Below, one piece after another: positions 1 to 64,000 of a stretch of 64,000 nucleotides of DNA. This DNA comes from Schmidtea polychroa (lineage: Eukaryota), in the NCBI GenBank assembly GCA_044892525.1, contig CM097885.1, positions 30,382,001 through 30,446,000 on the forward strand, in the 5' to 3' direction. A model generated the notes under the pieces. It was not told the origin of the DNA. It did no database searches and was given only the letters and a program-made list of their open reading frames with translations. The first letter of the stretch is position 1. Every line of letters starts with the position of its first letter. Both the position numbers and the translations under genes were made by a program.

Positions 1-292
1 TTATTACTTTGTTACAATTTTATGAAAACGTTATTACTGTTTTACAATTTGATGAAAAATGATATTACTTTGTGGGTTCATCACATTATTTTTATTAAAT
101 TATTATGAAAATGTTAAATAAGTCAACTTTAGCGTCAAAATGTGTTTTAAAATAAATTAATTTTTTCCTACCCTTCCTTGATTTTGATTGGTTAGAATTT
201 GTTCCTATGAACAATAATAATCTATAAACAATAATAATCTATAAACAATAATCAATCATTAGTCACATTTAACAAATAGTTAACCTTTAAAA

Positions 293-3200
293 ATGAATTC
301 TTTAATAGAAAACGTTATGAATGTCCGAGAAAAAATTCAGAAATTTGGTAAATTTTAATTTATTTATTAATTAATTTATTAATTAATTTAGATAATATTA
401 ATGAAGACAATTTAAAATCTAAGATTAAAGGAAATTTGAAAAGAAAAAGTAAACATAATTTTTAATTTATTGATTTAATTAATTAATAATTTAGGTAATA
501 CGAATAAAGAAAAAAATTATGTCAATGTGTCAATAAATCGAAATGAAAATTTACAATGTAAGTATTGATTACTTTTTATAATTTAAAGGAAATTTAATAT
601 AATTTTTTATTTAAGTAAATGTTAATATTTTTAATTTAGTAAATTTTTATTTTTTAGTAAATAAAATTTGTAAAATAATAATAATTTGCAAATTTTTGCG
701 TAAACATTTACTAAAATATTTCATTTAAATTATATTTTTTTTATTAAATTTTTATTTTATAGGTATACTTTACCCAAATTATTGTTCATCGAAAGAACAT
801 GATAATAATTGCCATTCTATAATGGAGAATTATTATACGAAAAAATATTATAATAAAACTTATTTTATATGTCCCGTATGTAAGACTAGTGACCCCGTAA
901 CATATAGCGTTTTTTATAATAAACATAAAAATCATTTAGATAGGTTTAATTTTAAAAAAGATAGTGTTTTTAAAAGACCCTCAACTATAGAAAAAAATAA
1001 TAAAAATAAAAAAATTAAATTAGATACTTCTTCTTTTGAATCCCAGGTCGGATTGCCTTTTGTGGAATCCAATGATGGATTGGTTGTCGAATCCCATGAT
1101 GGATTGGTTGTTGAATCCCAGGTTGGATTAGATAATATTTCCCTTGACTCTTGGGATGGATTAAATATAATACAAATAGGTGGAAATGTTCCAATAATAC
1201 AAAAAGATCTAAGAGGTACCCATCAAATATTAAGCTTAAATACAAGCGACTTAAATATAAAAGAAATAATATTTCCTGAACAACTAATAAAAAAATTACG
1301 AGATATTATTAACGAATTAGGCTCCGTCAAAATTCAATTCGGAATAACAATCGAATTTGAAAAAGACGGGGAAATAAAGGTTAATAATATCTCAAATTAT
1401 GCAAAGCCTTTAACTGCATCATTTTTTGATGAAGGCATTAAGGAATTAAATGAGAAAATTACTAATATTACTGAGTTAGGAAGCAGTTGGAATATAAAAA
1501 ATATCACTGAAATACATTTCACCATAACAAAAATAAGTAGGCTAAGTAGATTAAGTGGTAGGAGTTTCATTGAAACACCTACTTATCTAAAAAATAAATA
1601 TTGTTTAATTAATATAAAAAACACCGATGATTCATGTTTTTTATATAGCATTTTAGCTATTTTAAAATATGATGAGGTTAGTAGTTATGCTAGAAATAGG
1701 ACATCCAGTTATAATTTATCTGAATTAATATATAATCCATTGGACTTACCCATGAAATTAAAAGATATTAGAAAATTCGAGGCCAAAAATCCAGGCTTAA
1801 TAATTAACGTTTTTTCTTATGACAATAACAAACAATTAATAGATAATTACGTATTAAAACACCCACATTTAGATATTATACATCGTTCCAAAGTTTTAAA
1901 TGGAACTGTAATTAATTTACTATTATTAAATAAAGGAAACAATTTCCATTACGTTGCTATAAGTAATTTAAATAAGTTAATGAATTGTCATATCAACACT
2001 AGTTGTCCTACACGCATACGTTCATTATGGTGCCATCGGTGTTTGAATGGGTTTAATAATAAACACGCACTAGAAAAACATGAAATATTATGTAAACGTA
2101 ATCAATTAGGAACAACTCTTTACACCTTCCCTCAAAATAAATTATTACAGTTTACTGACTGGTCGAAAACAGTAACTCCTCCTTTTGTAGTTTATGCAGA
2201 TTTTGAGGCTATTTTACCTTCTGATAATGATCATTTCCAACGACACATGCCAATATCTGCTGGTCTTTTACTTGTAAATAACTTTGACGGATCTAAATCT
2301 TATCAGCAGTTCATAGGTTTAGATTGCGTCGAGAGTTTTTTAAGTGCTATAGAGGATATAGCATTAAATAAGGTTCTTCCTTTTTATTATAAAATGGATA
2401 GGAAACCTATGATGAAATTAACAAAAATTGAACAACGTCAATTTGTTAGTGCATCTGTTTGTTATCTTTGTATGAAATCTATCGTCGATCCTGTTAGAGA
2501 TCACGATCATTTTACGGGGAAATACTTGGGTGCAGCTTGTAGCACATGTAACGTAAATAGGAAAATAAATAAAATTTTGCCTATCGTATTTCACAACTTG
2601 AAGGGATACGATATGCACCATATACTTAAATATGGATTAAATAAATTTAAAAATTGGAATTTAGGGTGCATCCCAATAACTACGGAAAAATTTATATCTT
2701 TGATTGCGCATTTAGGTAAAATTAGCCTAAGATTCATTGATTCGTATCAATTTGTCAATGATTCTTTGGCTAAAGCAGTCAAAACTTTGAATTCTTTGCC
2801 TTTTACTAATTCTGCTTTTTCTGGCACCATAGTAAGTGAAAAAGGAATCTTCCCTTATAATTTCGCCACTTCTTTAGATATTCTCCAAACTACTTATGAA
2901 TTACCACCAATCTGGGAGGGTGTCACTGAGCTTGAGTATGAAAAAGCTCAGGAGATTTGGGTAGAAACTAATTGCGTAACTTTATTAGATTATATGATGA
3001 TCTACCTAAAACTTGATTGTTTTCTTTTGGCTGATTTCTTTCATCAGTTTCGGTTGAAATCCATTGCTCACAATAGATTGGAACCATTGAATTATTTCGG
3101 AATTCCAGGCATGTCTTGGTCTTCTGCATTAATGTCTTTAAATGAACCAATTGAACTCATAACTGAAAACGAAATGTTTAGCTTTTATGAGGGTGGAATA

Positions 3201-4634
3201 AGAGGCGGTCTTACTTTTGTGAATAAGCATTACGTAAAAACCGACGAGAACACTGAGTTACTATATATAGATATTAATAATCTTTATGGCTGGGCTTTAA
3301 GTCAATCATTACCTTGTGGCGAATTTTGTTGGGTTCTTGATGGATTTGATAAAATAATGGATGAATGTAGGAATTTAAATCTTGAATCTTTGTCTTATGG
3401 ATACACACTTGAAGTTGATCTTGTAATTCCTTCTGAGCTTCATGATAAGTTGGATGATTTCCCTGTAGCTGCTGAAAAAATGAAACCTGCTGGGTCTAAG
3501 GTTGAAAAATTATTATTAACTCATCTTCCAAAATCTAATTATGTTATTCATTGGAGATTATTAAAATTATATTTGGAACTTGGTGTTAAAGTAACACGTG
3601 TAAATAGGGGTGTAAGATTTAAGCAATCACCAATTTTTAAAAAATATATAGATACAAATACCGAATTAAGATCAAAAAGCGTAAATAGCTTAGATAAAAA
3701 TTATTATAAATTGCTAAATAATAGTTTATACGGCAAAACAGTTGAAAATTTAAAGAGAAGAATGAATCTTCGTCTTTGTACAACTGCCGGTAAATTAGTT
3801 AAATATTCGTCAAAACCGACTTTTAAAAAATCTATTAAAATAGCAGATAATTTAATTGCAGCACTATTGAATTCCGATTCTATATGTTTAGATAGACCGA
3901 GTTACATTGGTCAATCTGTACTTGATCTATCTAAACTTAGAATGTATGAATTGCAATATAAGGATCTGGAATCATTTCGCAATGAGTTTAATTGTAAAAT
4001 TAATATCGTTGCAGGTGATACAGATTCTTTTTTCCTCGAAGTCATTAACTGCAAACTTGAGGTTCTTTTACCTGCAATGGTTCGAGATAATTTATTGGAT
4101 ACTTCCAATTACAATAGTTGTCATTCCTTATATAGTAAGAACCTTGATTCAGTCATTGGAAAGTTCAAAGACGAGAATAAAGGTCTTAAATATAAGGAGT
4201 GGGTTTTTCTTAGACCTAAATGTTATAGCTTGTTGGGTGATGAGGAAACAAAAAAGGCTAAAGGTGTAACATTGAAAGGTAGTGACATAAAACATCAGTC
4301 ATACCTGGATTGTTATAACACTAACCAGATTTTTTCGGTTCCTCAGACTAAAATAACAAGCAAAAATCATCAAATTTTTACAATTAAAAACACAAAAATA
4401 GCACTAACTAACAAAGATGACAAAAGGGTTTGGGTGGGGCAAAATACTAGTCTTGCATATGGGCATGTAAGATTAAGTGAATTAAATATTGGAGAAAATG
4501 TTGGAGAAATTGTTGCAGAAAATGTTTCAGAAAATGTTGGAGAAAATGATGGAGAAGATGAGGAAGAATTAAATGAAGATTTTGGAGAAGATGACATCGA
4601 TATCGATGACGTTATTTTGTCCGATGAGGACTAA
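293..4634 (+). CDS. Polinton/Maverick-type protein-primed DNA polymerase B (pPolB) with N-terminal zinc finger, OTU-like protease region and HNH/EndoVII insert; predicted spliced, ~1348 aa
   Basis: ORF 822-4634 has ExoI YADFE, EndoVII-like CYLC..VRDHDHFTGKYLGAACSTCN, pol motifs YIDINNLYG, KLLNNSLYGK and AGDTDS, and NTDDSCFLYSIL...FHYVAI. Manual splicing of exons 293-347, 392-448, 495-557 and 763-4634 (GT-AG, all phase 1) keeps the frame open from ATG 293. The family call is strong; the 5' exons are less certain. Confidence 0.92.
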
Positions 4635-4821
4635 TTTTATTGAATAAATTTTATATCTTTACATTTGTTATTTGGTAAATTTTTATGTTTGTTATGTGTC
4701 TAGTTCATTTTTATGTGTTTAGTTAATGTTTATATGTTTTGTTATGTGTCTAGTTATTTTTATGTGTTTAGTTAATTTTTTATGTGTTGTATAGTATTTG
4801 GTTGATATATTATTAATATTA

Positions 4822-4825
<4 letters not shown>

Positions 4826-4883
<58 letters not shown>
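4826..4883. repeat. (TTA)n microsatellite
   Basis: Directly visible. Confidence 0.95.
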
Positions 4884-4884
4884 T

Positions 4885-6010
4885 CATAAAAATTTTCATT
4901 AAAAATTATCTTAAAAATTATTCTATTAAAATTTCCATTAAAAATTACCATTGAAAATTATTCATAAAAATTTCTATTAAAAATTACTTAAAAAATAATT
5001 CATTAAAATTTCCATTAAAAAATTTCAATTCTCAAACACCTTCTATTTTTGTTAATAAATTTAAAAATCTTACTTTAATTTACTTATTACATTACTTTAA
5101 TTTACTTATTTAAAAATTATTACTTTAATTTACTTATTTAACTTTAATTTAAATTTTTTTTTACCATTGATTATTTAATTTTAAAATTTGGACCTTAATT
5201 AACTTTAATTTAATTTTTAGAACCATAATTTACTTTAATTTTAAAATTTTTGACCATTATTTACTGTAATTTAATTTTTAGAACCATTATTTACTGTAAT
5301 TTAAAATATTTGGACCATTATTTACTTTAATTTAATTTTTTAGAACCATTATTTACTTTAATTTAAAAATTTGGATCATAATTTACTTTAATTTAAATTT
5401 TTGGACTGTAATTCAAAAATTTTGACCATAATTTACTTTAATTTAATTTTTAAGAACCATAATTTACTTTAATTTAATTTTTAAGAACCATTATTTACTT
5501 TAATTGAAAAATCTTAGCCCATAATTTACTTATTTAGACCATAATTTACTTTATTTCAAAAATAAATCTGAACCTTGATTTACTTAAATTTTTAGACCCA
5601 TCATTTACTTTATTTTTAAATTTTAGACCCATAATTTACTTTATTTTAAAAATTTACTATGCGTTTTTTAATGTAAACCACCTTTTCTATTGAAATTCTC
5701 ATGACCAAGAAGATCCCCTCACTATAGTGTGAAAAATCCATGCTTTTTTATTGAAGACTACCTTTTTCTATTGAAATTCTCAGGACCAAGGAGACCCACC
5801 CAAATAATATTTATCCTTGGCTTGTTTATTGAAAAAAAAAAAAAAAAAAAAAAAATTTGTATTTAAAATCCCAGAAAACATTGGGCATTACGGCAACAAT
5901 TATGTAATCAAAAAATGTCTACGGAAAAAGTTATGCAATCAAAAGTTTGCAACATTTTTTACCCCCCCCCCCTATTGCTGCCGCGGGCCACTAACTCCCT
6001 ACTATTATTA
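4885..6010. mobile_element. Probable right terminal/subterminal region of the Polinton carrying pPolB 293-4634
   Basis: Array of ~28-30 bp degenerate repeats (gaaccataatttactttaatttaa) at ~5180-5655 and a duplicated ~35-bp unit at 5680-5795. The end reads TAATAATAGTAGGGAG on the minus strand, resembling an AGT-repeat Polinton terminus. The partner TIR is not in the window. Confidence 0.55.
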
Positions 6011-7279
6011 ATTATAGAGCGTGTTTGCTATGGTAACATTTCAAACTTGCCTGTTTCATTTTTTTTTTCACACAGTTAAGTTGGTGGAATGCTTGAAGTA
6101 TTAATTTATTAGATTTTTAAAGATTATAGGAAATGTAAAATTTTGAAACAGGTATGATGACAGAAATTCCCGCCCAGATCCAATCTCAGCTTTTATGATT
6201 GTATGTCCGGATATCGACGGTCGATACAGCGACAGATTTTGTGTCGGTTTTATCCAATTTTAAATGCACATTTTATCAAATTTTAATGAACTCATTTTGT
6301 TTATTCAATTTTAAGTCTTAGGTTACAAAATTTTATTTTATTTGTTTGCTATCATTTTTTTTTTCTATTATTATTAAATTTTAATTTTATTAATTAATTT
6401 ATTTTTTTTTTCGTTTAGCCTTTCTCATTATTTTTGGTACTTCGAGGACGAAAGTAAGGTTTTCATTGTAAATATTTATTAATAGCAATTATTAAATTAT
6501 TTTAATGTACCGCGTTCATCTCTCCCTCCTTATTAGTAGGTCATTCCTGTCCCTGCATCTGCATTCTCAACAATACGATTTCAGCTTCGAATTGGAACAA
6601 GAGAATTTCCATCCTTTCCAGCTTTCTTTTACAAATCATATCCTCTATTTTCAAGTCGTCAATTTTCCTCTCCATTGCTTCCATGTTTCTTCTCATTTCT
6701 TTCATTGAGTTTCGACACTCTTTGATTGACTCTTCTTCTTGGGCTTCCTGAAGTTAAATATAATTAAAGTTTTCTTAAACACTCTTTATCGCGCAAGGCC
6801 AAGCACATCATAGCGAAGTCCGACCAAACAAAGTAACAAATCTACATTCATATAACCATGCTAATTTTATAAAATTTGTTTACACGCATGTAATTTTATA
6901 ATAGTTTTTATACAGTGGTTTTGATCACATTGAAAGATTCGAGTCGTAAGTCATCTATAGTATGCTGTCTATTTCCACACAAAATGATTGTTATTACTCT
7001 TAACCTAAGCGATAGTATGAGGAATGCTGTCAGTATGATGTATATCAAACATTCACAGATGATTAAAGTTTGACCAATCTCAATTTGAGTTCCATTTATT
7101 TATTACACGATTGTTACATTGATATTGACTTGTAGAAATTGGACGTGTGGTGGTTATGTCGGGTTTCAGCTTTGGCACCATTTTTGTCTCCACTAAAGTT
7201 GTTTGCCATCGATATGGCTCGAATATCCGTTGTTGGTATTTAATTTTTATCAGGTAATCATATTCTAAATTAGGAGTAA

Positions 7280-7400
7280 TAAATGAAAAATAACTTTTAC
7301 CGGCATCCAACAAAACGATAATTTTTTTCCCATTACTGATAATGATTCTTTTGTCGATTTCAGAATTTTGATATGCTATTGCTAATTTATTTTGAACTGT
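7280..7400 (-). pseudogene. Retropepsin (aspartic protease) remnant of element A
   Basis: RIIISNGKKIIVLLDAGKSYFS resembles the (I/V)xxLLDTGA protease motif and lies at the expected position. Confidence 0.55.
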
Positions 7401-7436
7401 AAAAACTACTCGATTTGACTCGTTTTTCCAATGGTT

Positions 7437-9380
7437 TTACAATGACCATTTATTTTCTATCACTTTCTCATTGTTATATAATTCATTTGTTTTTACTTTA
7501 ACTCTAATTTGATTGTTGAATTTTTCAGGAGTGTATGTCTCGTTTTGTTTATTCCTCCACGGGGGCTTGAAATTTGCCTTTAGCTCTCGTGCCACGTAAG
7601 TATTTTTGTCATAATTCGGTGTGAATGGCTCTCGTAAGTTATTACTCTCTATTTGTTTTGTTGTAATTAACACTTTATTACTATAACTGTTTAAAGTTTT
7701 ATTTTTGGTAAATTGAAGTTTCGTGTCCCTTTTTGCTTCATTTTGTTTTATAAAAATATCCTGATATTTCTTTACCCAATCTTTGAAATATTTCCTCTGC
7801 TTTTCTTTCAGATCAGTACTCACAATTTTATATTCTTTATAAATTTTTACATTTCTGGGAATTTTCTTTTTAATTTGAAAATAATTATATACTACCAATA
7901 ACGTTTTATTGTTGATGATTCCTAAAATTACAAAAACAAACATCGTCAACCATGTATATATCATTTTTGCCTTTTTACACTCATACACCCTTTTTGAATT
8001 CCTCGGTTTTAGTACCAAATTTTTCCATCCACCATTATATTTTATCCAGTTTGTCAAATATGTATTTGCCACTTTGGTGGCTTTTTCGATCAACTTTTCC
8101 ATTTTTTCCGAATCCAAACAACCATGTGTGCCAATTTTCAAGACAATACAAGCTAGAACCGTCAATACTACGTCTCTGTTCAAACCTTTATTAATTAACT
8201 TCTTGATTACTGTTTCATCACAAAATACATTTCCTTTAACGCTATGTTGAAGTATGATTGGAAATCTCCTTTTCAGCTGTTTCGCAAGTTGTTGCATAAA
8301 TTCATTTTCATATACATTCTCTTCATTTAGTGCATATATTTCCATTACCAACCTTTTTAAAATCACTTTTGTTTCAATAAAATCATTTAAATCTGTTTTT
8401 ACATCGCTTAAATCGTCTTTTTCTGTTAACTCACACTTTTTCCGGTTATGGTTATTTGATTTATCAGTATTACCAATTTCAACAAACTTCAATTCGCATT
8501 TTATTTCTTCCGTTTTTATCGGCTTGTCATTCATATTATCAATTTCTTGACTTGCTGCATCCGTTTCATTTACATCAGTTACATTTCCATTTCGCACTTC
8601 ATGTAAAATTTTGTTTTTTGACTCAAAACCTTTCAACTCAGCTTCATTTAGCTCCTCAGATAATTCAGTTTTAATTACTCTAATCTCATCATCTTCCTCT
8701 TTTACGATTTTAGGCCAGTGAGTTACAATAACCCTGTTTTCAAACATGTCATCCTTTGGCTTTGTTGCATAAACATTACTTATGTCATTTGGATTAAATC
8801 CGCAATTACCTAAATTTTCGTCATCGTCCAACACTATTCCTTTGTAAGTCAGTACAATAATCTCATTATTTTCCATTGTTTCTGCAGCTTTTTGTCGTAA
8901 TTTTGACACCTTAACGCTCCAGTGCTCTTGAAAGTATTCAACTTTTTCATCAATATTTAGAGCTATCATTAATGATTTCGAATTACACTCCGGTTCTCTG
9001 TAATCATATTTTAATTTCCGTAGAGTTTCCTTTAATCTGGTTTGATATTTCGTTTCTTTATGAATATGCAGCAAAATACATTCGAACAGCTTCTCTTTAT
9101 CTTTTCCATTCATTTTTGAACTCATCACTAATTCAAGACATTTATTGATCTCGTCCTCATCTCCGATATATAACATGTCTCGCAAATTCCTTAAAGTTTC
9201 GTTCCAATTTTTAAAATCTGAATTTGAATGATTAAAAGTATCCAAAATATTTACCTCATTTTTTAATCCAGGGATTAAACCACAATCTACCAAGTATTCC
9301 TCATCCCTCAGTTGTCCCATTTGCCGTTGTGTCAATTTCACGCTGCCTTTATTGTATTTAGCCAGAATAAGCATTGTCAA
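7437..9380 (-). CDS. Retrotransposon cargo ORF (647 aa) with ubiquitin-like segment and Bcl-2-family domain plus transmembrane helix
   Basis: Ubl-like VSKLRQK..LTYKGIVLDDDENLGNCGF; BH3-like MQQLAKQLKRRF; BH1-like KLINKGLNRDVVLTVL; BH2-like LTNWIKYNGGWKNL; hydrophobic IYTWLTMFVFVILGII. Confidence 0.7.
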   Translation of the reverse strand: MTMLILAKYNKGSVKLTQRQMGQLRDEEYLVDCGLIPGLKNEVNILDTFNHSNSDFKNWNETLRNLRDMLYIGDEDEINKCLELVMSSKMNGKDKEKLFECILLHIHKETKYQTRLKETLRKLKYDYREPECNSKSLMIALNIDEKVEYFQEHWSVKVSKLRQKAAETMENNEIIVLTYKGIVLDDDENLGNCGFNPNDISNVYATKPKDDMFENRVIVTHWPKIVKEEDDEIRVIKTELSEELNEAELKGFESKNKILHEVRNGNVTDVNETDAASQEIDNMNDKPIKTEEIKCELKFVEIGNTDKSNNHNRKKCELTEKDDLSDVKTDLNDFIETKVILKRLVMEIYALNEENVYENEFMQQLAKQLKRRFPIILQHSVKGNVFCDETVIKKLINKGLNRDVVLTVLACIVLKIGTHGCLDSEKMEKLIEKATKVANTYLTNWIKYNGGWKNLVLKPRNSKRVYECKKAKMIYTWLTMFVFVILGIINNKTLLVVYNYFQIKKKIPRNVKIYKEYKIVSTDLKEKQRKYFKDWVKKYQDIFIKQNEAKRDTKLQFTKNKTLNSYSNKVLITTKQIESNNLREPFTPNYDKNTYVARELKANFKPPWRNKQNETYTPEKFNNQIRVKVKTNELYNNEKVIENKWSL

Positions 9381-10666
9381 ATCTTTATTTGTCCATAAGG
9401 ATTGATAGAAAATTGAGCTTTAATACCATTGATGTCTGTGGTCTCCACGATAATATTATCCAAATCGTTTATGGATCTTAATGCTTTTCCAAATGTTCTC
9501 ATTAATTTTGCAATTTCCTCATCTTGGAGTATGCTGTAAAGCTTAGAACATAAGTTCAATGCACTTTTCAATTTCTTATGACTAAGTTGGATCTGACTTA
9601 ACTCTGTAACCAACTCTTTCAATCTTGGATTGTTTGTTTCCATATTTTCGAGCCATCTTTCCATTTTATTTAATGACAACGTAGCCTTTTCGTTCAACAA
9701 GTCATTTTTTACTTTATTAGCAAAGTTTTCCGAAATATTTTCGTACGCCATATAAGAGTCTGCTTCATCATCAAATTCAATTTTCGACATCAACTTGTCT
9801 AATTTTTTCCTCATTTCTCGAACTTCATTTTCCATCTTTTCTTTAAAGTCGTCATTTTGAGCATAAGCTACATTGGCATTGATTGATTCATCTTGAAATT
9901 TACTTGATTTCTTGGGATATCTAGAAGGTGATATAGTTCTTGAAAAACAATTTCTGCTAATGTGACCCATTTTTCCACATCGATAACATTCAATGTCACC
10001 ATTGTTTGGCTTGTTTTCAGTAAGTCTTCCTTTGGGACTCATATTTCTACCATTTCTGAGCCAACATTGATTTGAATAATGTCCAGGCTTCTTGCAAAAC
10101 TCGCATACAATATTATTCGATATCTCGTTTATTTGATTGCTGTTTGGTTGGATTGGTTCTTTTGATTCCCATTGATTCTTTACTGGAGTTATCGACCTTT
10201 CTTCTTTCTCAATATTTGCGGCAAATACTTCAGATTTTCTGGTACTTTTTAAATTCAATTCAATTTTCCTTGCTTTCTTCACGAGTTCATCTAAATTCGA
10301 AAAATCCACGTAGCATAGTGTTTTTTTTATTTCAGGATGGGCTCCAGTTATAAATTGATCTTCTAGCAATTCTTTGACTTGTTTCACCATCTCCACTTGT
10401 TCAGGTTTTGCTTCGAAGGCCTTGTCTGCTAAAGTCGTTAAATTGTATGCGAATTCACTTACCGATTCATTTGGATTTTGTACTCTGGCATAAAATTTTT
10501 GTCGCATTATCCTTTTAATATCGCCTCCCACCAATTTCATTGCCATAGCGTCTTTGAGTTTGGCCCAATCATTTCCAACTGTCTTTCTATCTACTTGTGG
10601 CCAAGCTTCTCTCGCAGCTCCTTTAAATAGAGTGGGAATCTTTGTACCATTATTGATTGTGACCAC
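9377..10666 (-). CDS. gag: Gag of element A (5' part probably frameshifted, true start near 10798)
   Basis: RVQNPNESVSEFAYNL and DQFITG capsid motifs; CEFCKKPGHYSNQC and CYRCGKMGHISRNC zinc knuckles. Confidence 0.9.
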   Translation of the reverse strand: MVTINNGTKIPTLFKGAAREAWPQVDRKTVGNDWAKLKDAMAMKLVGGDIKRIMRQKFYARVQNPNESVSEFAYNLTTLADKAFEAKPEQVEMVKQVKELLEDQFITGAHPEIKKTLCYVDFSNLDELVKKARKIELNLKSTRKSEVFAANIEKEERSITPVKNQWESKEPIQPNSNQINEISNNIVCEFCKKPGHYSNQCWLRNGRNMSPKGRLTENKPNNGDIECYRCGKMGHISRNCFSRTISPSRYPKKSSKFQDESINANVAYAQNDDFKEKMENEVREMRKKLDKLMSKIEFDDEADSYMAYENISENFANKVKNDLLNEKATLSLNKMERWLENMETNNPRLKELVTELSQIQLSHKKLKSALNLCSKLYSILQDEEIAKLMRTFGKALRSINDLDNIIVETTDINGIKAQFSINPYGQIKI

Positions 10667-10958
10667 CCATAGGCCGAAACGTACATATAATAATCGCCCA
10701 TGAAATCAGCAAACTCAACCGGGTCTCATCCATACTGATTCACCGGTAATTTTTGACAACTGACAAAGTCTATCATCTCAGCGTTCTCTCTGGCCATCTT
10801 TATTTTTCGGTTTCTCAAATTGTATTCACTCACTGCTAAATATTAAAATTAATAATCAATAATTACTACCTCTTCCAATTTCCAATTATTTTCAATTTTC
10901 TTAATACTTTAATTTTCTTCACCTCTTTCACCCTTCAATATTCGCCCACCAACGTTTT

Positions 10959-10976
10959 ATCACGTCGGGCTCACCA
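10959..10976 (-). promoter_or_regulatory. Primer-binding site, tRNA-Trp type
   Basis: Minus strand TGGTGAGCCCGACGTGAT, 7 nt downstream of the LTR end; near-match to the tRNA-Trp 3' complement TGGTGACCCCGACGTGAT. Confidence 0.8.
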
Positions 10977-10983
10977 AAATATA

Positions 10984-11976
10984 TGTTGGGTTTTATGATA
11001 TCAAGATCAACCGTTGGTTACTCTGACTCCACGTGTTCCAAAATCAATAAACACAAACTCCCAACGTATATTTGTTTTATAACAATTCACAACTCTCAAC
11101 AATTAATCACACTATTGGTTAATCACAATTCTTACACAATTTAAGATCGAACTCCGCTCTGGAAGGTCTCGGCCTTGTACGATTTAAAAAAAATTGGTTT
11201 CACCTTTTGCTTGATTCCGCTCTCTGATCCGAACTCTTTTAATATTCCTTTCTGACTCCCAAATTCCTCTTATAATTCCTTTTTCCTTTTATTTTATTCC
11301 TCGAACTCCTATCGTCTGTTTCTTCGTGTCCCTACCTAAGGCTATCGCCAATTATGTGAATTTTGAGTTTCCTTATATACTCCCATAATCGTTGTAATTG
11401 CCCCGTTTTTGACCTAATTGATTTTGACTTCTTCCGCTATCATTCCCTAATTGACTATTTTTGTTGACCCTCTTCGTAATTCCCCGTCTTTTGTTTACCC
11501 TCGTTTATCCGGTTGTTTGGATAATTGCCCTCTGAATTCCTCGTTTGTTTACCCTTCCAAATTGCCGTGCTCGGGTTTTCTTCATCGCTCGGGTTCTCCA
11601 TTGGCTCGGGCTTCCCATTAGCTCGGGTTTCCCATTAGCCAATTAATTAATTAATTAATATTTTACGTTTTTCCACATTTGTCTGTTTTACGACCCTTTC
11701 TACACATTTTCTAACAATTTCTTGCTCACTGTCTTCTTCACCATCCCTTAATCTACCCCTCTCCCGTTTTCCAGCTTCAATTTCGATAACTTCTCACTTT
11801 ATTCCACTTCCTCCGGTTTGCGCATTTTCCCATTTCATCTCTGATTGTACCCTTTTATAGTTCTGTTTTTATCATATCTTTCTTTGCCATTGCTTCTCTG
11901 CTTGACCGCCATTCAATTTCGGCTTTCCTTTTAATCTGAACTATATAATTTAATAATTTATTTTCAAACCTCAACA
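10984..11976 (-). repeat. LTR of element A (993 bp)
   Basis: TGTTG...CAACA termini; PBS on one side and polypurine tract (PPT) AAGGGGGGAGATA on the other; 11732-11976 is repeated at 13570-13814. Confidence 0.85.
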
Positions 11977-12935
11977 TATCTCCCCCCTTAAAAAAAAATT
12001 TCGTCCTCGAAATATGCTTATTCGAGAATGTAATTTCAGTTAAAATTCACATATATTATTATTATTATTATTTTAATTTCATTTGATTGGAGAGTCATAA
12101 TAAAATATTTAGAATATTAAAATTTTGAGATTATTTTATTAAATTGATAGATATTTAAAATTTTGAGACTATTATTAATTTTATTAGACTTTATTAGACT
12201 ATTATTAATTTTATTAAAATTCGTCTTTAATTTAACATGCATAATGTTTAATGATTTAGATTACCCATATATCAGTTTTATCATTGCAGTTCAATTTAAA
12301 ATATTCCATCGATCAACATTCGAATCGAGTTAAGGGAGGTTAAAATTTATCACAGTTTGTTTGCTCCGAGATAGGAGCTAATATTCAAATGACCCACTCC
12401 AACCGTCCACCGGAACCAATATGATAAACATTGATTTGTGTAGTGGTTGCACAAATAGTGATCCCAAACTCACATTAACCCAAATACACAAATATACCAA
12501 ACAATCTACGATATAGGCGTGTCTGCACGACTTATCAATTCTGATCGACTGGTGCTGAAGTGCTGTGCAATTACTGCTGGAAGAGAAATATCATATATAA
12601 ACTGTACTATTACCCAAAATCTCATTCGGATTTGTCTGGTAATTTGCTAATTGAATTTTATTTATTCCATCACAACAAAACTCCATCGACATTATTATTT
12701 TAATCAACTACGTTAAAGGGTAAGGATGATTTGCTATTTGAATTTTATTTATTTATTTTCAGTTAGGTGTGTTCGTATTTGAATTTTCGTTGATTTTTTT
12801 TTTAAAAGATACAGAAGTCATAAAAATTTGATGAATTTAGAGTAATTAATGTCACGGTAGAGGATCATATGTTTCTTGAAATTTTTTCTTTTTTAATTAA
12901 TTTGTTTAAATTCATAATTGAAAATATATCGTTAA

Positions 12936-13025
12936 CCCTTTTCTATCCTGTGTATGTAAAATTATGACAAAAAAATAAGAGATTGAAATATGCAGGGCGC
13001 AGACAATACTGAGGAGAGGAAAGGG
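12936..13025. mobile_element. Tiny piggyBac-like MITE (90 bp)
   Basis: TTAA-CCCTTTTCTATCCT...AGGAGAGGAAAGGG-TTAA: imperfect TIRs with TTAA on both flanks. Confidence 0.55.
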
Positions 13026-13251
13026 TTAATACATTTTAGATTAAAAGATCGAATAATTTTAAAAAATGTTTTATCATCATTTTGATATTAAATTCAATAT
13101 ATCATCACAGATTATTATAACAACAAATTCCAAAGACGGAATATTTCTCTTCGCTAATTCTAATCAACGCACAAAATTTTATTGAACATGTTAGGCAATC
13201 GAAAATATTTCTCTACAGATCGTTACAAGCGCACTATAATTCCGGATGATG

Positions 13252-13571
13252 ATTCGTGCATTCTACAAACATATACTCGGCATTTCTATTTGATATACTG
13301 ATCTAGAAAAAGAATACTATCAGTTTTTCCCTGGTTCGGAATTCCTATAGAAAAGGATGTTTTGACAATGCTTCTCTATCAAACGTTTTCTATTCAAATA
13401 TCAGAATTTGGACCGACAGAAACTCACTAGTACTACTCACAGAAGAAAATAAATCTGAATATGTTAAATTAGTTTGTCAAGAGAAAATGATTGGAGCTAT
13501 TCACCAACAACTTCATAGTTTTCTCGAAGGGTTTTACGAAATCATACCCAAAAATTTGATCTCCATTTTTC
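13252..13571 (+). pseudogene. HECT E3 ubiquitin ligase (HUWE1/Tom1-like) fragment
   Basis: Translates as IRAFYKHILGISI*YTDLE...[10 protein letters not shown]...[44 protein letters not shown], with a stop and frameshifts. Confidence 0.85.
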
Positions 13572-13814
13572 TTCTTCACCATCCCTTAATCTACCCCTCT
13601 CCCGTTTTCCAGCTTCAATTTCGATAACTTTTCACTTTATTCCACTTCCTCCGGTTTGCGCATTTTCCCATTTCATCTCTGATTGTACCCTTTTATAGTT
13701 CTGTTTTTATCATATCTTTCTTTGCCATTGCTTCTCTGCTTGACCGCCATTCAATTTCGGCTTTCCTTTTAATCTGAACTATATAATTTAATAATTTATT
13801 TTCAAATCTCAACA
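13570..13814 (-). repeat. Truncated copy (5'-most 245 bp) of the element A LTR
   Basis: Near-identical to 11732-11976. Confidence 0.92.
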
Positions 13815-13915
13815 GAATAAATATTACAATGTTTTTTCTAATAAAAAACGTTTACAAAATTTATTTACTTATTTATTAAATAAGTTAATTTATTATGAAA
13901 AATTAATATAAAAAC

Positions 13916-14714
13916 CTAATTTAACCAAATATGCTGGTTTAATTCTTCAAAATTGATTCTTTTTTCCGGGGAATAAATAAGACATTTTTTCATTAATTCT
14001 TTTGCCCTATCAGAACATTTTTTAAATATAACTGGTTTAAAGTCTTCATAATCTTTCATGGTTGAATATGGCCTTTTTGATTCTAAACAACTGTAAACTA
14101 AACTTCCAAACATGAAAACCAGATTCTTTTTGACATAATAATTAACGGCTTTGAAAGTTTCTGGACCGCAGTATCCAGTCGTGCCAAGCTTTTTCTTACA
14201 CATTGGATGCGGGTTGATATTATCATACAGAGTCCTCGAAATCAATTATTTTTATTCGATAATTAATTTTGTTAAAAAATATATTTCGCGGTTTTATATG
14301 ACGATGGTAAATTCCTTTTCTTACAAGTTCCTGTAATACTATTAAAACGTTTTTCAATATTCTTTTTATACATTTCTCTAATCTTTTTTTTCGAACATAA
14401 GAATATAATTCAATCCAGTTGCCAGTCAAATGTTCCATAACTATTGAAAATTCGGTGTCGTTTTGAAAATAATTGAGAATTTTTGGACAAATTTTATTGT
14501 TATTGATTAAATTGATAAAATGCATTTCTTTAGGAATGGGAAATGGATAATTATCATTTTTAATGAATAAATATTTTAAATTTTTGTAAAAGGATTTTAT
14601 GACCACAGTTTTAACTTTTGATTTAGTTGCATCTCGATTTTCTGCAATTGTTACTTTTCCTTTGACAGTCGATTGTAACACTTTTACAAATTTATAATCA
14701 TTTTCTGAACACAT
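13916..14714 (-). pseudogene. Intronless PIM-like Ser/Thr kinase, frameshifted
   Basis: VVIKSF, IPKEMHF, GIYHRHIKPRNIF (HRD->HRH), IIDFE, GTTGYCGPE, CLIYSPEKRINFEELNQHIWL, split over ORFs 14223-14714 and 13916-14245. Confidence 0.8.
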
Positions 14715-15073
14715 ATTTCTTCACTTTTAATTAATTGTTAAAATAAAATTATAAATAGAGAATTTTTTTTAATTAAATTAATTATAATAAATTTAATTTG
14801 TCAAAATAAATATTAATAGGTGATCAAATTTTCAATCGAGTTATCAATGTCTTTCTAGATTTACTAGACAAGATAATAAATTTCTAATATGGACACTCTA
14901 AAAACATCTGGTGTTTAATAAATGTTATCATAAGTAAATTTGATCAATTATAGATAGAGCACACTGACTCAATTGGGTATGATTCGTTGATCTGATCGGA
15001 CTTTATCAGACTACAAGGTGATGGATCATATTCTTTGTTCTACAGTCTGTCAATAACGTCATGTCAAGGTCTT

Positions 15074-16232
15074 TCAAACTTGTAAGTGCACTGGCTCAAA
15101 TGACCCTAACTGTTGTTCTTCAATTGTTCTTGTAAAAATTAAAATATCGTCTAAATACACCATAACTCCTTCTTTCCATAGATCTTTCAATATTTTTGTC
15201 GTTAATTCTTGGAATGTACCCGGTGCCGCCGCAATGCCAAAAGGCATTCTATTAAAACAAAATTGCCCTTCTTTAGTAGAAAATGCTGTCTTTTCTTGCG
15301 ATTCTATGTCCAATTTCACTTGATAATAAGCGTTCCCAAGGTCTATAGAACTAAAGTACTTAGATCCATGTAATGTATCTAGAATTTCTTCTACATTCGC
15401 CATAGGAAAAGCTTGTCTTTCAGTAATCTTATTAAGCTGTCTAAAATCTAAACAAAGTCTGATATCTTTTTTGTCTTTTTTCCACACACATACTAACGGC
15501 GTATTCCAAGGTGAATTACATCTTCTTATGATATCATTATTTTCTAAATTTTTTATAGCAGCATTTATTTTCTCCTCTAAATTGATGGGTTGTCTTCTGG
15601 GTTTTATCATAATTGGCTCTTCTTTTGTGATGATTTTATGTGCAATTAAATCAGTACATCCAATATCCCAGTTATTAGCCATAAAAACACTTTTATTGTT
15701 TTTAACAATCTCTAACAGTCTTTTATTTTCGTTTAATCTTAGAATTTCTATTGCTTTTTGACATCTCTCGTTATCTGTAATCTTTTCCCCAAATTAAGCT
15801 TCTATTTCACACACAAATTTATTATATCCTTCTTCATTTTGCTTGATGTAGTTTAATTCAATTCCAAACTCTTTCTGCAATTATATTATAAATACTATTA
15901 TAAATGTTATTTTTCTTTCCATATTACCAATTCTAACATCAATATATATTTTTCCGATTGTCTCTAATTTACTATCATTTGCACATCTTAACATCTCATC
16001 TGTCTTTATGATTTTCACATTCACTAATTTGTCCACAACTGCTTCTGCCATTACATTTACTTTTGCTCCTGTATCTAGTAAACATTCCATTCTATAGCCC
16101 TGAATTTCAAGAGTTGTACTCGGTCTACCTTGCATTTTGTCATAACTCAATTGCGGTCGTTTCCATTCATCTTTAGTGAAAATATTTTGCTCCTCTGATA
16201 TTTCATTAATCCACCCAATTTCCTTTCTCTCT
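15074..16232 (-). pseudogene. Ty3/Gypsy element B pol: protease and partial reverse transcriptase
   Basis: CLLDTGAKVN; SPWNTPLV, RLCLDFRQLN, IDLGNAYYQV, RMPFGI, VYLDDILI; frameshifted and truncated after YLDD. Confidence 0.92.
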
Positions 16233-16475
16233 AGTAGTATGTAGTAAGGACTCCAACTCACTTTCAAGGTCATGGAATATCAAGATCAAATATAGACCAA
16301 TCGAATCATTTATTTTTTAAATTAACATTTTATTTAATTACTTCTTTTTAATTTTATTAATTAATTATTTTATGATGTTATATTTTAATTACTTACTTTA
16401 GTTAATTTTTAATTTATTACATTTAATTAATTTATTAGTTTATTAATATTTTATTTTAATTACTTACGCTTTTTA

Positions 16476-16523
<48 letters not shown>

Positions 16524-16527
16524 TTTA
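16233..16527 (+). repeat. Left TIR of the mini-Polinton
   Basis: Reverse complement of 21083-21374; I see one substitution and a different (TTA)n length. Confidence 0.93.
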
Positions 16528-17037
16528 ATTTTATTTAATTACTTCTATTTTTTTTTCTCTTTAATTTTATTAGTTAATTATTTTATGATGTTATACTTTA
16601 ATTACTTATTTTAGTTAATTTTTAATTTATTACATTTAATTAATTAATTTGTTTATTAATATTTTATTTTAATTACCAACGTTATTTAATTATTATTTAT
16701 TTTATTTATTTATTTTTTAATTTTACATTATATTCTAACAAGAGCGTAAATTATAACAATAATATTTCAATTTGAATAAAATTTTAATTAGTAATTATTC
16801 AATTTGAATAAAATTTTAATTGGTAATTATCATAAAATAAAGCTGTGTTAATTTAAATAAAATGGGCATTAATTTTTCAAAACAAAGCAAAGTTTTTCAT
16901 GATAAATAATAATTCTTACTTAAAACTAATTATCTAAATTAATTGGACAAATGAATTATTAAATGATAAAACATATTTTAATTAACGAAGTCAAATAATT
17001 CACAATATATATTTTATTATTCACATAAATTTAATTG

Positions 17038-19930
17038 TTAAAGTTCTTGTTTCGATTTGCATTCATTTGTAGACGGAGCAGTTGCGATATGCATTTGACG
17101 AATCTTATAGTGACCGTAGGCATAGCTTTCATTAGAATTGAACCAATACCTTTTATCATCCAAACATTGGAGAGCTCGTTTTTCTGTAATGAAAGTATAC
17201 AACTGATGATTAACACTTCCTATTCTCTTTTGTTGGATGCTCACTGTTCCACCATCAGTATACACTTTTTTATAGGCTTCATGGGTGATATTAGAATTTG
17301 TAAGACTTATTCCTTTGGCTTTTAGAGTGTTTTTATCTCCTTGGAGTGAGTAGCACTTGGGTCGAAGAAACACCCATTCTTTATATTGATTTCCTTTATT
17401 CTCATCCTTGAATTTCCCGATTACCGAACAAATTTTATCTGAGAACAATGGATCAGTCACCGGATAATTTGAAGTATCTAGGAGCCCATCGGCAATCATT
17501 TTTGGATACAGTTGTAAGCGTAAATCAACATTTTTACACTCTAAAAAGAAGGAATCTGTGTCACCGGCTACGATATTAATTTGACAATTGAATTCTTCTC
17601 TATAACTCTGTAGTTCTTTATATTGAAACTGGTACATGCGAAGTTTAGATAAATCAAGTACGGTTTGTCCAATATACATTGGTCTATCTAAACACACCAT
17701 TTCCTTATCAAGTATAACAGCAATGAGATCATCCGCAATCTTGATGCTACGACGAAACATAGGATTACTACAATAAGTTATCAATCTTTTGCTTTTGCTG
17801 CATAATCTCAAATTTATACGTTTCTTAAGGTTTTCCACGGTTTTACCGTATAAACTATTGTTCTTTAACTTATAATAATCTCGCTGAAATGAATCTGTAC
17901 TAGCTGCTCTCATTTGAGTATTGTAATCAATATAGCGTTTGAAAATAGCTACTTGCTTGAATTCTACAGCACGATTAACTTTTGTGACTTTTGCGCCGTA
18001 ACTCAACCACTCTGTCAAAACTCTACCATTAACTACATAGTTTTTCTTAGGCTCATGAGTTAACAACAGCTTTTCAACTTTACTACCAGGTGGATAACAA
18101 AGCTCAGGAGCTATAGGTAAATCATCTAGCTTATCTTGTATACTATCAGGAATGACGATGTCAACCTCTAGAACATATCCACGATCTCCATCAAACTCAT
18201 CCCCATTTGCACATCTTTCAACAATACCATTCATTTCAGTCTGATCATTTATCCATCTAAATTCACCAATAGGAAGTTTTTGCGACAGCGCCCATCCATA
18301 TAAATTATTAACATCTAGGTATGACATTTGTGTTGATTCATCAGCTTCAACATGATGTTTGTTGATAAATGTCATTCCACCACGAATACCAGCTTCAAAT
18401 AAAAGGTAAAGCTCTGGATCTTGAATAAGTTCTACCGGTTCAGGTAACTGTTTAATAGCTGATGCCCAACTTAATCCGGGTATGGAAACAAACGATAAAG
18501 CCTCAAGTCCATCTTCGTCAAATGTTTTTTCTCTGAAAGCTTCAAAAACATCGGCCAACACAAAAACATCCAACTTGAGATATACTAGCATGTAATCTAG
18601 CAATGTCTCACAGTTATATTGTCGCCAGATTTGATTTGCATGTATATAATCTTCTTGACTAACTCCCTCCCAAATCGATGGTAATTCTGTTATTGACTGT
18701 AAAACATCCATTGACGTAGCAATATCATAAGGAAATATGCCTTTACCAGTTATTAGATGCGAATTGAAAATCTTTGAAGTAAGTGGAAGACGTGGCAAGT
18801 TTTTTGATAAATTTGCCAAGCTGCTATTTAAAAATTGTAAAGAATCAATGAATCTAATTCTTCTGCCTTTCGATGTCGCTGTAAGTGTGAGAAACTTTTC
18901 TGTTGATTGAGGAATAACAATTAAATTCCAATCTGGGAATTTTCCAATTGCATATTTTAATATATGATGAATGTCATATCCACGAAGATTATGAAATACA
19001 ACAGGTAAAGACGGATTGATTCTTCTAGCCAAATTACAATCTTGACACGCTGCTCCGAGATATTGACCAGTAAAATGATCATGATCTCGAACAGGTATAT
19101 TGATAATCTTTTTACAAAGGTAGCAATGAGTTTGAGTCGTGAATTCTTCCTGCTCTTCCCAAGTGAGTTCCATCATTTCCTTTGATCCATTAATTTTATA
19201 CCACGGATAAACTATGTCTGTAGCTATATCATCCAATGCTTGTATGAACTGAATGATACAGTTTTTCCCAACAAATGTTTCATTTCGGATCGGACAACCT
19301 TGATGGAGAAGCACAAATTCAGATGCAATCGGCTCATGTTTTTGGAAGTGTTTGTCATCTAGAGGTAATATCGATTCAAAGTCCGTGTAGACAACAAACT
19401 GCTGTTTTATAGTTTTACTCCAATCTTTAAATTCGATATATTTATTCTCTGGCATTGAGTATAGAGTCGTACGCTCCACATTCTTCCTACAAAGACCTAT
19501 ATGTCTTTCAAAAGCAGGACGTTTTTGAAACCCATGAAGACACGTATGACACCAATGTGATTGGATTCTGACTCCTTCTACTCTATCTCTGTAATTCAGC
19601 AGTCGATCGAGATTAGTTACAGCCAAAAAATGATAATTTAATTCTAAATTTAGTTAATATTTTTAATGATTAAAGGAAATATTACCTTCTTCAATCAATA
19701 GGAGATATATCTGAGATCCCGTCGAAGTACTTCTATATACCAAGTCAATGAACGGATTCTTGAAAATATCATTAGTTTTTTGTTTAATTGGATCTTTATT
19801 ATATTTGAGAACATTGATCGCTAGATTTGGATTAATTGCTTCAAATTGGCAAATGTTAACCAACTTCATCGGAAACCATTCAAATTTCCATTTTAAGTCT
19901 TAAAAACAAAATTCAATGATTTATGACATT

Positions 19931-20019
<89 letters not shown>

Positions 20020-21081
20020 CCACTTAAGTTATATTTTGTTGTTCTTTCTCTATTCCGACGTATATCATCATAACGTAACACAGCTAGTATGCTATATAAA
20101 AAACAGAATTGATCATTGTTTTGAACATTAACTAAAGCCTGAGAGTTTTTCAGGTAATTTGGCGTTTTAATGTAACTTGAACCTAAGTAATCTCTTGATT
20201 TATATATATAATAATGTAAATAATCTTACCAGATACATGTATTATGTCTGATAATTTAGTTAAAATCATAGTAACTTCTAATATTTTATGAATTCTCCAC
20301 CCACTACTTTGTTGAGTGTATTTCTCCAACTTTTCTTTTAATTTTTCAATTCCATCATTAATAAATGAAGATGACATTGTAATTGCTTTATTCGACAAAC
20401 ACCATTTTTTAATTTCACCATCCTCTTTGATAAACTCTGCATAAAGTCCAAATTGGATTTTTACTGTCCCCATTCGTTGAATATGATCTTCTATTTCTTT
20501 GATGAGACAATCTGGAACAACAATGTCAGGAGAATTAATTGCAGATACATCGCTTGTCAATTCAACACGAGAACCGTTTAAGTCAGACTCCCGACGTGGA
20601 CACAATTGTATGTTAGAGTCTCCATTTCCGTAAAATATTGACTTTCGTTTTGTGGTGCCAGAGTTTTGTCTAACTATATTTATAATTAATATTAAACAAC
20701 TTAAATAACATAACTTGTAACATATTCTTTAATCTCCTTAGGATCGTATGATGTATTCATTTTCGATTGTACTATAAAAAATTAATAATTGTTAATAGTA
20801 GAAAGAGTATTACTTTTAGTGATCATCCTGCTCTTCGTTTCTTCGAATCTTCTAAGATGGTGTCCGTGTTGTCGTACAAACATTAACCACCTACCTGGTG
20901 TTATAATGAGACATTCCGAACATATGTAACCCGATAAGGTAGAGTCATTTATCTTGAAATATGATGATTCATTATTTTCGTATCTTTCTATTGCTTTTAA
21001 TTTCTCACTAACTGGAATCTTTTTGTTTTTTTTTAATTTTTTGTTGTAAACATTATTGTTTATTGTCAGGGAATTTATTTC
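17038..21081 (-). CDS. Second pPolB, spliced; open frame of ~1249 codons, start codon not identified
   Basis: Exons 21081-20814, 20771-20715, 20673-20230, 20182-20021, 19898-19686 and 19643-17038 join in frame through GT-AG phase-1 introns. The product is colinear with pPolB 822-4634. Motifs YTDFE, VRDHDHFTG, YLDVNNLYG, KLKNNSLYGK and AGDTDS are intact. Confidence 0.9.
19937..20017. repeat. (TA)n microsatellite inside pPolB intron 19899-20020
   Basis: Directly visible. Confidence 0.95.
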
Positions 21082-21082
21082 C

Positions 21083-21086
21083 TAAA

Positions 21087-21131
<45 letters not shown>

Positions 21132-21374
21132 TAAAAAGCGTAAGTAATTAAAATAAAATATTAATAAACTAATAAATTAATTAAATGTAATAAATTAAAA
21201 ATTAACTAAAGTAAGTAATTAAAATATAACATCATAAAATAATTAATTAATAAAATTAAAAAGAAGTAATTAAATAAAATGTTAATTTAAAAAATAAATG
21301 ATTCGATTGGTCTATATTTGATCTTGATATTCCATGACCTTGAAAGTGAATTGGAGTCCTTACTACATACTACT
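21083..21374 (-). repeat. Right TIR of the mini-Polinton
   Basis: Ends ...ACTACT, followed by TSD CTCTCT. Confidence 0.93.
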
Positions 21375-22100
21375 CTCTCTAATTTATCTTCTGCCTTTTT
21401 AATAAATTTATAAACTTTTTCATTTACTATTTTATTATTATATTCTGCTTCTTTAATTTCATTATACTCTTCTTGATTGTTAGGATTATTATTATTATTT
21501 ATTAAAGATCGATCAGCATTAAAATAACTATAACATTTAAAATTATTTAAAGGAAACTTTTTAAAATTACAAATTTTATTACATAAAGGTTCTACATTAT
21601 ATATATATATATATATACGGATTATTTACATTATTAAAATTATTATGACCAATATTTACATCAATATCAAAATTACCTAGTATATTGCTCCGATCATTGC
21701 CTCCCGTGTCGAAGCATGTACTTTTGCGTGCTGAATATCCTCATATTTGTCTTCTGCATCATCTGAATACTCAAGTGGCATCGTCTCATCATTAGCTTCA
21801 ATTGCTGCAATTGTTCTTCCTGGATTGTTGATCTTTTGTTGATAGCTTGTGGTTCGATGGGCATAATAATTATTTTTTCTCATAATTGAATTAGTTTGAA
21901 ACTTCCTTTTTTCCAATTTTTTACAGCAGTCGATCTCCTTGTGTCCATGTAAAAGACATCTCTGGCATTGAATCGTTGCACATTCTCGCCGTACGTGGCC
22001 TTCAACTCCGCATGCAAAACACGTCATTTTCTTTTTCATTTGGAATTCTCGACTAACATGACCAGTTTTCTTGCATGTCCAGCATTCCAATTGTCGGTTA
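21375..22100 (-). pseudogene. Ty3/Gypsy element B: gag C-terminus (zinc knuckles) and start of the pol frame
   Basis: CWTCKKTGHVSREF, CFACGVEGHVRREC and CQRCLLHGHKEIDC in ORF 21677-22090; frame 21500-21375 continues into the protease ORF across the Polinton insertion. Confidence 0.85.
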
Positions 22101-23534
22101 CTGACGTTTCGCTGCTTATTAATTTGGCTTTTATTTAATTAACTCTACTTCGTAATTATAATTGTTCAACTATCCTAATTACGTCAAATGTTTGTGACAT
22201 TTATTTAGTTTGAATATTTTTGTTTGTTATTTATACCTGCCACCGAAATCAATTTCGCCGACGGTGAGAAGTGTTAGGGTGACGTTTTATATGATTGTTT
22301 GAGGTGACATACTCATCATTTGCACTGTATCGTGGAGTATCAGGTAACTAATAATTTTTTAATGCAGTTTTCAGAGTTTGCAAGAACTAGCTCTGGTATA
22401 CAGATAATCAGAAGGACGTTGATCCAAGGATTTGTAAAAGTTGGAATTACTGATGCTTGTTCTCGTTATTCTCCATCGGACTGTACTGTCGCATTGTCAA
22501 CTCTCAGTATTTCTTCGCTTGTGGATCTTAACCAATCCATCGCCGCCCCAACGGGTTCTCAATGTCATGGAGCTACAGCGATTCATATCCTTTGCGATCA
22601 TCGTGAACCATGATCTGGTCATATTGGAAATTCGTCTATTGATTTTTCAATGTGTGATTTTATTTATTTAACCGAGTTGGATGGATTGAGTTCCCAAGCT
22701 ATCTCCGTGTAGTTCTTGCATCCATAGTCTGCTTGACCTTGGATTTTCAATCACTTCGTATTCTTCTGGATTCAAGTTTCCCGTTGGGATACCATATTCG
22801 AACTTCTCCACTTGTGGCCATCTGATTCAAATAATATTTCCACTGACGCTGGTTTCTTATTGATTCTTCTGTTTCTCTTGGCTCTTTGTCTCTCTGCTTT
22901 TCCTAATAAACTAGAGTTTCTTTTGCTCTGCAATCTCGTTCGATTGGCTATATTATCAATTTTTTCTTGCTTTAATAATCTCTATTGAATTTCACTGTGT
23001 TTTGTTGGCCAACGCCTTAATTTCTTGTTATTTAACTTTTTTTCGTTTTTTCTTCTGTCCGAGTTTGATTCTCTTAATTTCTTGTTTGATTTTTTTTATT
23101 CCTTCTCTTGATTTCCTGACTTCCTTCTGAATTGTTTGCTTTATTCTAAAATAATTAACACTCCTAGTACATATCATAATTTTTTATTCGCTTTATCCTA
23201 CCCATCGTTTATTTCCCTGTTTTCTCCGTATTTTATACTGATCTTTACTCGTTATTTCCCTAACTTCTCATTGTTTTTTTCTAATTCACTGTAAGCTTTT
23301 ACTTTTCGCTACTAACCTCCCTTTGAATTTAAGTCCATTTTAAATTATATATATAGTCGTGTAATGTACAACCTTGTTCTTTTTTATGTTTAAACAAGGG
23401 GACGGAACGTTGGTCCATTTCGTTGGGCGTAAGCCTCGTTATAAAATTAATTAAAGAAACTATATAGCGATAATTTACTATGGTGAATTATCGCTATATA
23501 AATATGGATAAAAGAAATAAAATCGATAGAAAGA

Positions 23535-23650
23535 AAATTTCTAAACAGACAATAAATTTGATCAAATTCCTGAACAGATACTTTACGTGATCAAATTTCT
23601 AAACAGATCATTTACGTGATCAAATTCATAAACAGATAATTTATTTGATC
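23535..23650. repeat. ~29-bp tandem repeat, about 4 copies
   Basis: gatcaaatttctaaacagatcatttacgt-like units. Confidence 0.75.
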
Positions 23651-25437
23651 TACTCCAATCGTTTATGCTTGGTTGTCAATCGTACACTATATCCAATTAC
23701 AACCGGACATAAACAAACGTTCTCGTTCTATCTCTATTCAAAACATTTCCCGATAAACCGAGCTCGAGCCGAATACGAGTTCCAATTCACAGTGTACAAT
23801 AATTATCAAAGATACTGAAGAATATTAAACGATATTGGTCAATTTATTTCAAAAGTTCCCTATTATAGTTGGAAGCTAATTCATACTATTGCTAGTGAAT
23901 AGTAAACGTTACTATAATAGAGAAATTGCACGCTCCATTTACTTTGGAAGACCCGAATTGTAGTAACCTGAACTGTGTTACGAGATATCCTCTAGTAAAC
24001 AAGGAACCTATACAAATCCAAAGAGAACAAGACAAATATTTTGTTCACCGATCCCTGGTTGAAACAGTATTAATTACTCTCGTCCCCAAAACTTACAAGG
24101 TCTTTATAATTGGATTTATTTAATAAAGTTTGTAACAGTTATCTAGTTTGTTGTTATTACGTTATCTTTGCATCATTTTTTATTTATCGTTGTTTTTTGT
24201 AGGTTTCACACACACGCACCCCGATTGTCCCGATACAATTGTTTTAACGGTGATCAATCATACAAATATAGTATTCATTAATAACTTAACTCATATCTCC
24301 TTTATTCGCTTTTCCCCACCAAAAAGTCGATTGCGGTTGTCACTCATCAGCACCTTATTATCACTTTACTCCTAATCGTTGTTTCTCTTTTGGCGCGCTT
24401 AATCTATTTAACTCTGATCAATTTCATTTTACTCAATTAATATTCTCAATTTATTCACTATACTCATCCAATTCGGTTTTATCAATTTCTCAGCCGCTCC
24501 CTAAATTTGGTGCTGGTTCATATTACTTTGGTCCCCGACCAATCATCGACGTTTTGGTTATTATTATTATTAAATTATCGACCGAAACCCTGTACATTTT
24601 AAGATTTAATAAAATTATAACACAATATTTTCTATTCCATTACTCACTGTTGAGAATTAAATATAAATATCTATTCTTCATTAAAATCAATCAAATAATT
24701 TAGCTAGCTGTAAACATTAAGTTTACTCAATTGTTCCGAGAAATCCATATTTTAAGTAAAATTATTATTTCATTTAAAATATATTTAAAACCAGTATATT
24801 TTAATTACAAAAATAGTTATCAATAAATCGAGTAAGGGGTATGAAATTATTTAGAATCAATAAGTAATACACAGTGTAATAAGTAATATGTACGTACTTG
24901 GTACTCACGAGCGTATACACGCACATATTAACATTATTTAATACATATTAACCAATCAAAATCATGCATTAATATTGCATCTTTATTGCATGAGTAATAT
25001 CAAAACCGAAAAGTTCATTACATCATTAAATTATAACTTCTATTACAGTATTTTAAACTATATTCAATCACTAATTATTGCAAAATAATAAATTATTTCA
25101 GTTAATGGTTATAAAATCAAAATATTACAAAAAATCAAAACAACATTACGAAATCTTTCAATAAATTACAATAATGTTATGAAGTATTCATTAAGTTGCA
25201 ATAAAGTCGGAAATTATTTCCGTGAATGGAAACATTTTAATAAATATTTTGGATTTCGCCATTTTGACATTCTAGCGTTTTATATATAATAAAATTAATA
25301 ATTATTAAAAAAATAATATTTCATAATAATAATAATAATGAAACAAAACATTGGTTAATCTAAAATTTAAAATATATGACTGAAATTTAAAATTATTTAA
25401 AAATTTTATTATTTTACCATAAATCAAAATCAAAATA

Positions 25438-26091
25438 TTATTCTAATTTTATTTTTTTCAAAATTGTATTATCTTCTTGATTTTCGAATTTTCTTTTTAA
25501 GGTCATATTTTTGGTGGTGTTTAAACAATTATTGTTATTTTTATTCATTTTGATCCAATAATAAACGGTAGGAATTGATACTTGTAAAGATGAAGCAATA
25601 CTAGATAAAGATTCATTATTTTCGTATCTTTCTATTGCTTTTAATTTCTCACTAACTGGAATCTTTTTGTTTTTTTTTAATTTTTTGTTGTAAACATTAT
25701 TGTTTATTGTCAGGGAATTTATTTCCTTAATTTTTTGATACGAAGAGGCATTATTTGCTATTGTTTCACTTTTTTGCAATCTTTGAATTACTTTTAACTT
25801 TTCACTTGTTTTAAGGCAATTTTCTTTAATTTGAGCTAATAATTTATCTTTAATTTTGATCCAGTATAAAATGGATGATGAAGAAATGTTATAATTTAAA
25901 GCAATATTTACTAATTTTTCACCGTTTTCATATTCTTCAATTGCCTTTAATTTGTTATCGTTGCTCAGCTTTGTTATTCTCATTTTTTTTGAATTTTGTG
26001 GATAAATATTTTTTTGTGAAAAGTTAAAAATGTTATTAGTATCTTGCCCTTTGTTCTCATTTTCCAACATATCAATTGCTTCTAATTTCAT
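25438..26091 (-). CDS. Intronless protein with repeated CENP-B-N/pipsqueak-like helix-turn-helix units (217 aa)
   Basis: KLKAIEEYENGEKLVNIALNYNISSSSILYWIK; EKLKVIQRLQKSETIA; EKLKAIERYENNESLSSIASSLQVSIPTVYYWIK; no DDE domain follows. Confidence 0.75.
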   Translation of the reverse strand: MKLEAIDMLENENKGQDTNNIFNFSQKNIYPQNSKKMRITKLSNDNKLKAIEEYENGEKLVNIALNYNISSSSILYWIKIKDKLLAQIKENCLKTSEKLKVIQRLQKSETIANNASSYQKIKEINSLTINNNVYNKKLKKNKKIPVSEKLKAIERYENNESLSSIASSLQVSIPTVYYWIKMNKNNNNCLNTTKNMTLKRKFENQEDNTILKKIKLE

Positions 26092-26667
26092 TTTTGGTGA
26101 ACTTTTAAAGGAATTTCCGTCTAAGAATTTGTTTGTTATTTTTCCTAATTATTTTAATTAAATTGTAATAAATATTAATAATTTATTATTTTCACAAAAA
26201 TCTATTGGACAAAAATACATTTAAAATTTTAGTATTCAACGATAAAGATTAAAAAGGCTGTGCCGAAAATTCGAGAATATTAAAAAAACATTGATATCTT
26301 TAGTGATTCATAAACAATTTTTTAATAAATATAATGTCAATAGATAATCTAAAATTTATTAGAATCCTTTAAAAGTAAAATTATTTGTTCATAGCATTTT
26401 TCGGAATTCGGTGTCAAAAAGAATTTTCATATTTAGAAACAAAATGAAAATCTTCACCAAAATCTCAGTTTACGACTTATGACAAGGAACAAAGATGAAA
26501 TATGAAGCCATTTCTAAGTAATAATTATTAATAATATTTATTAAAATCTACAATTAAACTCTTTTATTTTCGATTATTATTTAAACAACTATTAATATTA
26601 TTCAAATAAAATATTTTTCTTTCGTTAAGAATCAACTCCTGTATCAAAATAAAAATATTATTCTAAT

Positions 26668-28645
26668 TGAGATTGACAAGGACTATCTTATAGTCAAAAT
26701 ATTTTTCATTAAATACATTATTCGCAGCAAAAGGCTTAAATTATCACTTAATTGTTTTAAATAATAAATGCTGCTACCAAGAAATCATCACTTTATACTT
26801 TCCAAAGGCCTGAGCCGGGCAAAATACTTGGAAATACGGAATTTACCTAGAATCAACGAGAAAATTGCGAAATTATGCTGACAAATAAATTTCCTTCGCC
26901 GATGTAAGGAAACAAAGATATATCCTACAACAATTGACAACATCCACTTACCTGAGATTCTCAACAAAGATCAAAACATCAAGAGAAATAAAAACATCAA
27001 AGAGTATATTTTAACAAATTTAATTAGAAGTATGTACGGAGAAACTCATCGGGAACAAAAGAATCAAGAAAACATTTTGAAAACGTATTTGAATAACCAC
27101 CAAAAAGAATTGATCTACGAAGTACAAATACAAGCTTTCATGACAGCAGAAACACATTATTCCCTGCGATTTGACAAAAGAATCAAACACTTTTTGAGAA
27201 AAAAAGAAGCTCAAAGCAGGCCTTGGTGCGAACAATGAAGCACTGGGCGGAAACAAAAGCATTACAGTGAATAGAGAAAACAAAAACTGGTAACCGACCT
27301 CACAAATTGTCTATCCGAATGTGAAAAAGGATTACTTTCACTAGGACTAAAGTTCAGTATAAACAGAGAAATAGACGAAGCAGCCATTCGCAATTTCAAA
27401 ACAGCTCTTTGTCACATTGCGTACCAAATCAAAAGAAACAATGCAATACCTCATGAAAATAACGAAGAAAAGCTCCCAATATATATAAACACAGATAAAC
27501 TCTATCATCCAAATCTTTCTGCAGAATTAGATTCAACACTTTCAAAGGTTTGCCACAAAATCCTGGAGATAGTTGAGAAGGATAAAGAAAACCATATCTC
27601 TCAATCCTAACGAAAAATGAACAAACAATATTAAAATTCTTTATAAAGAAACCATAGGGTTACTTACCAAGTTACAAAGGGGAGAATTTTGCATTATAGA
27701 AAAAAATCGTTACTGTGAAGCTGCTTACGAACACCTCGGCAACATTGAAACATACAAGAAAGTCAGCAGCATGTCCCCAAAATGAAGATCAACAAAGTAT
27801 GGAAGGCTATTGCTCTGGAAATGGGACTCAATAACAGAATAACCAAGAGCTTCGTCACAAAAAATTCTGATTTTCCCAACGTCTACCACCTAATAAAAAC
27901 CCATAAAGAGGGTCCTGCTATCAAAATTAGAACTATAGTATCCAACAAAAATGGGCCAACAACTAAAACAAGTTGGCTCCTTACAAAGATCTTGAAACCA
28001 TTATTGGACACGATACCACACCATCTTCAAAGCAGCGATACCATGTCAGATTCAAAGAATCAATTATCATTATAAACAGACGGCTAAAAATCAATACTAA
28101 AGAAGAAATCAATGAAATCATCAATTTGATCTGTTGTCATTGACCATGAGAATAACTGATAATATATAAGAAATATAATAAATTTAAAAAAGTAATTATT
28201 AAAATAATATATAAAAAGATAGGATTTAAAAATCAAAATTGACACATTTATTGAAATATTTAAATCGCGTATATAAGTAGTTATTGGAGGCTTTATTTTA
28301 TAAATATTTAAAATATTTTGAAATATTTTATTGGAGTAGGCTTCTAGGGCTAATTATAGAAGCTTTAAAAATTTTTAAATTTTAGTTGGTGTCTTTTGGA
28401 ATTTTAAATGAGATTTATTTAAATTTTAAATAAAATTTTTAAAAATTTTTAAAAGTTCAGAAAAAGAAAGTATATCATTATATTATATTTATAACCAATG
28501 AGAAGTAAAAAATAAGAAATAAAAGAAAGATAGAAATGTATGTTCGGGAAGAAGATTGCTAAATTCCAGGAGACTGACAAGGACTATCTTAAAGTCGAAA
28601 ATCTTTTCATTAAATTTGCAGCAAAAGGCTTAAATTATCACTTTA
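26668..28645 (+). mobile_element. Degenerate Penelope-like retroelement with direct pseudo-LTR remnants
   Basis: FLRRCKETKIYP, LSECEKGLLSLGLKFS and VYHLIKTHKEGPAIKIRTIVS match Penelope N-terminal and RT motifs 1-2, with stops and frameshifts; ~80-bp direct repeats at ~26668-26752 and ~28570-28645. Confidence 0.8.
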
Positions 28646-30178
28646 TTGTTTTATTATTATTATAAATGTGCATCTAAATTTATCTTTAAAAATTATTTCA
28701 TTAAAATTTTTATTAAAAAATTTCATTTCTCAAAAGTTATTATTACAATAATTTTTAAATTTTTAACTTTAATTTACTTATTTAAAATTCTAGACTACTT
28801 TATTTTTAAATTTACTCTTAAATTTACGTAATTTAACCCTTATTCACCAAATATATCCATTGATTTAATTATTTTTAAAATGTATCACTTAATTTATCTA
28901 TTTAACCAATAATTGCACGTGGTCATTTGGTTGTAAGTACTTGGTTGTAAATAATTAGTAGCTGATAGTTGGTATCTGTTTGTAAATATTTAGTTGTTAG
29001 TAATTGGTAGTTAGTTGTAAGTTGTAGGTATGTGGTTGTAAGTGTTCAGTATCTAGTTGTTAGTTGGTTGTTAGTACTCGGTTGTTGAATTATTATTATT
29101 ATTAACCTTAATTTACCTAATTAATTTAGACTTTAATTTACTTATTACTACCAATTCTCATCATAATTCAAAATTTACTACTTAATTTTAAAATATAGTC
29201 CTTCATTTACTTATTTAACCAATAATTTCATGTGGTTATTGATTAATTCACAAAGATTTAAATCATAGTTAATTCGTCCGCATAGTCCTACGACTATGCC
29301 GACTACCAGGATGGATTTATGCGCCATATTCTTTGGTTAAACACCATTTGTTCACTTTTTTTTGTTCGACTCTCGACGACTCTTTATCTCTGTAACGCTT
29401 CAGTGATCAACAAGACTAACTCACTAAGATGTTCTTGACCCATCGAATTACGAAGATAATTTTTGATTTATTAATTAAAATATATCATTTTTTCAGGCTT
29501 GAAAATGAAACCCCCGCAGTTGCGGGCCCTAGGGGTCCAATTTACACCATTTTTGTATCAAACTAGATTTAAAAGATCAAAATAATCATTGAGATTATGT
29601 TGGATCATGGGATCAAAGTTTTCACAAGGTTGAAAGTCATCAATATCAAAGGTCCAATAACATAAAATTTTTAGAATTAATTTTGCATATTTAAAAATCT
29701 TCTTTAAATCTTTTTACATTTTCGAAATTTATGATTTCAGTCAGGCGCTTACCCAGGACGACTCACGGGCTTGAGCCACCCAAGACCATAAAAAATCATT
29801 ATATTTATTGTGACGCTTGTCAAATTTTAATGCGTGAAATTATCCTAAGTAATAACTGGAAACAATTAACTACAAAAGAGCTAACTAAGTGCTCAGGACA
29901 ATAAGATTTGATAAGCAGCGGCGTTGACTGTATAAAATGAGCGGCACCGTTTATAATAAATACAATGAATTTGACGCCATTCCTATTCAAAATGAATATT
30001 TTATTTTCTCATGTATTATATATTGAAAATAAACTGGACACTTAAAAACTTTTTTCTCAAGTTGAGCCTTCCCATGCAAAAATCCTGGGTTCGCACTTGA
30101 TTTCAATACATTTATTTCTACTTGACTCATTTACATGACTCTATGTGCAAATGTTAAATATATATATATATATATATA

Positions 30179-30451
30179 CAGCACCGGCGCTAGAGTTTCA
30201 GATGATGTGTGTAAATTGCATATTACCGCCTTCGCATTCCACAATAAGAGTAACAAAAACGATAAACTATTTTTCAAAACAAAAATATTTTTCACAGATG
30301 GAACAATATTGTTCAAATTGGACTAGTTATTAAACAATAGAATGGAAATTGTTATGAAAATAACAAATTTATGTACAATTTTGCCGCCTTTTGTATTTTT
30401 CCGCCGTGGCGCCTGCGTGAAAATCACGCATCGTACCCGCCTCACGCCGGG

Positions 30452-30455
<4 letters not shown>
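30179..30455. mobile_element. hAT-like MITE within a (TA)n tract
   Basis: Imperfect TIRs CAGCACCGGCG / CGCCGGGCCTA, with (TA)n on both flanks. Confidence 0.4.
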
Positions 30456-30510
<55 letters not shown>

Positions 30511-31174
30511 TCTTCACCGATTAACAACTTTTAATATGAAAAAACCGAGGTTACTCAATGTATTATTTACAAGTTTAAAAAAATTTAACAGTTTTATAAA
30601 TCTAAAGATGTATGTACTAAATGTATTAAATTATATTGGACTCATTTGTTTGCTGTGCAAATGCAAAGCGAATTAATTCCAATGAATCAGTAAAGTGAAA
30701 TTATTTTGCTCATTTTAAACGTAGTAAAACATCGTTAAATGGCCTCTACAATTTTTAAATAGGTTAATGCATAAATAACACATGAAATGAAAATACTTAA
30801 AATATAAAATTGAATGTTAAAAATTTTATAATCAAATATATATATATAGTATATTTATGAGGGCATTTAGTCATTTTATCAACAGGGATTCTACAACATT
30901 TTATTATTGGTTTTAAATTACTGAAATTTGAATTTATTAATTTTTTAAAGCACATGAAACTTTCAATTATACATTTATAATGAGTCCATTTCAGTAATAA
31001 TTAATAAAACGACTACTATATATAGAAATTTAACCTACTTTTGTAATTTAACCTTTACCCAGAATTTACTACTCATCCCTTTATGTAATACATGTGCATC
31101 TTACATAATATGTGTTTAAATTTGTTAACGACTCGTTTAAAACTGGTTAAGTAAATTATTATTTGTAAAAAGTT

Positions 31175-34100
31175 ATGCTCCTTAGTAAGTTTATTTTTAA
31201 TGGTTATTTATTTTAAATTAAATTAGATCGAAAATTTATTACAAATTTATACTGTTATAAAGGTTACTTTAAATTATTGTGCTCTTTTGATATTCCGTTT
31301 AATATGCATAAGCATTCTCAGATTGTTATTTTATCAAAATATTACAATACGAAAATAAGCAGTCATAAAAATGAAGTAGAAAAAATGAATTATTTAGCAA
31401 ATGAATTGTGTAGGCCTTATGAAATTTTATTAAATTCTTTATCTCATAACTGGACTATTCCTCCGGTGCCGGAGCAATTTTGCTATTGTGAAGGTTGGAC
31501 CAAATATGACAAAAAAAATTCTTTTCACAAAGTTTCGTTTCCTGACGAAGATGTTATGATATTTGACATTGAAGTAATTGTGAAAGAAGGTAATTGGCCA
31601 TCAATTGCTGTGTGTTTGGGAAAAAATTCTTGGTATAGTTGGGTGTCAAATCGTCTGATTAAACCAGATAATGTGAACGGGAATATTATTTATTCTGATG
31701 AATTAATACCACTTTTTGATAATAAAGATAGAAATGGTTTTCGTTGTGTAATTGGACATTTTGTTTCGTACGACAGAGCAAGAGTTGCAAATGAATATGT
31801 TAATCAGGTAATGTTAAAAATAGAATGATTTATATAAACTTTGGGAATTTTTAAAAAGTATTTTTTAGATATTTATAAATTTTAAAAGTTAATAAAAAAT
31901 GAAAAGAATAAATATCACCATAAATGTCTAGTAATATTTTTAAATGTATATTTAGTTAACAATTTCTTTACAATACTTATTTCAAATAATTTTGATTTGC
32001 CATACATAAAGTCTAATATCTATATGCCCTAATATATATTGATATTTTCTATAATACATAGTTGCCATAGTTAAGATTAGGTTTTATTGAATTCTAATGG
32101 TTGATGTCATTTTATTCTCATTAATTCTTTACACTTCGTGCAAGTAGGTCAAATCTTTGTTTTTAGAGAATTTCATGATAAAAATTTTATACACTTTCAA
32201 TAATTAATACTCATTTTTGAAGTAAGAATTAAATTAAAAATTTGTGATAATTTTGTTTAGAGTTCAAACACCAGATATGTTGATACCATGTCAATGCATA
32301 TTGCCATTTCTGGCATGACCACGAGTTTACGGCAAAGATACAAAACATCTGGAAATTTGAAGGTAGTTATGAAAATGGTATTATTTAGAAAACAAACATT
32401 TTTCATAGTGGAAAAAAGTCACTAGTGGAAATAGTCTGGTGGATGTATATTCTCTTTATTTACCCAATAAAAAACCACCACAAAATAAAGACAAAAGAAA
32501 TATTTTTGTTAATGGATCTTCTTCTGATATTATTAATAATTTTCAAGATTTGATGAAATATTGTGCAAATGATGTTCTAATGACAGCTGAAGTTTTTCAA
32601 AAAATTTTCCCTATATTTCAGAACAGGTTAGTTAAAATTTATTTATTGAAAGGATATTTATATTATTCAAAAATAGATTATTGCATTTAAATTACAAAAT
32701 TTAAATAACTCATTTTATTTGTCATTTTCTTAAACAAATTTGGAGGCAAATATGAATGTATTTCTATATAGGATGGAATTTTGTAGAGTTTGCCATTTAA
32801 AATAAAAATAACTGGGATACATATTATTATGGTTTTAAGTTACCAAAGGTTGGTTTTATATTAAATCAAAAATTGAATAAAATAATAGTTATTATTCTTC
32901 GTTGTTTGATAATACCATTAGAAAGCTCACAAGGAGAATTGGAATATAAAATAAAATTGATTTGAAAACTTTCAATAGACTATTGGGAATGGCAGAAATG
33001 TTCACTGGGAGATTTCCAACAAAAATATTAATATATTTTGCTAGTCTGATAAGCAGACAATCCATTTGAATGAGGATGAGGATTATGTAGCTTAAAATTA
33101 TAAAATAGTAACTGAAAGTAAAATTATACATTTCAAAACAATTTACGCAGTTATTACAACACCAGCGTAACACGTCGAAAAATCATCGGTTTAAATACAT
33201 TCAACATGCTGTAAGTAGCTGTTATTATTAATTATTAATATTAATTAATATTAAAAAATTATTTTAGATTATTAATTTTTATTACTTTATTATTATTAAT
33301 TATTAAAATTATTATTAATAAATTTTTTTTACATTATCATTATTATTTATTTTAATTATAATTATTATTAATTAATATTAAAAAATTATTTTAAATTATT
33401 ATTTATTATAATTGTTATTAATTATTATTAATAAATTTTTTTTACATTTTTAATTTTTATTACTTAATTATCATTATTATTATGATTATGATTATTATTA
33501 TTATGATTATTATATTATTATTATTCATTATTATTAATAAATTATTTTACATTATTAATTTTTGATTAAATAATTAAACATACATGGCAATGATTTAATT
33601 ATAAGAAAATGCTAATCAAACATTCTTTTCGGGTTATATTTTGACAGATTTTCTGCCATCATTAGGTAGGATATAATAACTATAAATTAAGGATTTTTAA
33701 ACAAATTTATTGATTGTATTAATTATATAAAAAAAATTTTAATAAAAAGATTTCATTCTTTTAAAAAATATAATTAAATTAAAATATTATTTTTTTAATT
33801 TTAACATTTAGAATTTAATTTAATAATTTTACAATCGATACAAAAAATTATTTAAAAAAATTTAAAACACAAGTATTCACTGCATTCTGCACATTAATTT
33901 TCAGATTCAATGATTTTATCAATAACGCCTCACAAATTATACGTTCCCAATAATTATCGAAATTTTTATAATCAGACATTCCTATTATAAGACTCTTACA
34001 GTCAATGCATTCGGTCTATAATGCTCTCGAGCTCGAATACAGAGATGACGGGAAGTCTCTCCAATGTATGTGGCATTACACCCATTACATGTAAACTGAT

Positions 34101-37100
34101 AAATTAAATCGGAACACAATTCGACCGGAGTTTTTGACTTATTAATAAACATATTACGTATTTTCCATGAAGTTGACACTATCCTATAGTCTAAATTCCC
34201 TAACTGCTTTCTTACCTTCCTTTTATAATCCTTTAAACCTTCTTAGTACGGCAATAATAACACAAATTTAGACTTGCTCACACTATTTAATTTACTTAAC
34301 TCATCAGACTCACACACCTCAACTAAATCCCACCCAGATTTTCTCAAACATGGATTTATTAATTTATTTATTATTAAATGGATTTTTAATAAATTTGTCA
34401 ACAGTCTCTTACCATAATTAATAAAAGGTATTTTGAATAACCGTTCTCCATTAACAATTCGACCAATTTGTCAACACTTTTTACTGAATTTTCAAAAGTA
34501 TAGGACAAAGACCATGAACGATAAATCAAGAGAAATATAAGAGAAATATGGTGAATTGGTTGATTTATCGTTAATGGTCTTTGTGAATTCAGTAATAAAT
34601 ATCAGCATAAATTAAGTAATTTAACAAATCAAGCATTAGTTACGAAACACAAAATTAAACTTTCTCAACACAATTTAATACCAGCGTAATATTAACATAA
34701 TAATTATTATTATTAAATTATTTATGATTTCTATATAATTTTGTCCAAACAGGCACTTTAAAATCGATATAGTTTCTTGATTTTTATCGGATGATGACAA
34801 TGAATCTGTCGAAATATATTATGTAATTGATAATAGAATGAGATTTTTTGGTAATTATTATTATTTATTATTATTATTATTATTAATCATCACAAAAAAT
34901 TAAATATAAATCGAAATTATAAATTTTTCAAATGAAATTCCGAATAAAATGATACAAGATACCTTAAAATTAGATGAGATTGATTTAAGTTACGACACGT
35001 TATGCACCACCTGGTTTCCAAATCCAGAATATTGTTTTGTCTTTTGTAATAACATATTATATGTTACCATCTGCAAGAGTCAGTTCACCTTTATTTGATA
35101 TCAATAACATCATTCGGTCAGAATTATCCCAATTTTCTCCATGTGACTAAATAATAAAATTCCAAGCTTATTGTTTTTTTTACAATTTTCAAAGTAACCA
35201 TATCAAGCCTGGTAGTGTATAGAATATACCAAAAATTGTAAATTATTTTTCTATCAGCCTTGTATAAAAGATAAGTAACCATTCAAATAATGTTATTAAA
35301 CATTTATATACCAATAAACCCAATCGAAGCTTCATGATTGTTACTTATTATTATCATGTCTTAATATATCATCACAAATTCCGCAGTTTTTAAGTGATTT
35401 TCTTTTTTTTATCAATTTTCTTTAGATTTCCTCATAAATCTGTCCTTTATGGCATGTTAGAATTGAACTCTCTATACTTACCGACGAATAATAAGTGGTT
35501 TCAGTTTTTAAATCAGACAAATAATGATTTTGACAACTTTGGTTCAAATTACCAAAAAAATATTCTTATGAAAGCCGCTAACGTAGGATTGGCAATCGGA
35601 AAAGATGGCAAGTAAAAAAAGGTCACTGATGATTAAAATTAACAAAATAACTAGTTACAAAAACGATCCATGGCTATGGGATTTAAAATGGACTAAACAT
35701 TTACCTATTTGGTATAAAGATTTAATTCCCAAGAATTCATCAGGAAACGCAAACAGTTGTGAACCTTCATTAATAAATAGTACTATGGGCATAGCTGTAA
35801 AATTGTTAAGATTGCGATGGGATGGATTGCCTTTGTATTATGATAAAACATACAGATGGGGTATTATAAAACCATGCAAAACTCTAAAAAGTGATAATGA
35901 TATCATAATTACGATGCCTGAAAATTTTCCAAAAAGGTAATAAATCAGGAACGTTATAATAATGATAATATTTAGAGAATATTTTAAAGATTACGACCAA
36001 CCCCATGACTTAGAGGTAAGTATAAGTTTATTGTTTATTAACTTTATTAATATTTCATTGAAATTGCAAATGGGTATCAAATTGAAAGATTTGAATGATT
36101 TTCTAATTAATAATATAAGGGAAGCCCATTTGTTACAAACATTACAAACTAGTAGTTGATGACATAGTAAAAATTACTAAACATTTACCAACTAACTAAA
36201 ATCAGCATTGTAAGGAACTCAAACAAATAAAATCATATACATATCCAATTTGATCTTGTTTTATTTTTCCATCTCCAAATTTCAGCAACCGTTCAGCAAG
36301 TAAACCAGCATTAAGGTCTTCTGATAATCCAGCTGACTAGATACAATAGATATAATTAATAGCAGGAGTACCATTGATATGTTGGGCTTATGATCCAAAT
36401 AAACCTGGCATGTATTCGAGACCATTGAGGTAAAGTCTCAAAATTTTGCAGAGCTGAAGGGCTTATTACCAAACGCATGTTTGATAAATTTGAATATTCT
36501 ATCTTTACTATGTTCTGAGATATTTAATTTTTATTTTTGTACAAACTACTGGTTGATTTATATTTTGTTGATAAAATAATTTTATTGATATAATAATTTT
36601 ATTGATATAATGTTATTGATATAATAATAATTGATATTATAATAATAATCATATACTCGCCTTATTTAACATTTCAACAGATAATTGAGTTTTAAAGGGA
36701 TTAAATTAATTTTGAAACCCTGTAAATATAACATTTTATATAATAATTTACATACCATATAATAAATGAACAAAGTTTATTTTAGCAATATTATATTAAA
36801 TTTCATATATGTATAAATGTATTGATTAAGCTTAAATTGTAATGCTTGCAAAACGTTCGATGATTATTGCAGTCTTTAACACATAGCATGTGCGCAAATT
36901 GATAAAACGGAATGGAAAAATAGGAAATGTTTGTGTTGTGTAATTAGGAAATCCCCTATGTTATCTGTTTTGGGTTTACCTATTAAGTTTCAAATGAATC
37001 AATTGATTTAGCAATTGGCAAAGAAAGCAGAAAAGTCCAAAATCTAAAACGAAAGGTGGACATGCTCTGATTGTAGAATAAATAAAAACAATTTTTAATG

Positions 37101-40100
37101 ATATTTATTGAGGTTTGTATAAAATAAGCTCAAATTAAGTTGGAATGTGCAAAACATTAAATAAGTAATAAATAATAATTTAAAACATTAAATAATCAAT
37201 AAAATATGCAAAAAGAAATTTGAAAAAAATCAAAGTTACTTATTCCGGGGGAAATTGGTATGTACGGATAGCGAACGTTTATACGAAAACAGATATAATA
37301 ACATGAAAAAAGATATTACCCAGAAAAATATTTTTAACGAATACAAAATAATTTTAAAAAATGAATAATTTATTAGACATGTAGAAAACGCGACACAAGT
37401 GCGAAGTCCGAGCGGTAGACAAGTGGATAATATAATTAGGCTTATTTTCAAAATTATTAGTTTTACATTAGGAAAACGAGATCTGTGAACAAAGGCCATT
37501 ATTCTGTTTTTCGAAATTTTAGTCGATGCTAATTTAATTGTGCAGGTAAGCAGGATGAGTAGCAATTTTTGGGAAAAGGCCAGTTGGTCGAAGAGTGCTT
37601 TTGATTTTTATTAAAGAGTGTAAATAAGAACTTTGTTCTGGGTTTTATCTTGCTAACTGAGACAAAGAGCACGAGGAGTCAGAATCAGTACCGACTTTAA
37701 CAGTAATAATCCAACATTTATTATTAAATTATAGGTTACACAAATTAATTAAAAATCAATCAATATTTTCAGTGGGAAAGCTGGAAACAGTTTCTAAATT
37801 ATGATTTAATCTCATACTTTTACATTGATGGCGGCTCCTTAAGAAAAAGGAATATAAACATTCAAACATATTAATTTTAAAATTAATGACCTAATTAATC
37901 ATTAAAACAAAACTTGATTTTAACAATCAGGTAGAATAGAGTAAAATACCATAAGCGCACATTTTATCTGTCAAGGTCATATTATGTAATATATCAAGGT
38001 CATTTAAGGGTCAAAATTGAGGGTCATACTTGATTTGGTGTCATTTAAGGGTTGTTAGGGTAAGTTAAATGATGGTTGAAGGGACACATTTAGGTAGATT
38101 TAAGTTCATTTAATTGTGGGAAATGATGGGTTTAAGGGTAAAATAGGTTGCGTAAACGTCAAAATTTAAAGATAATAATGACCTTGACATATTATATAAT
38201 ATGACCTTGAAATCAAATTACACTCAGATGACCTTAACTGTGGGTATGTGGTTTAGTTCGCTCATAGAATCCTGCTACCAGGAATTAGTAATGCTAGATA
38301 AGAAAAATTACATGGGATTAGGGCATCATACTTCCAAAAAAAGAAATTACCCGAAATAATCGATATGATAAATCTCTTATAAAAGCAAGGCGTATTTATA
38401 GATATTTACCATTTCTAAATCGAAAATTAAAATAGACGATACAAGTTTTAATTCTGAAGTTATTTTCCAGCTAAATTTGATTTAGTATTTTCTTTCCTGA
38501 CAAAGTAGAGTGCAATTTCGAATTCGAAAATTATTAAGGCAATGTTATATGTCAATTAAGCTTTCAATTTATTGAGTTCTTCTTTAATCGATACAGAACA
38601 TGAGTTAATATTCGTTCCAATGAGGCTTTATTAAACCTAACATAACGATATTTATAACAATGTTTTTTTACCGTATGATTATTTTTTCCATTGAATTTAT
38701 TTAAAAAAAGAGATTTTGAAGACTATAAATCAGTAATATATCGATGTTTGTTATTAATTGAGGTGGAGGATTCGATAAAGAATTTTGTGCTTGAAATTTC
38801 TCCGATTAATCTTCGGAAGAATTTGCCGGGTAAAAATCGATTTTTTGTCTTAGAATCCGTTGACATCCAAATCACTTTCTCGTGTTATATTTCTTTTCAT
38901 TTAGCTTTGTAATTGTAATCTTTAATTCAATCACTTTCCCAGGTTATATTTCTTCTCCTTTAACTTTGTAATTGTTAATTTTTAATTCTTTTCTTATTGA
39001 TTTTTTTTTGAATTTGTAATTTCTCTATAGTAAATTATTACTATAGAGAATTACTCTATATAGTTCCTTTTATTGGTCTACTAAAAATACGTCCCGGATA
39101 AAAATAACGATTGTAAATCGTAATTTCAATTAAAAAATTACAGTCAATAAATTAACGCTACACTACAGGTGACATAGTTCCAGAATCTAGATAGATATGT
39201 CCCAGTCAGATATAGGTCAAAACCCTTAGAAAAAGTAAGTCTATTTAAAATTTAGTTGATTGAAATTAGCGGTTAACGTTTGCCAGAATTTGTGTATTTG
39301 TCCGTAAAGATAAAACCTTGTTATTTGTTAGGTTGTGTCATAGAATACAAGAAAGCTCTGAACCGAAGTTTCTAAAATACAACAAAATTTAGAAAATATA
39401 TGTAAGGCAAAAATGACAATTTAAATATATTTTTATGGATTCTTTTTTGCATTATATTGATAAATATTTTAATATCGATTTACTTTAGAAATATTAGATT
39501 AATATTTAATTAAATATTTCGTTAGGATAGTTCACTTACATACTTAAAAGTTTTCATTTCAGACAAATACATTTATCTTCAAGCCAATGGTTCATAAAGT
39601 AATAGTTACCAAGTATTATTTCTTTATTTTCAATTACAAAACAGGATGGCTTTGGCAAATACGTCAATCGAGTTCTTTCAATTGATATAATTTCTAACTT
39701 GCCCGCCAATAGACTAACCTCAGATTCGAATATCGGCAAAGAATTTTTACAATCAATTGGCACTTGTCTATTTTGGAAATCAAATGGAAATTTAATCAAG
39801 TAAAATCTTATTCCATAGCCATTATAGAAATGTTTCAGAAATCAAATGATTGTTAAATTGAATCGAAAGGCAACGAGCAATGAAATGGCAATCATTCCAT
39901 TAGTTATTCCAATTAGCAATGCCTATCGGAAAATTGACGAAAAGCTATGGTTTAATAATTTTTATTTAACCAATCAAATTGGTGGAGAATACAAATCCAT
40001 GATAATGGCACCTCATAATTATGTGTTTGTTGGTCATACATTACATAATATACTTGATTGGATAATTGGTATTTGTGGTGACTCAATTCAAGGTGAACTT

Positions 40101-43100
40101 GGTAAGTAATATTTAATTATTGGTTTTTATTTATATATTGGGTCATCTATAATCATTATAATTCTATAATTATAATTCATGGATTGGCCTCAAATTAACG
40201 ATTAACTCAGGTGCAGGTTATCTTAAGAATTATATAACTTGTGTAAGTGTTAAGCTACATCATTATTATTATTATTATTATTTTACTATTTATTATCAAT
40301 ATTCATTATAATTAATAATTATTGTTATGAACTTTATGGGCCAGCTTTTTAACTTAATATAGCGAGAATAAAAAAATATCGTTATTTTCTCGAATAATAA
40401 TAAATGAGTTGAAATAAAAACTAATCAATTATATCTATTGATCTATTTAAAATAAAGCTAATGCTTAATTTATACTGTATTTTTAGTTTTAGTGTCCTCT
40501 ATTTTTCCTAAGGTTTCCATTTCTAATTTGTGTTTTGTTGGCTAATAATATACTTGTTATTATTAATTGCATTGCTAAAGAATAAAATTTTAAAATTAAG
40601 CGCCTGCACTGAATATTACATTTGCAAGACTCTTATCCAATGTTTGGTAGTTAATGGGATCGAATTGCCATAAGAAATTTAATCTATTATTAAGTTAGCC
40701 AATTGACGACTATTTGATTTCAATTAGGGTTCGTTTTGGAAATGTGTAAGGTTCGTAAGTGGGTTATACGATTAACACACAAAATAATAACGCAACACGA
40801 CTTTTGTATCAAATAGTTTATTTATAAGTACAAATATGATTTAAACACACAAGTTAAAATAACAATAAAACGGGTTACCCAAAAAGGTGTCGCCAACAGC
40901 AAAAGAAAAGATATCTGAAGTGAATTGAATAATACGTTTAAATTCAAAGATCTATTCTTTAAAAACATTTGTTTATTTAAACAATTTTAATAATCCTCCT
41001 CTAGAGCCCATTCTCCCAGTCTTTGCGGAGGTCTACGAATTCGATTGATCTTTCGAAGCTCGTTTTGAGGGGCAATGGGTGTAACTTCTTCTGTCTGATA
41101 GTCGTTAATGTATGGCGTTTCATCTAGTGATAACGGAATTTCATTATCCATTGTTTCATTTAGCCCCTTTGGAGATAGTTGGTTGTTAGTTGCTAATTTC
41201 ATGATCGGGTTGTAGTCATCTTCTGAGATGATCCATGATGAATTCCTGCCATTTGGCAAGAGAAGAGTCTGACAAGAGGTGTCATTAGTTAAGCCAGATT
41301 TGTAGTCCACAACTTCGCCTTGTTGGAATTGAGGTATTATCGGTCTGCGTAGTAGTCTCCCAAAAATCATTTCTGATGGGACTTACCTTCAAAATCAGCA
41401 GATATCCGATGAATGAATAGCATCTTTTGAAGAAACTCGTCAAATTCAGTATGGCATTGACTTACCTTCAACATTTTATACCTCTTTTGATGGTTTGAAC
41501 TGCTCGTTCAGCTCTGCCATTTGCCATTAGGAAGTATGGCGGAGATTCCATTTTACGGGCTCTCTATGGTTCTCTAACTAAGACATCAATTCTTTTGATG
41601 TGAACTCCGGTGCGTTATTCGTTACGACATTCAGGGATACCGAAACGCGTAAACATTGTTCTCACACATTTGATAATGTCGGATGTGGTCCTCTCTTTCG
41701 TTCTAAAGGCTTCAATCCAACCCGAACCCGAGTCAACTATAATTAGAATGTTGCCAATCTCCTTGGCGTATGCCCAGTCAAGATGTTCTCGTTCGAACGG
41801 CTTAGCATCGGGCCATCGATGAACTTTTTTGATTGGATTTGGTCGGATTTTCGAGCACATTGAATAATTTTTTACAAATTTCTCAATGTCGTTTGTCATA
41901 CCTGGCCACCATGCCACCGAACTCACCATTCTGTAAGAAGTTTGCACTCCATTGTGGGTTTCCTTGTGGATTAAATTAAAAGTATTTTCACGAAGTCTCT
42001 CGGGAATAAACACTCTAGTGCTATTATACAGAATTTTACAGACTTTTATAATTTTTTTTAAATTGTGCTTTAAATTGACTGCATTTTGACCATCTTCACT
42101 CGTTGCATAATTCCTATCAACCGTTCATCAATCTCAAGTTCATTTATAATTTCTTTTGGATCTAAAACATTACAAAATGTGACGTTGTAAATTTGTGGAG
42201 CATTCATCGTGTCGAAATCAACATTTGCCTGCATTTTTGAATTGAAATCTTGACATGGCATCCGCTTGTGGGATCTGTGCTCCCGGAATATTATATGTTA
42301 TATCATAGTCGTATTTCATCAGTTTTATTGCCCATTTTGTTACCCGCGCTGAGACTTGTTCTGGGATTGCCCTGTCACTTCCAAATAAATATTTCAACGG
42401 ATAATGATCGGTCTGAATTAAGAATTTTCTTCCTAGAAGGAAATGACTCAACCTGGTTACAGTCCATACAACAGCTAAGGCTTCTCTTTCTATGTTTGAA
42501 TAATTACGTTCTGCTTGGCTCAGAGTTCGGGAAAAATAAATCACAGGATGACTTTCTTGAGTTGGAACTGCTCCGACGGCATTCAAGGATGCGTCTGTCG
42601 TCAGAGTCACTTCTTTTTCAAGGGAGTACGGTTTCACTACCGGATGATCAGATAATTCCTTCTTTAGTTCGAAACTTTCCTGACATTTCTCCGTCCAAAC
42701 GAAAATACTATCTTTTTTTCTCAGGCTGTTCAAAGATGCAATTTTGTCCGAGTATTTGGGAATGAGTCTACCAAAATAATTTGTTGGTCCGATAAAGCTT
42801 TCTACTTCTTTCCTATTCGTAGGAACAATGATGTCTTGTAATTTTCTTACTATTTTATTATCCGGCTGAATACCTCGACTAGATATATTTAACCCTAAAA
42901 ACGTAATTTCATCGACGTATTCAATTGACTTTTCTTTGTTTACGGTGATTTTCTTTTCTTTTATGCATTCCTTGACTGCGTCTAACCGTTTTTTACGAAA
43001 CATCATGGTCTCCAAAAACCAGAACTTCATCTTGGTATATAAGAATACCTTTTATATCTGATAAAATTTCCTCCATGGTTCTTTCAAATATCGCCGAAGC

Positions 43101-45623
43101 ATTTTTCATGCCCATCTGCAGGCGATTTACATAATATAAACCTTTTGAAATATTAATAATTGATAGTTGTCGGGCCTCTTTAGGCCGATTTTAGGTCTAC
43201 TTTGGCACAACGTTTTTTACATTACATTCCGTCTTGAATTTCTGGTTTATATGAACTTTGAAATTCACACACATCCTTAAATCTGATTCTCTTTTTTATC
43301 CATACTACGGGAGAACAATTCATTACTGGATCTTTGCATTGTGAGATGACTCCCATTTCCTCAATCGTGATAATTCCTCGTTAATTCTTGTTTCCATTGC
43401 CAACGGTACGGTTCTTGCCTCACAGAATACATTCCTGTCCTCTTTTATTGGTATCATTGTGACTTGAATTCCTTTGATTGTTGGAAGAAATGTACTCTTC
43501 ATCGTGACATTGTGATTGCTAGTTTCTGCTTCTAAAAGATCTTTGCATAAAAGACCATATATTTTATCTGATTCAAAAACCGCTAATATTATGACCTGAC
43601 GCCTGGTTTTAGTTTCTACATCAGCAAGAAACTGACCTCGGCACACCATCGTATGCTGACAATTTGACTTGCGAATGGGTTAACTGAGGTTTACTAATAT
43701 TCTCCAAAATCCTGGACGATATTATGGACACATCTGCACCCGTATCAACCTGCATAAGCACCTCATGCGAGTTTATTTGGCAATTTACTAGCTCCTTTCT
43801 ACACGAATGAATTGCGATGATTGTTCCAATATCTGAGTTTATGCTTTCTTGATCCATAACGTGAATACTCGGTTTATTTGATCTACTTGATGATCTACAT
43901 ACTCCAGCAAAATGATTTAGTTTCCCACATTTGCTACAATTTTTCCCACAATGCTTACATTTCTCTTTTGGAATAAATTCTTTTCGTGAATAAAATGTAT
44001 TCATATTTTGCTCATCTTCATTTGCTTTCTCGAAGTTTGCAGTGAATATCTTGACTTGTTCAATGTCTTGTATGATCTCTTGAATATGTTCCACCTATAC
44101 TTCGCCGTGTCCTATTTGTTCAGGAAGGTATAATTTCGCCTTGTCGTCATAAAGATCGGCTGTAACTGACATTCTTCTACTGGATCTTTTGATTCTCTCA
44201 GTTTCTCGAACTCACAGAATTGTGAGCCTTTCCGAAATCGTACAATGAAATCTGAAATATTTTCCGATTTTTCTTGTTTTATCTTGAAATATCTGCGTCT
44301 TTCTCCTACAACCAACCTTGATTGCGGATGTAAGTATTTCCTTATTGCTGATTCGATTTCTTCATATCTGATCGTTTGAATTGTTCTTGGGGATAGAATG
44401 GATCGGATTTTGTTAAGGGCCTCGAACCCACATAAAGCCATGAAGTTGTCTGTAATTGATAATTTTGTTTCGGAATCCGTCCATTGGTTTATCCTAATTA
44501 TCGCATTGAATGTGACTAGCCACGTTTCGCATTGGTCTGCATTTGTTAAATCCATAGGTGGTAATCCTGCTTGTGACGCCATTGAAGTGAATTGAATAAT
44601 ACGTTTTAATTCCAAAAATCTATTCTTTAAAAACATCTGTTTATTTAAACAATTTTAATAATATTAATTTCTTAATATTATTTCAATATCGGTTATAAAA
44701 AAACAGTCCTCAGATTCTTCTAAGACAGTAAATGCAGGATCCTAATTGATCAACAGCACCACTCAACAATGATAGTGAAAAGACGAGCGTTACCCGAATT
44801 TTACCACGATCGATTACTGCCAAGATATTTGGCAGTAACGTTATCCTAGATGATCTACCCTCTTCTATTTAATACTCTGAAAAATTCGCGCAATTCAGTA
44901 AACTGTTGCTAATATTATAAACCCTGCTCGAACTGTTACAACGTTGTCTATCAAATATATGACAATCCCTGTTGCTGTTTCCGCAAGATGGCTTTTGTAA
45001 TACGATTTTCTTTTAATTGGTATTGTAACGATAAAACGTCATTACCTTGAATATACGAATGCTCTGTAATTTTCCGTATTTTTTAGAATCTGTCAACAGT
45101 GACTGTTTATCTTTCCTCTTTTTCGAATTGTAATGACTATATATAATAACGTCATAATTCCATAATATTGTATAATTTCCAAACAAATTTTCAGCGTTGA
45201 ATAAAATATTTTAAAAAACCATTTATTAAAATTTTGATATTCAAAATATATTTATTTAAAAATGATTTACTAATAAAAAGCTTTTTTAATTTTTCAATTT
45301 AAAAATTATTTTAAAAGTTATTTTAAATAGTCAATTATTTATCATTTAAAATTATCTTAATAAATCATTGAAATATTTAATTCTCAGTTGAAAACACCTC
45401 ACAATATATATGTTTTCCCGGGATCTACAAAAACTTCAATAAATATTTGCTTATCGTTCTATTATCAATCTGATTATTTCCGGCTATTAAATCCAATTAT
45501 CAAAGTCTATTCTGGTTAATTGTTCTAGCTGCTTGTAATTCTAGCTTCATATTACAAATCTATGTCCTTTTTTATCATAATTTGAAACTTAAAATAAAAT
45601 AAATTTTACTTTTTAAAATTATT

Positions 45624-45705
<82 letters not shown>

Positions 45706-46273
45706 AATAATTATAAATATCATTAATAAATAATAATAATAAACTTTTATTTGTAAATTACTATTTATATTTGTTCTTTATATATGAATTGCTATTTATA
45801 GTTATATTCTATTTAAATATTACTATTTTTGGTAACATGATTACTAAATATAAATTCACTAATTTCTTATTCTGTACCATTTTCTTATTTTATTATTTAA
45901 TTCCTAAACACACACACGCACACAGTCCAACGAACTCTGATCCAACCCTAACAAATTTATTCCTGGTTTGCATTACTTTGAAAATCCAATTAAATGTTTT
46001 AATTTCAACAGATATTTCATTTTAGCATAAATAGCAATTGTAAATGTATTTTTGTAGGTGCTTCTCTGTTTGGTAAAGAAGTATTAAATGCTGGTTTAAA
46101 CAATTTATTGGGATTCAATTCTACACTTTATTCTAATCTAGCAAAAATTACGAAAATAGAAAGAAATATTTTTCGTCGTTTAGTTTTAATTTTAATCGAT
46201 GGAGGGGACAAAGAAGATATAATGCATTTTTTAATGAAAAATGCATCTTACAGCGTAATTTTATTTCTTATTG

Positions 46274-46348
<75 letters not shown>

Positions 46349-46472
46349 TATAAATAAAAATAATTATAAATAATATCATTAATAAATAATAATAATAATA
46401 AAATATAATAAAAAATATAATAATAATAATAATTAATTATAATAAATAATTATAATAATGATAATAATAATG

Positions 46473-46560
<88 letters not shown>

Positions 46561-46586
46561 AAATGAATGATAATAATAATTAAATA

Positions 46587-46627
<41 letters not shown>

Positions 46628-47648
46628 ATTTTATTAATTTTTATCAATTTCTGAGTATTAAAAAATAATTAAGTTTTAATTTATTATTTCAATTACAAAT
46701 AATGTTTTTCTTCTATTTATCATTAAATTGGTATTGAATTGCCAATGGTGGAATCATTTGTTGAAATATAATCAGGACTTATTTTGGATCGAAATATTTC
46801 ATTTTATGAATAAACATTGAGAATTATGGCTTACATCGTTATTAGTCTGAATTATATATTTTTTAAAATTGATGTAGTTAATATTATTAATAATAATGAC
46901 TTTTCACAGATAAGTGATTCGAAAAATTATGCCGACGAATATTTCCTGAAATTAAAAGGTGAAAAGATTGATAAAATTTGGAAAAATGGAATTTTATCAG
47001 ATTTCTTTAACGTTGTGTGTAACGTAATTAACTCTGGTGACTTGAAAACTCCATTTTTGAATTCCGAATTCTCTAAACCCCTTAGGATATCGAGCAGTAA
47101 AGAAGTTCGTTATAGCTTTATTGTGTAATATATGCAATCGGGATAAATTATATTTCAGTTAATGCAATGCTTCTTGAAATCAAGCATCGCAGATTATATC
47201 AACAGCCTTATTGTACACACTAAAGCATTAATATGTGAAATGAAGTTAAATTCGAGATTAAGCATCTGCAATAAGAATGAAATCAGATTTCTTTGTCATG
47301 AGAGTGATATGTACAAAATGGCTTACGCTTTACATCGCGCTGATTCTACTACTAAAATCGCATTTGCTTCACTTTTATCTCTTAGAAATGTGCCTTCAGT
47401 AAGGGGATTTTATCTGGCTTGCATATTATGTAATATTGCTAGGAATTTAGATTTTTAGACGGTGTAGATATCGATGAGTGCTGGAGAATGAATCCCATGG
47501 ATGATTTCGGCTCGGAATCTGGCCGTGGCATTTATCATAATTATGGAATTAAACCTGGTGGAATCTGATTTTATCAAATACATATTTTTATATAAATTTA
47601 GGTTTCTCACTCAATTTCGATGATTTGGCAGCAGAGCTTAAGATTTGA
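31175..47648 (+). CDS. POLG: Mitochondrial DNA polymerase gamma catalytic-subunit-like gene, 15 exons, ~888 aa; exonuclease motifs intact, polymerase motifs degenerate
   Basis: Exons 31175-31184, 31227-31807, 32261-32362, 32409-32626, 35426-35611, 35655-35936, 35976-36015, 39563-39598, 39645-39799, 39839-40101, 46058-46254, 46910-47104 (donor could be 47122), 47159-47398, 47443-47557, 47602-47648; all GT-AG and phase-consistent. POLG signatures: EGWTKY, IFDIEV, IGHFVSYDRARV, VDTMSMHIAISG, LMKYCANDV, RFPHKSVLYGMLE, YKNDPWLWDLKW, LRLRWDGLPL, GVDIDECWR. Confidence 0.9.
33880..34330 (-). pseudogene. Penelope-like element 3' fragment (GIY-YIG endonuclease) in POLG intron 4
   Basis: LIYQFTCNGCNATYIGETSRHLCIRAREH, followed by ERIICEALLIKSLNLKINVQ. 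Confidence 0.85.
37971..38210. repeat. 34-bp inverted repeats built from TCAAGGTCA motifs (foldback/MITE-like)
   Basis: 37971-38004 versus the reverse complement of 38177-38210, two mismatches. Confidence 0.7.
40916..44660 (-). mobile_element. Degenerate full-length Ty3/Gypsy (Mag-like) retrotransposon C with ~77-bp LTRs in POLG intron 10
   Basis: LTRs 40916-40992 and 44583-44660; PBS-like TGGCGTCAC; PPT AGAGGAGG; flanks ATATC/ATATT. Fragments of gag (CSKCGKLNHFAGVC), PR (VDTGADVS), RT (LQMGMK, IYQDE), RNase H (LTTDAS, YSNIEREAL) and IN (HLDWA, ESPPY, RIRRPPQRL). Confidence 0.9.
45626..45700. repeat. (TAA)n microsatellite
   Basis: Directly visible. Confidence 0.95.
46277..46625. repeat. Compound (TAA)n/(TTA)n low-complexity tract in POLG intron 11
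   Basis: Directly visible. Confidence 0.9.
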
Positions 47649-48367
47649 TGTTTTTCAGTCAAATGTTTATTTAAAATTTTGGAATTGTTTTCATTAATAA
47701 ATTTTTTCATGTTTTTATTAACCAATTTACGATTTCCCCTGATATCAATGAAGGTATTTTCTTTTCATCGCGCTTAGTTCCTTTGCAAACAGATAAGGTA
47801 ATGAAATTATCAACAAATTTTTAATATAAAAACAACTATGGTGTTGGAGCAGTTTATCTATTGTTTGATGTTCATTCTGTAAACTCTCGTTCCACTGTGA
47901 CTTAAGACCTTTAAGGATGTTGACGCGCCTTAGTGCCCTGAATAAGTCTATTGTTCATATTACGATATCATATTCGCAATATGTAATTCGAGGGACAAAG
48001 GAGCGCAACAGGCAGGTCGTTACAGCTGAGATCATAGCATTAAACATTATGGCTCTTCTCACGGAAGTTCAATAAGCAAAGTTAGGCGAGCATATAAAAT
48101 AATAAACTTAACTGCTCTATAAAATCGTAAAATAAGGAATGTTACGGTGACATTTAATAATAGACATAGAAATTAACAAGTTCAAAAGCTGAAATGATTT
48201 TAAAGAACAAGCGAGTAGGTCATCGAAAGCCAGGCCGGGTCCTCTGTAATTACAAACTGATATATTTTTTAAAAAACATTTGTTTTAGTTATCATATTAT
48301 TACTTATGAAATTCCATGATACATAAAAAACTTAAATTTTTAAAATCATTTAATTATATAATAATGC

Positions 48368-49887
48368 TGTTGGTTACTTAGGGGTGTATCATTTTTAATC
48401 ATAATCGTTCGACTCTTTCCTAAGCACCTCCATGACTATTGCAATTTAAACCATTTGTGTACCCATGGTGACGACCATGTTGGTCCTGTACACAAAGGTG
48501 AAAAAACAATGAGCAGGTGAGCTCCATTACTAAAACTACTCCCCATTGTATTTTCTTTTCGGGTTCTAGACTGCCGATAGAAGGTCTTACGTCATTAGTC
48601 ACTGTGTGCTACTTTTGGATCGTTGTTGGTCCTCAATTACGGGTATTTCTAATTGTTCTCTTATAAAATTTTGTGCAGGGATCCGCCCTTATTTTCCAGC
48701 TACTAATTATTGTTCTACACTTCCTACAATATCTAAATTATCCTTTGAAAAATTTGAGCAGGGATTGGCCCTTATTTTCAAGTTAATCCACGCTTCCCAT
48801 AATATTTACGTTATACTTCAAAAAATTTGAGCAGGGATCTGCCTGTATTCTCAGTCCTAACCTACATTTGACCACAGTACTTCCAGCGATAGGACCCGTG
48901 AGGAAGCCCCCACATTCCGGCCCAATCCAGCTGCGCGATTGAAAAACCAGCATACCCACCAGTCTGAGCATCCCGAAGGTACCTCAAACCATGATATGCT
49001 GAATCTCAATTCAGCGGTACTAACGTTCGTAATCAGTTAGTATAAAAATTGAACACAATAAAAATTATTATTTAATATCTGCAACTAAATGAAATTAAAC
49101 AATTAAAAGAAAATAACAAAAGAAAATTTAACTAAAAATTTTATTGCATATTAAATTTAATCATCTCATAAAATTACTACAACAATAAAAAATAAATTAC
49201 CAAATCCACGTGGGCATAAAATCGAAAACTGAGAGCTTCACTGGCTACAACTAAATTTTGATGTTAGAGAAAAAGTAGTCCCTTTAAATGAATTGGTGAT
49301 CAGTATTTATACTGATTTTTCATGCATTTGCTGCCACTCTATCCAATCAGAGTGCGAGAAATTTTTAATTAGTCTTGCATACATGCATGAGTGTGTGCAA
49401 TTGTTTATTTGTTTTAATTCAATAAATTTAATTAATTTCTTATTTAATTTTTATTAATTTTAATTTTATAAATTTTATAATTTAAATAATTTGAGTTATA
49501 TTAATTTTTATTAATTTAAACATTTTTATTCTTTAAATTTAATAAGTTAAATAACCATTTAATTCTATAAACTTTACAATTTATATAATGCTAACCAATT
49601 TTATTATTTTTGACGATTTAATTTTTATATTGTTTAAATAATTTTCAACTAATTCTATTTTATATTTTATTATTTTTCTATTTTAATTTTTAAGTGTTGA
49701 ATTTTTTGTTAAATTTATTTATCTCTTATTCTATTATACGGGGTTTATTGGTTCTTAATGTGTGATGTAATTTATTTCATTTATTTTAAATTAAACCTTG
49801 GTCATAAATTTTTCAACTTTGCGGTTTTTGTGTTAGGTATTTTCGATCGATTAAAACAAACTCTCAGTTCTCGGCTTCAGCCCAACA
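48368..49887 (-). repeat. 3' LTR of element D (1520 bp)
   Basis: Direct repeat of 60555-62097; I see one substitution and one 23-bp indel. Confidence 0.95.
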
Positions 49888-50919
49888 AATCACTGCGGGA
49901 CCCGTTGAAATTGCGTCCCGCAATTCTGTTAGACATATGAATTTCCCAGGTCATAGTCTATTACATTCCCATTAACCTATAAACATACTATAATAGCTTA
50001 AGACATGTTAGAATTCAATTAGCAGAAAAAGGTCTAAGCTCAAATTCAAGCAGTTGCCACATACAGTGACTGGTCATAATACATATACATACTGATACAG
50101 TGTCCAAACTCAAGTACGAGTCATATGCAAAAGTTTTATTTCTGGATAAATTCATCAGTTGGTTGTTTCTCTCGTTTCTGGGCTCGGTTTTCGATCTTTC
50201 GTCTGGGTTGTGTAGGCATGTTTGGTCCCTGCTGTTGATTTTCATCGTTAGCTCGTAATGTTTACTGAAGATCATAGGATTCTCTCTATCAGGGTTTGAC
50301 TGTTTTTCCCTGATTCTCCTTGAATTTTTAGGCTGGGATTCCGGTTTTCTGGATCATTTGATGGTAGTTGACCGACCTTGCTCCAGGGTCTTCGGGACTT
50401 TTGTTTAACTGGGTGATTTGACACATAGATTTTTCTTTTGGTTTTTCTCGGTGGTTTTTGTTTACGGTATTGCTCTTATTAAGGGATTTTCTTTCTCCAA
50501 TGGGTAACTCAAATTATCTTCGATTTGGGTCTTAGTTAGCTTGATTTGACTAACTTTCCAATGTCACTGGGGCTGTGACTTTCGTCTCATTTATCAGGAT
50601 CTTTTACCGTTCTCCTTAGTTTTGGGTTCCAAATTAGATATTACTTTTCGATATTCGTTTAACTCATTCTTTCTGGGTTTGCACTTTTATCTTTCTTCTG
50701 GATTTATATTCTTTCTTCTCATTCGAGCCCTTGTTCTCCTTTACCATTGTAAGGGTTCAAATTTAGTAGTTTTCACAACTGATTACTTGATCCATTTCTA
50801 TTTATATATCGATCTTTTGCTACATTATTCAGCAATTTATACCTATACATCTAGTACATTTAATTTGCTATTTATACATCAATTTTTACATATGTTCACT
50901 TCCTTTTTACTATTTTCAT

Positions 50920-51408
50920 CTACACTTCCTCTTTAATTTCCACCACATCCTTTGGACTACCCATCTTCTTTTCCTTGGCCGTCATCATTTGTGTCTCTTC
51001 TGCCCTATCTTTGCATTTTTCTCGATTACTCGTTATTTCATTGATTCTTAATTCGGCTGACCTTGCTTCTTCTTTTAGTCGGAGTATCGTTGCCTTAAGT
51101 ACCTCATTTTCTCTTGTTTTGTTTTCTGCAACTTTTCTCCATATCATTATCAATTCATCCTGTCTCGTTTCTTTTACAACCAGTTCCATTATTAACCTGC
51201 ACTGTTCCACACATTGTCTCCTCAATTCCTCGTATGCGTTGGGTTTCACCTGTTCCTTCACGTCATTTGTCCGTTTCTGTACATTTGTCGACTGTTGTTT
51301 TATTAGCATTGGAGATTGGTGTTTTCTAATTTCTGGCTGATAAATTCTGTTTTCGACATATTTTTTATTGTTCTGTTCTGTGACGTATTCTCGTGACTGA
51401 TCTCTCAC
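50920..51408 (-). CDS. Coiled-coil-like ORF downstream of gag in element D (probably a broken gag extension)
   Basis: Charged helical sequence on the gag strand; no recognisable domain. Confidence 0.4.
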   Translation of the reverse strand: MRDQSREYVTEQNNKKYVENRIYQPEIRKHQSPMLIKQQSTNVQKRTNDVKEQVKPNAYEELRRQCVEQCRLIMELVVKETRQDELIMIWRKVAENKTRENEVLKATILRLKEEARSAELRINEITSNREKCKDRAEETQMMTAKEKKMGSPKDVVEIKEEV

Positions 51409-51630
51409 TGGGTTTGTCCCATTCGGACAGTTATTGACTAAATGTCCCGTTCTTTTACATTCGTAACACCTCTTTATGCGGCGATATTTATTTTTTCTGT
51501 GCTCATTTTTCTGACAATTCCCATACGTCTTATCGAAGAACCGATAGCGCTCATTGTGTCCTTGTGGTTGGTATTTGTTCCAGTAATTGTTTGTACTCGC
51601 GTCCCATTCGATATCTGGTTCGCACTCGCT

Positions 51631-53481
51631 TTAAGTTTTTAACGTGTTTATGTCATGGTACTTTTCTTGCGTTTTTTCGTTATTTCGTTTTCCGTGATTT
51701 CCGCCATTCTTTGATTCGCGTTTTTCCTGGATTGCTGCAATTCCAACCTGACTATCTATGCCGGTATGATCTCTCTGATTGTCCTCAAATGTTTTGATGT
51801 TTTGATGGTCTAATATTACCTGTTCCATTTTTTCAATTATTTCGCTTTCGATCCTTGTGTCCGGAATTTTTTGTAAAACTATTTCGTTGCTCGTTATAAT
51901 TCTCATCATATTGATTTGTATTACTCTTTTTTGTTCTCTTTCCCACATTCTTTCTATCTTTTCCCTCTGGTTGTCGTTGGTGGTTAGTCTCATTATATCC
52001 AATTTTAAAAGTTCTTCCTTTCTCGTTTTCCAATATTTTTCTTCTCTTCTTGCCTGAGGTTCTTTTCGTTTACTCCATCTTTCTTCCGCTTCTCGTGCTT
52101 CCGCGATCTGTAAGGTGTTCCACTCTCGTTGTTGTTTTGTTCGGATATTTTCAATTTGTAATGTGCCTCCCACACATTGTAATACATTTATTCTTGATTG
52201 TTGTTTTCCTTCCGCTTGAAACTGATAATCGATCATGTTCCTGCACAGTCCTGTGAGAATTGTTATTTGATTTTGCATTTCAGCTAGTTGCTTTGCTGAC
52301 GTATCCCTATTGTCACTCCGTTGTTGGTTTCTTTTATTCGTACATGCAACTGCTAGATGGTCTCCTTGTCCGCACGAGAAACATTTTTTAGATATTCCAC
52401 ATCTCACTGCGGTATGTCCTTTCTTACCGCAATTCCAACATCTTCTTTGTCCATGACATTCATCGAGCCAGTGTCCTTTTCTCTTGCAGTCATCACAAAA
52501 TTTTTCAATGTTTCTATTATTCAACCTCTTGCTTTCATTGTCATTATCGTTTCTTTGATTATTGATGTTATGACTCCACTGTCTGTGGTGTTGGGGTTGA
52601 TTATCTGCGATGTGCCTCCTACTTGGTGGTTGTGTTACTTTGGTGTACATTTCGCTTACATTCGCTGCCTCTACTGCTTCGTCCAGCGTCTTGCATATTT
52701 TGCATCCTACTACACCTTTAATGTCATCTCGTCGCAATCCTTTTACAAATTGGGTTACTAGTTGTGTTTCCATATCCTTTTCACTAAATAGCGGTTTGGC
52801 TAGACGTCTTAGTGCGCTTGCGTACAATATATTTGATTCATTCACTGCTTGTCCTCGATTGAAGAATTCTAGAAATTTGTATTGTGCATCTTTTGCTTCT
52901 CCAAATGTTTTTATCAGAGCTTCCTTAACTTCTTTCCAGGTTTTTAGTGGGGTTGTACACTCTTTTATTCCGAAGTACCAATTAAAAGCGTCATCTGCTA
53001 GATATAGTGGGAGTCTTCTCACTATCATTTCGTTTGTCCATTTTAGAGCATCGCAATAAGATTCAAAATGTTGGATAAAGTTTGATAGTTTGTTCGGTTT
53101 TCCGTCGTATTTTTCGCCATTATATTTTCCCTGGAAATTGGGTATCTCCATTTCACTGAGTCTCTTGTTGATCGCTTCCATTTGGGCTGTTGTATCTACC
53201 ATCTCTAATTGTATTCTTTTTCCGTTTGTCTTTTCTTTTATTAGGTTTATGTCACTTTTATTATTTCTGTTTTCAGATAGAGTTTTTCCTTCCTGAGGTT
53301 CTGATACGCGTATTACGCTTCTTGGCCTATTGTTTTCGAAATCCTTTTCACTGCTTCCTTTTATGGATCGACCTTTGGTCTTTGAGATGTCTTTTTGATT
53401 TTGCTTTTCGATTTCTTGTGCTTGCGTGGGTTTAATAGTTCGTCTTCCTTTCTTTGCAACTTTTAATTCTTCTTCTTTCAA
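51631..53481 (-). CDS. gag: Gag of element D
   Basis: KYDGKP..FIQHFE, LPLYLADDAFNWY, RGQAVNES, QFVKGL, and three CCHC knuckles. Confidence 0.92.
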   Translation of the reverse strand: MKEEELKVAKKGRRTIKPTQAQEIEKQNQKDISKTKGRSIKGSSEKDFENNRPRSVIRVSEPQEGKTLSENRNNKSDINLIKEKTNGKRIQLEMVDTTAQMEAINKRLSEMEIPNFQGKYNGEKYDGKPNKLSNFIQHFESYCDALKWTNEMIVRRLPLYLADDAFNWYFGIKECTTPLKTWKEVKEALIKTFGEAKDAQYKFLEFFNRGQAVNESNILYASALRRLAKPLFSEKDMETQLVTQFVKGLRRDDIKGVVGCKICKTLDEAVEAANVSEMYTKVTQPPSRRHIADNQPQHHRQWSHNINNQRNDNDNESKRLNNRNIEKFCDDCKRKGHWLDECHGQRRCWNCGKKGHTAVRCGISKKCFSCGQGDHLAVACTNKRNQQRSDNRDTSAKQLAEMQNQITILTGLCRNMIDYQFQAEGKQQSRINVLQCVGGTLQIENIRTKQQREWNTLQIAEAREAEERWSKRKEPQARREEKYWKTRKEELLKLDIMRLTTNDNQREKIERMWEREQKRVIQINMMRIITSNEIVLQKIPDTRIESEIIEKMEQVILDHQNIKTFEDNQRDHTGIDSQVGIAAIQEKRESKNGGNHGKRNNEKTQEKYHDINTLKT

Positions 53482-53660
53482 TAAACTTGGTTCTATTATT
53501 AACTGTTTTGATCTGGTATGCTTTGTTATTGGTTCAATATTTCCGAACTTGGCTTAATTGTTTGACAATAACTTCTAGTTGGTTGCTGATACTTGGCTGT
53601 TGGCTTGATTGATTGATTTACCTGAATAGAAAAATATCACTTCTCCCTATCGTTTATTAT

Positions 53661-53752
53661 ATCTATTATTCGCATCTATTATTCGCATCTATTATTCGCA
53701 TCTATTATTCGCATCTATTATTCGCATCTATTATTCGCATCTATTATTCATC
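53661..53752. repeat. 13-bp tandem repeat (ATCTATTATTCGC), about 6-7 copies, upstream of gag
   Basis: Directly visible. Confidence 0.9.
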
Positions 53753-56224
53753 TACTGGTTATCTTATGAATTTAATCTTTAAGCTCTAATTGTTTCTCTT
53801 TACTTCGCTTTGTCTTTTTCCAGTTACTTGGTCTTCCTTTTATTTCTCCTGCATGCTTCTTTTTACTACTCTTCCAGGTTTTCCCCACTCTCCTGACTTC
53901 GGATGCGAAACACTCGCACTGGTCGATCTCCGATCGTGTGGTGATCAGTCACACGCAGAGATGTTCCAGTATATGCGATGGGCCCTGTTCCACATCTTTC
54001 GTCAGAACAGTTGGTACTTTCCTGGGCCTTATCCGCACTACGCTGAGCGTAGCTCATAGGTTGTGGATTTCTTAAACCCAAAAAAAAATTTTCCTTATTC
54101 ATTTGCTCTCAATTTTCGTAACACTTTATTCTCATTTTTACGTCGTGCTCTTACTCTACTTATCTCGATTACCCTTGGTCCTTCTTCATTATTCTAAATA
54201 TATCCCCACTATTTCCTCAGGCAGATCCCTCTCGCATTATTTGTTAATATTAGTTTATCCATTTTATTCGTTACCCTTCTATTCGTTAATGATTTATTTA
54301 CGAAACATCCCTGCTCAATTTTGTAATTTATCGCTTCCGTATTTGTATATTTTCCTCAGCTTTGATTTTTTATGTTACCTCTCACTGATTTCCCCGTCAT
54401 AATGTTTCTCATTTCGTATATTTTACGTTTTCAAAATTTGTTTGTTGTTTTTCTGTTTATGGGCCTCTTTGTTCCACTCCCTATATTTTAGGTTTTTAAC
54501 TTATTTCCGCGTCTATTTGATATTTTACTTTTGGCGCGTAACTTTGATTGGTCATTTATTTTCATTATCTCATTTAATTGTTTATCTATGTCTACATATA
54601 CACGCATATACTTATACATATACCCTTATCCATAAACATATATTCATATACTCATATCCACCTCTATCTGGATATCTACATCTGTACGCATTTCTCCCTA
54701 GCTGTTCGTGGAGTGGTTGATATTATTGCATTTATCGTTTCTGAATTTATTCAATCTCACAATTGCAACTTTTTGTTTCGTAATAAAAATAGACAGTTCG
54801 TTCGTTTTTCATTATTGTAACTTTTTGTTCCATCGTAAAAGTAGGCAGTATGTTCGTTTTCCATAACTAAAACTTTTGTTCCATGTTTCTAATTGGTCTC
54901 ATTTTTGTTAGTATCTCTCGTTATTTTAATTTTCCGTGTCATGATGTTAAGCTTTCACTTTTGTTCTATTATAATGTATCGCGTTTCATTTTATATTTGT
55001 TGTTTCTCGTAATTTTGATTTTTCATTCAAATGTCTTTGCCCTTGCTTTCTTTCTGTGAATTTGTTACTTGTTGTTTTCTGTTTGTTCATTTCGTTTTGT
55101 GTTTTCCTTGTCATTTTTATTGTGTTTATTTGTTCACATTCTATTTTGTTATATGTGCGCTCTTCATTTTCTGTCCATCATGTTTTCGTATAATTTTCCC
55201 GATTGTTCCTATTACTACTCATGTCCATTTTGACTTTCATCTTGATCTGCCGTTTGTTGTTGTCCTAGTTTGATCTCATTTTTCCTCCGCGTCTTCGCAA
55301 AATGTCGTCCCCGACATTCATTATTTTATTTATTATTATGTGTTCTCTCGGTTCTCAGTATTTTGTTCTCGTGTCCTCTCTACCATATTTTCTAAACGTC
55401 CATTTTCTCTGATTTATTTTCCTTATTCTTAAATAAGTGTAGATTTTAATATTTTTGATTTTCGCATTATTTTATCTTTGTTTATGGTGATCGGTCCTCT
55501 ACTTTTATTATATATCATTTTTGGTTGGGGTGTATACACCGATATATGCGATTATTTATATACAATTAGTCCTCTTTTTGGCACTCAGTTCTGCCATTAC
55601 CGTCTCTTTTCCATGTTATGACCCTGCTGATAGTTCGTTGTTTTTCCTCCTTTACGCAAAATACGGATACGGTGTTCTTCTGATCATTCCACCTCCCCTC
55701 GGAATATTTTACTCATCATCTTATAACAATTTTCAATGAATACTATGCTGGATTTGTTATAACTATTTGTACTTCATCTTCAGCTCCCTGCGTTTTCGTT
55801 TTCCCGTTTCCTTTTCCCGTCTGATATTCTCCGTTACATTCTGACCATATCTTTCTCTCTTTGTTTTCCTCAGTTTTCTTAGTAGTTCATTTCTTGCATT
55901 CGGCTTTATCATTAGAGTCGTTCCATTTCTCTTTACTTTAGTTCAATTTTTCCTCTCTGATCCTTGATTATTCTCTCATGAACAAATTCATTATTCAAAT
56001 TTTCGATTAGATTGTTCCTCCATGAGATTCCTTGCTTCTGTATAGCTAATGTTATTTACTATAATATGACGCTTTTCTGCTTCCATATTTCTCCTGTGGT
56101 GGTATTGGGATTGATTTCCATTGTGATCCGTTTCATTCTATTAATTCACCTATATTGATTCATAATCTTTTATCTGAATTTTATTTCATTTTACTTCCCG
56201 AAGTTATATACTAATTATACCGCG

Positions 56225-56336
<112 letters not shown>

Positions 56337-59300
56337 ATCATATACCTTTATATATTCATTGTTCACACTATATATAGTCATCACCCTTTCTATGTATGTG
56401 GGTTCGTAATTCGTGATACTTTCTAGATCTCTTTTCACTGTTCTTAGTTTAGTGTTCTGTACTCTTTCATTTGCTGTATATTTCACCCGTCTGGTTCTAA
56501 TTGTTTCTCATTCTCTATCTTTGACGTTGGATAGTTTTTCATAGTTCGTTCCGGTTATTAATATGAGCATCGTATGTATAACTGTCTTGTACATTCATTT
56601 TACTTTGGCTAACCTTGAGCTCCCTGGTTTCTTTCGCTGGATCTTTTTCGTTGATATCCATCATGTTATTCTCGTACCTTGTATATTTACTTTCATTGAT
56701 TTCTGTATATACTTTGTTATTCTCCCGAGTCGTTTACATAAGTTTTAGAATTCATTTTCTACGTACTCTTGGTGTCTGTGATGTTCGCCTATTTTGCAAA
56801 GTTTTTTCACTGCCTTTTAACTTAGCTCCCGTGCCTTTGCCACGGAGATTTTATGTCGATTTATTTTTGCTCCATTTTTATACTGTGATTTTATTTTTTA
56901 ACAGTTATTCTCGATTGTCTTTGGTTCAGATTTATTTTTCGAGTTACCAGCAAGTTTTATCCCTTCATCTATCCTACAGACAAGTTTAGTTCTTGTGTTT
57001 GTTCTTTTACTTAACGCTTTTGTTCATTCTAGGTGTTGATGATATATAGTTATTATTTCTATTCGTGATTTTTCGATGTCATTTCCATGTCTTCACTTTC
57101 TTTTACTTTCAGTAAAATCTGTTGATTCGCTCAGTTTCGTCTGGTAAACTCATCTCTTTTATCTTTAATGTCGTTCGTCTCAGATTCGCATTTGCAGAAG
57201 CTAAGGCATGGTTATCATTTGCTTTATTTATCGTCTGGTGCTTTGTTATTGTCGAGTTTTATCGTATTTTACATTTGAATGTTTATTCAATCGTTTTTAG
57301 GGTTTAATCTTTTCCTTTTACCGACGCCTTTCAACATCCTTGGGTACTCTACCCTTGGTTTGGTATGTGTAGAAAGTATTACATGTAGAACATAATTGGT
57401 GTAAACATTCCTTATCATACTCTGTATGTATCGACAACTCAATACCAGAATCATATGTAGCTTACTTTTTCATAAACCCCTAATCCATACATTCTTATAT
57501 CTCATATGCATATAATCATTCATACTATTAATTCTTCATCTATCAGTGTATCTTCCAAGAAGTTTCCATACTACGAAGACCATCACTACATTCATTCACC
57601 AATTTGGCAGTATTTGTTCAAAAATTCACATTTCATAATTTTATGACATAAATATTATCACAGGTCAGAACAATCATTCCACAACAAAACTCAAAACAGA
57701 CTACTAATTCATCATTCCCATGCAATTTAATCAACGAAAAATATCTCTATTTGTGCCCACAAAAGCAATACATTGATTATCCCATTACTGACTAACAATA
57801 ATTATTTAAGTGCATATAAATTTATATACAAGTACAAAATGCCATAGTAACATAATTAATAATCATTTTCATGCATGCAAATTGACAATTTTCTGTTTTA
57901 TTTTAATCAATTAAATCAAAAATAGAAAGCCATACATAATTTTCTTAAAAACTGAATTTTAAAATACTTATAAAACATACTTGATTTAATTAGTAAAGTT
58001 CATAAAATCAATGAAAAGTATATATAACCATTCCAACTATACTGTACGGAAAAGTCGCTCTCTTGAAAATAAAGAACCGATCTACCGGAACAAACCCACG
58101 GCACAACATAAGCCGACACACCAACCGGCACTCGACCATCACTCGATTACATAAACAATCATATTAAAGATTCTTCCCTAAATTCTTGATAATTTGGATA
58201 AACCATGAAAAATTCAATGTATATCAGAACAAACAAATAAATATCTTACTTCTTTATTCATTATTTTTACAAAAAATCTTAAAATTAACTAAATCCAAAA
58301 CAAAGCCTATTTGGTAAAGCTAAATGAATGTCTCAGTTATGATAATTAAATGTGCTTTTGGGTAATGAGTACATTACCGAGATTACATACCTTCACTAAC
58401 TACACCTAAATCCAGAATATCAGAAAAATAAACTGACTATTAACGCATTGATGGATTTGATTTGGGGAAAAATTCAAATGGATATTCATTGATGGTCTTT
58501 TATGTAAGATTTGATAGTCGCTCAAAGTTTTACTCGACATCGACAAAAACAACGAAACGAACCGAGAGGAATTACAATGAATCGAAGAACTAATCAAATT
58601 TCCAGCATCATTTTCAAAAGTAAATATTCGAATCTTTATTCCAATTGATCGACATGTTAGCATCAAATAAAACAAATTCCATTTTCGTTTTGTAAATCTC
58701 ATAAAATTTCAATTTCATCTGAACGCTACAGCAAAAATCCAAATCTACAAAAAATGAAATCTAAAATCGAGAAATAAATAATTGTTACACATCCCGTTTC
58801 TGATTGGCTGATTTTCAGGAACGTAGACAATTCATACATGTATACAAATTGCATCCAAATCTCACACCAACAATGCGCACACCAACTTTTGAGCACACAC
58901 TTATACACTCCAACCGGGACAGAACATAATCAAATGCGCTTTGGTGTAACCCTAGCCGACAGTTCTATAATTGTCTCGACTATGCCAATCATCCTGCCTG
59001 CACTTGACAGACATTTCAATAGTCCTTCAGTGAATGTGAGAGATCTCCGAATACGTTCTAGTGTGTATGTGTAGAAATATCAAACTACGATTGTCTGTAT
59101 TTGTTGCTGATTATAATCGACCATTGTCTCCTCCGACATATAGGTATCGACACATCAAACGGACCGCCTACTTGATTGGCAGATAAATTGGCGCCGCTCT
59201 TGAGTGGTCTCTCAATCAAACCGAAAATCTGCTCATTGACTCTATGAGAAAATTTACAAATTGGACTTGTTGTGACAAATTGTGACAGGTCATGTCACAC

Positions 59301-60529
59301 AAATTCGCACACTTACACACATTATGTCACCGCTGATGCGAAAACGTGTTGCTCAACAATTTATTTGATTGAATTTTTAATATATGACATTGTTTAATTT
59401 TTAGAAACATCTGACAACGCCACCAGCCACGCAGCAACAGCCGAACGCATTTTCATCAAGTGAGTTGAATAATGTCACAGAAAATGATAATGATACAAAA
59501 TCAACAGCTGTATCTGGATAATTTAAAATGCGAGTGAACATGAAATAAATTTAATAAAGTTAAATTATGAATTTCATTTGTTTTATTCACACTTAATCGA
59601 TAAAATTTGCACGAATTTTGAATTGAAAACTAATAGATTTCTGTCATTAATGCTTCAAATACCACAAGTACAATTTTCATATGCTCATTAGACAACCAAA
59701 AAGAAAACCTTCTACAAAAATGAAAGAAAAAAAATGCACCAGTAGAGTTACTCTCTACTTTCTATGTTTGTTGGTGGAATTATTATAATGCGCATATTTC
59801 CGAATTCTACTATTTGTACGTTATTGTTGAATTTTGTGGATTATGACATTATCTGTGTGGTCACTTCAATAACCATCATGCTCGCTCAGTGATACGTATT
59901 ATTTTATCTCGGCTTCTCATATCTCTCTCTGGCTAACTAAGAATTATTCGTCCTCATTCTCATCATTCGGACACTCGTATTTTTCCTAATGGAGTAAAAT
60001 CGTTATGCCTTCGGCAAAACAGAAAAATTTCCAAGTCTCACATCAATATTTGGACTTAGGCGGTCTCCCTATGAGCACCCTCACTGAACTGCTGATCGAA
60101 CTATGAAATAGTATCTGGACTATCGGGTACAAGGGCGGAATTCCTCTTTACCCTGGACCAGCATACCACTCAGGCGAGGTAATAAATCTTAATAAATATA
60201 AATTGTTAAGGTGTAATACAATAAATGATTTCTATTTCATGTCTTCCTACTTTAAATAAAAATTTGTTAATTTAATTTAATAAACTCGGTAGGAGAAAGA
60301 AAATAATTTACTCAAAAACATTTAATGATACATTACAAATATAGCTATATTAAATCATAGATAATTAACACATATGTACAGCAAAAATTAAAATTAATGA
60401 TTTCCCACTAATAAGCTTTAGAGTAGTTTGGCTGGCTACTAAAATGTTATGATTGATACTGATACTAAATTCGAATTCCGTGAATCGATTTATCAAAATA
60501 AATTCTTGAACAATGTTTGAAATAGAGAA

Positions 60530-60547
60530 ATCCCGGCTGAGCCCCCA
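60530..60547 (-). promoter_or_regulatory. Primer-binding site, tRNA-Pro type
   Basis: Minus strand TGGGGGCTCAGCCGGGAT versus canonical TGGGGGCTCGTCCGGGAT; 7 nt from the LTR. Confidence 0.8.
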
Positions 60548-60554
60548 AAAATCA

Positions 60555-62097
60555 TGTTGGTTACTTAGGGGTGTATCATTTTTACATTTTAAAATGCGTT
60601 AGGGGTAATCATAATCGTTCGACTCTTTCCTAAGCACCTCCATGACTATTGCAATTTAAACCATTTGTGTACCCATGGTGACGACCATGTTGGTACTGTA
60701 CACAAAGGTGAAAAAACAATGAGCAGGTGAGCTCCATTACTAAAACTACTCCCCATTGTATTTTCTTTTCGGGTTCTAGACTGCCGATAGAAGGTCTTAC
60801 GTCATTAGTCACTGTGTGCTACTTTTGGATCGTTGTTGGTCCTCAATTACGGGTATTTCTAATTGTTCTCTTATAAAATTTTGTGCAGGGATCCGCCCTT
60901 ATTTTCCAGCTACTAATTATTGTTCTACACTTCCTACAATATCTAAATTATCCTTTGAAAAATTTGAGCAGGGATTGGCCCTTATTTTCAAGTTAATCCA
61001 CGCTTCCCATAATATTTACGTTATACTTCAAAAAATTTGAGCAGGGATCTGCCTGTATTCTCAGTCCTAACCTACATTTGACCACAGTACTTCCAGCGAT
61101 AGGACCCGTGAGGAAGCCCCCACATTCCGGCCCAATCCAGCTGCGCGATTGAAAAACCAGCATACCCACCAGTCTGAGCATCCCGAAGGTACCTCAAACC
61201 ATGATATGCTGAATCTCAATTCAGCGGTACTAACGTTCGTAATCAGTTAGTATAAAAATTGAACACAATAAAAATTATTATTTAATATCTGCAACTAAAT
61301 GAAATTAAACAATTAAAAGAAAATAACAAAAGAAAATTTAACTAAAAATTTTATTGCATATTAAATTTAATCATCTCATAAAATTACTACAACAATAAAA
61401 AATAAATTACCAAATCCACGTGGGCATAAAATCGAAAACTGAGAGCTTCACTGGCTACAACTAAATTTTGATGTTAGAGAAAAAGTAGTCCCTTTAAATG
61501 AATTGGTGATCAGTATTTATACTGATTTTTCATGCATTTGCTGCCACTCTATCCAATCAGAGTGCGAGAAATTTTTAATTAGTCTTGCATACATGCATGA
61601 GTGTGTGCAATTGTTTATTTGTTTTAATTCAATAAATTTAATTAATTTCTTATTTAATTTTTATTAATTTTAATTTTATAAATTTTATAATTTAAATAAT
61701 TTGAGTTATATTAATTTTTATTAATTTAAACATTTTTATTCTTTAAATTTAATAAGTTAAATAACCATTTAATTCTATAAACTTTACAATTTATATAATG
61801 CTAACCAATTTTATTATTTTTGACGATTTAATTTTTATATTGTTTAAATAATTTTCAACTAATTCTATTTTATATTTTATTATTTTTCTATTTTAATTTT
61901 TAAGTGTTGAATTTTTTGTTAAATTTATTTATCTCTTATTCTATTATACGGGGTTTATTGGTTCTTAATGTGTGATGTAATTTATTTCATTTATTTTAAA
62001 TTAAACCTTGGTCATAAATTTTTCAACTTTGCGGTTTTTGTGTTAGGTATTTTCGATCGATTAAAACAAACTCTCAGTTCTCGGCTTCAGCCCAACA
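60555..62097 (-). repeat. 5' LTR of element D (1543 bp)
   Basis: Direct repeat of 48368-49887, adjacent to the PBS. Confidence 0.95.
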
Positions 62098-62101
62098 ATG
62101 C

Positions 62102-62467
62102 CAAATATGATTATATCACGGGCCCTGATGATTTGCATCGCCTTATCAGTGATTGGCACTTCAGCAGCGGCATTCAAGCTTGCCTGGTTTATTACGCTTC
62201 GTATTTTTACTCGATTTGAGGCGGATTGGGTATTCAGCTCCTGTAGTTGAATTGTCGGCTATGTTTCCACTAGGTGTTGTTCAATAATATCCTGGTGCTC
62301 TCGAGCCCCTCGATGTCTGAGCTGAACTCCCAGGGCTTGTATTTCCAGCCGGCCCTGTGCCGCTTGTAACTGTAGCGTCTCAAGTTGTTGGAGACGTTTC
62401 TGCATCGCCTGGGGACAGAACCATGTTCCTTCAATCTTCCACACTTGTTCCTTGAGTACCTCCACAA
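62102..62467 (-). pseudogene. Possible non-LTR retrotransposon ORF1 fragment
   Basis: GC-richer patch; coiled-coil-like translation ending IRARDIIIFG, similar to the RxxNIIIxG motif of CR1/L2 ORF1. Confidence 0.3.
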
Positions 62468-63305
62468 TAATAATAGCTAAGTACTAAACCGAAGAAATTG
62501 TATATTAATTTTTATTTAAAGTCGGAAACTTTGGCTTTTCATTTTATCTCGTACGCTTGGACATTTTTAGTGATAACGTATCTAAGCATATTACTACTAG
62601 TAAATTTATTTCCGCAATTGACGCTCTCTAATTTATCTCTACGATGGTGTCACTAAAATTATCCGATAGTATGTTGTAATATATAATTTGTCAATATAAC
62701 TTCTAATATAATATTTAATATTTCCATTTAATATTGCGGACACCGGTTTACTACTACTAATTACTATGTCTACAGTCTATCTTTACTCAACAACCGCATT
62801 ACTCACCATTCATACAATCACAACATTCTTTTAAAAATCAAATAACCAAAAAAATTATATATTTTATAATTGAGTAAAACAAACATTACCCTTGAAAATC
62901 TAAAAGTGTGGCTCCGTCCCGAAATGTGCTGTCGTCCACGTTTCCGCGGGGGATCCTCGCGTCTCCAAGAAACAGAATTCGGAGTCTCCACCTGTCGATT
63001 CTGTAGCTCGACCAGATCCTTCTGCCACTCCTCATCGTTATCGGATAGATATTGGCAGGGATCTGCTTTTATTTTATTCATTTAAGAATGATAATCTGAC
63101 TTAAGACTTAGACTTATATGATTGGTATCACTGATGTTTTCATTGTGTTCTAATAGAAATTTGAGTCTATAATAACTTAAATCATCGTTAATAACAGCTC
63201 ACTGGACATTAGAGGAACGAGCTCTTAGTGTCCTATATCACAAAAGAGTGTAGTTTAGTAGTTTATTTTACATATGTTGCCTTTATGCGCTATAGGTCAT
63301 TTATT

Positions 63306-63800
63306 TTACAGAAAATGAAAATTGTTCACCACACACAGCCCACTGGATTCCAGTGCGATAAAACGTATGTCAATATATCCCGCAATAAATGAATCATATT
63401 CGTACTCCAAACAACCCAAAACGTTTCCATTATCTGCACTTCCAAAAGTTTCTGAAGATCCTCTGAGTGTTAATCCACGCGATGTGAGCAATTTTATGGT
63501 TGAAACAACTCTCTTAAGACTTCTCTCCAATAATGTTTTTGCTTATCAGCGTTCTCCCAAATTGATTTGTCCAAAGTCTGAACATTGGATATACGCGTTG
63601 CATAAGTGGTTAGAGCGTATCTGTGATCAGCTTGTTTTTCGTGTTGTTCAAGTCGATTTATGGTACTCCAGCTGTCAAATTCTGTAGTCGCAAGAGCAGA
63701 CGAACTGTTTATCGAAAACAATTTACATACAAAACAAAAAACGCATCCAGATGATGGCGAATACAAAAGCCAATGCCTTTGAATTTTTTCTCCATTGTGT
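63306..63800 (-). pseudogene. hAT transposase fragment (ZMYM1/DUF4371-like, TTF zinc finger)
   Basis: RHWLLYSPSSGCVFCFVCKLF...LEQHEKQADH and GLTLRGSSETFGSADNGNVLGCLE, frameshifted. Confidence 0.8.
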
Positions 63801-63986
63801 TGGGGTTAGACCAAAACAAAATAAATTTCACAGGGAACCAGAAAGCAGAACAAAAATTGGTAAAATCAATAAGTACAAAATTAATTAAAATTTAATAAAA
63901 ATTAAAAATCAATATTGAACGGAGGTATCGGGTATGGTTGAATGCCAAATTGTTAGACGAGGTTAGAAAGCATAATAAAAATGTAA

Positions 63987-64000
63987 TAGGGTGACCATAG
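63987..64000 (+). mobile_element. Possible hAT TIR start at the window edge
   Basis: TAGGGTGACCAT is a common hAT-type terminus; partner not visible. Confidence 0.35.

Follow-up and report, generated by a model that had tools for sequence, protein, structure and literature searches.

An enzyme-less, Burro-related retrotransposon subfamily of Schmidtea polychroa with Gag, ubiquitin-like and predicted Bcl-2 domains and a likely full-length helper

Planarian Burro elements are described as carrying Ubi/SUMO-like, BCL2 and env domains between gag and protease, and meddling in apoptosis has been proposed for them (PMC6431247); this published cargo matches what an earlier note on the present DNA had mentioned for giant flatworm Ty3 elements. 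For Burro1, an IAP is reported to protect stem cells (PMC13465017, citing Lee et al. 2026). Schmidtea also harbors Smed_errantivirus_1-6, six intact, env-bearing GAG-ENV-POL errantiviruses of the HSV/gB type (Chary & Hayashi 2026, PMC13524379), in an article whose main text contains no occurrence of bcl, ubiquitin or non-autonomous.

We analyzed a stretch of 64,000 nucleotides from Schmidtea polychroa (GCA_044892525.1, contig CM097885.1, positions 30,382,001 to 30,446,000), here called the window. It contains a dead, 3′-truncated copy of an enzyme-less, Burro-related Ty3/gypsy subfamily. We consider it probable that this subfamily, which lacks env and pol and has kept Gag, ubiquitin-like (Ubl) and predicted Bcl-2 domains, is non-autonomous and mobilized by a full-length family sharing its LTRs. 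The observed part of this explanation comprises the order of the domains, two large in-frame deletions, recent insertions, and the LTR, primer site, 5′ end of gag and 3′ non-coding region held in common with that family.

On the minus strand of the window, a frame of 660 codons (7437–9419) lies downstream of a gag frame (9377–10705). From their overlap, and from a supposed protease remnant just beyond the 660-codon frame, the earlier note had judged a single polyprotein probable. The common origin stands, many sister copies being single open frames of 1,312–1,333 codons (the subfamily's longest has 1,333), while the overlap itself goes back to a 1-base frameshift near 9386 that is private to the window copy among 30 loci. 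Two separate genes with a 4-nt overlap are ruled out by the same sister copies and private frameshift. The window copy cannot make the polyprotein: stops near 10728 and at 7437 interrupt it, as do frameshifts near 10621, 9386 and 7091. Similarity to sister copies stops at ~6058; the remaining element and the 3′ LTR are absent. The following features were mapped:

10984–11976, minus strand: LTR of 993 bp, TG...CA; 5′ LTR of the window element
10959–10976, minus strand: primer-binding site, putatively of the tRNA-Trp type; its 15-mer has 1,822 genomic occurrences, against 0 for the reversed control
9947–10797, minus strand: gag with capsid region (PF03732) and two CCHC knuckles (10105–10064 and 9988–9947), disrupted by the stop near 10728 and the frameshift near 10621
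9473–9874, minus strand: coiled or helical Gag extension, a generic helical bundle in the model
9243–9466, minus strand: probable first ubiquitin-like domain (Ubl1), cut by the private frameshift near 9386
9000–9215, minus strand: second helical domain, a HEAT-like bundle with non-specific matches
8766–8981, minus strand: second ubiquitin-like domain (Ubl2), internal and without a free C-terminal Gly-Gly
8376–8765, minus strand: linker, acidic and fast-evolving
8016–8375, minus strand: predicted Bcl-2-fold domain, helices 1–8, with BH2 kept, BH1 as N-R-D-V and BH3 without Gly-Asp
7887–7967, minus strand: hydrophobic stretch, the Env signal sequence of full-length relatives
7743–7874, minus strand: protease-RT linker remnant of 45 codons, joined in frame after loss of ~935 codons (env, protease)
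6908–7742, minus strand: post-integrase tail remnant with a membrane segment at the C-terminus; ~890 codons (RT, RNase H, integrase) were lost at its in-frame junction, and it is broken near 7438 and 7091
6058–6907, minus strand: 3′ non-coding region

Full-length relatives, at ~57% and ~45% identity, are single frames of 3,329–3,346 codons with the order Gag-Ubl-Bcl-2-Env (PF24664)-protease-RT-RNase H-integrase-tail, the tail measuring ~590 residues; Pfam gave no MATH, BIR or ankyrin match in them. Their enzymes and Env follow Bcl-2 in frame, as expected of an autonomous GAG-ENV-POL element. The window copy lacks this set: env, protease, RT, RNase H and integrase are missing from it and from 30 of the 30 closest loci (no match to env or pol probes). 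In the deleted layout, the hydrophobic stretch leads into the 45-residue piece of the pre-RT linker and on into the post-integrase tail. A DNA search with the junction gave 124 candidates, and all 40 that were scored had this arrangement. Of 21 copies with greater divergence (85–98% identity), 19 had it as well, and two end short of the junction.

These comparisons revise several assignments of the earlier note. Its protease remnant after the open reading frame (7436–7083) is 74% identical to the C-terminal post-integrase tail of the full-length relatives, whose true protease sits elsewhere and is absent from the window copy. Its hydrophobic anchor is an Env signal sequence, directly followed in full-length relatives by the fusion glycoprotein; the junction of Bcl-2, hydrophobic stretch and Env recurs in six of nine scanned public homologues. 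The placement of the cargo between gag and protease applies to full-length relatives, with env in between, but not to the protease-free window copy. The deletions also left the tail with little of its hydrophobic signal and altered the residue before the inferred signal cleavage site, a small-residue position occupied by Val in deleted-type copies; speculatively, the product of the deleted subfamily might be an uncleaved two-pass membrane protein. No full-length parent of the Ubl-Bcl-2 cassette was found among the copies examined. The post-integrase tail (locus L044, 4800–6029; window 6908–7742) carries a hydrophobic stretch at its N-terminus and a membrane segment at its C-terminus, together with N-glycosylation sequons, and resembles a second surface protein, with no Pfam match.

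The LTR at 10984–11976 also serves as the 3′ LTR of an upstream element remnant, as the polypurine tract and 3′ internal sequence ahead of it indicate. That remnant (11977–12777 and 13287–13569) matches the 3′ internal region of another deleted-type copy (L048), which accordingly seems to contain a captured HECT ligase fragment (window 13307–13627, Pfam E 4e-10). Tandem or shared-LTR arrangements recur in these families (L043 2448–5901, L109 4107–5175, L079/L080, L081/L082). A 245-bp LTR piece lies at 13570–13814, and a protein-kinase frame split in two (13916–14720 and 15074–15793, minus strand) stands beside an RT fragment, possibly as cargo of another element. Farther away are two more Ty3/gypsy remnants (41615–44654 and 50920–53553, minus strand) with gag, protease, RT/RNase H and integrase pieces, including a 640-codon gag. 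A near-identical repeat pair (48396–49539 and 60606–61749, 12,210 bp apart) surrounds the gag at 50.9–53.5 kb and may represent its LTRs. An exon-like frame at 31217–31828 (plus strand) probably belongs to a host gene, with a Pfam match (E 4e-40) to the exonuclease domain of mitochondrial DNA polymerase gamma.

The earlier note had staked its case on finding a Bcl-2 fold in profile or structure searches and the segment in further copies, and both were found, the segment in at least 150 other genomic places. Cut out of the frame (~8375–8016), the Bcl-2-like domain matches PF00452 at E 4e-4 over profile positions 2–100 of 100, with 21.4 bits, below the gathering cut-off of 31.4 for Pfam membership; the whole 660-codon frame gave E 0.004 for Bcl-2 and 0.003 for ubiquitin. 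A single-sequence PDB search returned schistosome Bcl-2 as best matches (E 0.03), a profile of eight element copies reached Bcl-2/Bcl-xL in the PDB at E 1.3e-4 (60 of 60 among the matches listed), and profile-profile comparison with Bcl-2 gave a probability of 93.8%. The AF2 model (pLDDT 64.8; two of five models folded) matched cellular Bcl-2 proteins in Foldseek with probability 1.0, at an E-value of only 2e-3, and viral Bcl-2 proteins as well. VIA aligned it to Hydra Bcl-2-4 at Z 12.6 (rmsd 3.2 over 129 residues), and its best 34 matches were all Bcl-2-fold. An eight-helix Bcl-2 fold is well supported by these models and profiles.

Homologue searches were sparse in names. HMMER against 1.84 billion representatives yielded 13 matches, one of them (P0010) spurious, and the eight looked up were all nameless; a word-indexed search in two length classes found nothing at E 0.001, which is weak evidence. 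An ESM Atlas search returned unrelated matches only, under 0.8. The last result fits an account in which both the Bcl-2 and the Ubl likenesses arose by chance in an AT-rich, helical orphan frame, as do the single-sequence Pfam scores under curated cut-offs, the Foldseek E-values above 0.001 and the Ubl1 part of the model with its pLDDT under 50. Chance would nevertheless have to explain why sequence profile, profile-profile comparison, Foldseek and VIA all rank Bcl-2 proteins first, why the element profile recovers a public protein whose Pfam Bcl-2 score exceeds the cut-off and why the same domains are published for Burro (PMC6431247). For Bcl-2 such a coincidence is already largely refuted, and for the two likenesses together we find it scarcely credible.

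The BH motifs proposed in the earlier note held up in part. BH2 is retained, its Trp-Ile-x-x-x-Gly-Gly-Trp being invariant in all eight aligned rows. The BH3-like helix is rightly placed but lacks Gly-Asp; pro-apoptotic Bax/Bak or BH3-only proteins have a BH3 with Leu-x-x-x-Gly-Asp, whereas the helix-2 words here show Leu-Lys or similar at that point. At BH1, N-R-D-V or a close variant replaces N-W-G-R in 62 of 62 matched words of the examined loci, so that Trp, Gly and Arg of the canonical pro-survival motif are all lost. Trp and Gly are missing from every retroelement homologue inspected, and the window clade has lost the basic residue too. In N-W-G-R, the Gly and the Arg are important for binding BH3 (PMC9027176), yet viral Bcl-2 proteins without BH motifs, such as DPV022, are still able to bind Bak, Bax and Bim (PMC11209288). 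By analogy with these motif-less homologues, a domain with lost groove residues may still act, its activity being a predicted one.

The same motif losses bear on a reading in which the fold has been repurposed, in full-length and deleted forms alike, for a non-apoptotic task: a spacer, a membrane tether for Gag assembly beside Env or an inhibitor of innate signaling. Poxviral Bcl-2-fold proteins include innate-signaling inhibitors, and the fold search also returned vaccinia A52 and N1 (Z 8.1). The invariant position of the domain directly before the Env signal and the loss of residues that matter for BH3 binding also speak for repurposing. The model is nevertheless nearer to pro-survival and viral BH3-binding proteins (Z 11–12.6), and the example of DPV022 shows that a motif-less domain can bind death regulators. 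Repurposing is conceivable, though we lean against it; it is compatible with our preferred explanation, agreeing with it on mobilization and differing only in domain activity.

The origin of the domain was approached through 11 other Bcl-2-like frames of the genome, among which the element profile ranks one divergent single-locus gene first (25.7 bits; next 16.6). The sole clear non-retroelement public match resembles this host gene, and together they hint, weakly, at the donor lineage. As an alternative donor, a pair of host genes combining two Ubls with a Bcl-2-like domain was unsupported: 90 kb around its inferred place gave no Bcl-2 or Ubl profile match at E 1 (exons of at least 20 codons). 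One region of segmental duplication (L049–L055; C4, ~89.9–90.8 Mb) contains a Bcl-2 gene with canonical N-W-G-R in seven or more nearly identical copies.

Polinton-like elements of this genome carry Bcl-2-like genes of their own (L071–L076 and L085 5778–6233; L064–L069, L077, L078, L086 and L087), adjoining TBP-like, A32 ATPase and integrase frames. These genes are either split or intronless, the intronless form having 152 codons and scoring above the Pfam cut-off; Bcl2 in adintoviruses has been mentioned (PMC8502044). Polinton/Maverick-type B-family DNA polymerase frames also occur in the window at 729–4634 (plus strand) and 17038–20728 (minus strand). The former, an unbroken frame of 1,301 codons, directly adjoins the retroelement where that is truncated; a further frame of the same length lies just upstream of the window (L095).

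The Ubl-like stretch proposed in the earlier note proved real as Ubl2 (8981–8766). As a cut-out domain it matches PF00240 at E 2e-4, under the curated cut-off, and its profile reached ISG15/ubiquitin-like chains in the PDB at E 0.02, the 41 matches at E up to 10 being mostly Ubls. Its model has the strand-strand-helix-strand pattern of a beta-grasp, with pLDDT 66–78. A second, upstream Ubl at 9466–9243, absent from the earlier note, is probable on weaker support: hhalign relates Ubl1 to Ubl2 with a probability of 92% over 30 columns, and the alignment has a helical bundle upstream of each Ubl. Pfam scores for Ubl1 were E 0.009 and 0.11 in two relatives, with no match for the deleted-type copy; its best PDB match was at E 0.1. 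The Gag extension, for which death-fold domains had been suggested, gave no death-fold entry among the best 50 VIA matches, which were generic helical bundles with Z up to 10.7 (model pLDDT 58).

The segment belongs to a numerous and still mobile group. At least 151 genomic matches were counted (150 of 1,358 candidates scored), falling into several families, and further searches add more. LTR pairs of deleted copies are 99.6–99.7% identical (three of three pairs aligned), 4-bp target duplications flank four of six measurable pairs, and deleted copies are still inserting. With LTRs, a primer site, target duplications and dispersed copies and without RT or integrase, the subfamily has the makeup of a non-autonomous LTR retrotransposon, in a form that has lasted at least 10% divergence.

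The comparison for possible helpers took in families B, C and D and a fourth family. LTRs of deleted copies and of the full-length family B share a mean identity of 97.9%. In a tree of 33 LTRs the two interleave, with 8 and 7 label changes, of which at least 3 and at least 4 are forced by well-supported branches; under midpoint rooting, old deleted copies lie towards the base. The two groups also have the primer site in common, and are 98% identical in the 3′ non-coding region and 95–98% identical over the first 150 gag codons. For the Ubl-Bcl-2 cassette, identity to family B drops to 60–77%, and family C is about equally far. Because the ends match B and the cassette has diverged, the subfamily is a mosaic of an old cassette and cis-acting ends renewed from the likely helper. 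These common cis-acting sequences make family B the likely autonomous partner, whose enzymes would copy and integrate RNA of the deleted subfamily in trans.

Selection differs by level and by region. Between families, the Bcl-2 domain has a dN/dS of 0.25–0.32, with dS near saturation, and the acidic linker is similar at 0.20–0.33. Within the deleted subfamily the reading frame is protected: indels common to at least 3 of 50 deleted copies comprise five in-frame and one frameshifting, against 31 and 97 among private ones (p 0.005). Amino-acid constraint was examined across cargo and tail, with polymorphism counts from local alignments. Fixed differences were used because, with old copies included, the class of changes shared by three or more was contaminated by recurrent mutation. 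Between 15 old and 30 young copies, nonsynonymous and synonymous fixed changes in Bcl-2 and anchor stood at 9:2 against a decay baseline of 113:27 (p 1.0), and in the Ubl block at 11:3 against 138:62; constraint was undetected in either. Changes fixed in Bcl-2 along the deleted lineage thus look neutral, in small counts: the 11 changes are also compatible with weak constraint or positive selection, and the private changes of the young copies, which were picked by likeness in the Bcl-2 domain itself, tend in the direction of constraint (13:7, p 0.14). A departure from the baseline was seen only for the remnant and tail (4:7 against 138:31, p 0.002, at thin coverage); within the deleted lineage, a hint of constraint is confined to the post-integrase tail. 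Recombination with family B found no support as the source of the synonymous tail changes, B having the old allele at three of seven sites and the young one at one of seven. One sequencing run, of RNA or possibly DNA, covered 29 of 30 bins.

A protected frame could mean that the deleted subfamily is a cooperative accessory element, supplying extra Gag and a membrane-anchored Bcl-2-fold death blocker wherever the full-length family is active. Cassette and anchor stayed in frame through two large deletions, spreading lineages have preserved the frame, and the deleted form has both persisted and kept inserting. Precedents exist for each half of the idea in the Burro1 IAP (PMC13465017) and in wheat Sabrina/WHAM as Gag-donating partners (PMC9744471). 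Against such cooperation stand the neutral-looking fixed changes in Bcl-2 and Ubl block, an 11-residue in-frame loss within Ubl2 that has spread to 8 of 50 copies and the uniform replacement of N-W-G-R. We hold it improbable. Quite improbable, too, is a fuller division of labor between two retroelements, in which the enzyme-less subfamily keeps swapping LTRs with its helper for co-expression and gives Gag fused to a membrane-anchored Bcl-2-fold protein, with a surface-exposed tail domain, for the survival of the host cell that both occupy; such a subfamily would be a satellite-like element of animals with a captured death regulator at its core.

In our preferred explanation, the two forms of the element part ways in what the Bcl-2 domain does. 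Judging from domain order and hydropathy, the polyprotein of full-length relatives would be threaded into the ER, with Gag-Ubl-Bcl-2 staying cytosolic. The hydrophobic stretch after Bcl-2 would act as the Env signal, open translocation and be cut by signal peptidase, which would leave the Bcl-2 domain tail-anchored on the cytosolic face. From there it would likely dampen death or stress signaling in the producing cell through a non-canonical surface; a pro-survival or signaling-dampening role is the likeliest activity of the putative domain in full-length elements. In the deleted subfamily, the frame is probably kept mainly for Gag translation and RNA stability, with Bcl-2 now largely a passenger; the Gag step would rest on the capsid region, and the within-subfamily test covered cargo and tail. 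A BH1 without Trp, Gly and Arg, a BH3 without Gly-Asp and neutral-looking changes argue against a death-blocking role there. If active, the domain would be a second anti-death device of planarian retroelements besides the Burro1 IAP and would bear on why a regenerating animal rich in stem cells tolerates such elements. The deleted subfamily also offers a natural experiment on which cargo stays once an element's own enzymes are unneeded, with the frame kept and constraint on Bcl-2 undetected. The gain is incremental because the cargo itself is already in print.

Among described systems, Burro/GYPSM1 (Arkhipova & Yushenova 2019, PMC6431247, citing Grohme et al. 2018 and Jurka 2007) is alike in having one polyprotein with Gag, Ubi/SUMO-like, BCL2-like and env parts before protease-RT-RNase H-integrase. 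It differs in length (4,873–5,140 aa, against ~3,330 aa and probably two Ubls in our full-length relatives), in the MATH, BIR and ankyrin domains that found no match here, and from the window subfamily in having env and pol. Smed_errantivirus_2 has the same gene order as family D and an env identical to it at 79 of 81 residues compared by eye (PMC13524379); unlike these errantiviruses, the window subfamily is without env, and its Bcl-2 domain shares ~44% identity with that of family D. The Burro1 B-IAP (PMC13465017) is likewise apoptosis-control cargo captured by a planarian retroelement; it is a RING and BIR IAP with a reported function, whereas here a Bcl-2 fold is predicted and no BIR was found. 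Viral KsBcl-2, A179L, BHRF1 and DPV022 also have the Bcl-2 fold and a hydrophobic segment at the C-terminus in a virus-like setting, as free-standing genes, many with N-W-G-R intact (PMC9027176, PMC11209288), in contrast to the polyprotein-internal domain here, whose anchor doubles as Env signal. In the literature searched, a non-autonomous Bcl-2-bearing planarian element with an LTR-sharing partner was not found described; Grohme 2018, Lee 2026 or Repbase/Dfam may describe one. Wheat RLG_Sabrina and RLG_WHAM, with RLG_Wilma, resemble the deleted subfamily in keeping a Gag frame without RT or integrase and in co-evolving with an autonomous partner, and differ in having neither env ancestry nor Bcl-2/Ubl cargo (PMC9744471). 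Set against these systems, in which the cargo is already published, the multi-copy deleted subfamily with its LTR-sharing full-length partner is apparently the new part, and a modest one.

Follow-up and report, generated by a model that had tools for sequence, protein, structure and literature searches.

The 5142-bp element at positions 16233–21374 of the window (the whole 64-kb stretch of DNA analysed here) is a Polinton copy inserted into a Ty3 element. Its pPolB gene is split by five likely introns, and it probably lost its interior after insertion and was patched with 118 bp likely copied from a nearby gene. The 5.1-kb structure is likely one damaged copy and not a new polymerase-only element. 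As one broken copy, it is most likely of little weight, and its gene structure matters more.

Insertion site and element ends

The insertion of a Polinton/Maverick copy into the gag-protease linker of a Ty3 element is real. Both ends of the element begin with AGTAGT, and they are flanked by a perfect 6-bp target-site duplication (TSD), CTCTCT, at 16227–16232 and 21375–21380, as the original prediction stated; the left duplication is based on the sequence and on empty-site contigs in runs X1 and X5. The left terminal inverted repeat (TIR; 16233–16527, + strand) ends after a (TTA)15 run, and the right one (21084–21374, − strand) ends at a (TTA)14 run. The arms 16233–16523 and 21084–21374 were aligned over 291 nt with one substitution, and the difference in the runs brings the left arm to about 295 nt, in agreement with the near-identical repeats of about 295 bp first described. 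The ends of Polintons/Mavericks carry short AG/AGT terminal repeats, and the terminal features of Polintons found here are TIRs with an AGT-type motif and a 6-bp TSD. The proposed Polinton origin and the integrase-made duplication both stand; a longer member of the family, using a retroviral-type integrase, would have made this TSD.

The interrupted Ty3/gypsy element lies on the − strand, with its protease and RT side, itself broken, at 15074–16226 and its gag side with zinc knuckles at 21381–22138. Pfam matches were obtained for zinc knuckles in one flank and for aspartyl protease and RT in the other. Removal of the insert had been claimed to restore the Ty3 frame, and this was borne out when each flank was translated singly: the frame was recovered from both, the translations were in phase, and the TSD was found at an identical codon offset on the two sides. 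The empty site was detected in contigs with the uninterrupted site, in which loose ends before 21374 match the left flank (25 in X1 and 4 in X5). In addition, the TIR end at 21374 runs on into unlike flanks in 25 X1, 16 X5 and 5+4 X11 contigs (agreement 0.45–0.61).

Three features had been overlooked earlier. Besides the HTH-derived filler and the five gaps resembling introns, the AT-rich TIR unit of ~210 nt is repeated in tandem as a second, degenerate copy (16525–16734, + strand, 82%). This copy is present at the left end only, which suggests that the right arm was cut short.

The pPolB gene and its predicted introns

The TP, vOTU, exonuclease and palm domains of pPolB are all present, spread over six predicted exons, and the native start is missing. 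Every exonuclease and polymerase motif lies inside 17038–19653, an 871-aa ORF, as had been noted for the catalytic motifs. The accompanying statement that pPolB is an intact gene was not upheld: this ORF is the last exon only, and no in-frame ATG is found ahead of the first zinc motif in this copy. A paralogous pPolB at 729–4634 (+ strand) of the same window, which is 54% identical and uninterrupted where the element has introns, served as the comparison sequence. The 871-aa ORF is short by about 380 N-terminal residues relative to this paralogue, and the missing residues are encoded upstream of it, across three reading frames.

All six exons are on the − strand. The remnant of the first exon (20814–20965) contains the CxxC...H motif and is cut at its 5′ side; an internal ATG in it could still start a TP, vOTU and polymerase protein. 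Exon 2 (20715–20771, 57 nt) precedes exon 3 (20230–20673, 444 nt), which encodes the terminal-protein domain. This domain is predicted to be little-finger-like from a structural match of its model to 4ir1_F, of the PolIV little finger fold (Z 8.2, rmsd 2.6, 94 aligned), and such a fold is reported for Polinton terminal proteins (10.1101/2024.03.18.585575). The conserved vOTU Cys motif is in exon 4 (20021–20182, 162 nt) and the vOTU body in exon 5 (19686–19898, 213 nt), while exon 6 (17038–19643, 867 codons; PF03175 by Pfam, E 1.5e-31) contains the vOTU His strand, the exonuclease and palm motifs and the stop codon. An OTU-like fold was predicted by modelling in the homologous region of the paralogue.

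Outside pPolB, the element contains its TIRs, 510 bp at 13% GC, in which no stop-free frame exceeds 45 codons, at the left end, and the 118-bp filler, with no other content. There is no room in it for an integrase, ATPase, protease or capsid, as originally predicted, and its length compares with ~15–20 kb for a complete Polinton/Maverick. When 379 ORFs from 25 long loci, rve and A32-type ORFs included, were used as queries, all 76 matches fell in the two pPolB genes; the tblastn control for capsid and protease was weak, with 0 of 26 scanned long-locus ORFs named as either.

The five gaps between the exons are very likely spliceosomal introns, as predicted from their sequences. All five are GT-AG and in phase 1, and they vary in length from 41 to 122 nt: intron 1 at 20772–20813 (42 nt), intron 2 at 20674–20714 (41 nt, with a weak donor, the least certain of the five), intron 3 at 20183–20229 (47 nt), intron 4 at 19899–20020 (122 nt, containing a ~90-nt (AT)n run) and intron 5 at 19644–19685 (42 nt), all on the − strand. 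The GC content of the gaps was 6–17%, versus 28–35% for the exons. The four internal exons are all stop-free with a length of 3n, and removal of the predicted introns yielded a single stop-free frame matching the uninterrupted homologues. The chosen GT-AG pairs were the top-scoring among 7, 12 and 2 open pairs at the three testable breaks, and GT..AG occurred in 60 of 27643 AT-rich control windows. Among the family contigs, both indels listed within the pPolB span fall in predicted intron 3, and 8 of 16 exonic variable sites were synonymous against 20% expected (p=0.008).

In the alignment with relatives from metagenomes, three intron positions are clearly shared: introns 3 and 5 fall in columns where the relative L003 also has introns, and intron 1 coincides with introns of both L014 and L019. 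By column, 417 and 552 are shared with L003 in well-aligned sequence and 129 with L014 and L019; 177 is shared with L003 where the alignment is poor, and 476 is found in the element alone. The alignment around introns 1 and 2 was poor, and these two were placed by eye. Some relatives have the shared positions and their sister branches lack them, which would mean repeated precise loss, or gain in parallel, in a DNA-replicating element. The tree used for this was built quickly from 50 of 51 rows (P0006 being without the region), and its figure of one change only contrasts intron rows with distant full-length rows, with no clade shown.

We also considered the 5′ breaks as decay through frameshifts and microsatellite insertion. 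This reading was rejected because contigs of four runs, as well as relatives, show the same breaks, all of them GT-AG and phase 1. Of 17 joints in contigs, none of the 15 listed matches splicing of an intron. Contigs of X11 and X16, which are only guessed to be RNA and in X11 also include genomic flanks, read through intron 2 unspliced. A loose end in X11 at 20722, near the intron 2 donor, was rejected as a splice since its letters mismatch the next exon. The family would make its TP-vOTU-exonuclease-palm pPolB through host splicing of a nuclear transcript.

The filler, contig depth and the history of this copy

The right TIR is joined to pPolB by the filler at 20966–21083 (− strand), which is identical in 118 of 118 positions to 25610–25727, 4.6 kb from the insertion site. 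The latter lies in an HTH/CENP-B_N-type ORF (25438–26148, − strand, 236 aa stop to stop), the likely donor. Filler and pPolB meet in complex sequence at 3 shared letters, and the other junction abuts the (TTA)n run. A contig of X16 tracks exon 1 up to 20968 and then continues with 58 letters unlike the window. For the HTH ORF, no homologue was found at E<=0.001 among 1921 candidates, and the ORFs of the 25 long loci gave no match. That it is a regular gene of the element family is contradicted by the low depth of the filler and by the X16 continuation. Elsewhere in the window, a 245-nt near-perfect local duplication has carried 11732–11976 into a HECT-like frame at 13570–13814; it suggests that local copying happens in this region, though it could share any assembly artefact that affects the filler.

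The summed contig depth of the pPolB 5′ part, which does not equal copy number and from which a filter drops some contigs, was 2.6–7.5e5 in X1 and 0.3–2.2e5 in X5. The filler bin 20979–21031 showed 186 and 33, respectively, about 1000-fold below the TIR and pPolB 5′ part and matching single long contigs, which had depths of 142–722 (X1) and 29–132 (X5) among those listed. Part of the filler (21016–21140) was skipped as repeat, and the zero depth at 21032–21137 was not used. At 20143, 20442 and 20919, the window letter accounted for at most 164, 632 and 229, respectively, of an X1 depth of 4.7–7.5e5, with another letter dominating; all three differences change an amino acid. These window-specific letters are as expected of one unamplified copy. 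Run X1 may be the source of the window itself.

These depths bear on the claim that the element transposed as a unit, which was not supported: the arrangement TIR, filler, pPolB is at single-contig depth in a family about 1000-fold deeper. A break or abortive gap repair would have deleted a stretch that begins at the (TTA)n run in the right TIR and reaches the first pPolB codons, and template switching with 1–3 nt of microhomology would have copied the neighbouring HTH gene. Repair in place after insertion is the simplest account because the filler copies DNA 4.6 kb away. A single copy with deletion after integration had been named as the refuting case, and the present one comes close to it: the junction looks single-copy, but no full-length allele at the CTCTCT site was seen, and no parent element among close relatives recovered with 4.5 kb or less. 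Although all domains are kept, this copy is probably silent because its native start was lost, and the proposed self-replication of the element was not supported. Enzymes of the family, acting in trans, could nevertheless still recognise its two ends.

Formation of the whole 5142-bp unit elsewhere, for example beside the HTH gene, and its transposition into Ty3 with a borrowed integrase is quite unlikely. Such an event would fit the perfect TSD, the intact ends and the TIRs one substitution apart, and a short local hop would also land near the filler donor. However, single-contig depth applies to both the filler and the copy-specific letters, the 64-kb window contains neither a donor copy nor another TIR end, the gene has no native start, and one more step is needed than for repair in place. 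An assembly artefact is very improbable; it would mean the collapse or mis-joining of a long element at its microsatellite, plus a 118-bp piece wrongly placed from the nearby gene. One junction abuts the (TTA)n run, nearby DNA matches the filler at every position, and no bridging contig was found for the filler junctions among the pieces (26 of 8737) and loose ends (19 of 376) listed; but two separate mis-joins 118 bp apart are required, the pPolB join is in complex sequence, and the second local duplication suggests local copying, though it could come from the same artefact.

A further reading concerns the family. It may be polymerase-only (TIR, spliced pPolB, TIR, maybe with long non-coding arms) and integrated in trans by other Mavericks, this copy being a further damaged member whose 5′ end was lost locally; we regard this as unlikely. 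The TIR depth is just ~2–4 times the pPolB depth in X1, and most such ends may carry this polymerase, but these ratios are uninformative on genes outside the depth comparison. Many close pPolB homologues are on contigs of ~4–5.7 kb; others, however, are on contigs of 11–19 kb, and 12 of the 15 listed members of the P0018 cluster (55% identical) are on contigs of 10.9–16.3 kb, known by length alone. None of the 15 relative loci examined has a TIR pair; they stop near the gene, and such ends fit assembly breaks at AT-rich repeats. Polintons without polB can stay mobile, according to 10.1101/2025.02.07.637071. The 871-aa ORF found no relative among viral contigs, and the alignment query found 14 loci at 24–33% and 35 in prokaryote bins at 23–36%. 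The metagenome search kept 80 of 464 matches with 28 of 64 parts scanned. No close relative complete with its ends was found among the metagenome, prokaryote-bin or alignment-found loci. There is a slim chance that high-copy Polintons lacking capsid and integrase exist, with a host-spliced TP-vOTU-pPolB, linear self-replication in the nucleus and a borrowed integrase, and that a 5′-damaged member is seen here. If true, such a polymerase-only family would represent an extant transitional form linking Polintons with linear plasmids.

Comparison with known systems

"Alpha adintoviruses" are Polintons with an Alpha-type (OTU and pfam03175) pPolB (PMC8502044), and the Polinton domain order is given as TP-vOTU-EXO-PALM (10.1101/2024.03.18.585575). 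The element resembles Alpha-type Polintons in its AGTAGT ends, few-hundred-bp TIRs, 6-bp TSD, PF03175 match, predicted little-finger-like TP, OTU-like fold (modelled in the paralogue region) and pPolB pointing at one end. It differs from them in its length of 5.1 kb and in having no integrase, ATPase, protease, capsid or native start. Cytoplasmic linear plasmids of fungi (pGKL type) and transpovirons are bound by TIRs. Like these, the element is capsid-less with a pPolB or pPolB-derived replication gene (10.1101/2024.03.18.585575); unlike them, it has been integrated, with a TSD, and expression of its gene would depend on splicing in the nucleus.

Partial Polintons of C. elegans retain a TIR together with the pPolB end, and in some of them pPolB lies close to TIRs with no integrase in the vicinity, according to the available part of 10.1101/2024.01.15.575659. 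The present copy likewise retains this end, but what it lost is a clean internal piece, replaced by filler, and its two TIRs and TSD remain. The pPolB of the nematode belongs to another group, and that part of the paper does not mention introns. Maize Ds-del and Ds2, derivatives of a TIR transposon by internal deletion (PMC3260210), also have intact TIR ends and an interior swapped for filler from elsewhere in the genome; Ds is a hAT cut-and-paste element, and many Ds2 move as families, in contrast to the single-copy-looking junction here.

Intact vertebrate Mavericks are without introns (PMC8097293, citing Kapitonov and Jurka 2006 for the same point), whereas pPolB here is split by five predicted introns. 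In the main texts of openly accessible papers, we found no intron-bearing or polymerase-only Polintons except the dinoflagellate introner-containing Maverick/Polinton-like elements (10.1101/2025.03.18.643946), which share spliceosomal-type introns with our prediction; PMC11296320 and 10.1101/2023.08.22.554363 mention introns in other contexts only. The dinoflagellate introns are introners, young and mobile, which for the most part were acquired after integration (10.1101/2025.03.18.643946). Those predicted here are instead short, AT-rich, all phase 1 and restricted to the TP/vOTU region, with positions common to elements ~50–55% identical in protein. If Polinton polymerases of some animal lineages have old spliceosomal TP/vOTU introns, nuclear transcription and splicing would be obligatory for them, and active families would be misread as dead or "terminal-protein-less" in ORF-based screens. 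Phase 1 is shared by all 15 predicted introns examined, a uniformity that calls for explanation.

Insertion site and gene content

The element, a Polinton/Maverick copy spanning 16233-21374, lies inside a Ty3/gypsy retrotransposon in eukaryotic DNA (window GC, 30%). The arms of its terminal inverted repeat (TIR) could be aligned over 291 nt with a single substitution and with a (TTA)n run one unit longer in the left arm, and CTCTCT was present at both borders. When each flank was translated separately, the Ty3 frame quoted in the original prediction was recovered, with the same codon offset of the target-site duplication (TSD) on either side, and Pfam placed zinc knuckles, aspartyl protease and RT around the insertion. 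The uninterrupted site was found in contigs of two studies, in which loose ends before 21374 matched the left flank (25 in the public sequencing run X1 and 4 in X5). Because of the TIRs, the CTCTCT on both sides, the in-frame flanks and the uninterrupted-site contigs, the TIR-bounded insertion claimed by the original prediction is real.

Beyond the polymerase span, the element contains nothing but its TIRs, a 510-bp stretch of 13% GC and a piece of 118 bp. A search of the window with the ORFs of 25 long Polinton-like loci (379 in total), a set that took in rve and A32-type ORFs and in which capsid and protease ORFs were not identified, gave 76 matches, every one in either pPolB gene. The element is thus a real Polinton insertion but not a complete Polinton.

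Exon-intron structure of the pPolB gene

The 871-aa ORF had been taken as an intact pPolB, and this did not hold. The second pPolB of the window, a paralogue at 729-4634 that is 54% identical and open across 1301 codons, matched four more pieces upstream of the ORF, spread over three frames. The five gaps between the pieces are all GT-AG and in phase 1. Gaps 1 (20813-20772) and 2 (20714-20674) were placed by eye, while gaps 3 (20229-20183), 4 (20020-19899, with a long (AT)n run) and 5 (19685-19644) break conserved sequence, and there the chosen pair scored highest against the paralogue among 7, 12 and 2 open pairs, respectively. The GC content of the gaps was 6–17%, as compared with 28–35% in the coding pieces, and each of the four internal exons has a length divisible by three and no stop. 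As a rough null only, 60 of 27643 control AT-rich windows of 40-50 nt had both a GT start and an AG end.

Three metagenome relatives (L003:180-1176, L014:481-828 and L019:685-979) together carry ten similar predicted gaps of 40-53 nt, all GT-AG, in phase 1 and in the N-terminal part. Gaps of L003 coincide with those of the element in two well-aligned columns of the alignment, 417 and 552, and in the poorly aligned column 177, and the gap at column 129 is common to the element, L014 and L019. Twelve reference proteins were unbroken across columns 417, 476 and 552. Of the 16 variable sites that family contigs show in exons, 8 were silent, against 20% expected (p=0.008), and both indels listed within the gene span sit in gap 3. 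The five gaps are very likely spliceosomal introns, as predicted from these sequence features. No contig with a splice was seen, and an intron fits none of the 15 joints listed out of 17; contigs of the runs X11 and X16 cross intron 2 unspliced, where the RNA nature of both runs is a guess and X11 contains genomic flanks.

The predicted fold of exon 3 has four long strands and two helices (mean pLDDT 79.8), and its best structural matches were little-finger domains of Y-family polymerases (4ir1_F, Z 8.2, rmsd 2.6, 94 aligned). The 4ir1 structure also serves as a comparison for Polinton terminal proteins (TP; 10.1101/2024.03.18.585575). In the model of the homologous paralogue region, the first half gave little-finger matches and the second half OTU (Z up to 7.0, rmsd 3.3, 95 aligned). 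The Z values of these models are middling; the matched families are nonetheless those expected. Exon 4 carries the conserved Cys motif of the vOTU, and exon 6 opens with its His strand. Since the TP and vOTU Cys parts sit in upstream exons, the 871-aa ORF by itself could not prime replication. The predicted spliced gene would comprise TP, vOTU, exonuclease and palm, and would therefore be an Alpha-type PolB in the sense of PMC8502044.

A quick 50-row tree, made by a short search with deeper forks weakly settled, put the element, the paralogue, L003, L014 and L019 together in a single supported group (28 rows). Within it, L003 is not the sister of the element but joins L014 and L019 with support 100. 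Because these two lack the two introns common to L003 and the element, the pattern requires that introns were lost precisely more than once or gained in parallel. According to PMC8097293, intact vertebrate Mavericks are without introns, in contrast to the five predicted here. Dinoflagellate Polinton-like elements are described as containing introners (10.1101/2025.03.18.643946). Neither conserved introns in the pPolB of animal Polintons nor a polymerase-only family turned up in the mainly open-access papers searched. The lasting value of the element is its intron-split TP-vOTU-pPolB gene.

Origin of the 5.1-kb structure

The 5' end of the element pPolB is damaged. Its earliest in-frame ATG lies within exon 1, with none upstream of the first zinc motif, and the 118 bp (20966-21083) joining exon 1 to the right TIR match 25610-25727 without a difference, a stretch from the middle of an ORF of HTH/CENP-B_N type that lies 4644 bp away. 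Microhomology at the joins amounts to three letters between filler and pPolB and one between filler and TIR. An X16 contig tracks exon 1 as far as 20968 and has a different sequence from there on, so other copies are without filler at that place. The TIR unit occurs a second time, in degenerate form, at the left end and not at the right, which suggests truncation of the right arm at its microsatellite.

The original prediction held that the 5.1-kb unit had transposed as it stands. The TIR family does have many insertion sites, since the TIR end runs on into unlike sequence in 25 X1, 16 X5 and 9 X11 contigs. The structure that defines the unit appears to be rare, because summed contig depth differed about 1000-fold between filler and family. 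In X1 it was 2.6-7.5e5 over the 5' part of pPolB, 1.1-2.1e6 over the TIR and 186 in the filler bin 20979-21031, and in X5 0.3-2.2e5 and 33 for pPolB and filler; summed depth does not give copy number, some of the filler was passed over as repeat, X1 may be the source of the window, and 26 of the 8737 pieces were listed. The filler-bin depths match those of single long contigs in the respective runs. At three sites nearly all X1 depth was unlike the window, whose own letter reached at most 164, 632 and 229; each of these differences alters the protein. With a rare junction and a filler identical to neighbouring DNA, the structure would most simply have arisen at the insertion locus, where the TSD was made first, the interior was then deleted and the break was repaired from adjacent DNA. 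Synthesis-dependent end joining is the likely route. Deletion derivatives with filler, of the kind proposed here, occur among the maize Ds elements (PMC3260210).

A polymerase-only family as parent is unlikely. Close pPolB homologues do sit on contigs of 4-5 kb, and also on contigs of 13-32 kb; no TIR pair was found at 15 loci examined, where the close relatives were of 4.5 kb or less, and 12 of 15 listed members of the cluster of P0018, a 55% identical homologue, are on contigs of complete-Polinton size (10.9-16.3 kb). Partial Polintons from the pPolB end are described in C. elegans (10.1101/2024.01.15.575659), and insect Polintons without polB can remain mobile (10.1101/2025.02.07.637071). 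An assembly error at the filler junctions keeps a residual probability, as no contig among the pieces listed bridges either one. The element is probably one deletion derivative whose filler was copied locally, rather than a mobile mini-element, and transposition of the exact 5.1-kb unit is very unlikely.

Other features of the window and of related contigs

The HTH ORF at 25438-26148 (-) encodes 236 aa in which HTH units of CENP-B_N type recur; it may be a host gene or a transposon remnant, and none of 1921 candidates proved homologous to it. A second apparent case of local copying is a 245-nt duplication (11732-11976 and 13570-13814; 99% identical, 1.8 kb apart), whose copy at 13570-13814 interrupts a frame that we take to resemble a HECT ligase fragment. 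Two frames at 13916-14720 (-), just beyond the truncated Ty3 RT, presumably resemble a serine/threonine kinase. One X11 contig leaves the pPolB gene at 20722 with 240 unrelated letters and represents another rearranged or interrupted family copy.

The paralogue (729-4634, +) is followed by AT-rich and 31-nt tandem repeats in 4640-6010, with a possible element end near 6003, and this region is probably the end of another Polinton running off the left edge of the window. An acceptor-like AG at 762 and short upstream GT-AG stretches hint at small leader exons. AT-rich sequence at 28630-28900 is 71–77% like the repeats 3' of the paralogue (4850-5200); it adjoins a decayed non-LTR-like element at about 26800-28150, whose flanks (26669-26759 and 28570-28653) are 84% alike. 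Direct repeats of 1.5 kb at 48360-49888 and 60547-62098, which are 98% identical, 12.2 kb apart and enclose gag-like frames, are probably LTRs of a large retrotransposon. Finally, 35 contigs with Polinton-type pPolB within prokaryotic genome bins (L095-L129) are likely mis-binned eukaryotic or viral DNA.

Follow-up and report, generated by a model that had tools for sequence, protein, structure and literature searches.

A conserved POLG-like gene of Schmidtea polychroa with an intact exonuclease site and a lost polymerase active site

Introduction

A POLG-like gene in Schmidtea polychroa (GCA_044892525.1, contig CM097885.1), found in a window of 64,000 nucleotides (positions 30,382,001 to 30,446,000 of the contig), retains every catalytic residue of its proofreading exonuclease and has lost both catalytic aspartates of its polymerase domain, and the genome carries a catalytically intact POLG paralog as well. 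The best reading of the sequence, to which we attach middling confidence, is that the gene product is a 3'-5' exonuclease acting by itself in mitochondria, where it would degrade mtDNA ends or trim them. POLG is regarded as single-copy, and separating its two activities for study takes engineered mutants. A natural, conserved copy with only the exonuclease would set these two activities apart. A literature search of main texts, mostly open-access, turned up no description of a POLG paralog that lacks the polymerase residues, and the main text of a 2015 survey of the animal replicase makes no mention of a paralog, Schmidtea, Strigamia or flatworms. Which exonuclease clears cut mtDNA, in turnover and in sperm, is presented as debated (PMC11914152; 10.64898/2026.03.19.713005). 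Since RNAi in planarians can target each copy alone, the mtDNA-clearance question becomes testable.

Gene structure

The gene model spans 31175-47648 on the + strand with 15 exons (Table 1) and 14 introns, all GT-AG, and the joined exons give 888 codons with no internal stop. Stop triplets make up 8.2% of the intron DNA at this locus, and the chance of 415 open codons calculated from this rate is P ~4e-16, a value that overstates the case because the splice sites were chosen. The weak points of the model are the exon 7-exon 8 junction and the N-terminal ~45 residues, both placed by splice signals and frame only. Exons 2 and 4 match PF18136 (E 5e-40 and 5e-21), and none of the six tested exon pieces of the polymerase region matches PF00476 at E<=1. 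Candidate extra exons at 36366-36429, 39332-39401 and 46776-46837 were dropped, as each broke the frame. The model lacks the N-terminal domain that other POLGs have, as well as the greater part of the spacer, and searches of the locus found neither an upstream exon that would restore this domain (best E 1.3) nor exons that would restore the spacer (best E 4.8). The thumb, the spacer core and the full length of the palm and fingers are retained.

Table 1. Features of the POLG-like locus, in positions of the window
Feature	Position	Strand	Description
Exon 1	31175..31184	+	start codon; ATG followed by a 42-nt GT-AG intron removing an in-frame stop; least certain exon
Exon 2	31227..31807	+	basic N-terminal segment (possible targeting peptide), ExoI, ExoII; 83% identity to P0001
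ExoI motif	31562..31573	+	D117, E119 intact (31565-31573)
ExoII motif	31754..31783	+	D186 intact (31772-31774)
Exon 3	32261..32362	+	exonuclease domain; introns on both sides common to the intact paralog
Exon 4	32409..32626	+	ExoIII 32559-32576; Y282, D286 intact (32559-32573)
Exon 5	35426..35611	+	end of exonuclease, N-terminal thumb helix
Exon 6	35655..35936	+	spacer core; without accessory-subunit segment
Exon 7	35976..36015	+	short spacer remnant
Exon 8	39563..39598	+	
Exon 9	39645..39799	+	second spacer part and thumb
Exon 10	39839..40101	+	eroded pre-A motif; dead motif A 40029-40061, Thr604 at 40038-40040; Thr also in P0001
Gypsy-type LTR retroelement, broken	40937..44662	-	within intron 10; direct repeats of 58 nt at 93% identity; outside the protein
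Exon 11	46058..46254	+	eroded motif B 46162-46203
Exon 12	46910..47104	+	fingers
Exon 13	47159..47398	+	dead motif C 47264-47290; Lys794, Asn795 at 47273-47278
Exon 14	47443..47557	+	C-terminal palm
Exon 15	47602..47648	+	stop codon

Descent from POLG

A search of the genome for a second, catalytically intact POLG found one 196 kb from the POLG-like gene, and these are the only two POLG loci. Nine of 11 intron positions are identical in the two paralogs and one more is nearly so, and the POLG-specific spacer and polymerase-domain sequence of the POLG-like copy aligns collinearly with POLG. In phylogenetic trees the POLG-like copy groups with flukes and a tapeworm (support 100/100) and with the intact copy (97/90). 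Judged from alignment and phylogeny, the POLG-like gene is a member of the POLG family by descent, and the best explanation is that it arose by an ancient duplication of the gene for the POLG catalytic subunit.

An intact exonuclease site beside a lost polymerase site

The catalytic residues of the DEDDy exonuclease, D117, E119, D186, Y282 and D286, are all present, each being found in 49 of 49 intact POLG rows of the alignment. The POLG-like copy keeps 32 of 35 near-invariant exonuclease columns and the intact copy 34 of 35. An AlphaFold model of the ortholog, which is itself driven by a POLG alignment, has pLDDT values mostly between 85 and 98 across the exonuclease domain, and its best structure matches are POLG (E 3e-43).

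In the polymerase domain, the motif A aspartate, which is Asp in 46 of 46 intact rows, is Thr604, and the His-Asp pair of motif C, found in 42 of 42 intact rows, is Lys794-Asn795. In motif B the Arg is kept, and the Lys is replaced by Arg, one Tyr by Leu and another Tyr by Asp. The equivalents of E895, H932, K947, Y951, Y955, Q1102 and H1134 are changed together with both aspartates, all at positions conserved in 33-46 of 42-47 intact enzymes (residue numbers of human POLG). The POLG-like copy keeps only 40 of 88 near-invariant polymerase-domain columns, against 83 of 87 in the intact copy. The preliminary description, which had joined the 15 exons into one frame of about 888 amino acids, with the acidic residues of ExoI, ExoII and ExoIII kept and the equivalents of D890 and D1135 replaced by Thr and Asn, is thus borne out in each of these points.

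Conservation and rates of evolution

An ortholog from another species (P0001) carries the same dead motif A. The two proteins are identical at 128 of 151 positions over residues 474-624 (85%), the part of the dead region to which this amino-acid comparison extends, as P0001 ends at the end of exon 10, and at 209 of 242 in the exonuclease (86%). For the intact copy and its ortholog P0092, assumed to be from the same species as P0001, 83 of 98 and 111 of 125 positions are identical. Among 52 candidates, exon 13 search included, no ortholog of exons 11-15 was found at E<=1, a result of little evidential weight. Word-based searches and the best 150 of 1069 HMMER hits, in a search diluted by the repeat-derived N-terminus of P0001, gave no close relatives beyond P0001 and P0092. 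A database search with the dead region gave top scores of 0.87, below the threshold, and structure rows with TM 0.26-0.35, values too low to inform.

Relative-rate comparisons with fluke POLG gave 38 unique changes in the exonuclease of the POLG-like copy and 31 in that of the intact copy (chi2 0.7), whereas in the polymerase domain the numbers were 123 and 28 (chi2 60). Because 123 changes against 28 stand beside 85% identity to the ortholog, the polymerase domain probably changed in one burst and was then held. These comparisons support the view that the exonuclease kept to a normal rate of evolution and that residues were lost selectively from the polymerase domain, which has been conserved since.

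Proposed function and alternatives

The intact copy would carry out mtDNA replication and proofreading, and the POLG-like copy would be imported into mitochondria, where its retained thumb and spacer core would grip duplex DNA, with the dead palm and fingers as a scaffold. The 3' end would be passed to the DEDDy site. Since the POLG-like copy is predicted to be unable to bind dNTP or to extend, nothing would draw the end back to a polymerase site and digestion would continue. The likely job would be to remove or trim free mtDNA ends, whether on linear or damaged molecules, on stalled products, or where a particular cell type lowers its mtDNA in a programmed way. In agreement with a degrading role, retention of the exonuclease with loss of the polymerase recurs in other lineages. 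Polymerase-deficient human POLG is reported to have raised exonuclease activity, with H1134A partly dominant negative (PMC4773887), and clearance of linear mtDNA is reported to require the POLG exonuclease (PMC5928156). In Drosophila sperm, mtDNA removal reportedly requires POLG and not its exonuclease (10.1101/086702), so that a role of this kind in sperm is less likely. The first 24 residues contain four K/R and no D/E. The N-terminus counts against a mitochondrial degrader, being the weakest part of the model, without the usual N-terminal domain and with a modest hydrophobic moment (0.48). A search of the genome with PF12705 (MGME1-type) gave no candidate, which does not amount to absence.

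The retained and lost residues would also fit an enzyme that takes turns with the replicative POLG where a primer end is mismatched or flapped, and that improves fidelity or yields ligatable ends with no bulk degradation. In favour of such trans proofreading or end trimming, complementation between exonuclease-deficient and polymerase-deficient POLG is reported both in flies and in vitro, but the polymerase-poor enzyme is also described as dominant negative (PMC4773887). Moreover, no exonuclease catalytic residue is missing from the intact copy, and its exonuclease domain evolves no faster, so that this copy should need no outside proofreader, and this alternative is unlikely.

A nucleoid-binding regulator or recruiter would bind mtDNA and block replication or recruit another nuclease, its own exonuclease being secondary. 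This would suit the between-species conservation of the dead polymerase part, which equals that of the exonuclease, and the report that fly spermatid POLG promotes mtDNA loss without its exonuclease (10.1101/086702). A non-catalytic role, however, would not demand the five exonuclease catalytic positions, which are kept in both species and in four other dead lineages. The AID segment of the spacer, where the accessory subunit binds, is also reduced to 4 residues in the POLG-like copy and 8 in the intact copy, against 18-19 in the rows of flukes and tapeworms; in most rows from insects, mites and fish it has 44-91 residues, and in the named ones among them 60-91. Since both copies are without this segment, regulation by titrating the accessory subunit is unlikely on sequence grounds, and a regulatory role in general appears rather improbable.

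Other exonucleases derived from family A polymerases, of the EXD and WRN types, have moved to the nucleus or the cytosol or have taken RNA as their substrate. The loss of the N-terminal domain and the new predicted N-terminus would allow such a change here, but the basic N-terminus without acidic residues speaks against it, and the kept thumb, spacer core and whole palm and fingers length suit duplex DNA; we regard it as quite improbable.

A decaying pseudogene whose frame is not yet lost would account for the long branch of the POLG-like copy in the polymerase-domain tree (3.0 against 0.66 changes per site). Against this stand the open frame with canonical introns, the long divergence from the sister copy (0.89+0.13 against 0.72+0.08 per site in the N-half), the normal exonuclease rate and the identity of the dead region to its ortholog. 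A neutral simulation was set to 0.3 substitutions per site, the lowest of the distances between species taken from PMC11410931 and assumed to apply to this pair; it left about 52% identity, and none of its 300 runs stayed free of stops. Decay is therefore very improbable, and the maintained pseudo-polymerase proposed in the preliminary description is supported by these points together with the intact second POLG and the ortholog with the same dead motif A.

That the protein is still a polymerase, through shifted acidic residues (the E1136 equivalent and an Asp six residues past the lost motif A Asp persist) or other exons, is scarcely credible, because the two metal ligands have changed along with the steric-gate tyrosine and the residues that bind the triphosphate, and no alternative exon carries the motifs. 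Within positions 24000-49500 of the window, the only matches of the motif A and C profiles, at E 8e-7 and 8e-14, are the modelled exons, a profile of motif B gives no significant match (E 3.1), and the words GAD.D, HDE, NY.R.YG and DSQE are absent from six-frame pieces of at least 10 aa, so that at sequence level no alternative exons there restore the motif A and C aspartates.

Polymerase-dead copies in other lineages

Similar records are found in the centipede Strigamia (T1IMT7, P0073), in mites (the Varroa XP_022662160 group, P0055), in the fungus Ambispora (CAG8476501, P0124) and in P0089, the last confirmed as POLG by database search. All four have the five exonuclease catalytic positions intact and the motif A aspartate lost. 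They are less eroded than the POLG-like copy, and Varroa retains motif C. These records are annotated simply as POLG.

A grouping of dead copies in the polymerase-domain tree was rejected as long-branch attraction, since the N-half tree separates them and a single origin of the animal copies is rejected (AU p=0.0005). The POLG-like copy and P0089 have only 9 of 69 derived residues in common. By these tree-based comparisons, dead POLG copies arose independently in several lineages. That at least four further lineages show this pattern of loss points to a recurring solution, and it cautions against taking every database entry under the name POLG for a polymerase. We tentatively raise the idea, itself rather doubtful, that animals and fungi repeatedly made POLG duplicates into dedicated mtDNA-destroying exonucleases, a class lying undescribed under 'POLG-like', which germ or stem cells might use to eliminate mtDNA in a programmed way or to control its copy number.

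Comparison with known systems

The POLG catalytic subunit (POLG, Tamas, Mip1; PF18136 and PF00476) resembles the POLG-like copy in domain order, exonuclease motifs, thumb and spacer core, whereas this copy has lost polymerase motifs A, B and C, has neither the N-terminal domain nor the bulk of the spacer, and occurs alongside an intact copy. Bacterial family A enzymes usually show the opposite loss, in that PolA2 and many Pol I have lost the proofreading site. Archaeal PolB2 and the C-terminal module of Pol epsilon are inactivated homologs from other polymerase families, with scaffold roles. ImuB and iPolY, as described in PMC12926913, likewise show a polymerase fold outliving catalysis, but they belong to other polymerase families and have scaffold roles. 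Trypanosoma brucei POLIB is a mitochondrial family A paralog with dominant exonuclease activity according to the title of PMC9731263; unlike POLG it is Pol I-like, and it is reportedly a polymerase with an insertion rather than an enzyme without catalytic aspartates. Engineered POLG (human Q1102A and H1134A; fly Q1009A and H1038A) is likewise reported to be polymerase-poor and exonuclease-proficient (PMC4773887), but these are laboratory point mutants, whereas the POLG-like copy is a natural, conserved, separate gene in which the whole active site has been remodelled.

Loss of the polymerase active site in the window protein

The window protein is POLG by descent. Comparison with up to 49 intact POLGs has shown that all five catalytic positions of the exonuclease are kept (D117, E119, D186, Y282 and D286), and that the motif A aspartate is replaced by Thr604 and the His-Asp pair of motif C by Lys794-Asn795, in agreement with the preliminary description, which had claimed a conserved proofreading exonuclease and the loss of both polymerase aspartates. 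The equivalents of human E895, H932, K947, Y951, Y955, N1098, W1099 and Q1102 are also altered and those of R943, R852 and E1136 are unchanged. Of the human positions, D274, Q1102 and H1134 are numbered as in PMC4773887. The exonuclease retains 32 of its 35 near-invariant columns, the linker all 11 and the polymerase domain 40 of 88. Since no six-frame piece of window 24000-49500 contains an intact polymerase motif word, and the motif A and motif C profiles match exons 10 and 13 only in this range, catalysis is not restorable there by other exons. None of the criteria applied identifies the window protein as an active family A polymerase, and at the residue level it qualifies as a putative DEDDy exonuclease.

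Examination of the sequence at 30500-48500, followed by splice-site testing, gives a predicted gene of 15 exons with GT-AG borders at every intron and a frame of 888 codons free of internal stops, the least secure elements being the N-terminal ~45 residues and the junction of exons 7 and 8; exon count and coordinates are the same as those first described. Exons 2 and 4 match PF18136 (POLG exonuclease family), and PF00476 matches none of the six tested pieces of the polymerase region. On visual inspection of the ORF list, the remaining window sequence consists mostly of mobile elements. The Polinton-type polymerase B copies upstream of the dead gene are very similar to those beside the intact POLG at its 3' end, and transposons are also seen by eye between the two POLG copies.

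Features of the two POLG loci and their surroundings (C1 and C2, contigs of the genome; L handles, genome stretches outside the window)
Feature	Location	Strand	Remark
Dead POLG copy	window 31175-47648		
Intact POLG copy	C1:30642648-30625731 (L012, L013)	minus	tail to tail with the dead copy
Kinase-like and BTB-Kelch-like exons	L029 4209-4541; L031 7318-7665; L032 151-486; L015 2136-2480		between both POLG copies; by eye
Two PF00476 loci, other family A polymerases	C2:2607822-2611532; C2:126562112-126563215		resemble nuclear Pol theta or Pol nu by eye
Broken Gypsy-type retroelement, 58-nt direct repeats	window 40937-44662	antisense to dead copy	intron 10
Polinton-type DNA polymerase B frames	window 729-4634, 17038-19653		upstream of dead copy
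Polinton-type DNA polymerase B frames	L016 2383-6380, L015 6288-8393		adjoin 3' end of intact POLG
HECT-ligase-like and kinase-like fragments	window 13307-14720	plus (HECT), minus (kinase)	amid mobile elements; by eye

Intact second copy and accessory subunit

PF18136 and a fluke POLG, used as queries against the genome, detect two POLG loci only, the second being the catalytically intact copy that the preliminary description had proposed to look for, 196 kb past the end of the window gene. Its spliced product has at least 1054 aa, with some doubt over the start and perhaps over one short exon, and keeps motifs A, B and C and every exonuclease residue intact. Of the 11 introns of this copy, nine coincide with introns of the window gene in alignment column and phase and a tenth is at most 4 columns off, which confirms duplication at the DNA level and independently supports most splice sites, those of exons 11-15 among them. 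In both C2 family A polymerase genes, the motif A aspartate can be seen.

The AlphaFold model of P0001, the ortholog of the dead copy, is confident across the exonuclease, thumb and spacer core, and its best structural matches are POLG structures (E 3e-43), although the model, built on a 64-row POLG alignment, relies on that alignment and is no independent proof. The phmmer matches are POLG chains only (14 sequences). Compared with other POLGs, the window protein is missing the N-terminal domain and ~150 spacer residues. The accessory-subunit-binding segment is absent from both planarian copies (the intact POLG has almost none of it, as in fluke and tapeworm POLGs), and no accessory-subunit gene is recognised among the six anticodon-binding-domain matches of the genome, which resemble tRNA synthetases by eye. 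These observations suggest that flatworm POLG may be single-subunit like the nematode enzymes, which likewise do without this segment according to the accessible part of PMC4419789.

Age of the duplication and probable renewal of constraint

P0001 (UniParc UPI00060BC37E) is 83% identical to the window gene in exon 2 and carries the identical motif A replacement. It is a flawed database model, with a repeat-derived N-terminus and an end where exon 10 ends; residues 1-140 come from a high-copy repeat and the large intron is where the model halts. This mis-annotation masks the real shape of the gene. The intact copy has its counterpart ortholog in P0092 (84%). A mixture-model tree built on the N-terminal half with 34 of 57 rows places the dead and intact pairs as sisters (97/90), both adjoining flukes and a tapeworm (100/100), and so the genome is taken to be that of a planarian and the duplication to be later than the split from parasitic flatworms. 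The branches since the duplication measure 0.7-1.0 changes per site, indicating that it is old.

With a fluke outgroup, unique changes in the dead and intact copies number 38 versus 31 in the exonuclease and 123 versus 28 in the polymerase domain; with a fish outgroup, they number 21 versus 26 and 141 versus 22. Between species, the dead copy and P0001 are identical at 128 of 151 positions in the dead region 474-624, which spans motif A (motifs B and C lie outside the compared stretch), and at 209 of 242 in the exonuclease. The intact copy and P0092 are similar to this, at 83 of 98 (polymerase part) and 111 of 125 (exonuclease). Simulated neutral change reaches 85% identity at only 0.05-0.08 substitutions per site, and a neutral reading at this distance would therefore make the essential replicase neutral as well. 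The smallest distance between Schmidtea species is given as 0.3 in the accessible part of PMC11410931, at which the simulation expects 52% identity and leaves 0 of 300 runs free of stops. Assuming that P0001 and P0092 come from one species and that this distance applies, the history of the polymerase domain is, as far as sequence comparison tells, a single burst that removed catalysis, followed by renewed constraint. The earlier proposal of a maintained pseudo-polymerase rather than a decaying pseudogene thus gains support from the dead state common to the ortholog and from an identity well beyond the neutral expectation.

Possible roles of the polymerase-dead copy

That the gene encodes a maintained, polymerase-dead protein, whatever its role, is highly probable. 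We give about an even chance to degradation or trimming of mtDNA ends: the protein would enter mitochondria via its basic N-terminus, bind duplex ends and digest them 3'-5' continuously, in a manner that dNTPs could not stop. This role is based on exonuclease residues under normal constraint, the loss of polymerase catalysis, the conserved scaffold and the presence of an intact partner. The accessible text of PMC4773887 describes raised exonuclease activity in polymerase-deficient POLG, together with its trans complementation of exonuclease-deficient POLG and its capacity for dominant-negative effects, and that of PMC5928156 describes clearance of linear mtDNA by the POLG exonuclease. Trans-proofreading is unlikely, and degradation or trimming is favoured over it because the intact copy has a proofreading site of its own. 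Also improbable is a non-catalytic role, which leaves the retained exonuclease residues unexplained but has a precedent in fly sperm, where mtDNA loss requires POLG but not its exonuclease (10.1101/086702, accessible part). The whole-genome search with PF12705 (MGME1-type nuclease family) gives no candidate, and one EndoG/EXOG-like locus is seen at C1:199.46-199.49 Mb.

Recurrence in other lineages and comparison with known systems

Motif A is covered by 101 of the 138 POLG-like rows, and its aspartate is present in 90 of these. The other 11 comprise the window protein and P0001, five Varroa entries (P0055 and the cluster P0171-P0174, from V. destructor and V. jacobsoni), Strigamia T1IMT7 (P0073), Ambispora CAG8476501 (P0124), a further POLG-like record (P0089) and one misaligned fragment. 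The five exonuclease positions are kept in all four other dead lineages (Strigamia, Varroa, Ambispora and P0089), and the Varroa entries retain motif C. In the N-terminal-half tree, the partner of Strigamia is a millipede POLG (97/90), that of Ambispora is another fungal row (100/99) and that of Varroa P0055 is, loosely, a mite (91/97); P0089 stays unplaced. A single clade of the five animal dead rows is rejected (p-AU 0.0005). These records, of which single ones may contain annotation errors, provide a lead that the polymerase-dead, exonuclease-intact pattern may recur across lineages. The three animal ones among these four other dead lineages also have short accessory-binding segments, of 28, 35 and 23 residues. 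Motif B of P0129, a POLG-like protein from a metagenome, is interrupted by a long insertion of intein-like appearance, judged by eye.

The polymerase-dead POLG paralog is real and conserved. It is apparently undescribed so far, no report of a natural one having been found in a literature search that covered main texts from largely open-access journals. Inactive polymerase homologs exist in other families, according to the accessible part of PMC12926913, and trypanosome POLIB is, by the title of PMC9731263, exonuclease-dominant.
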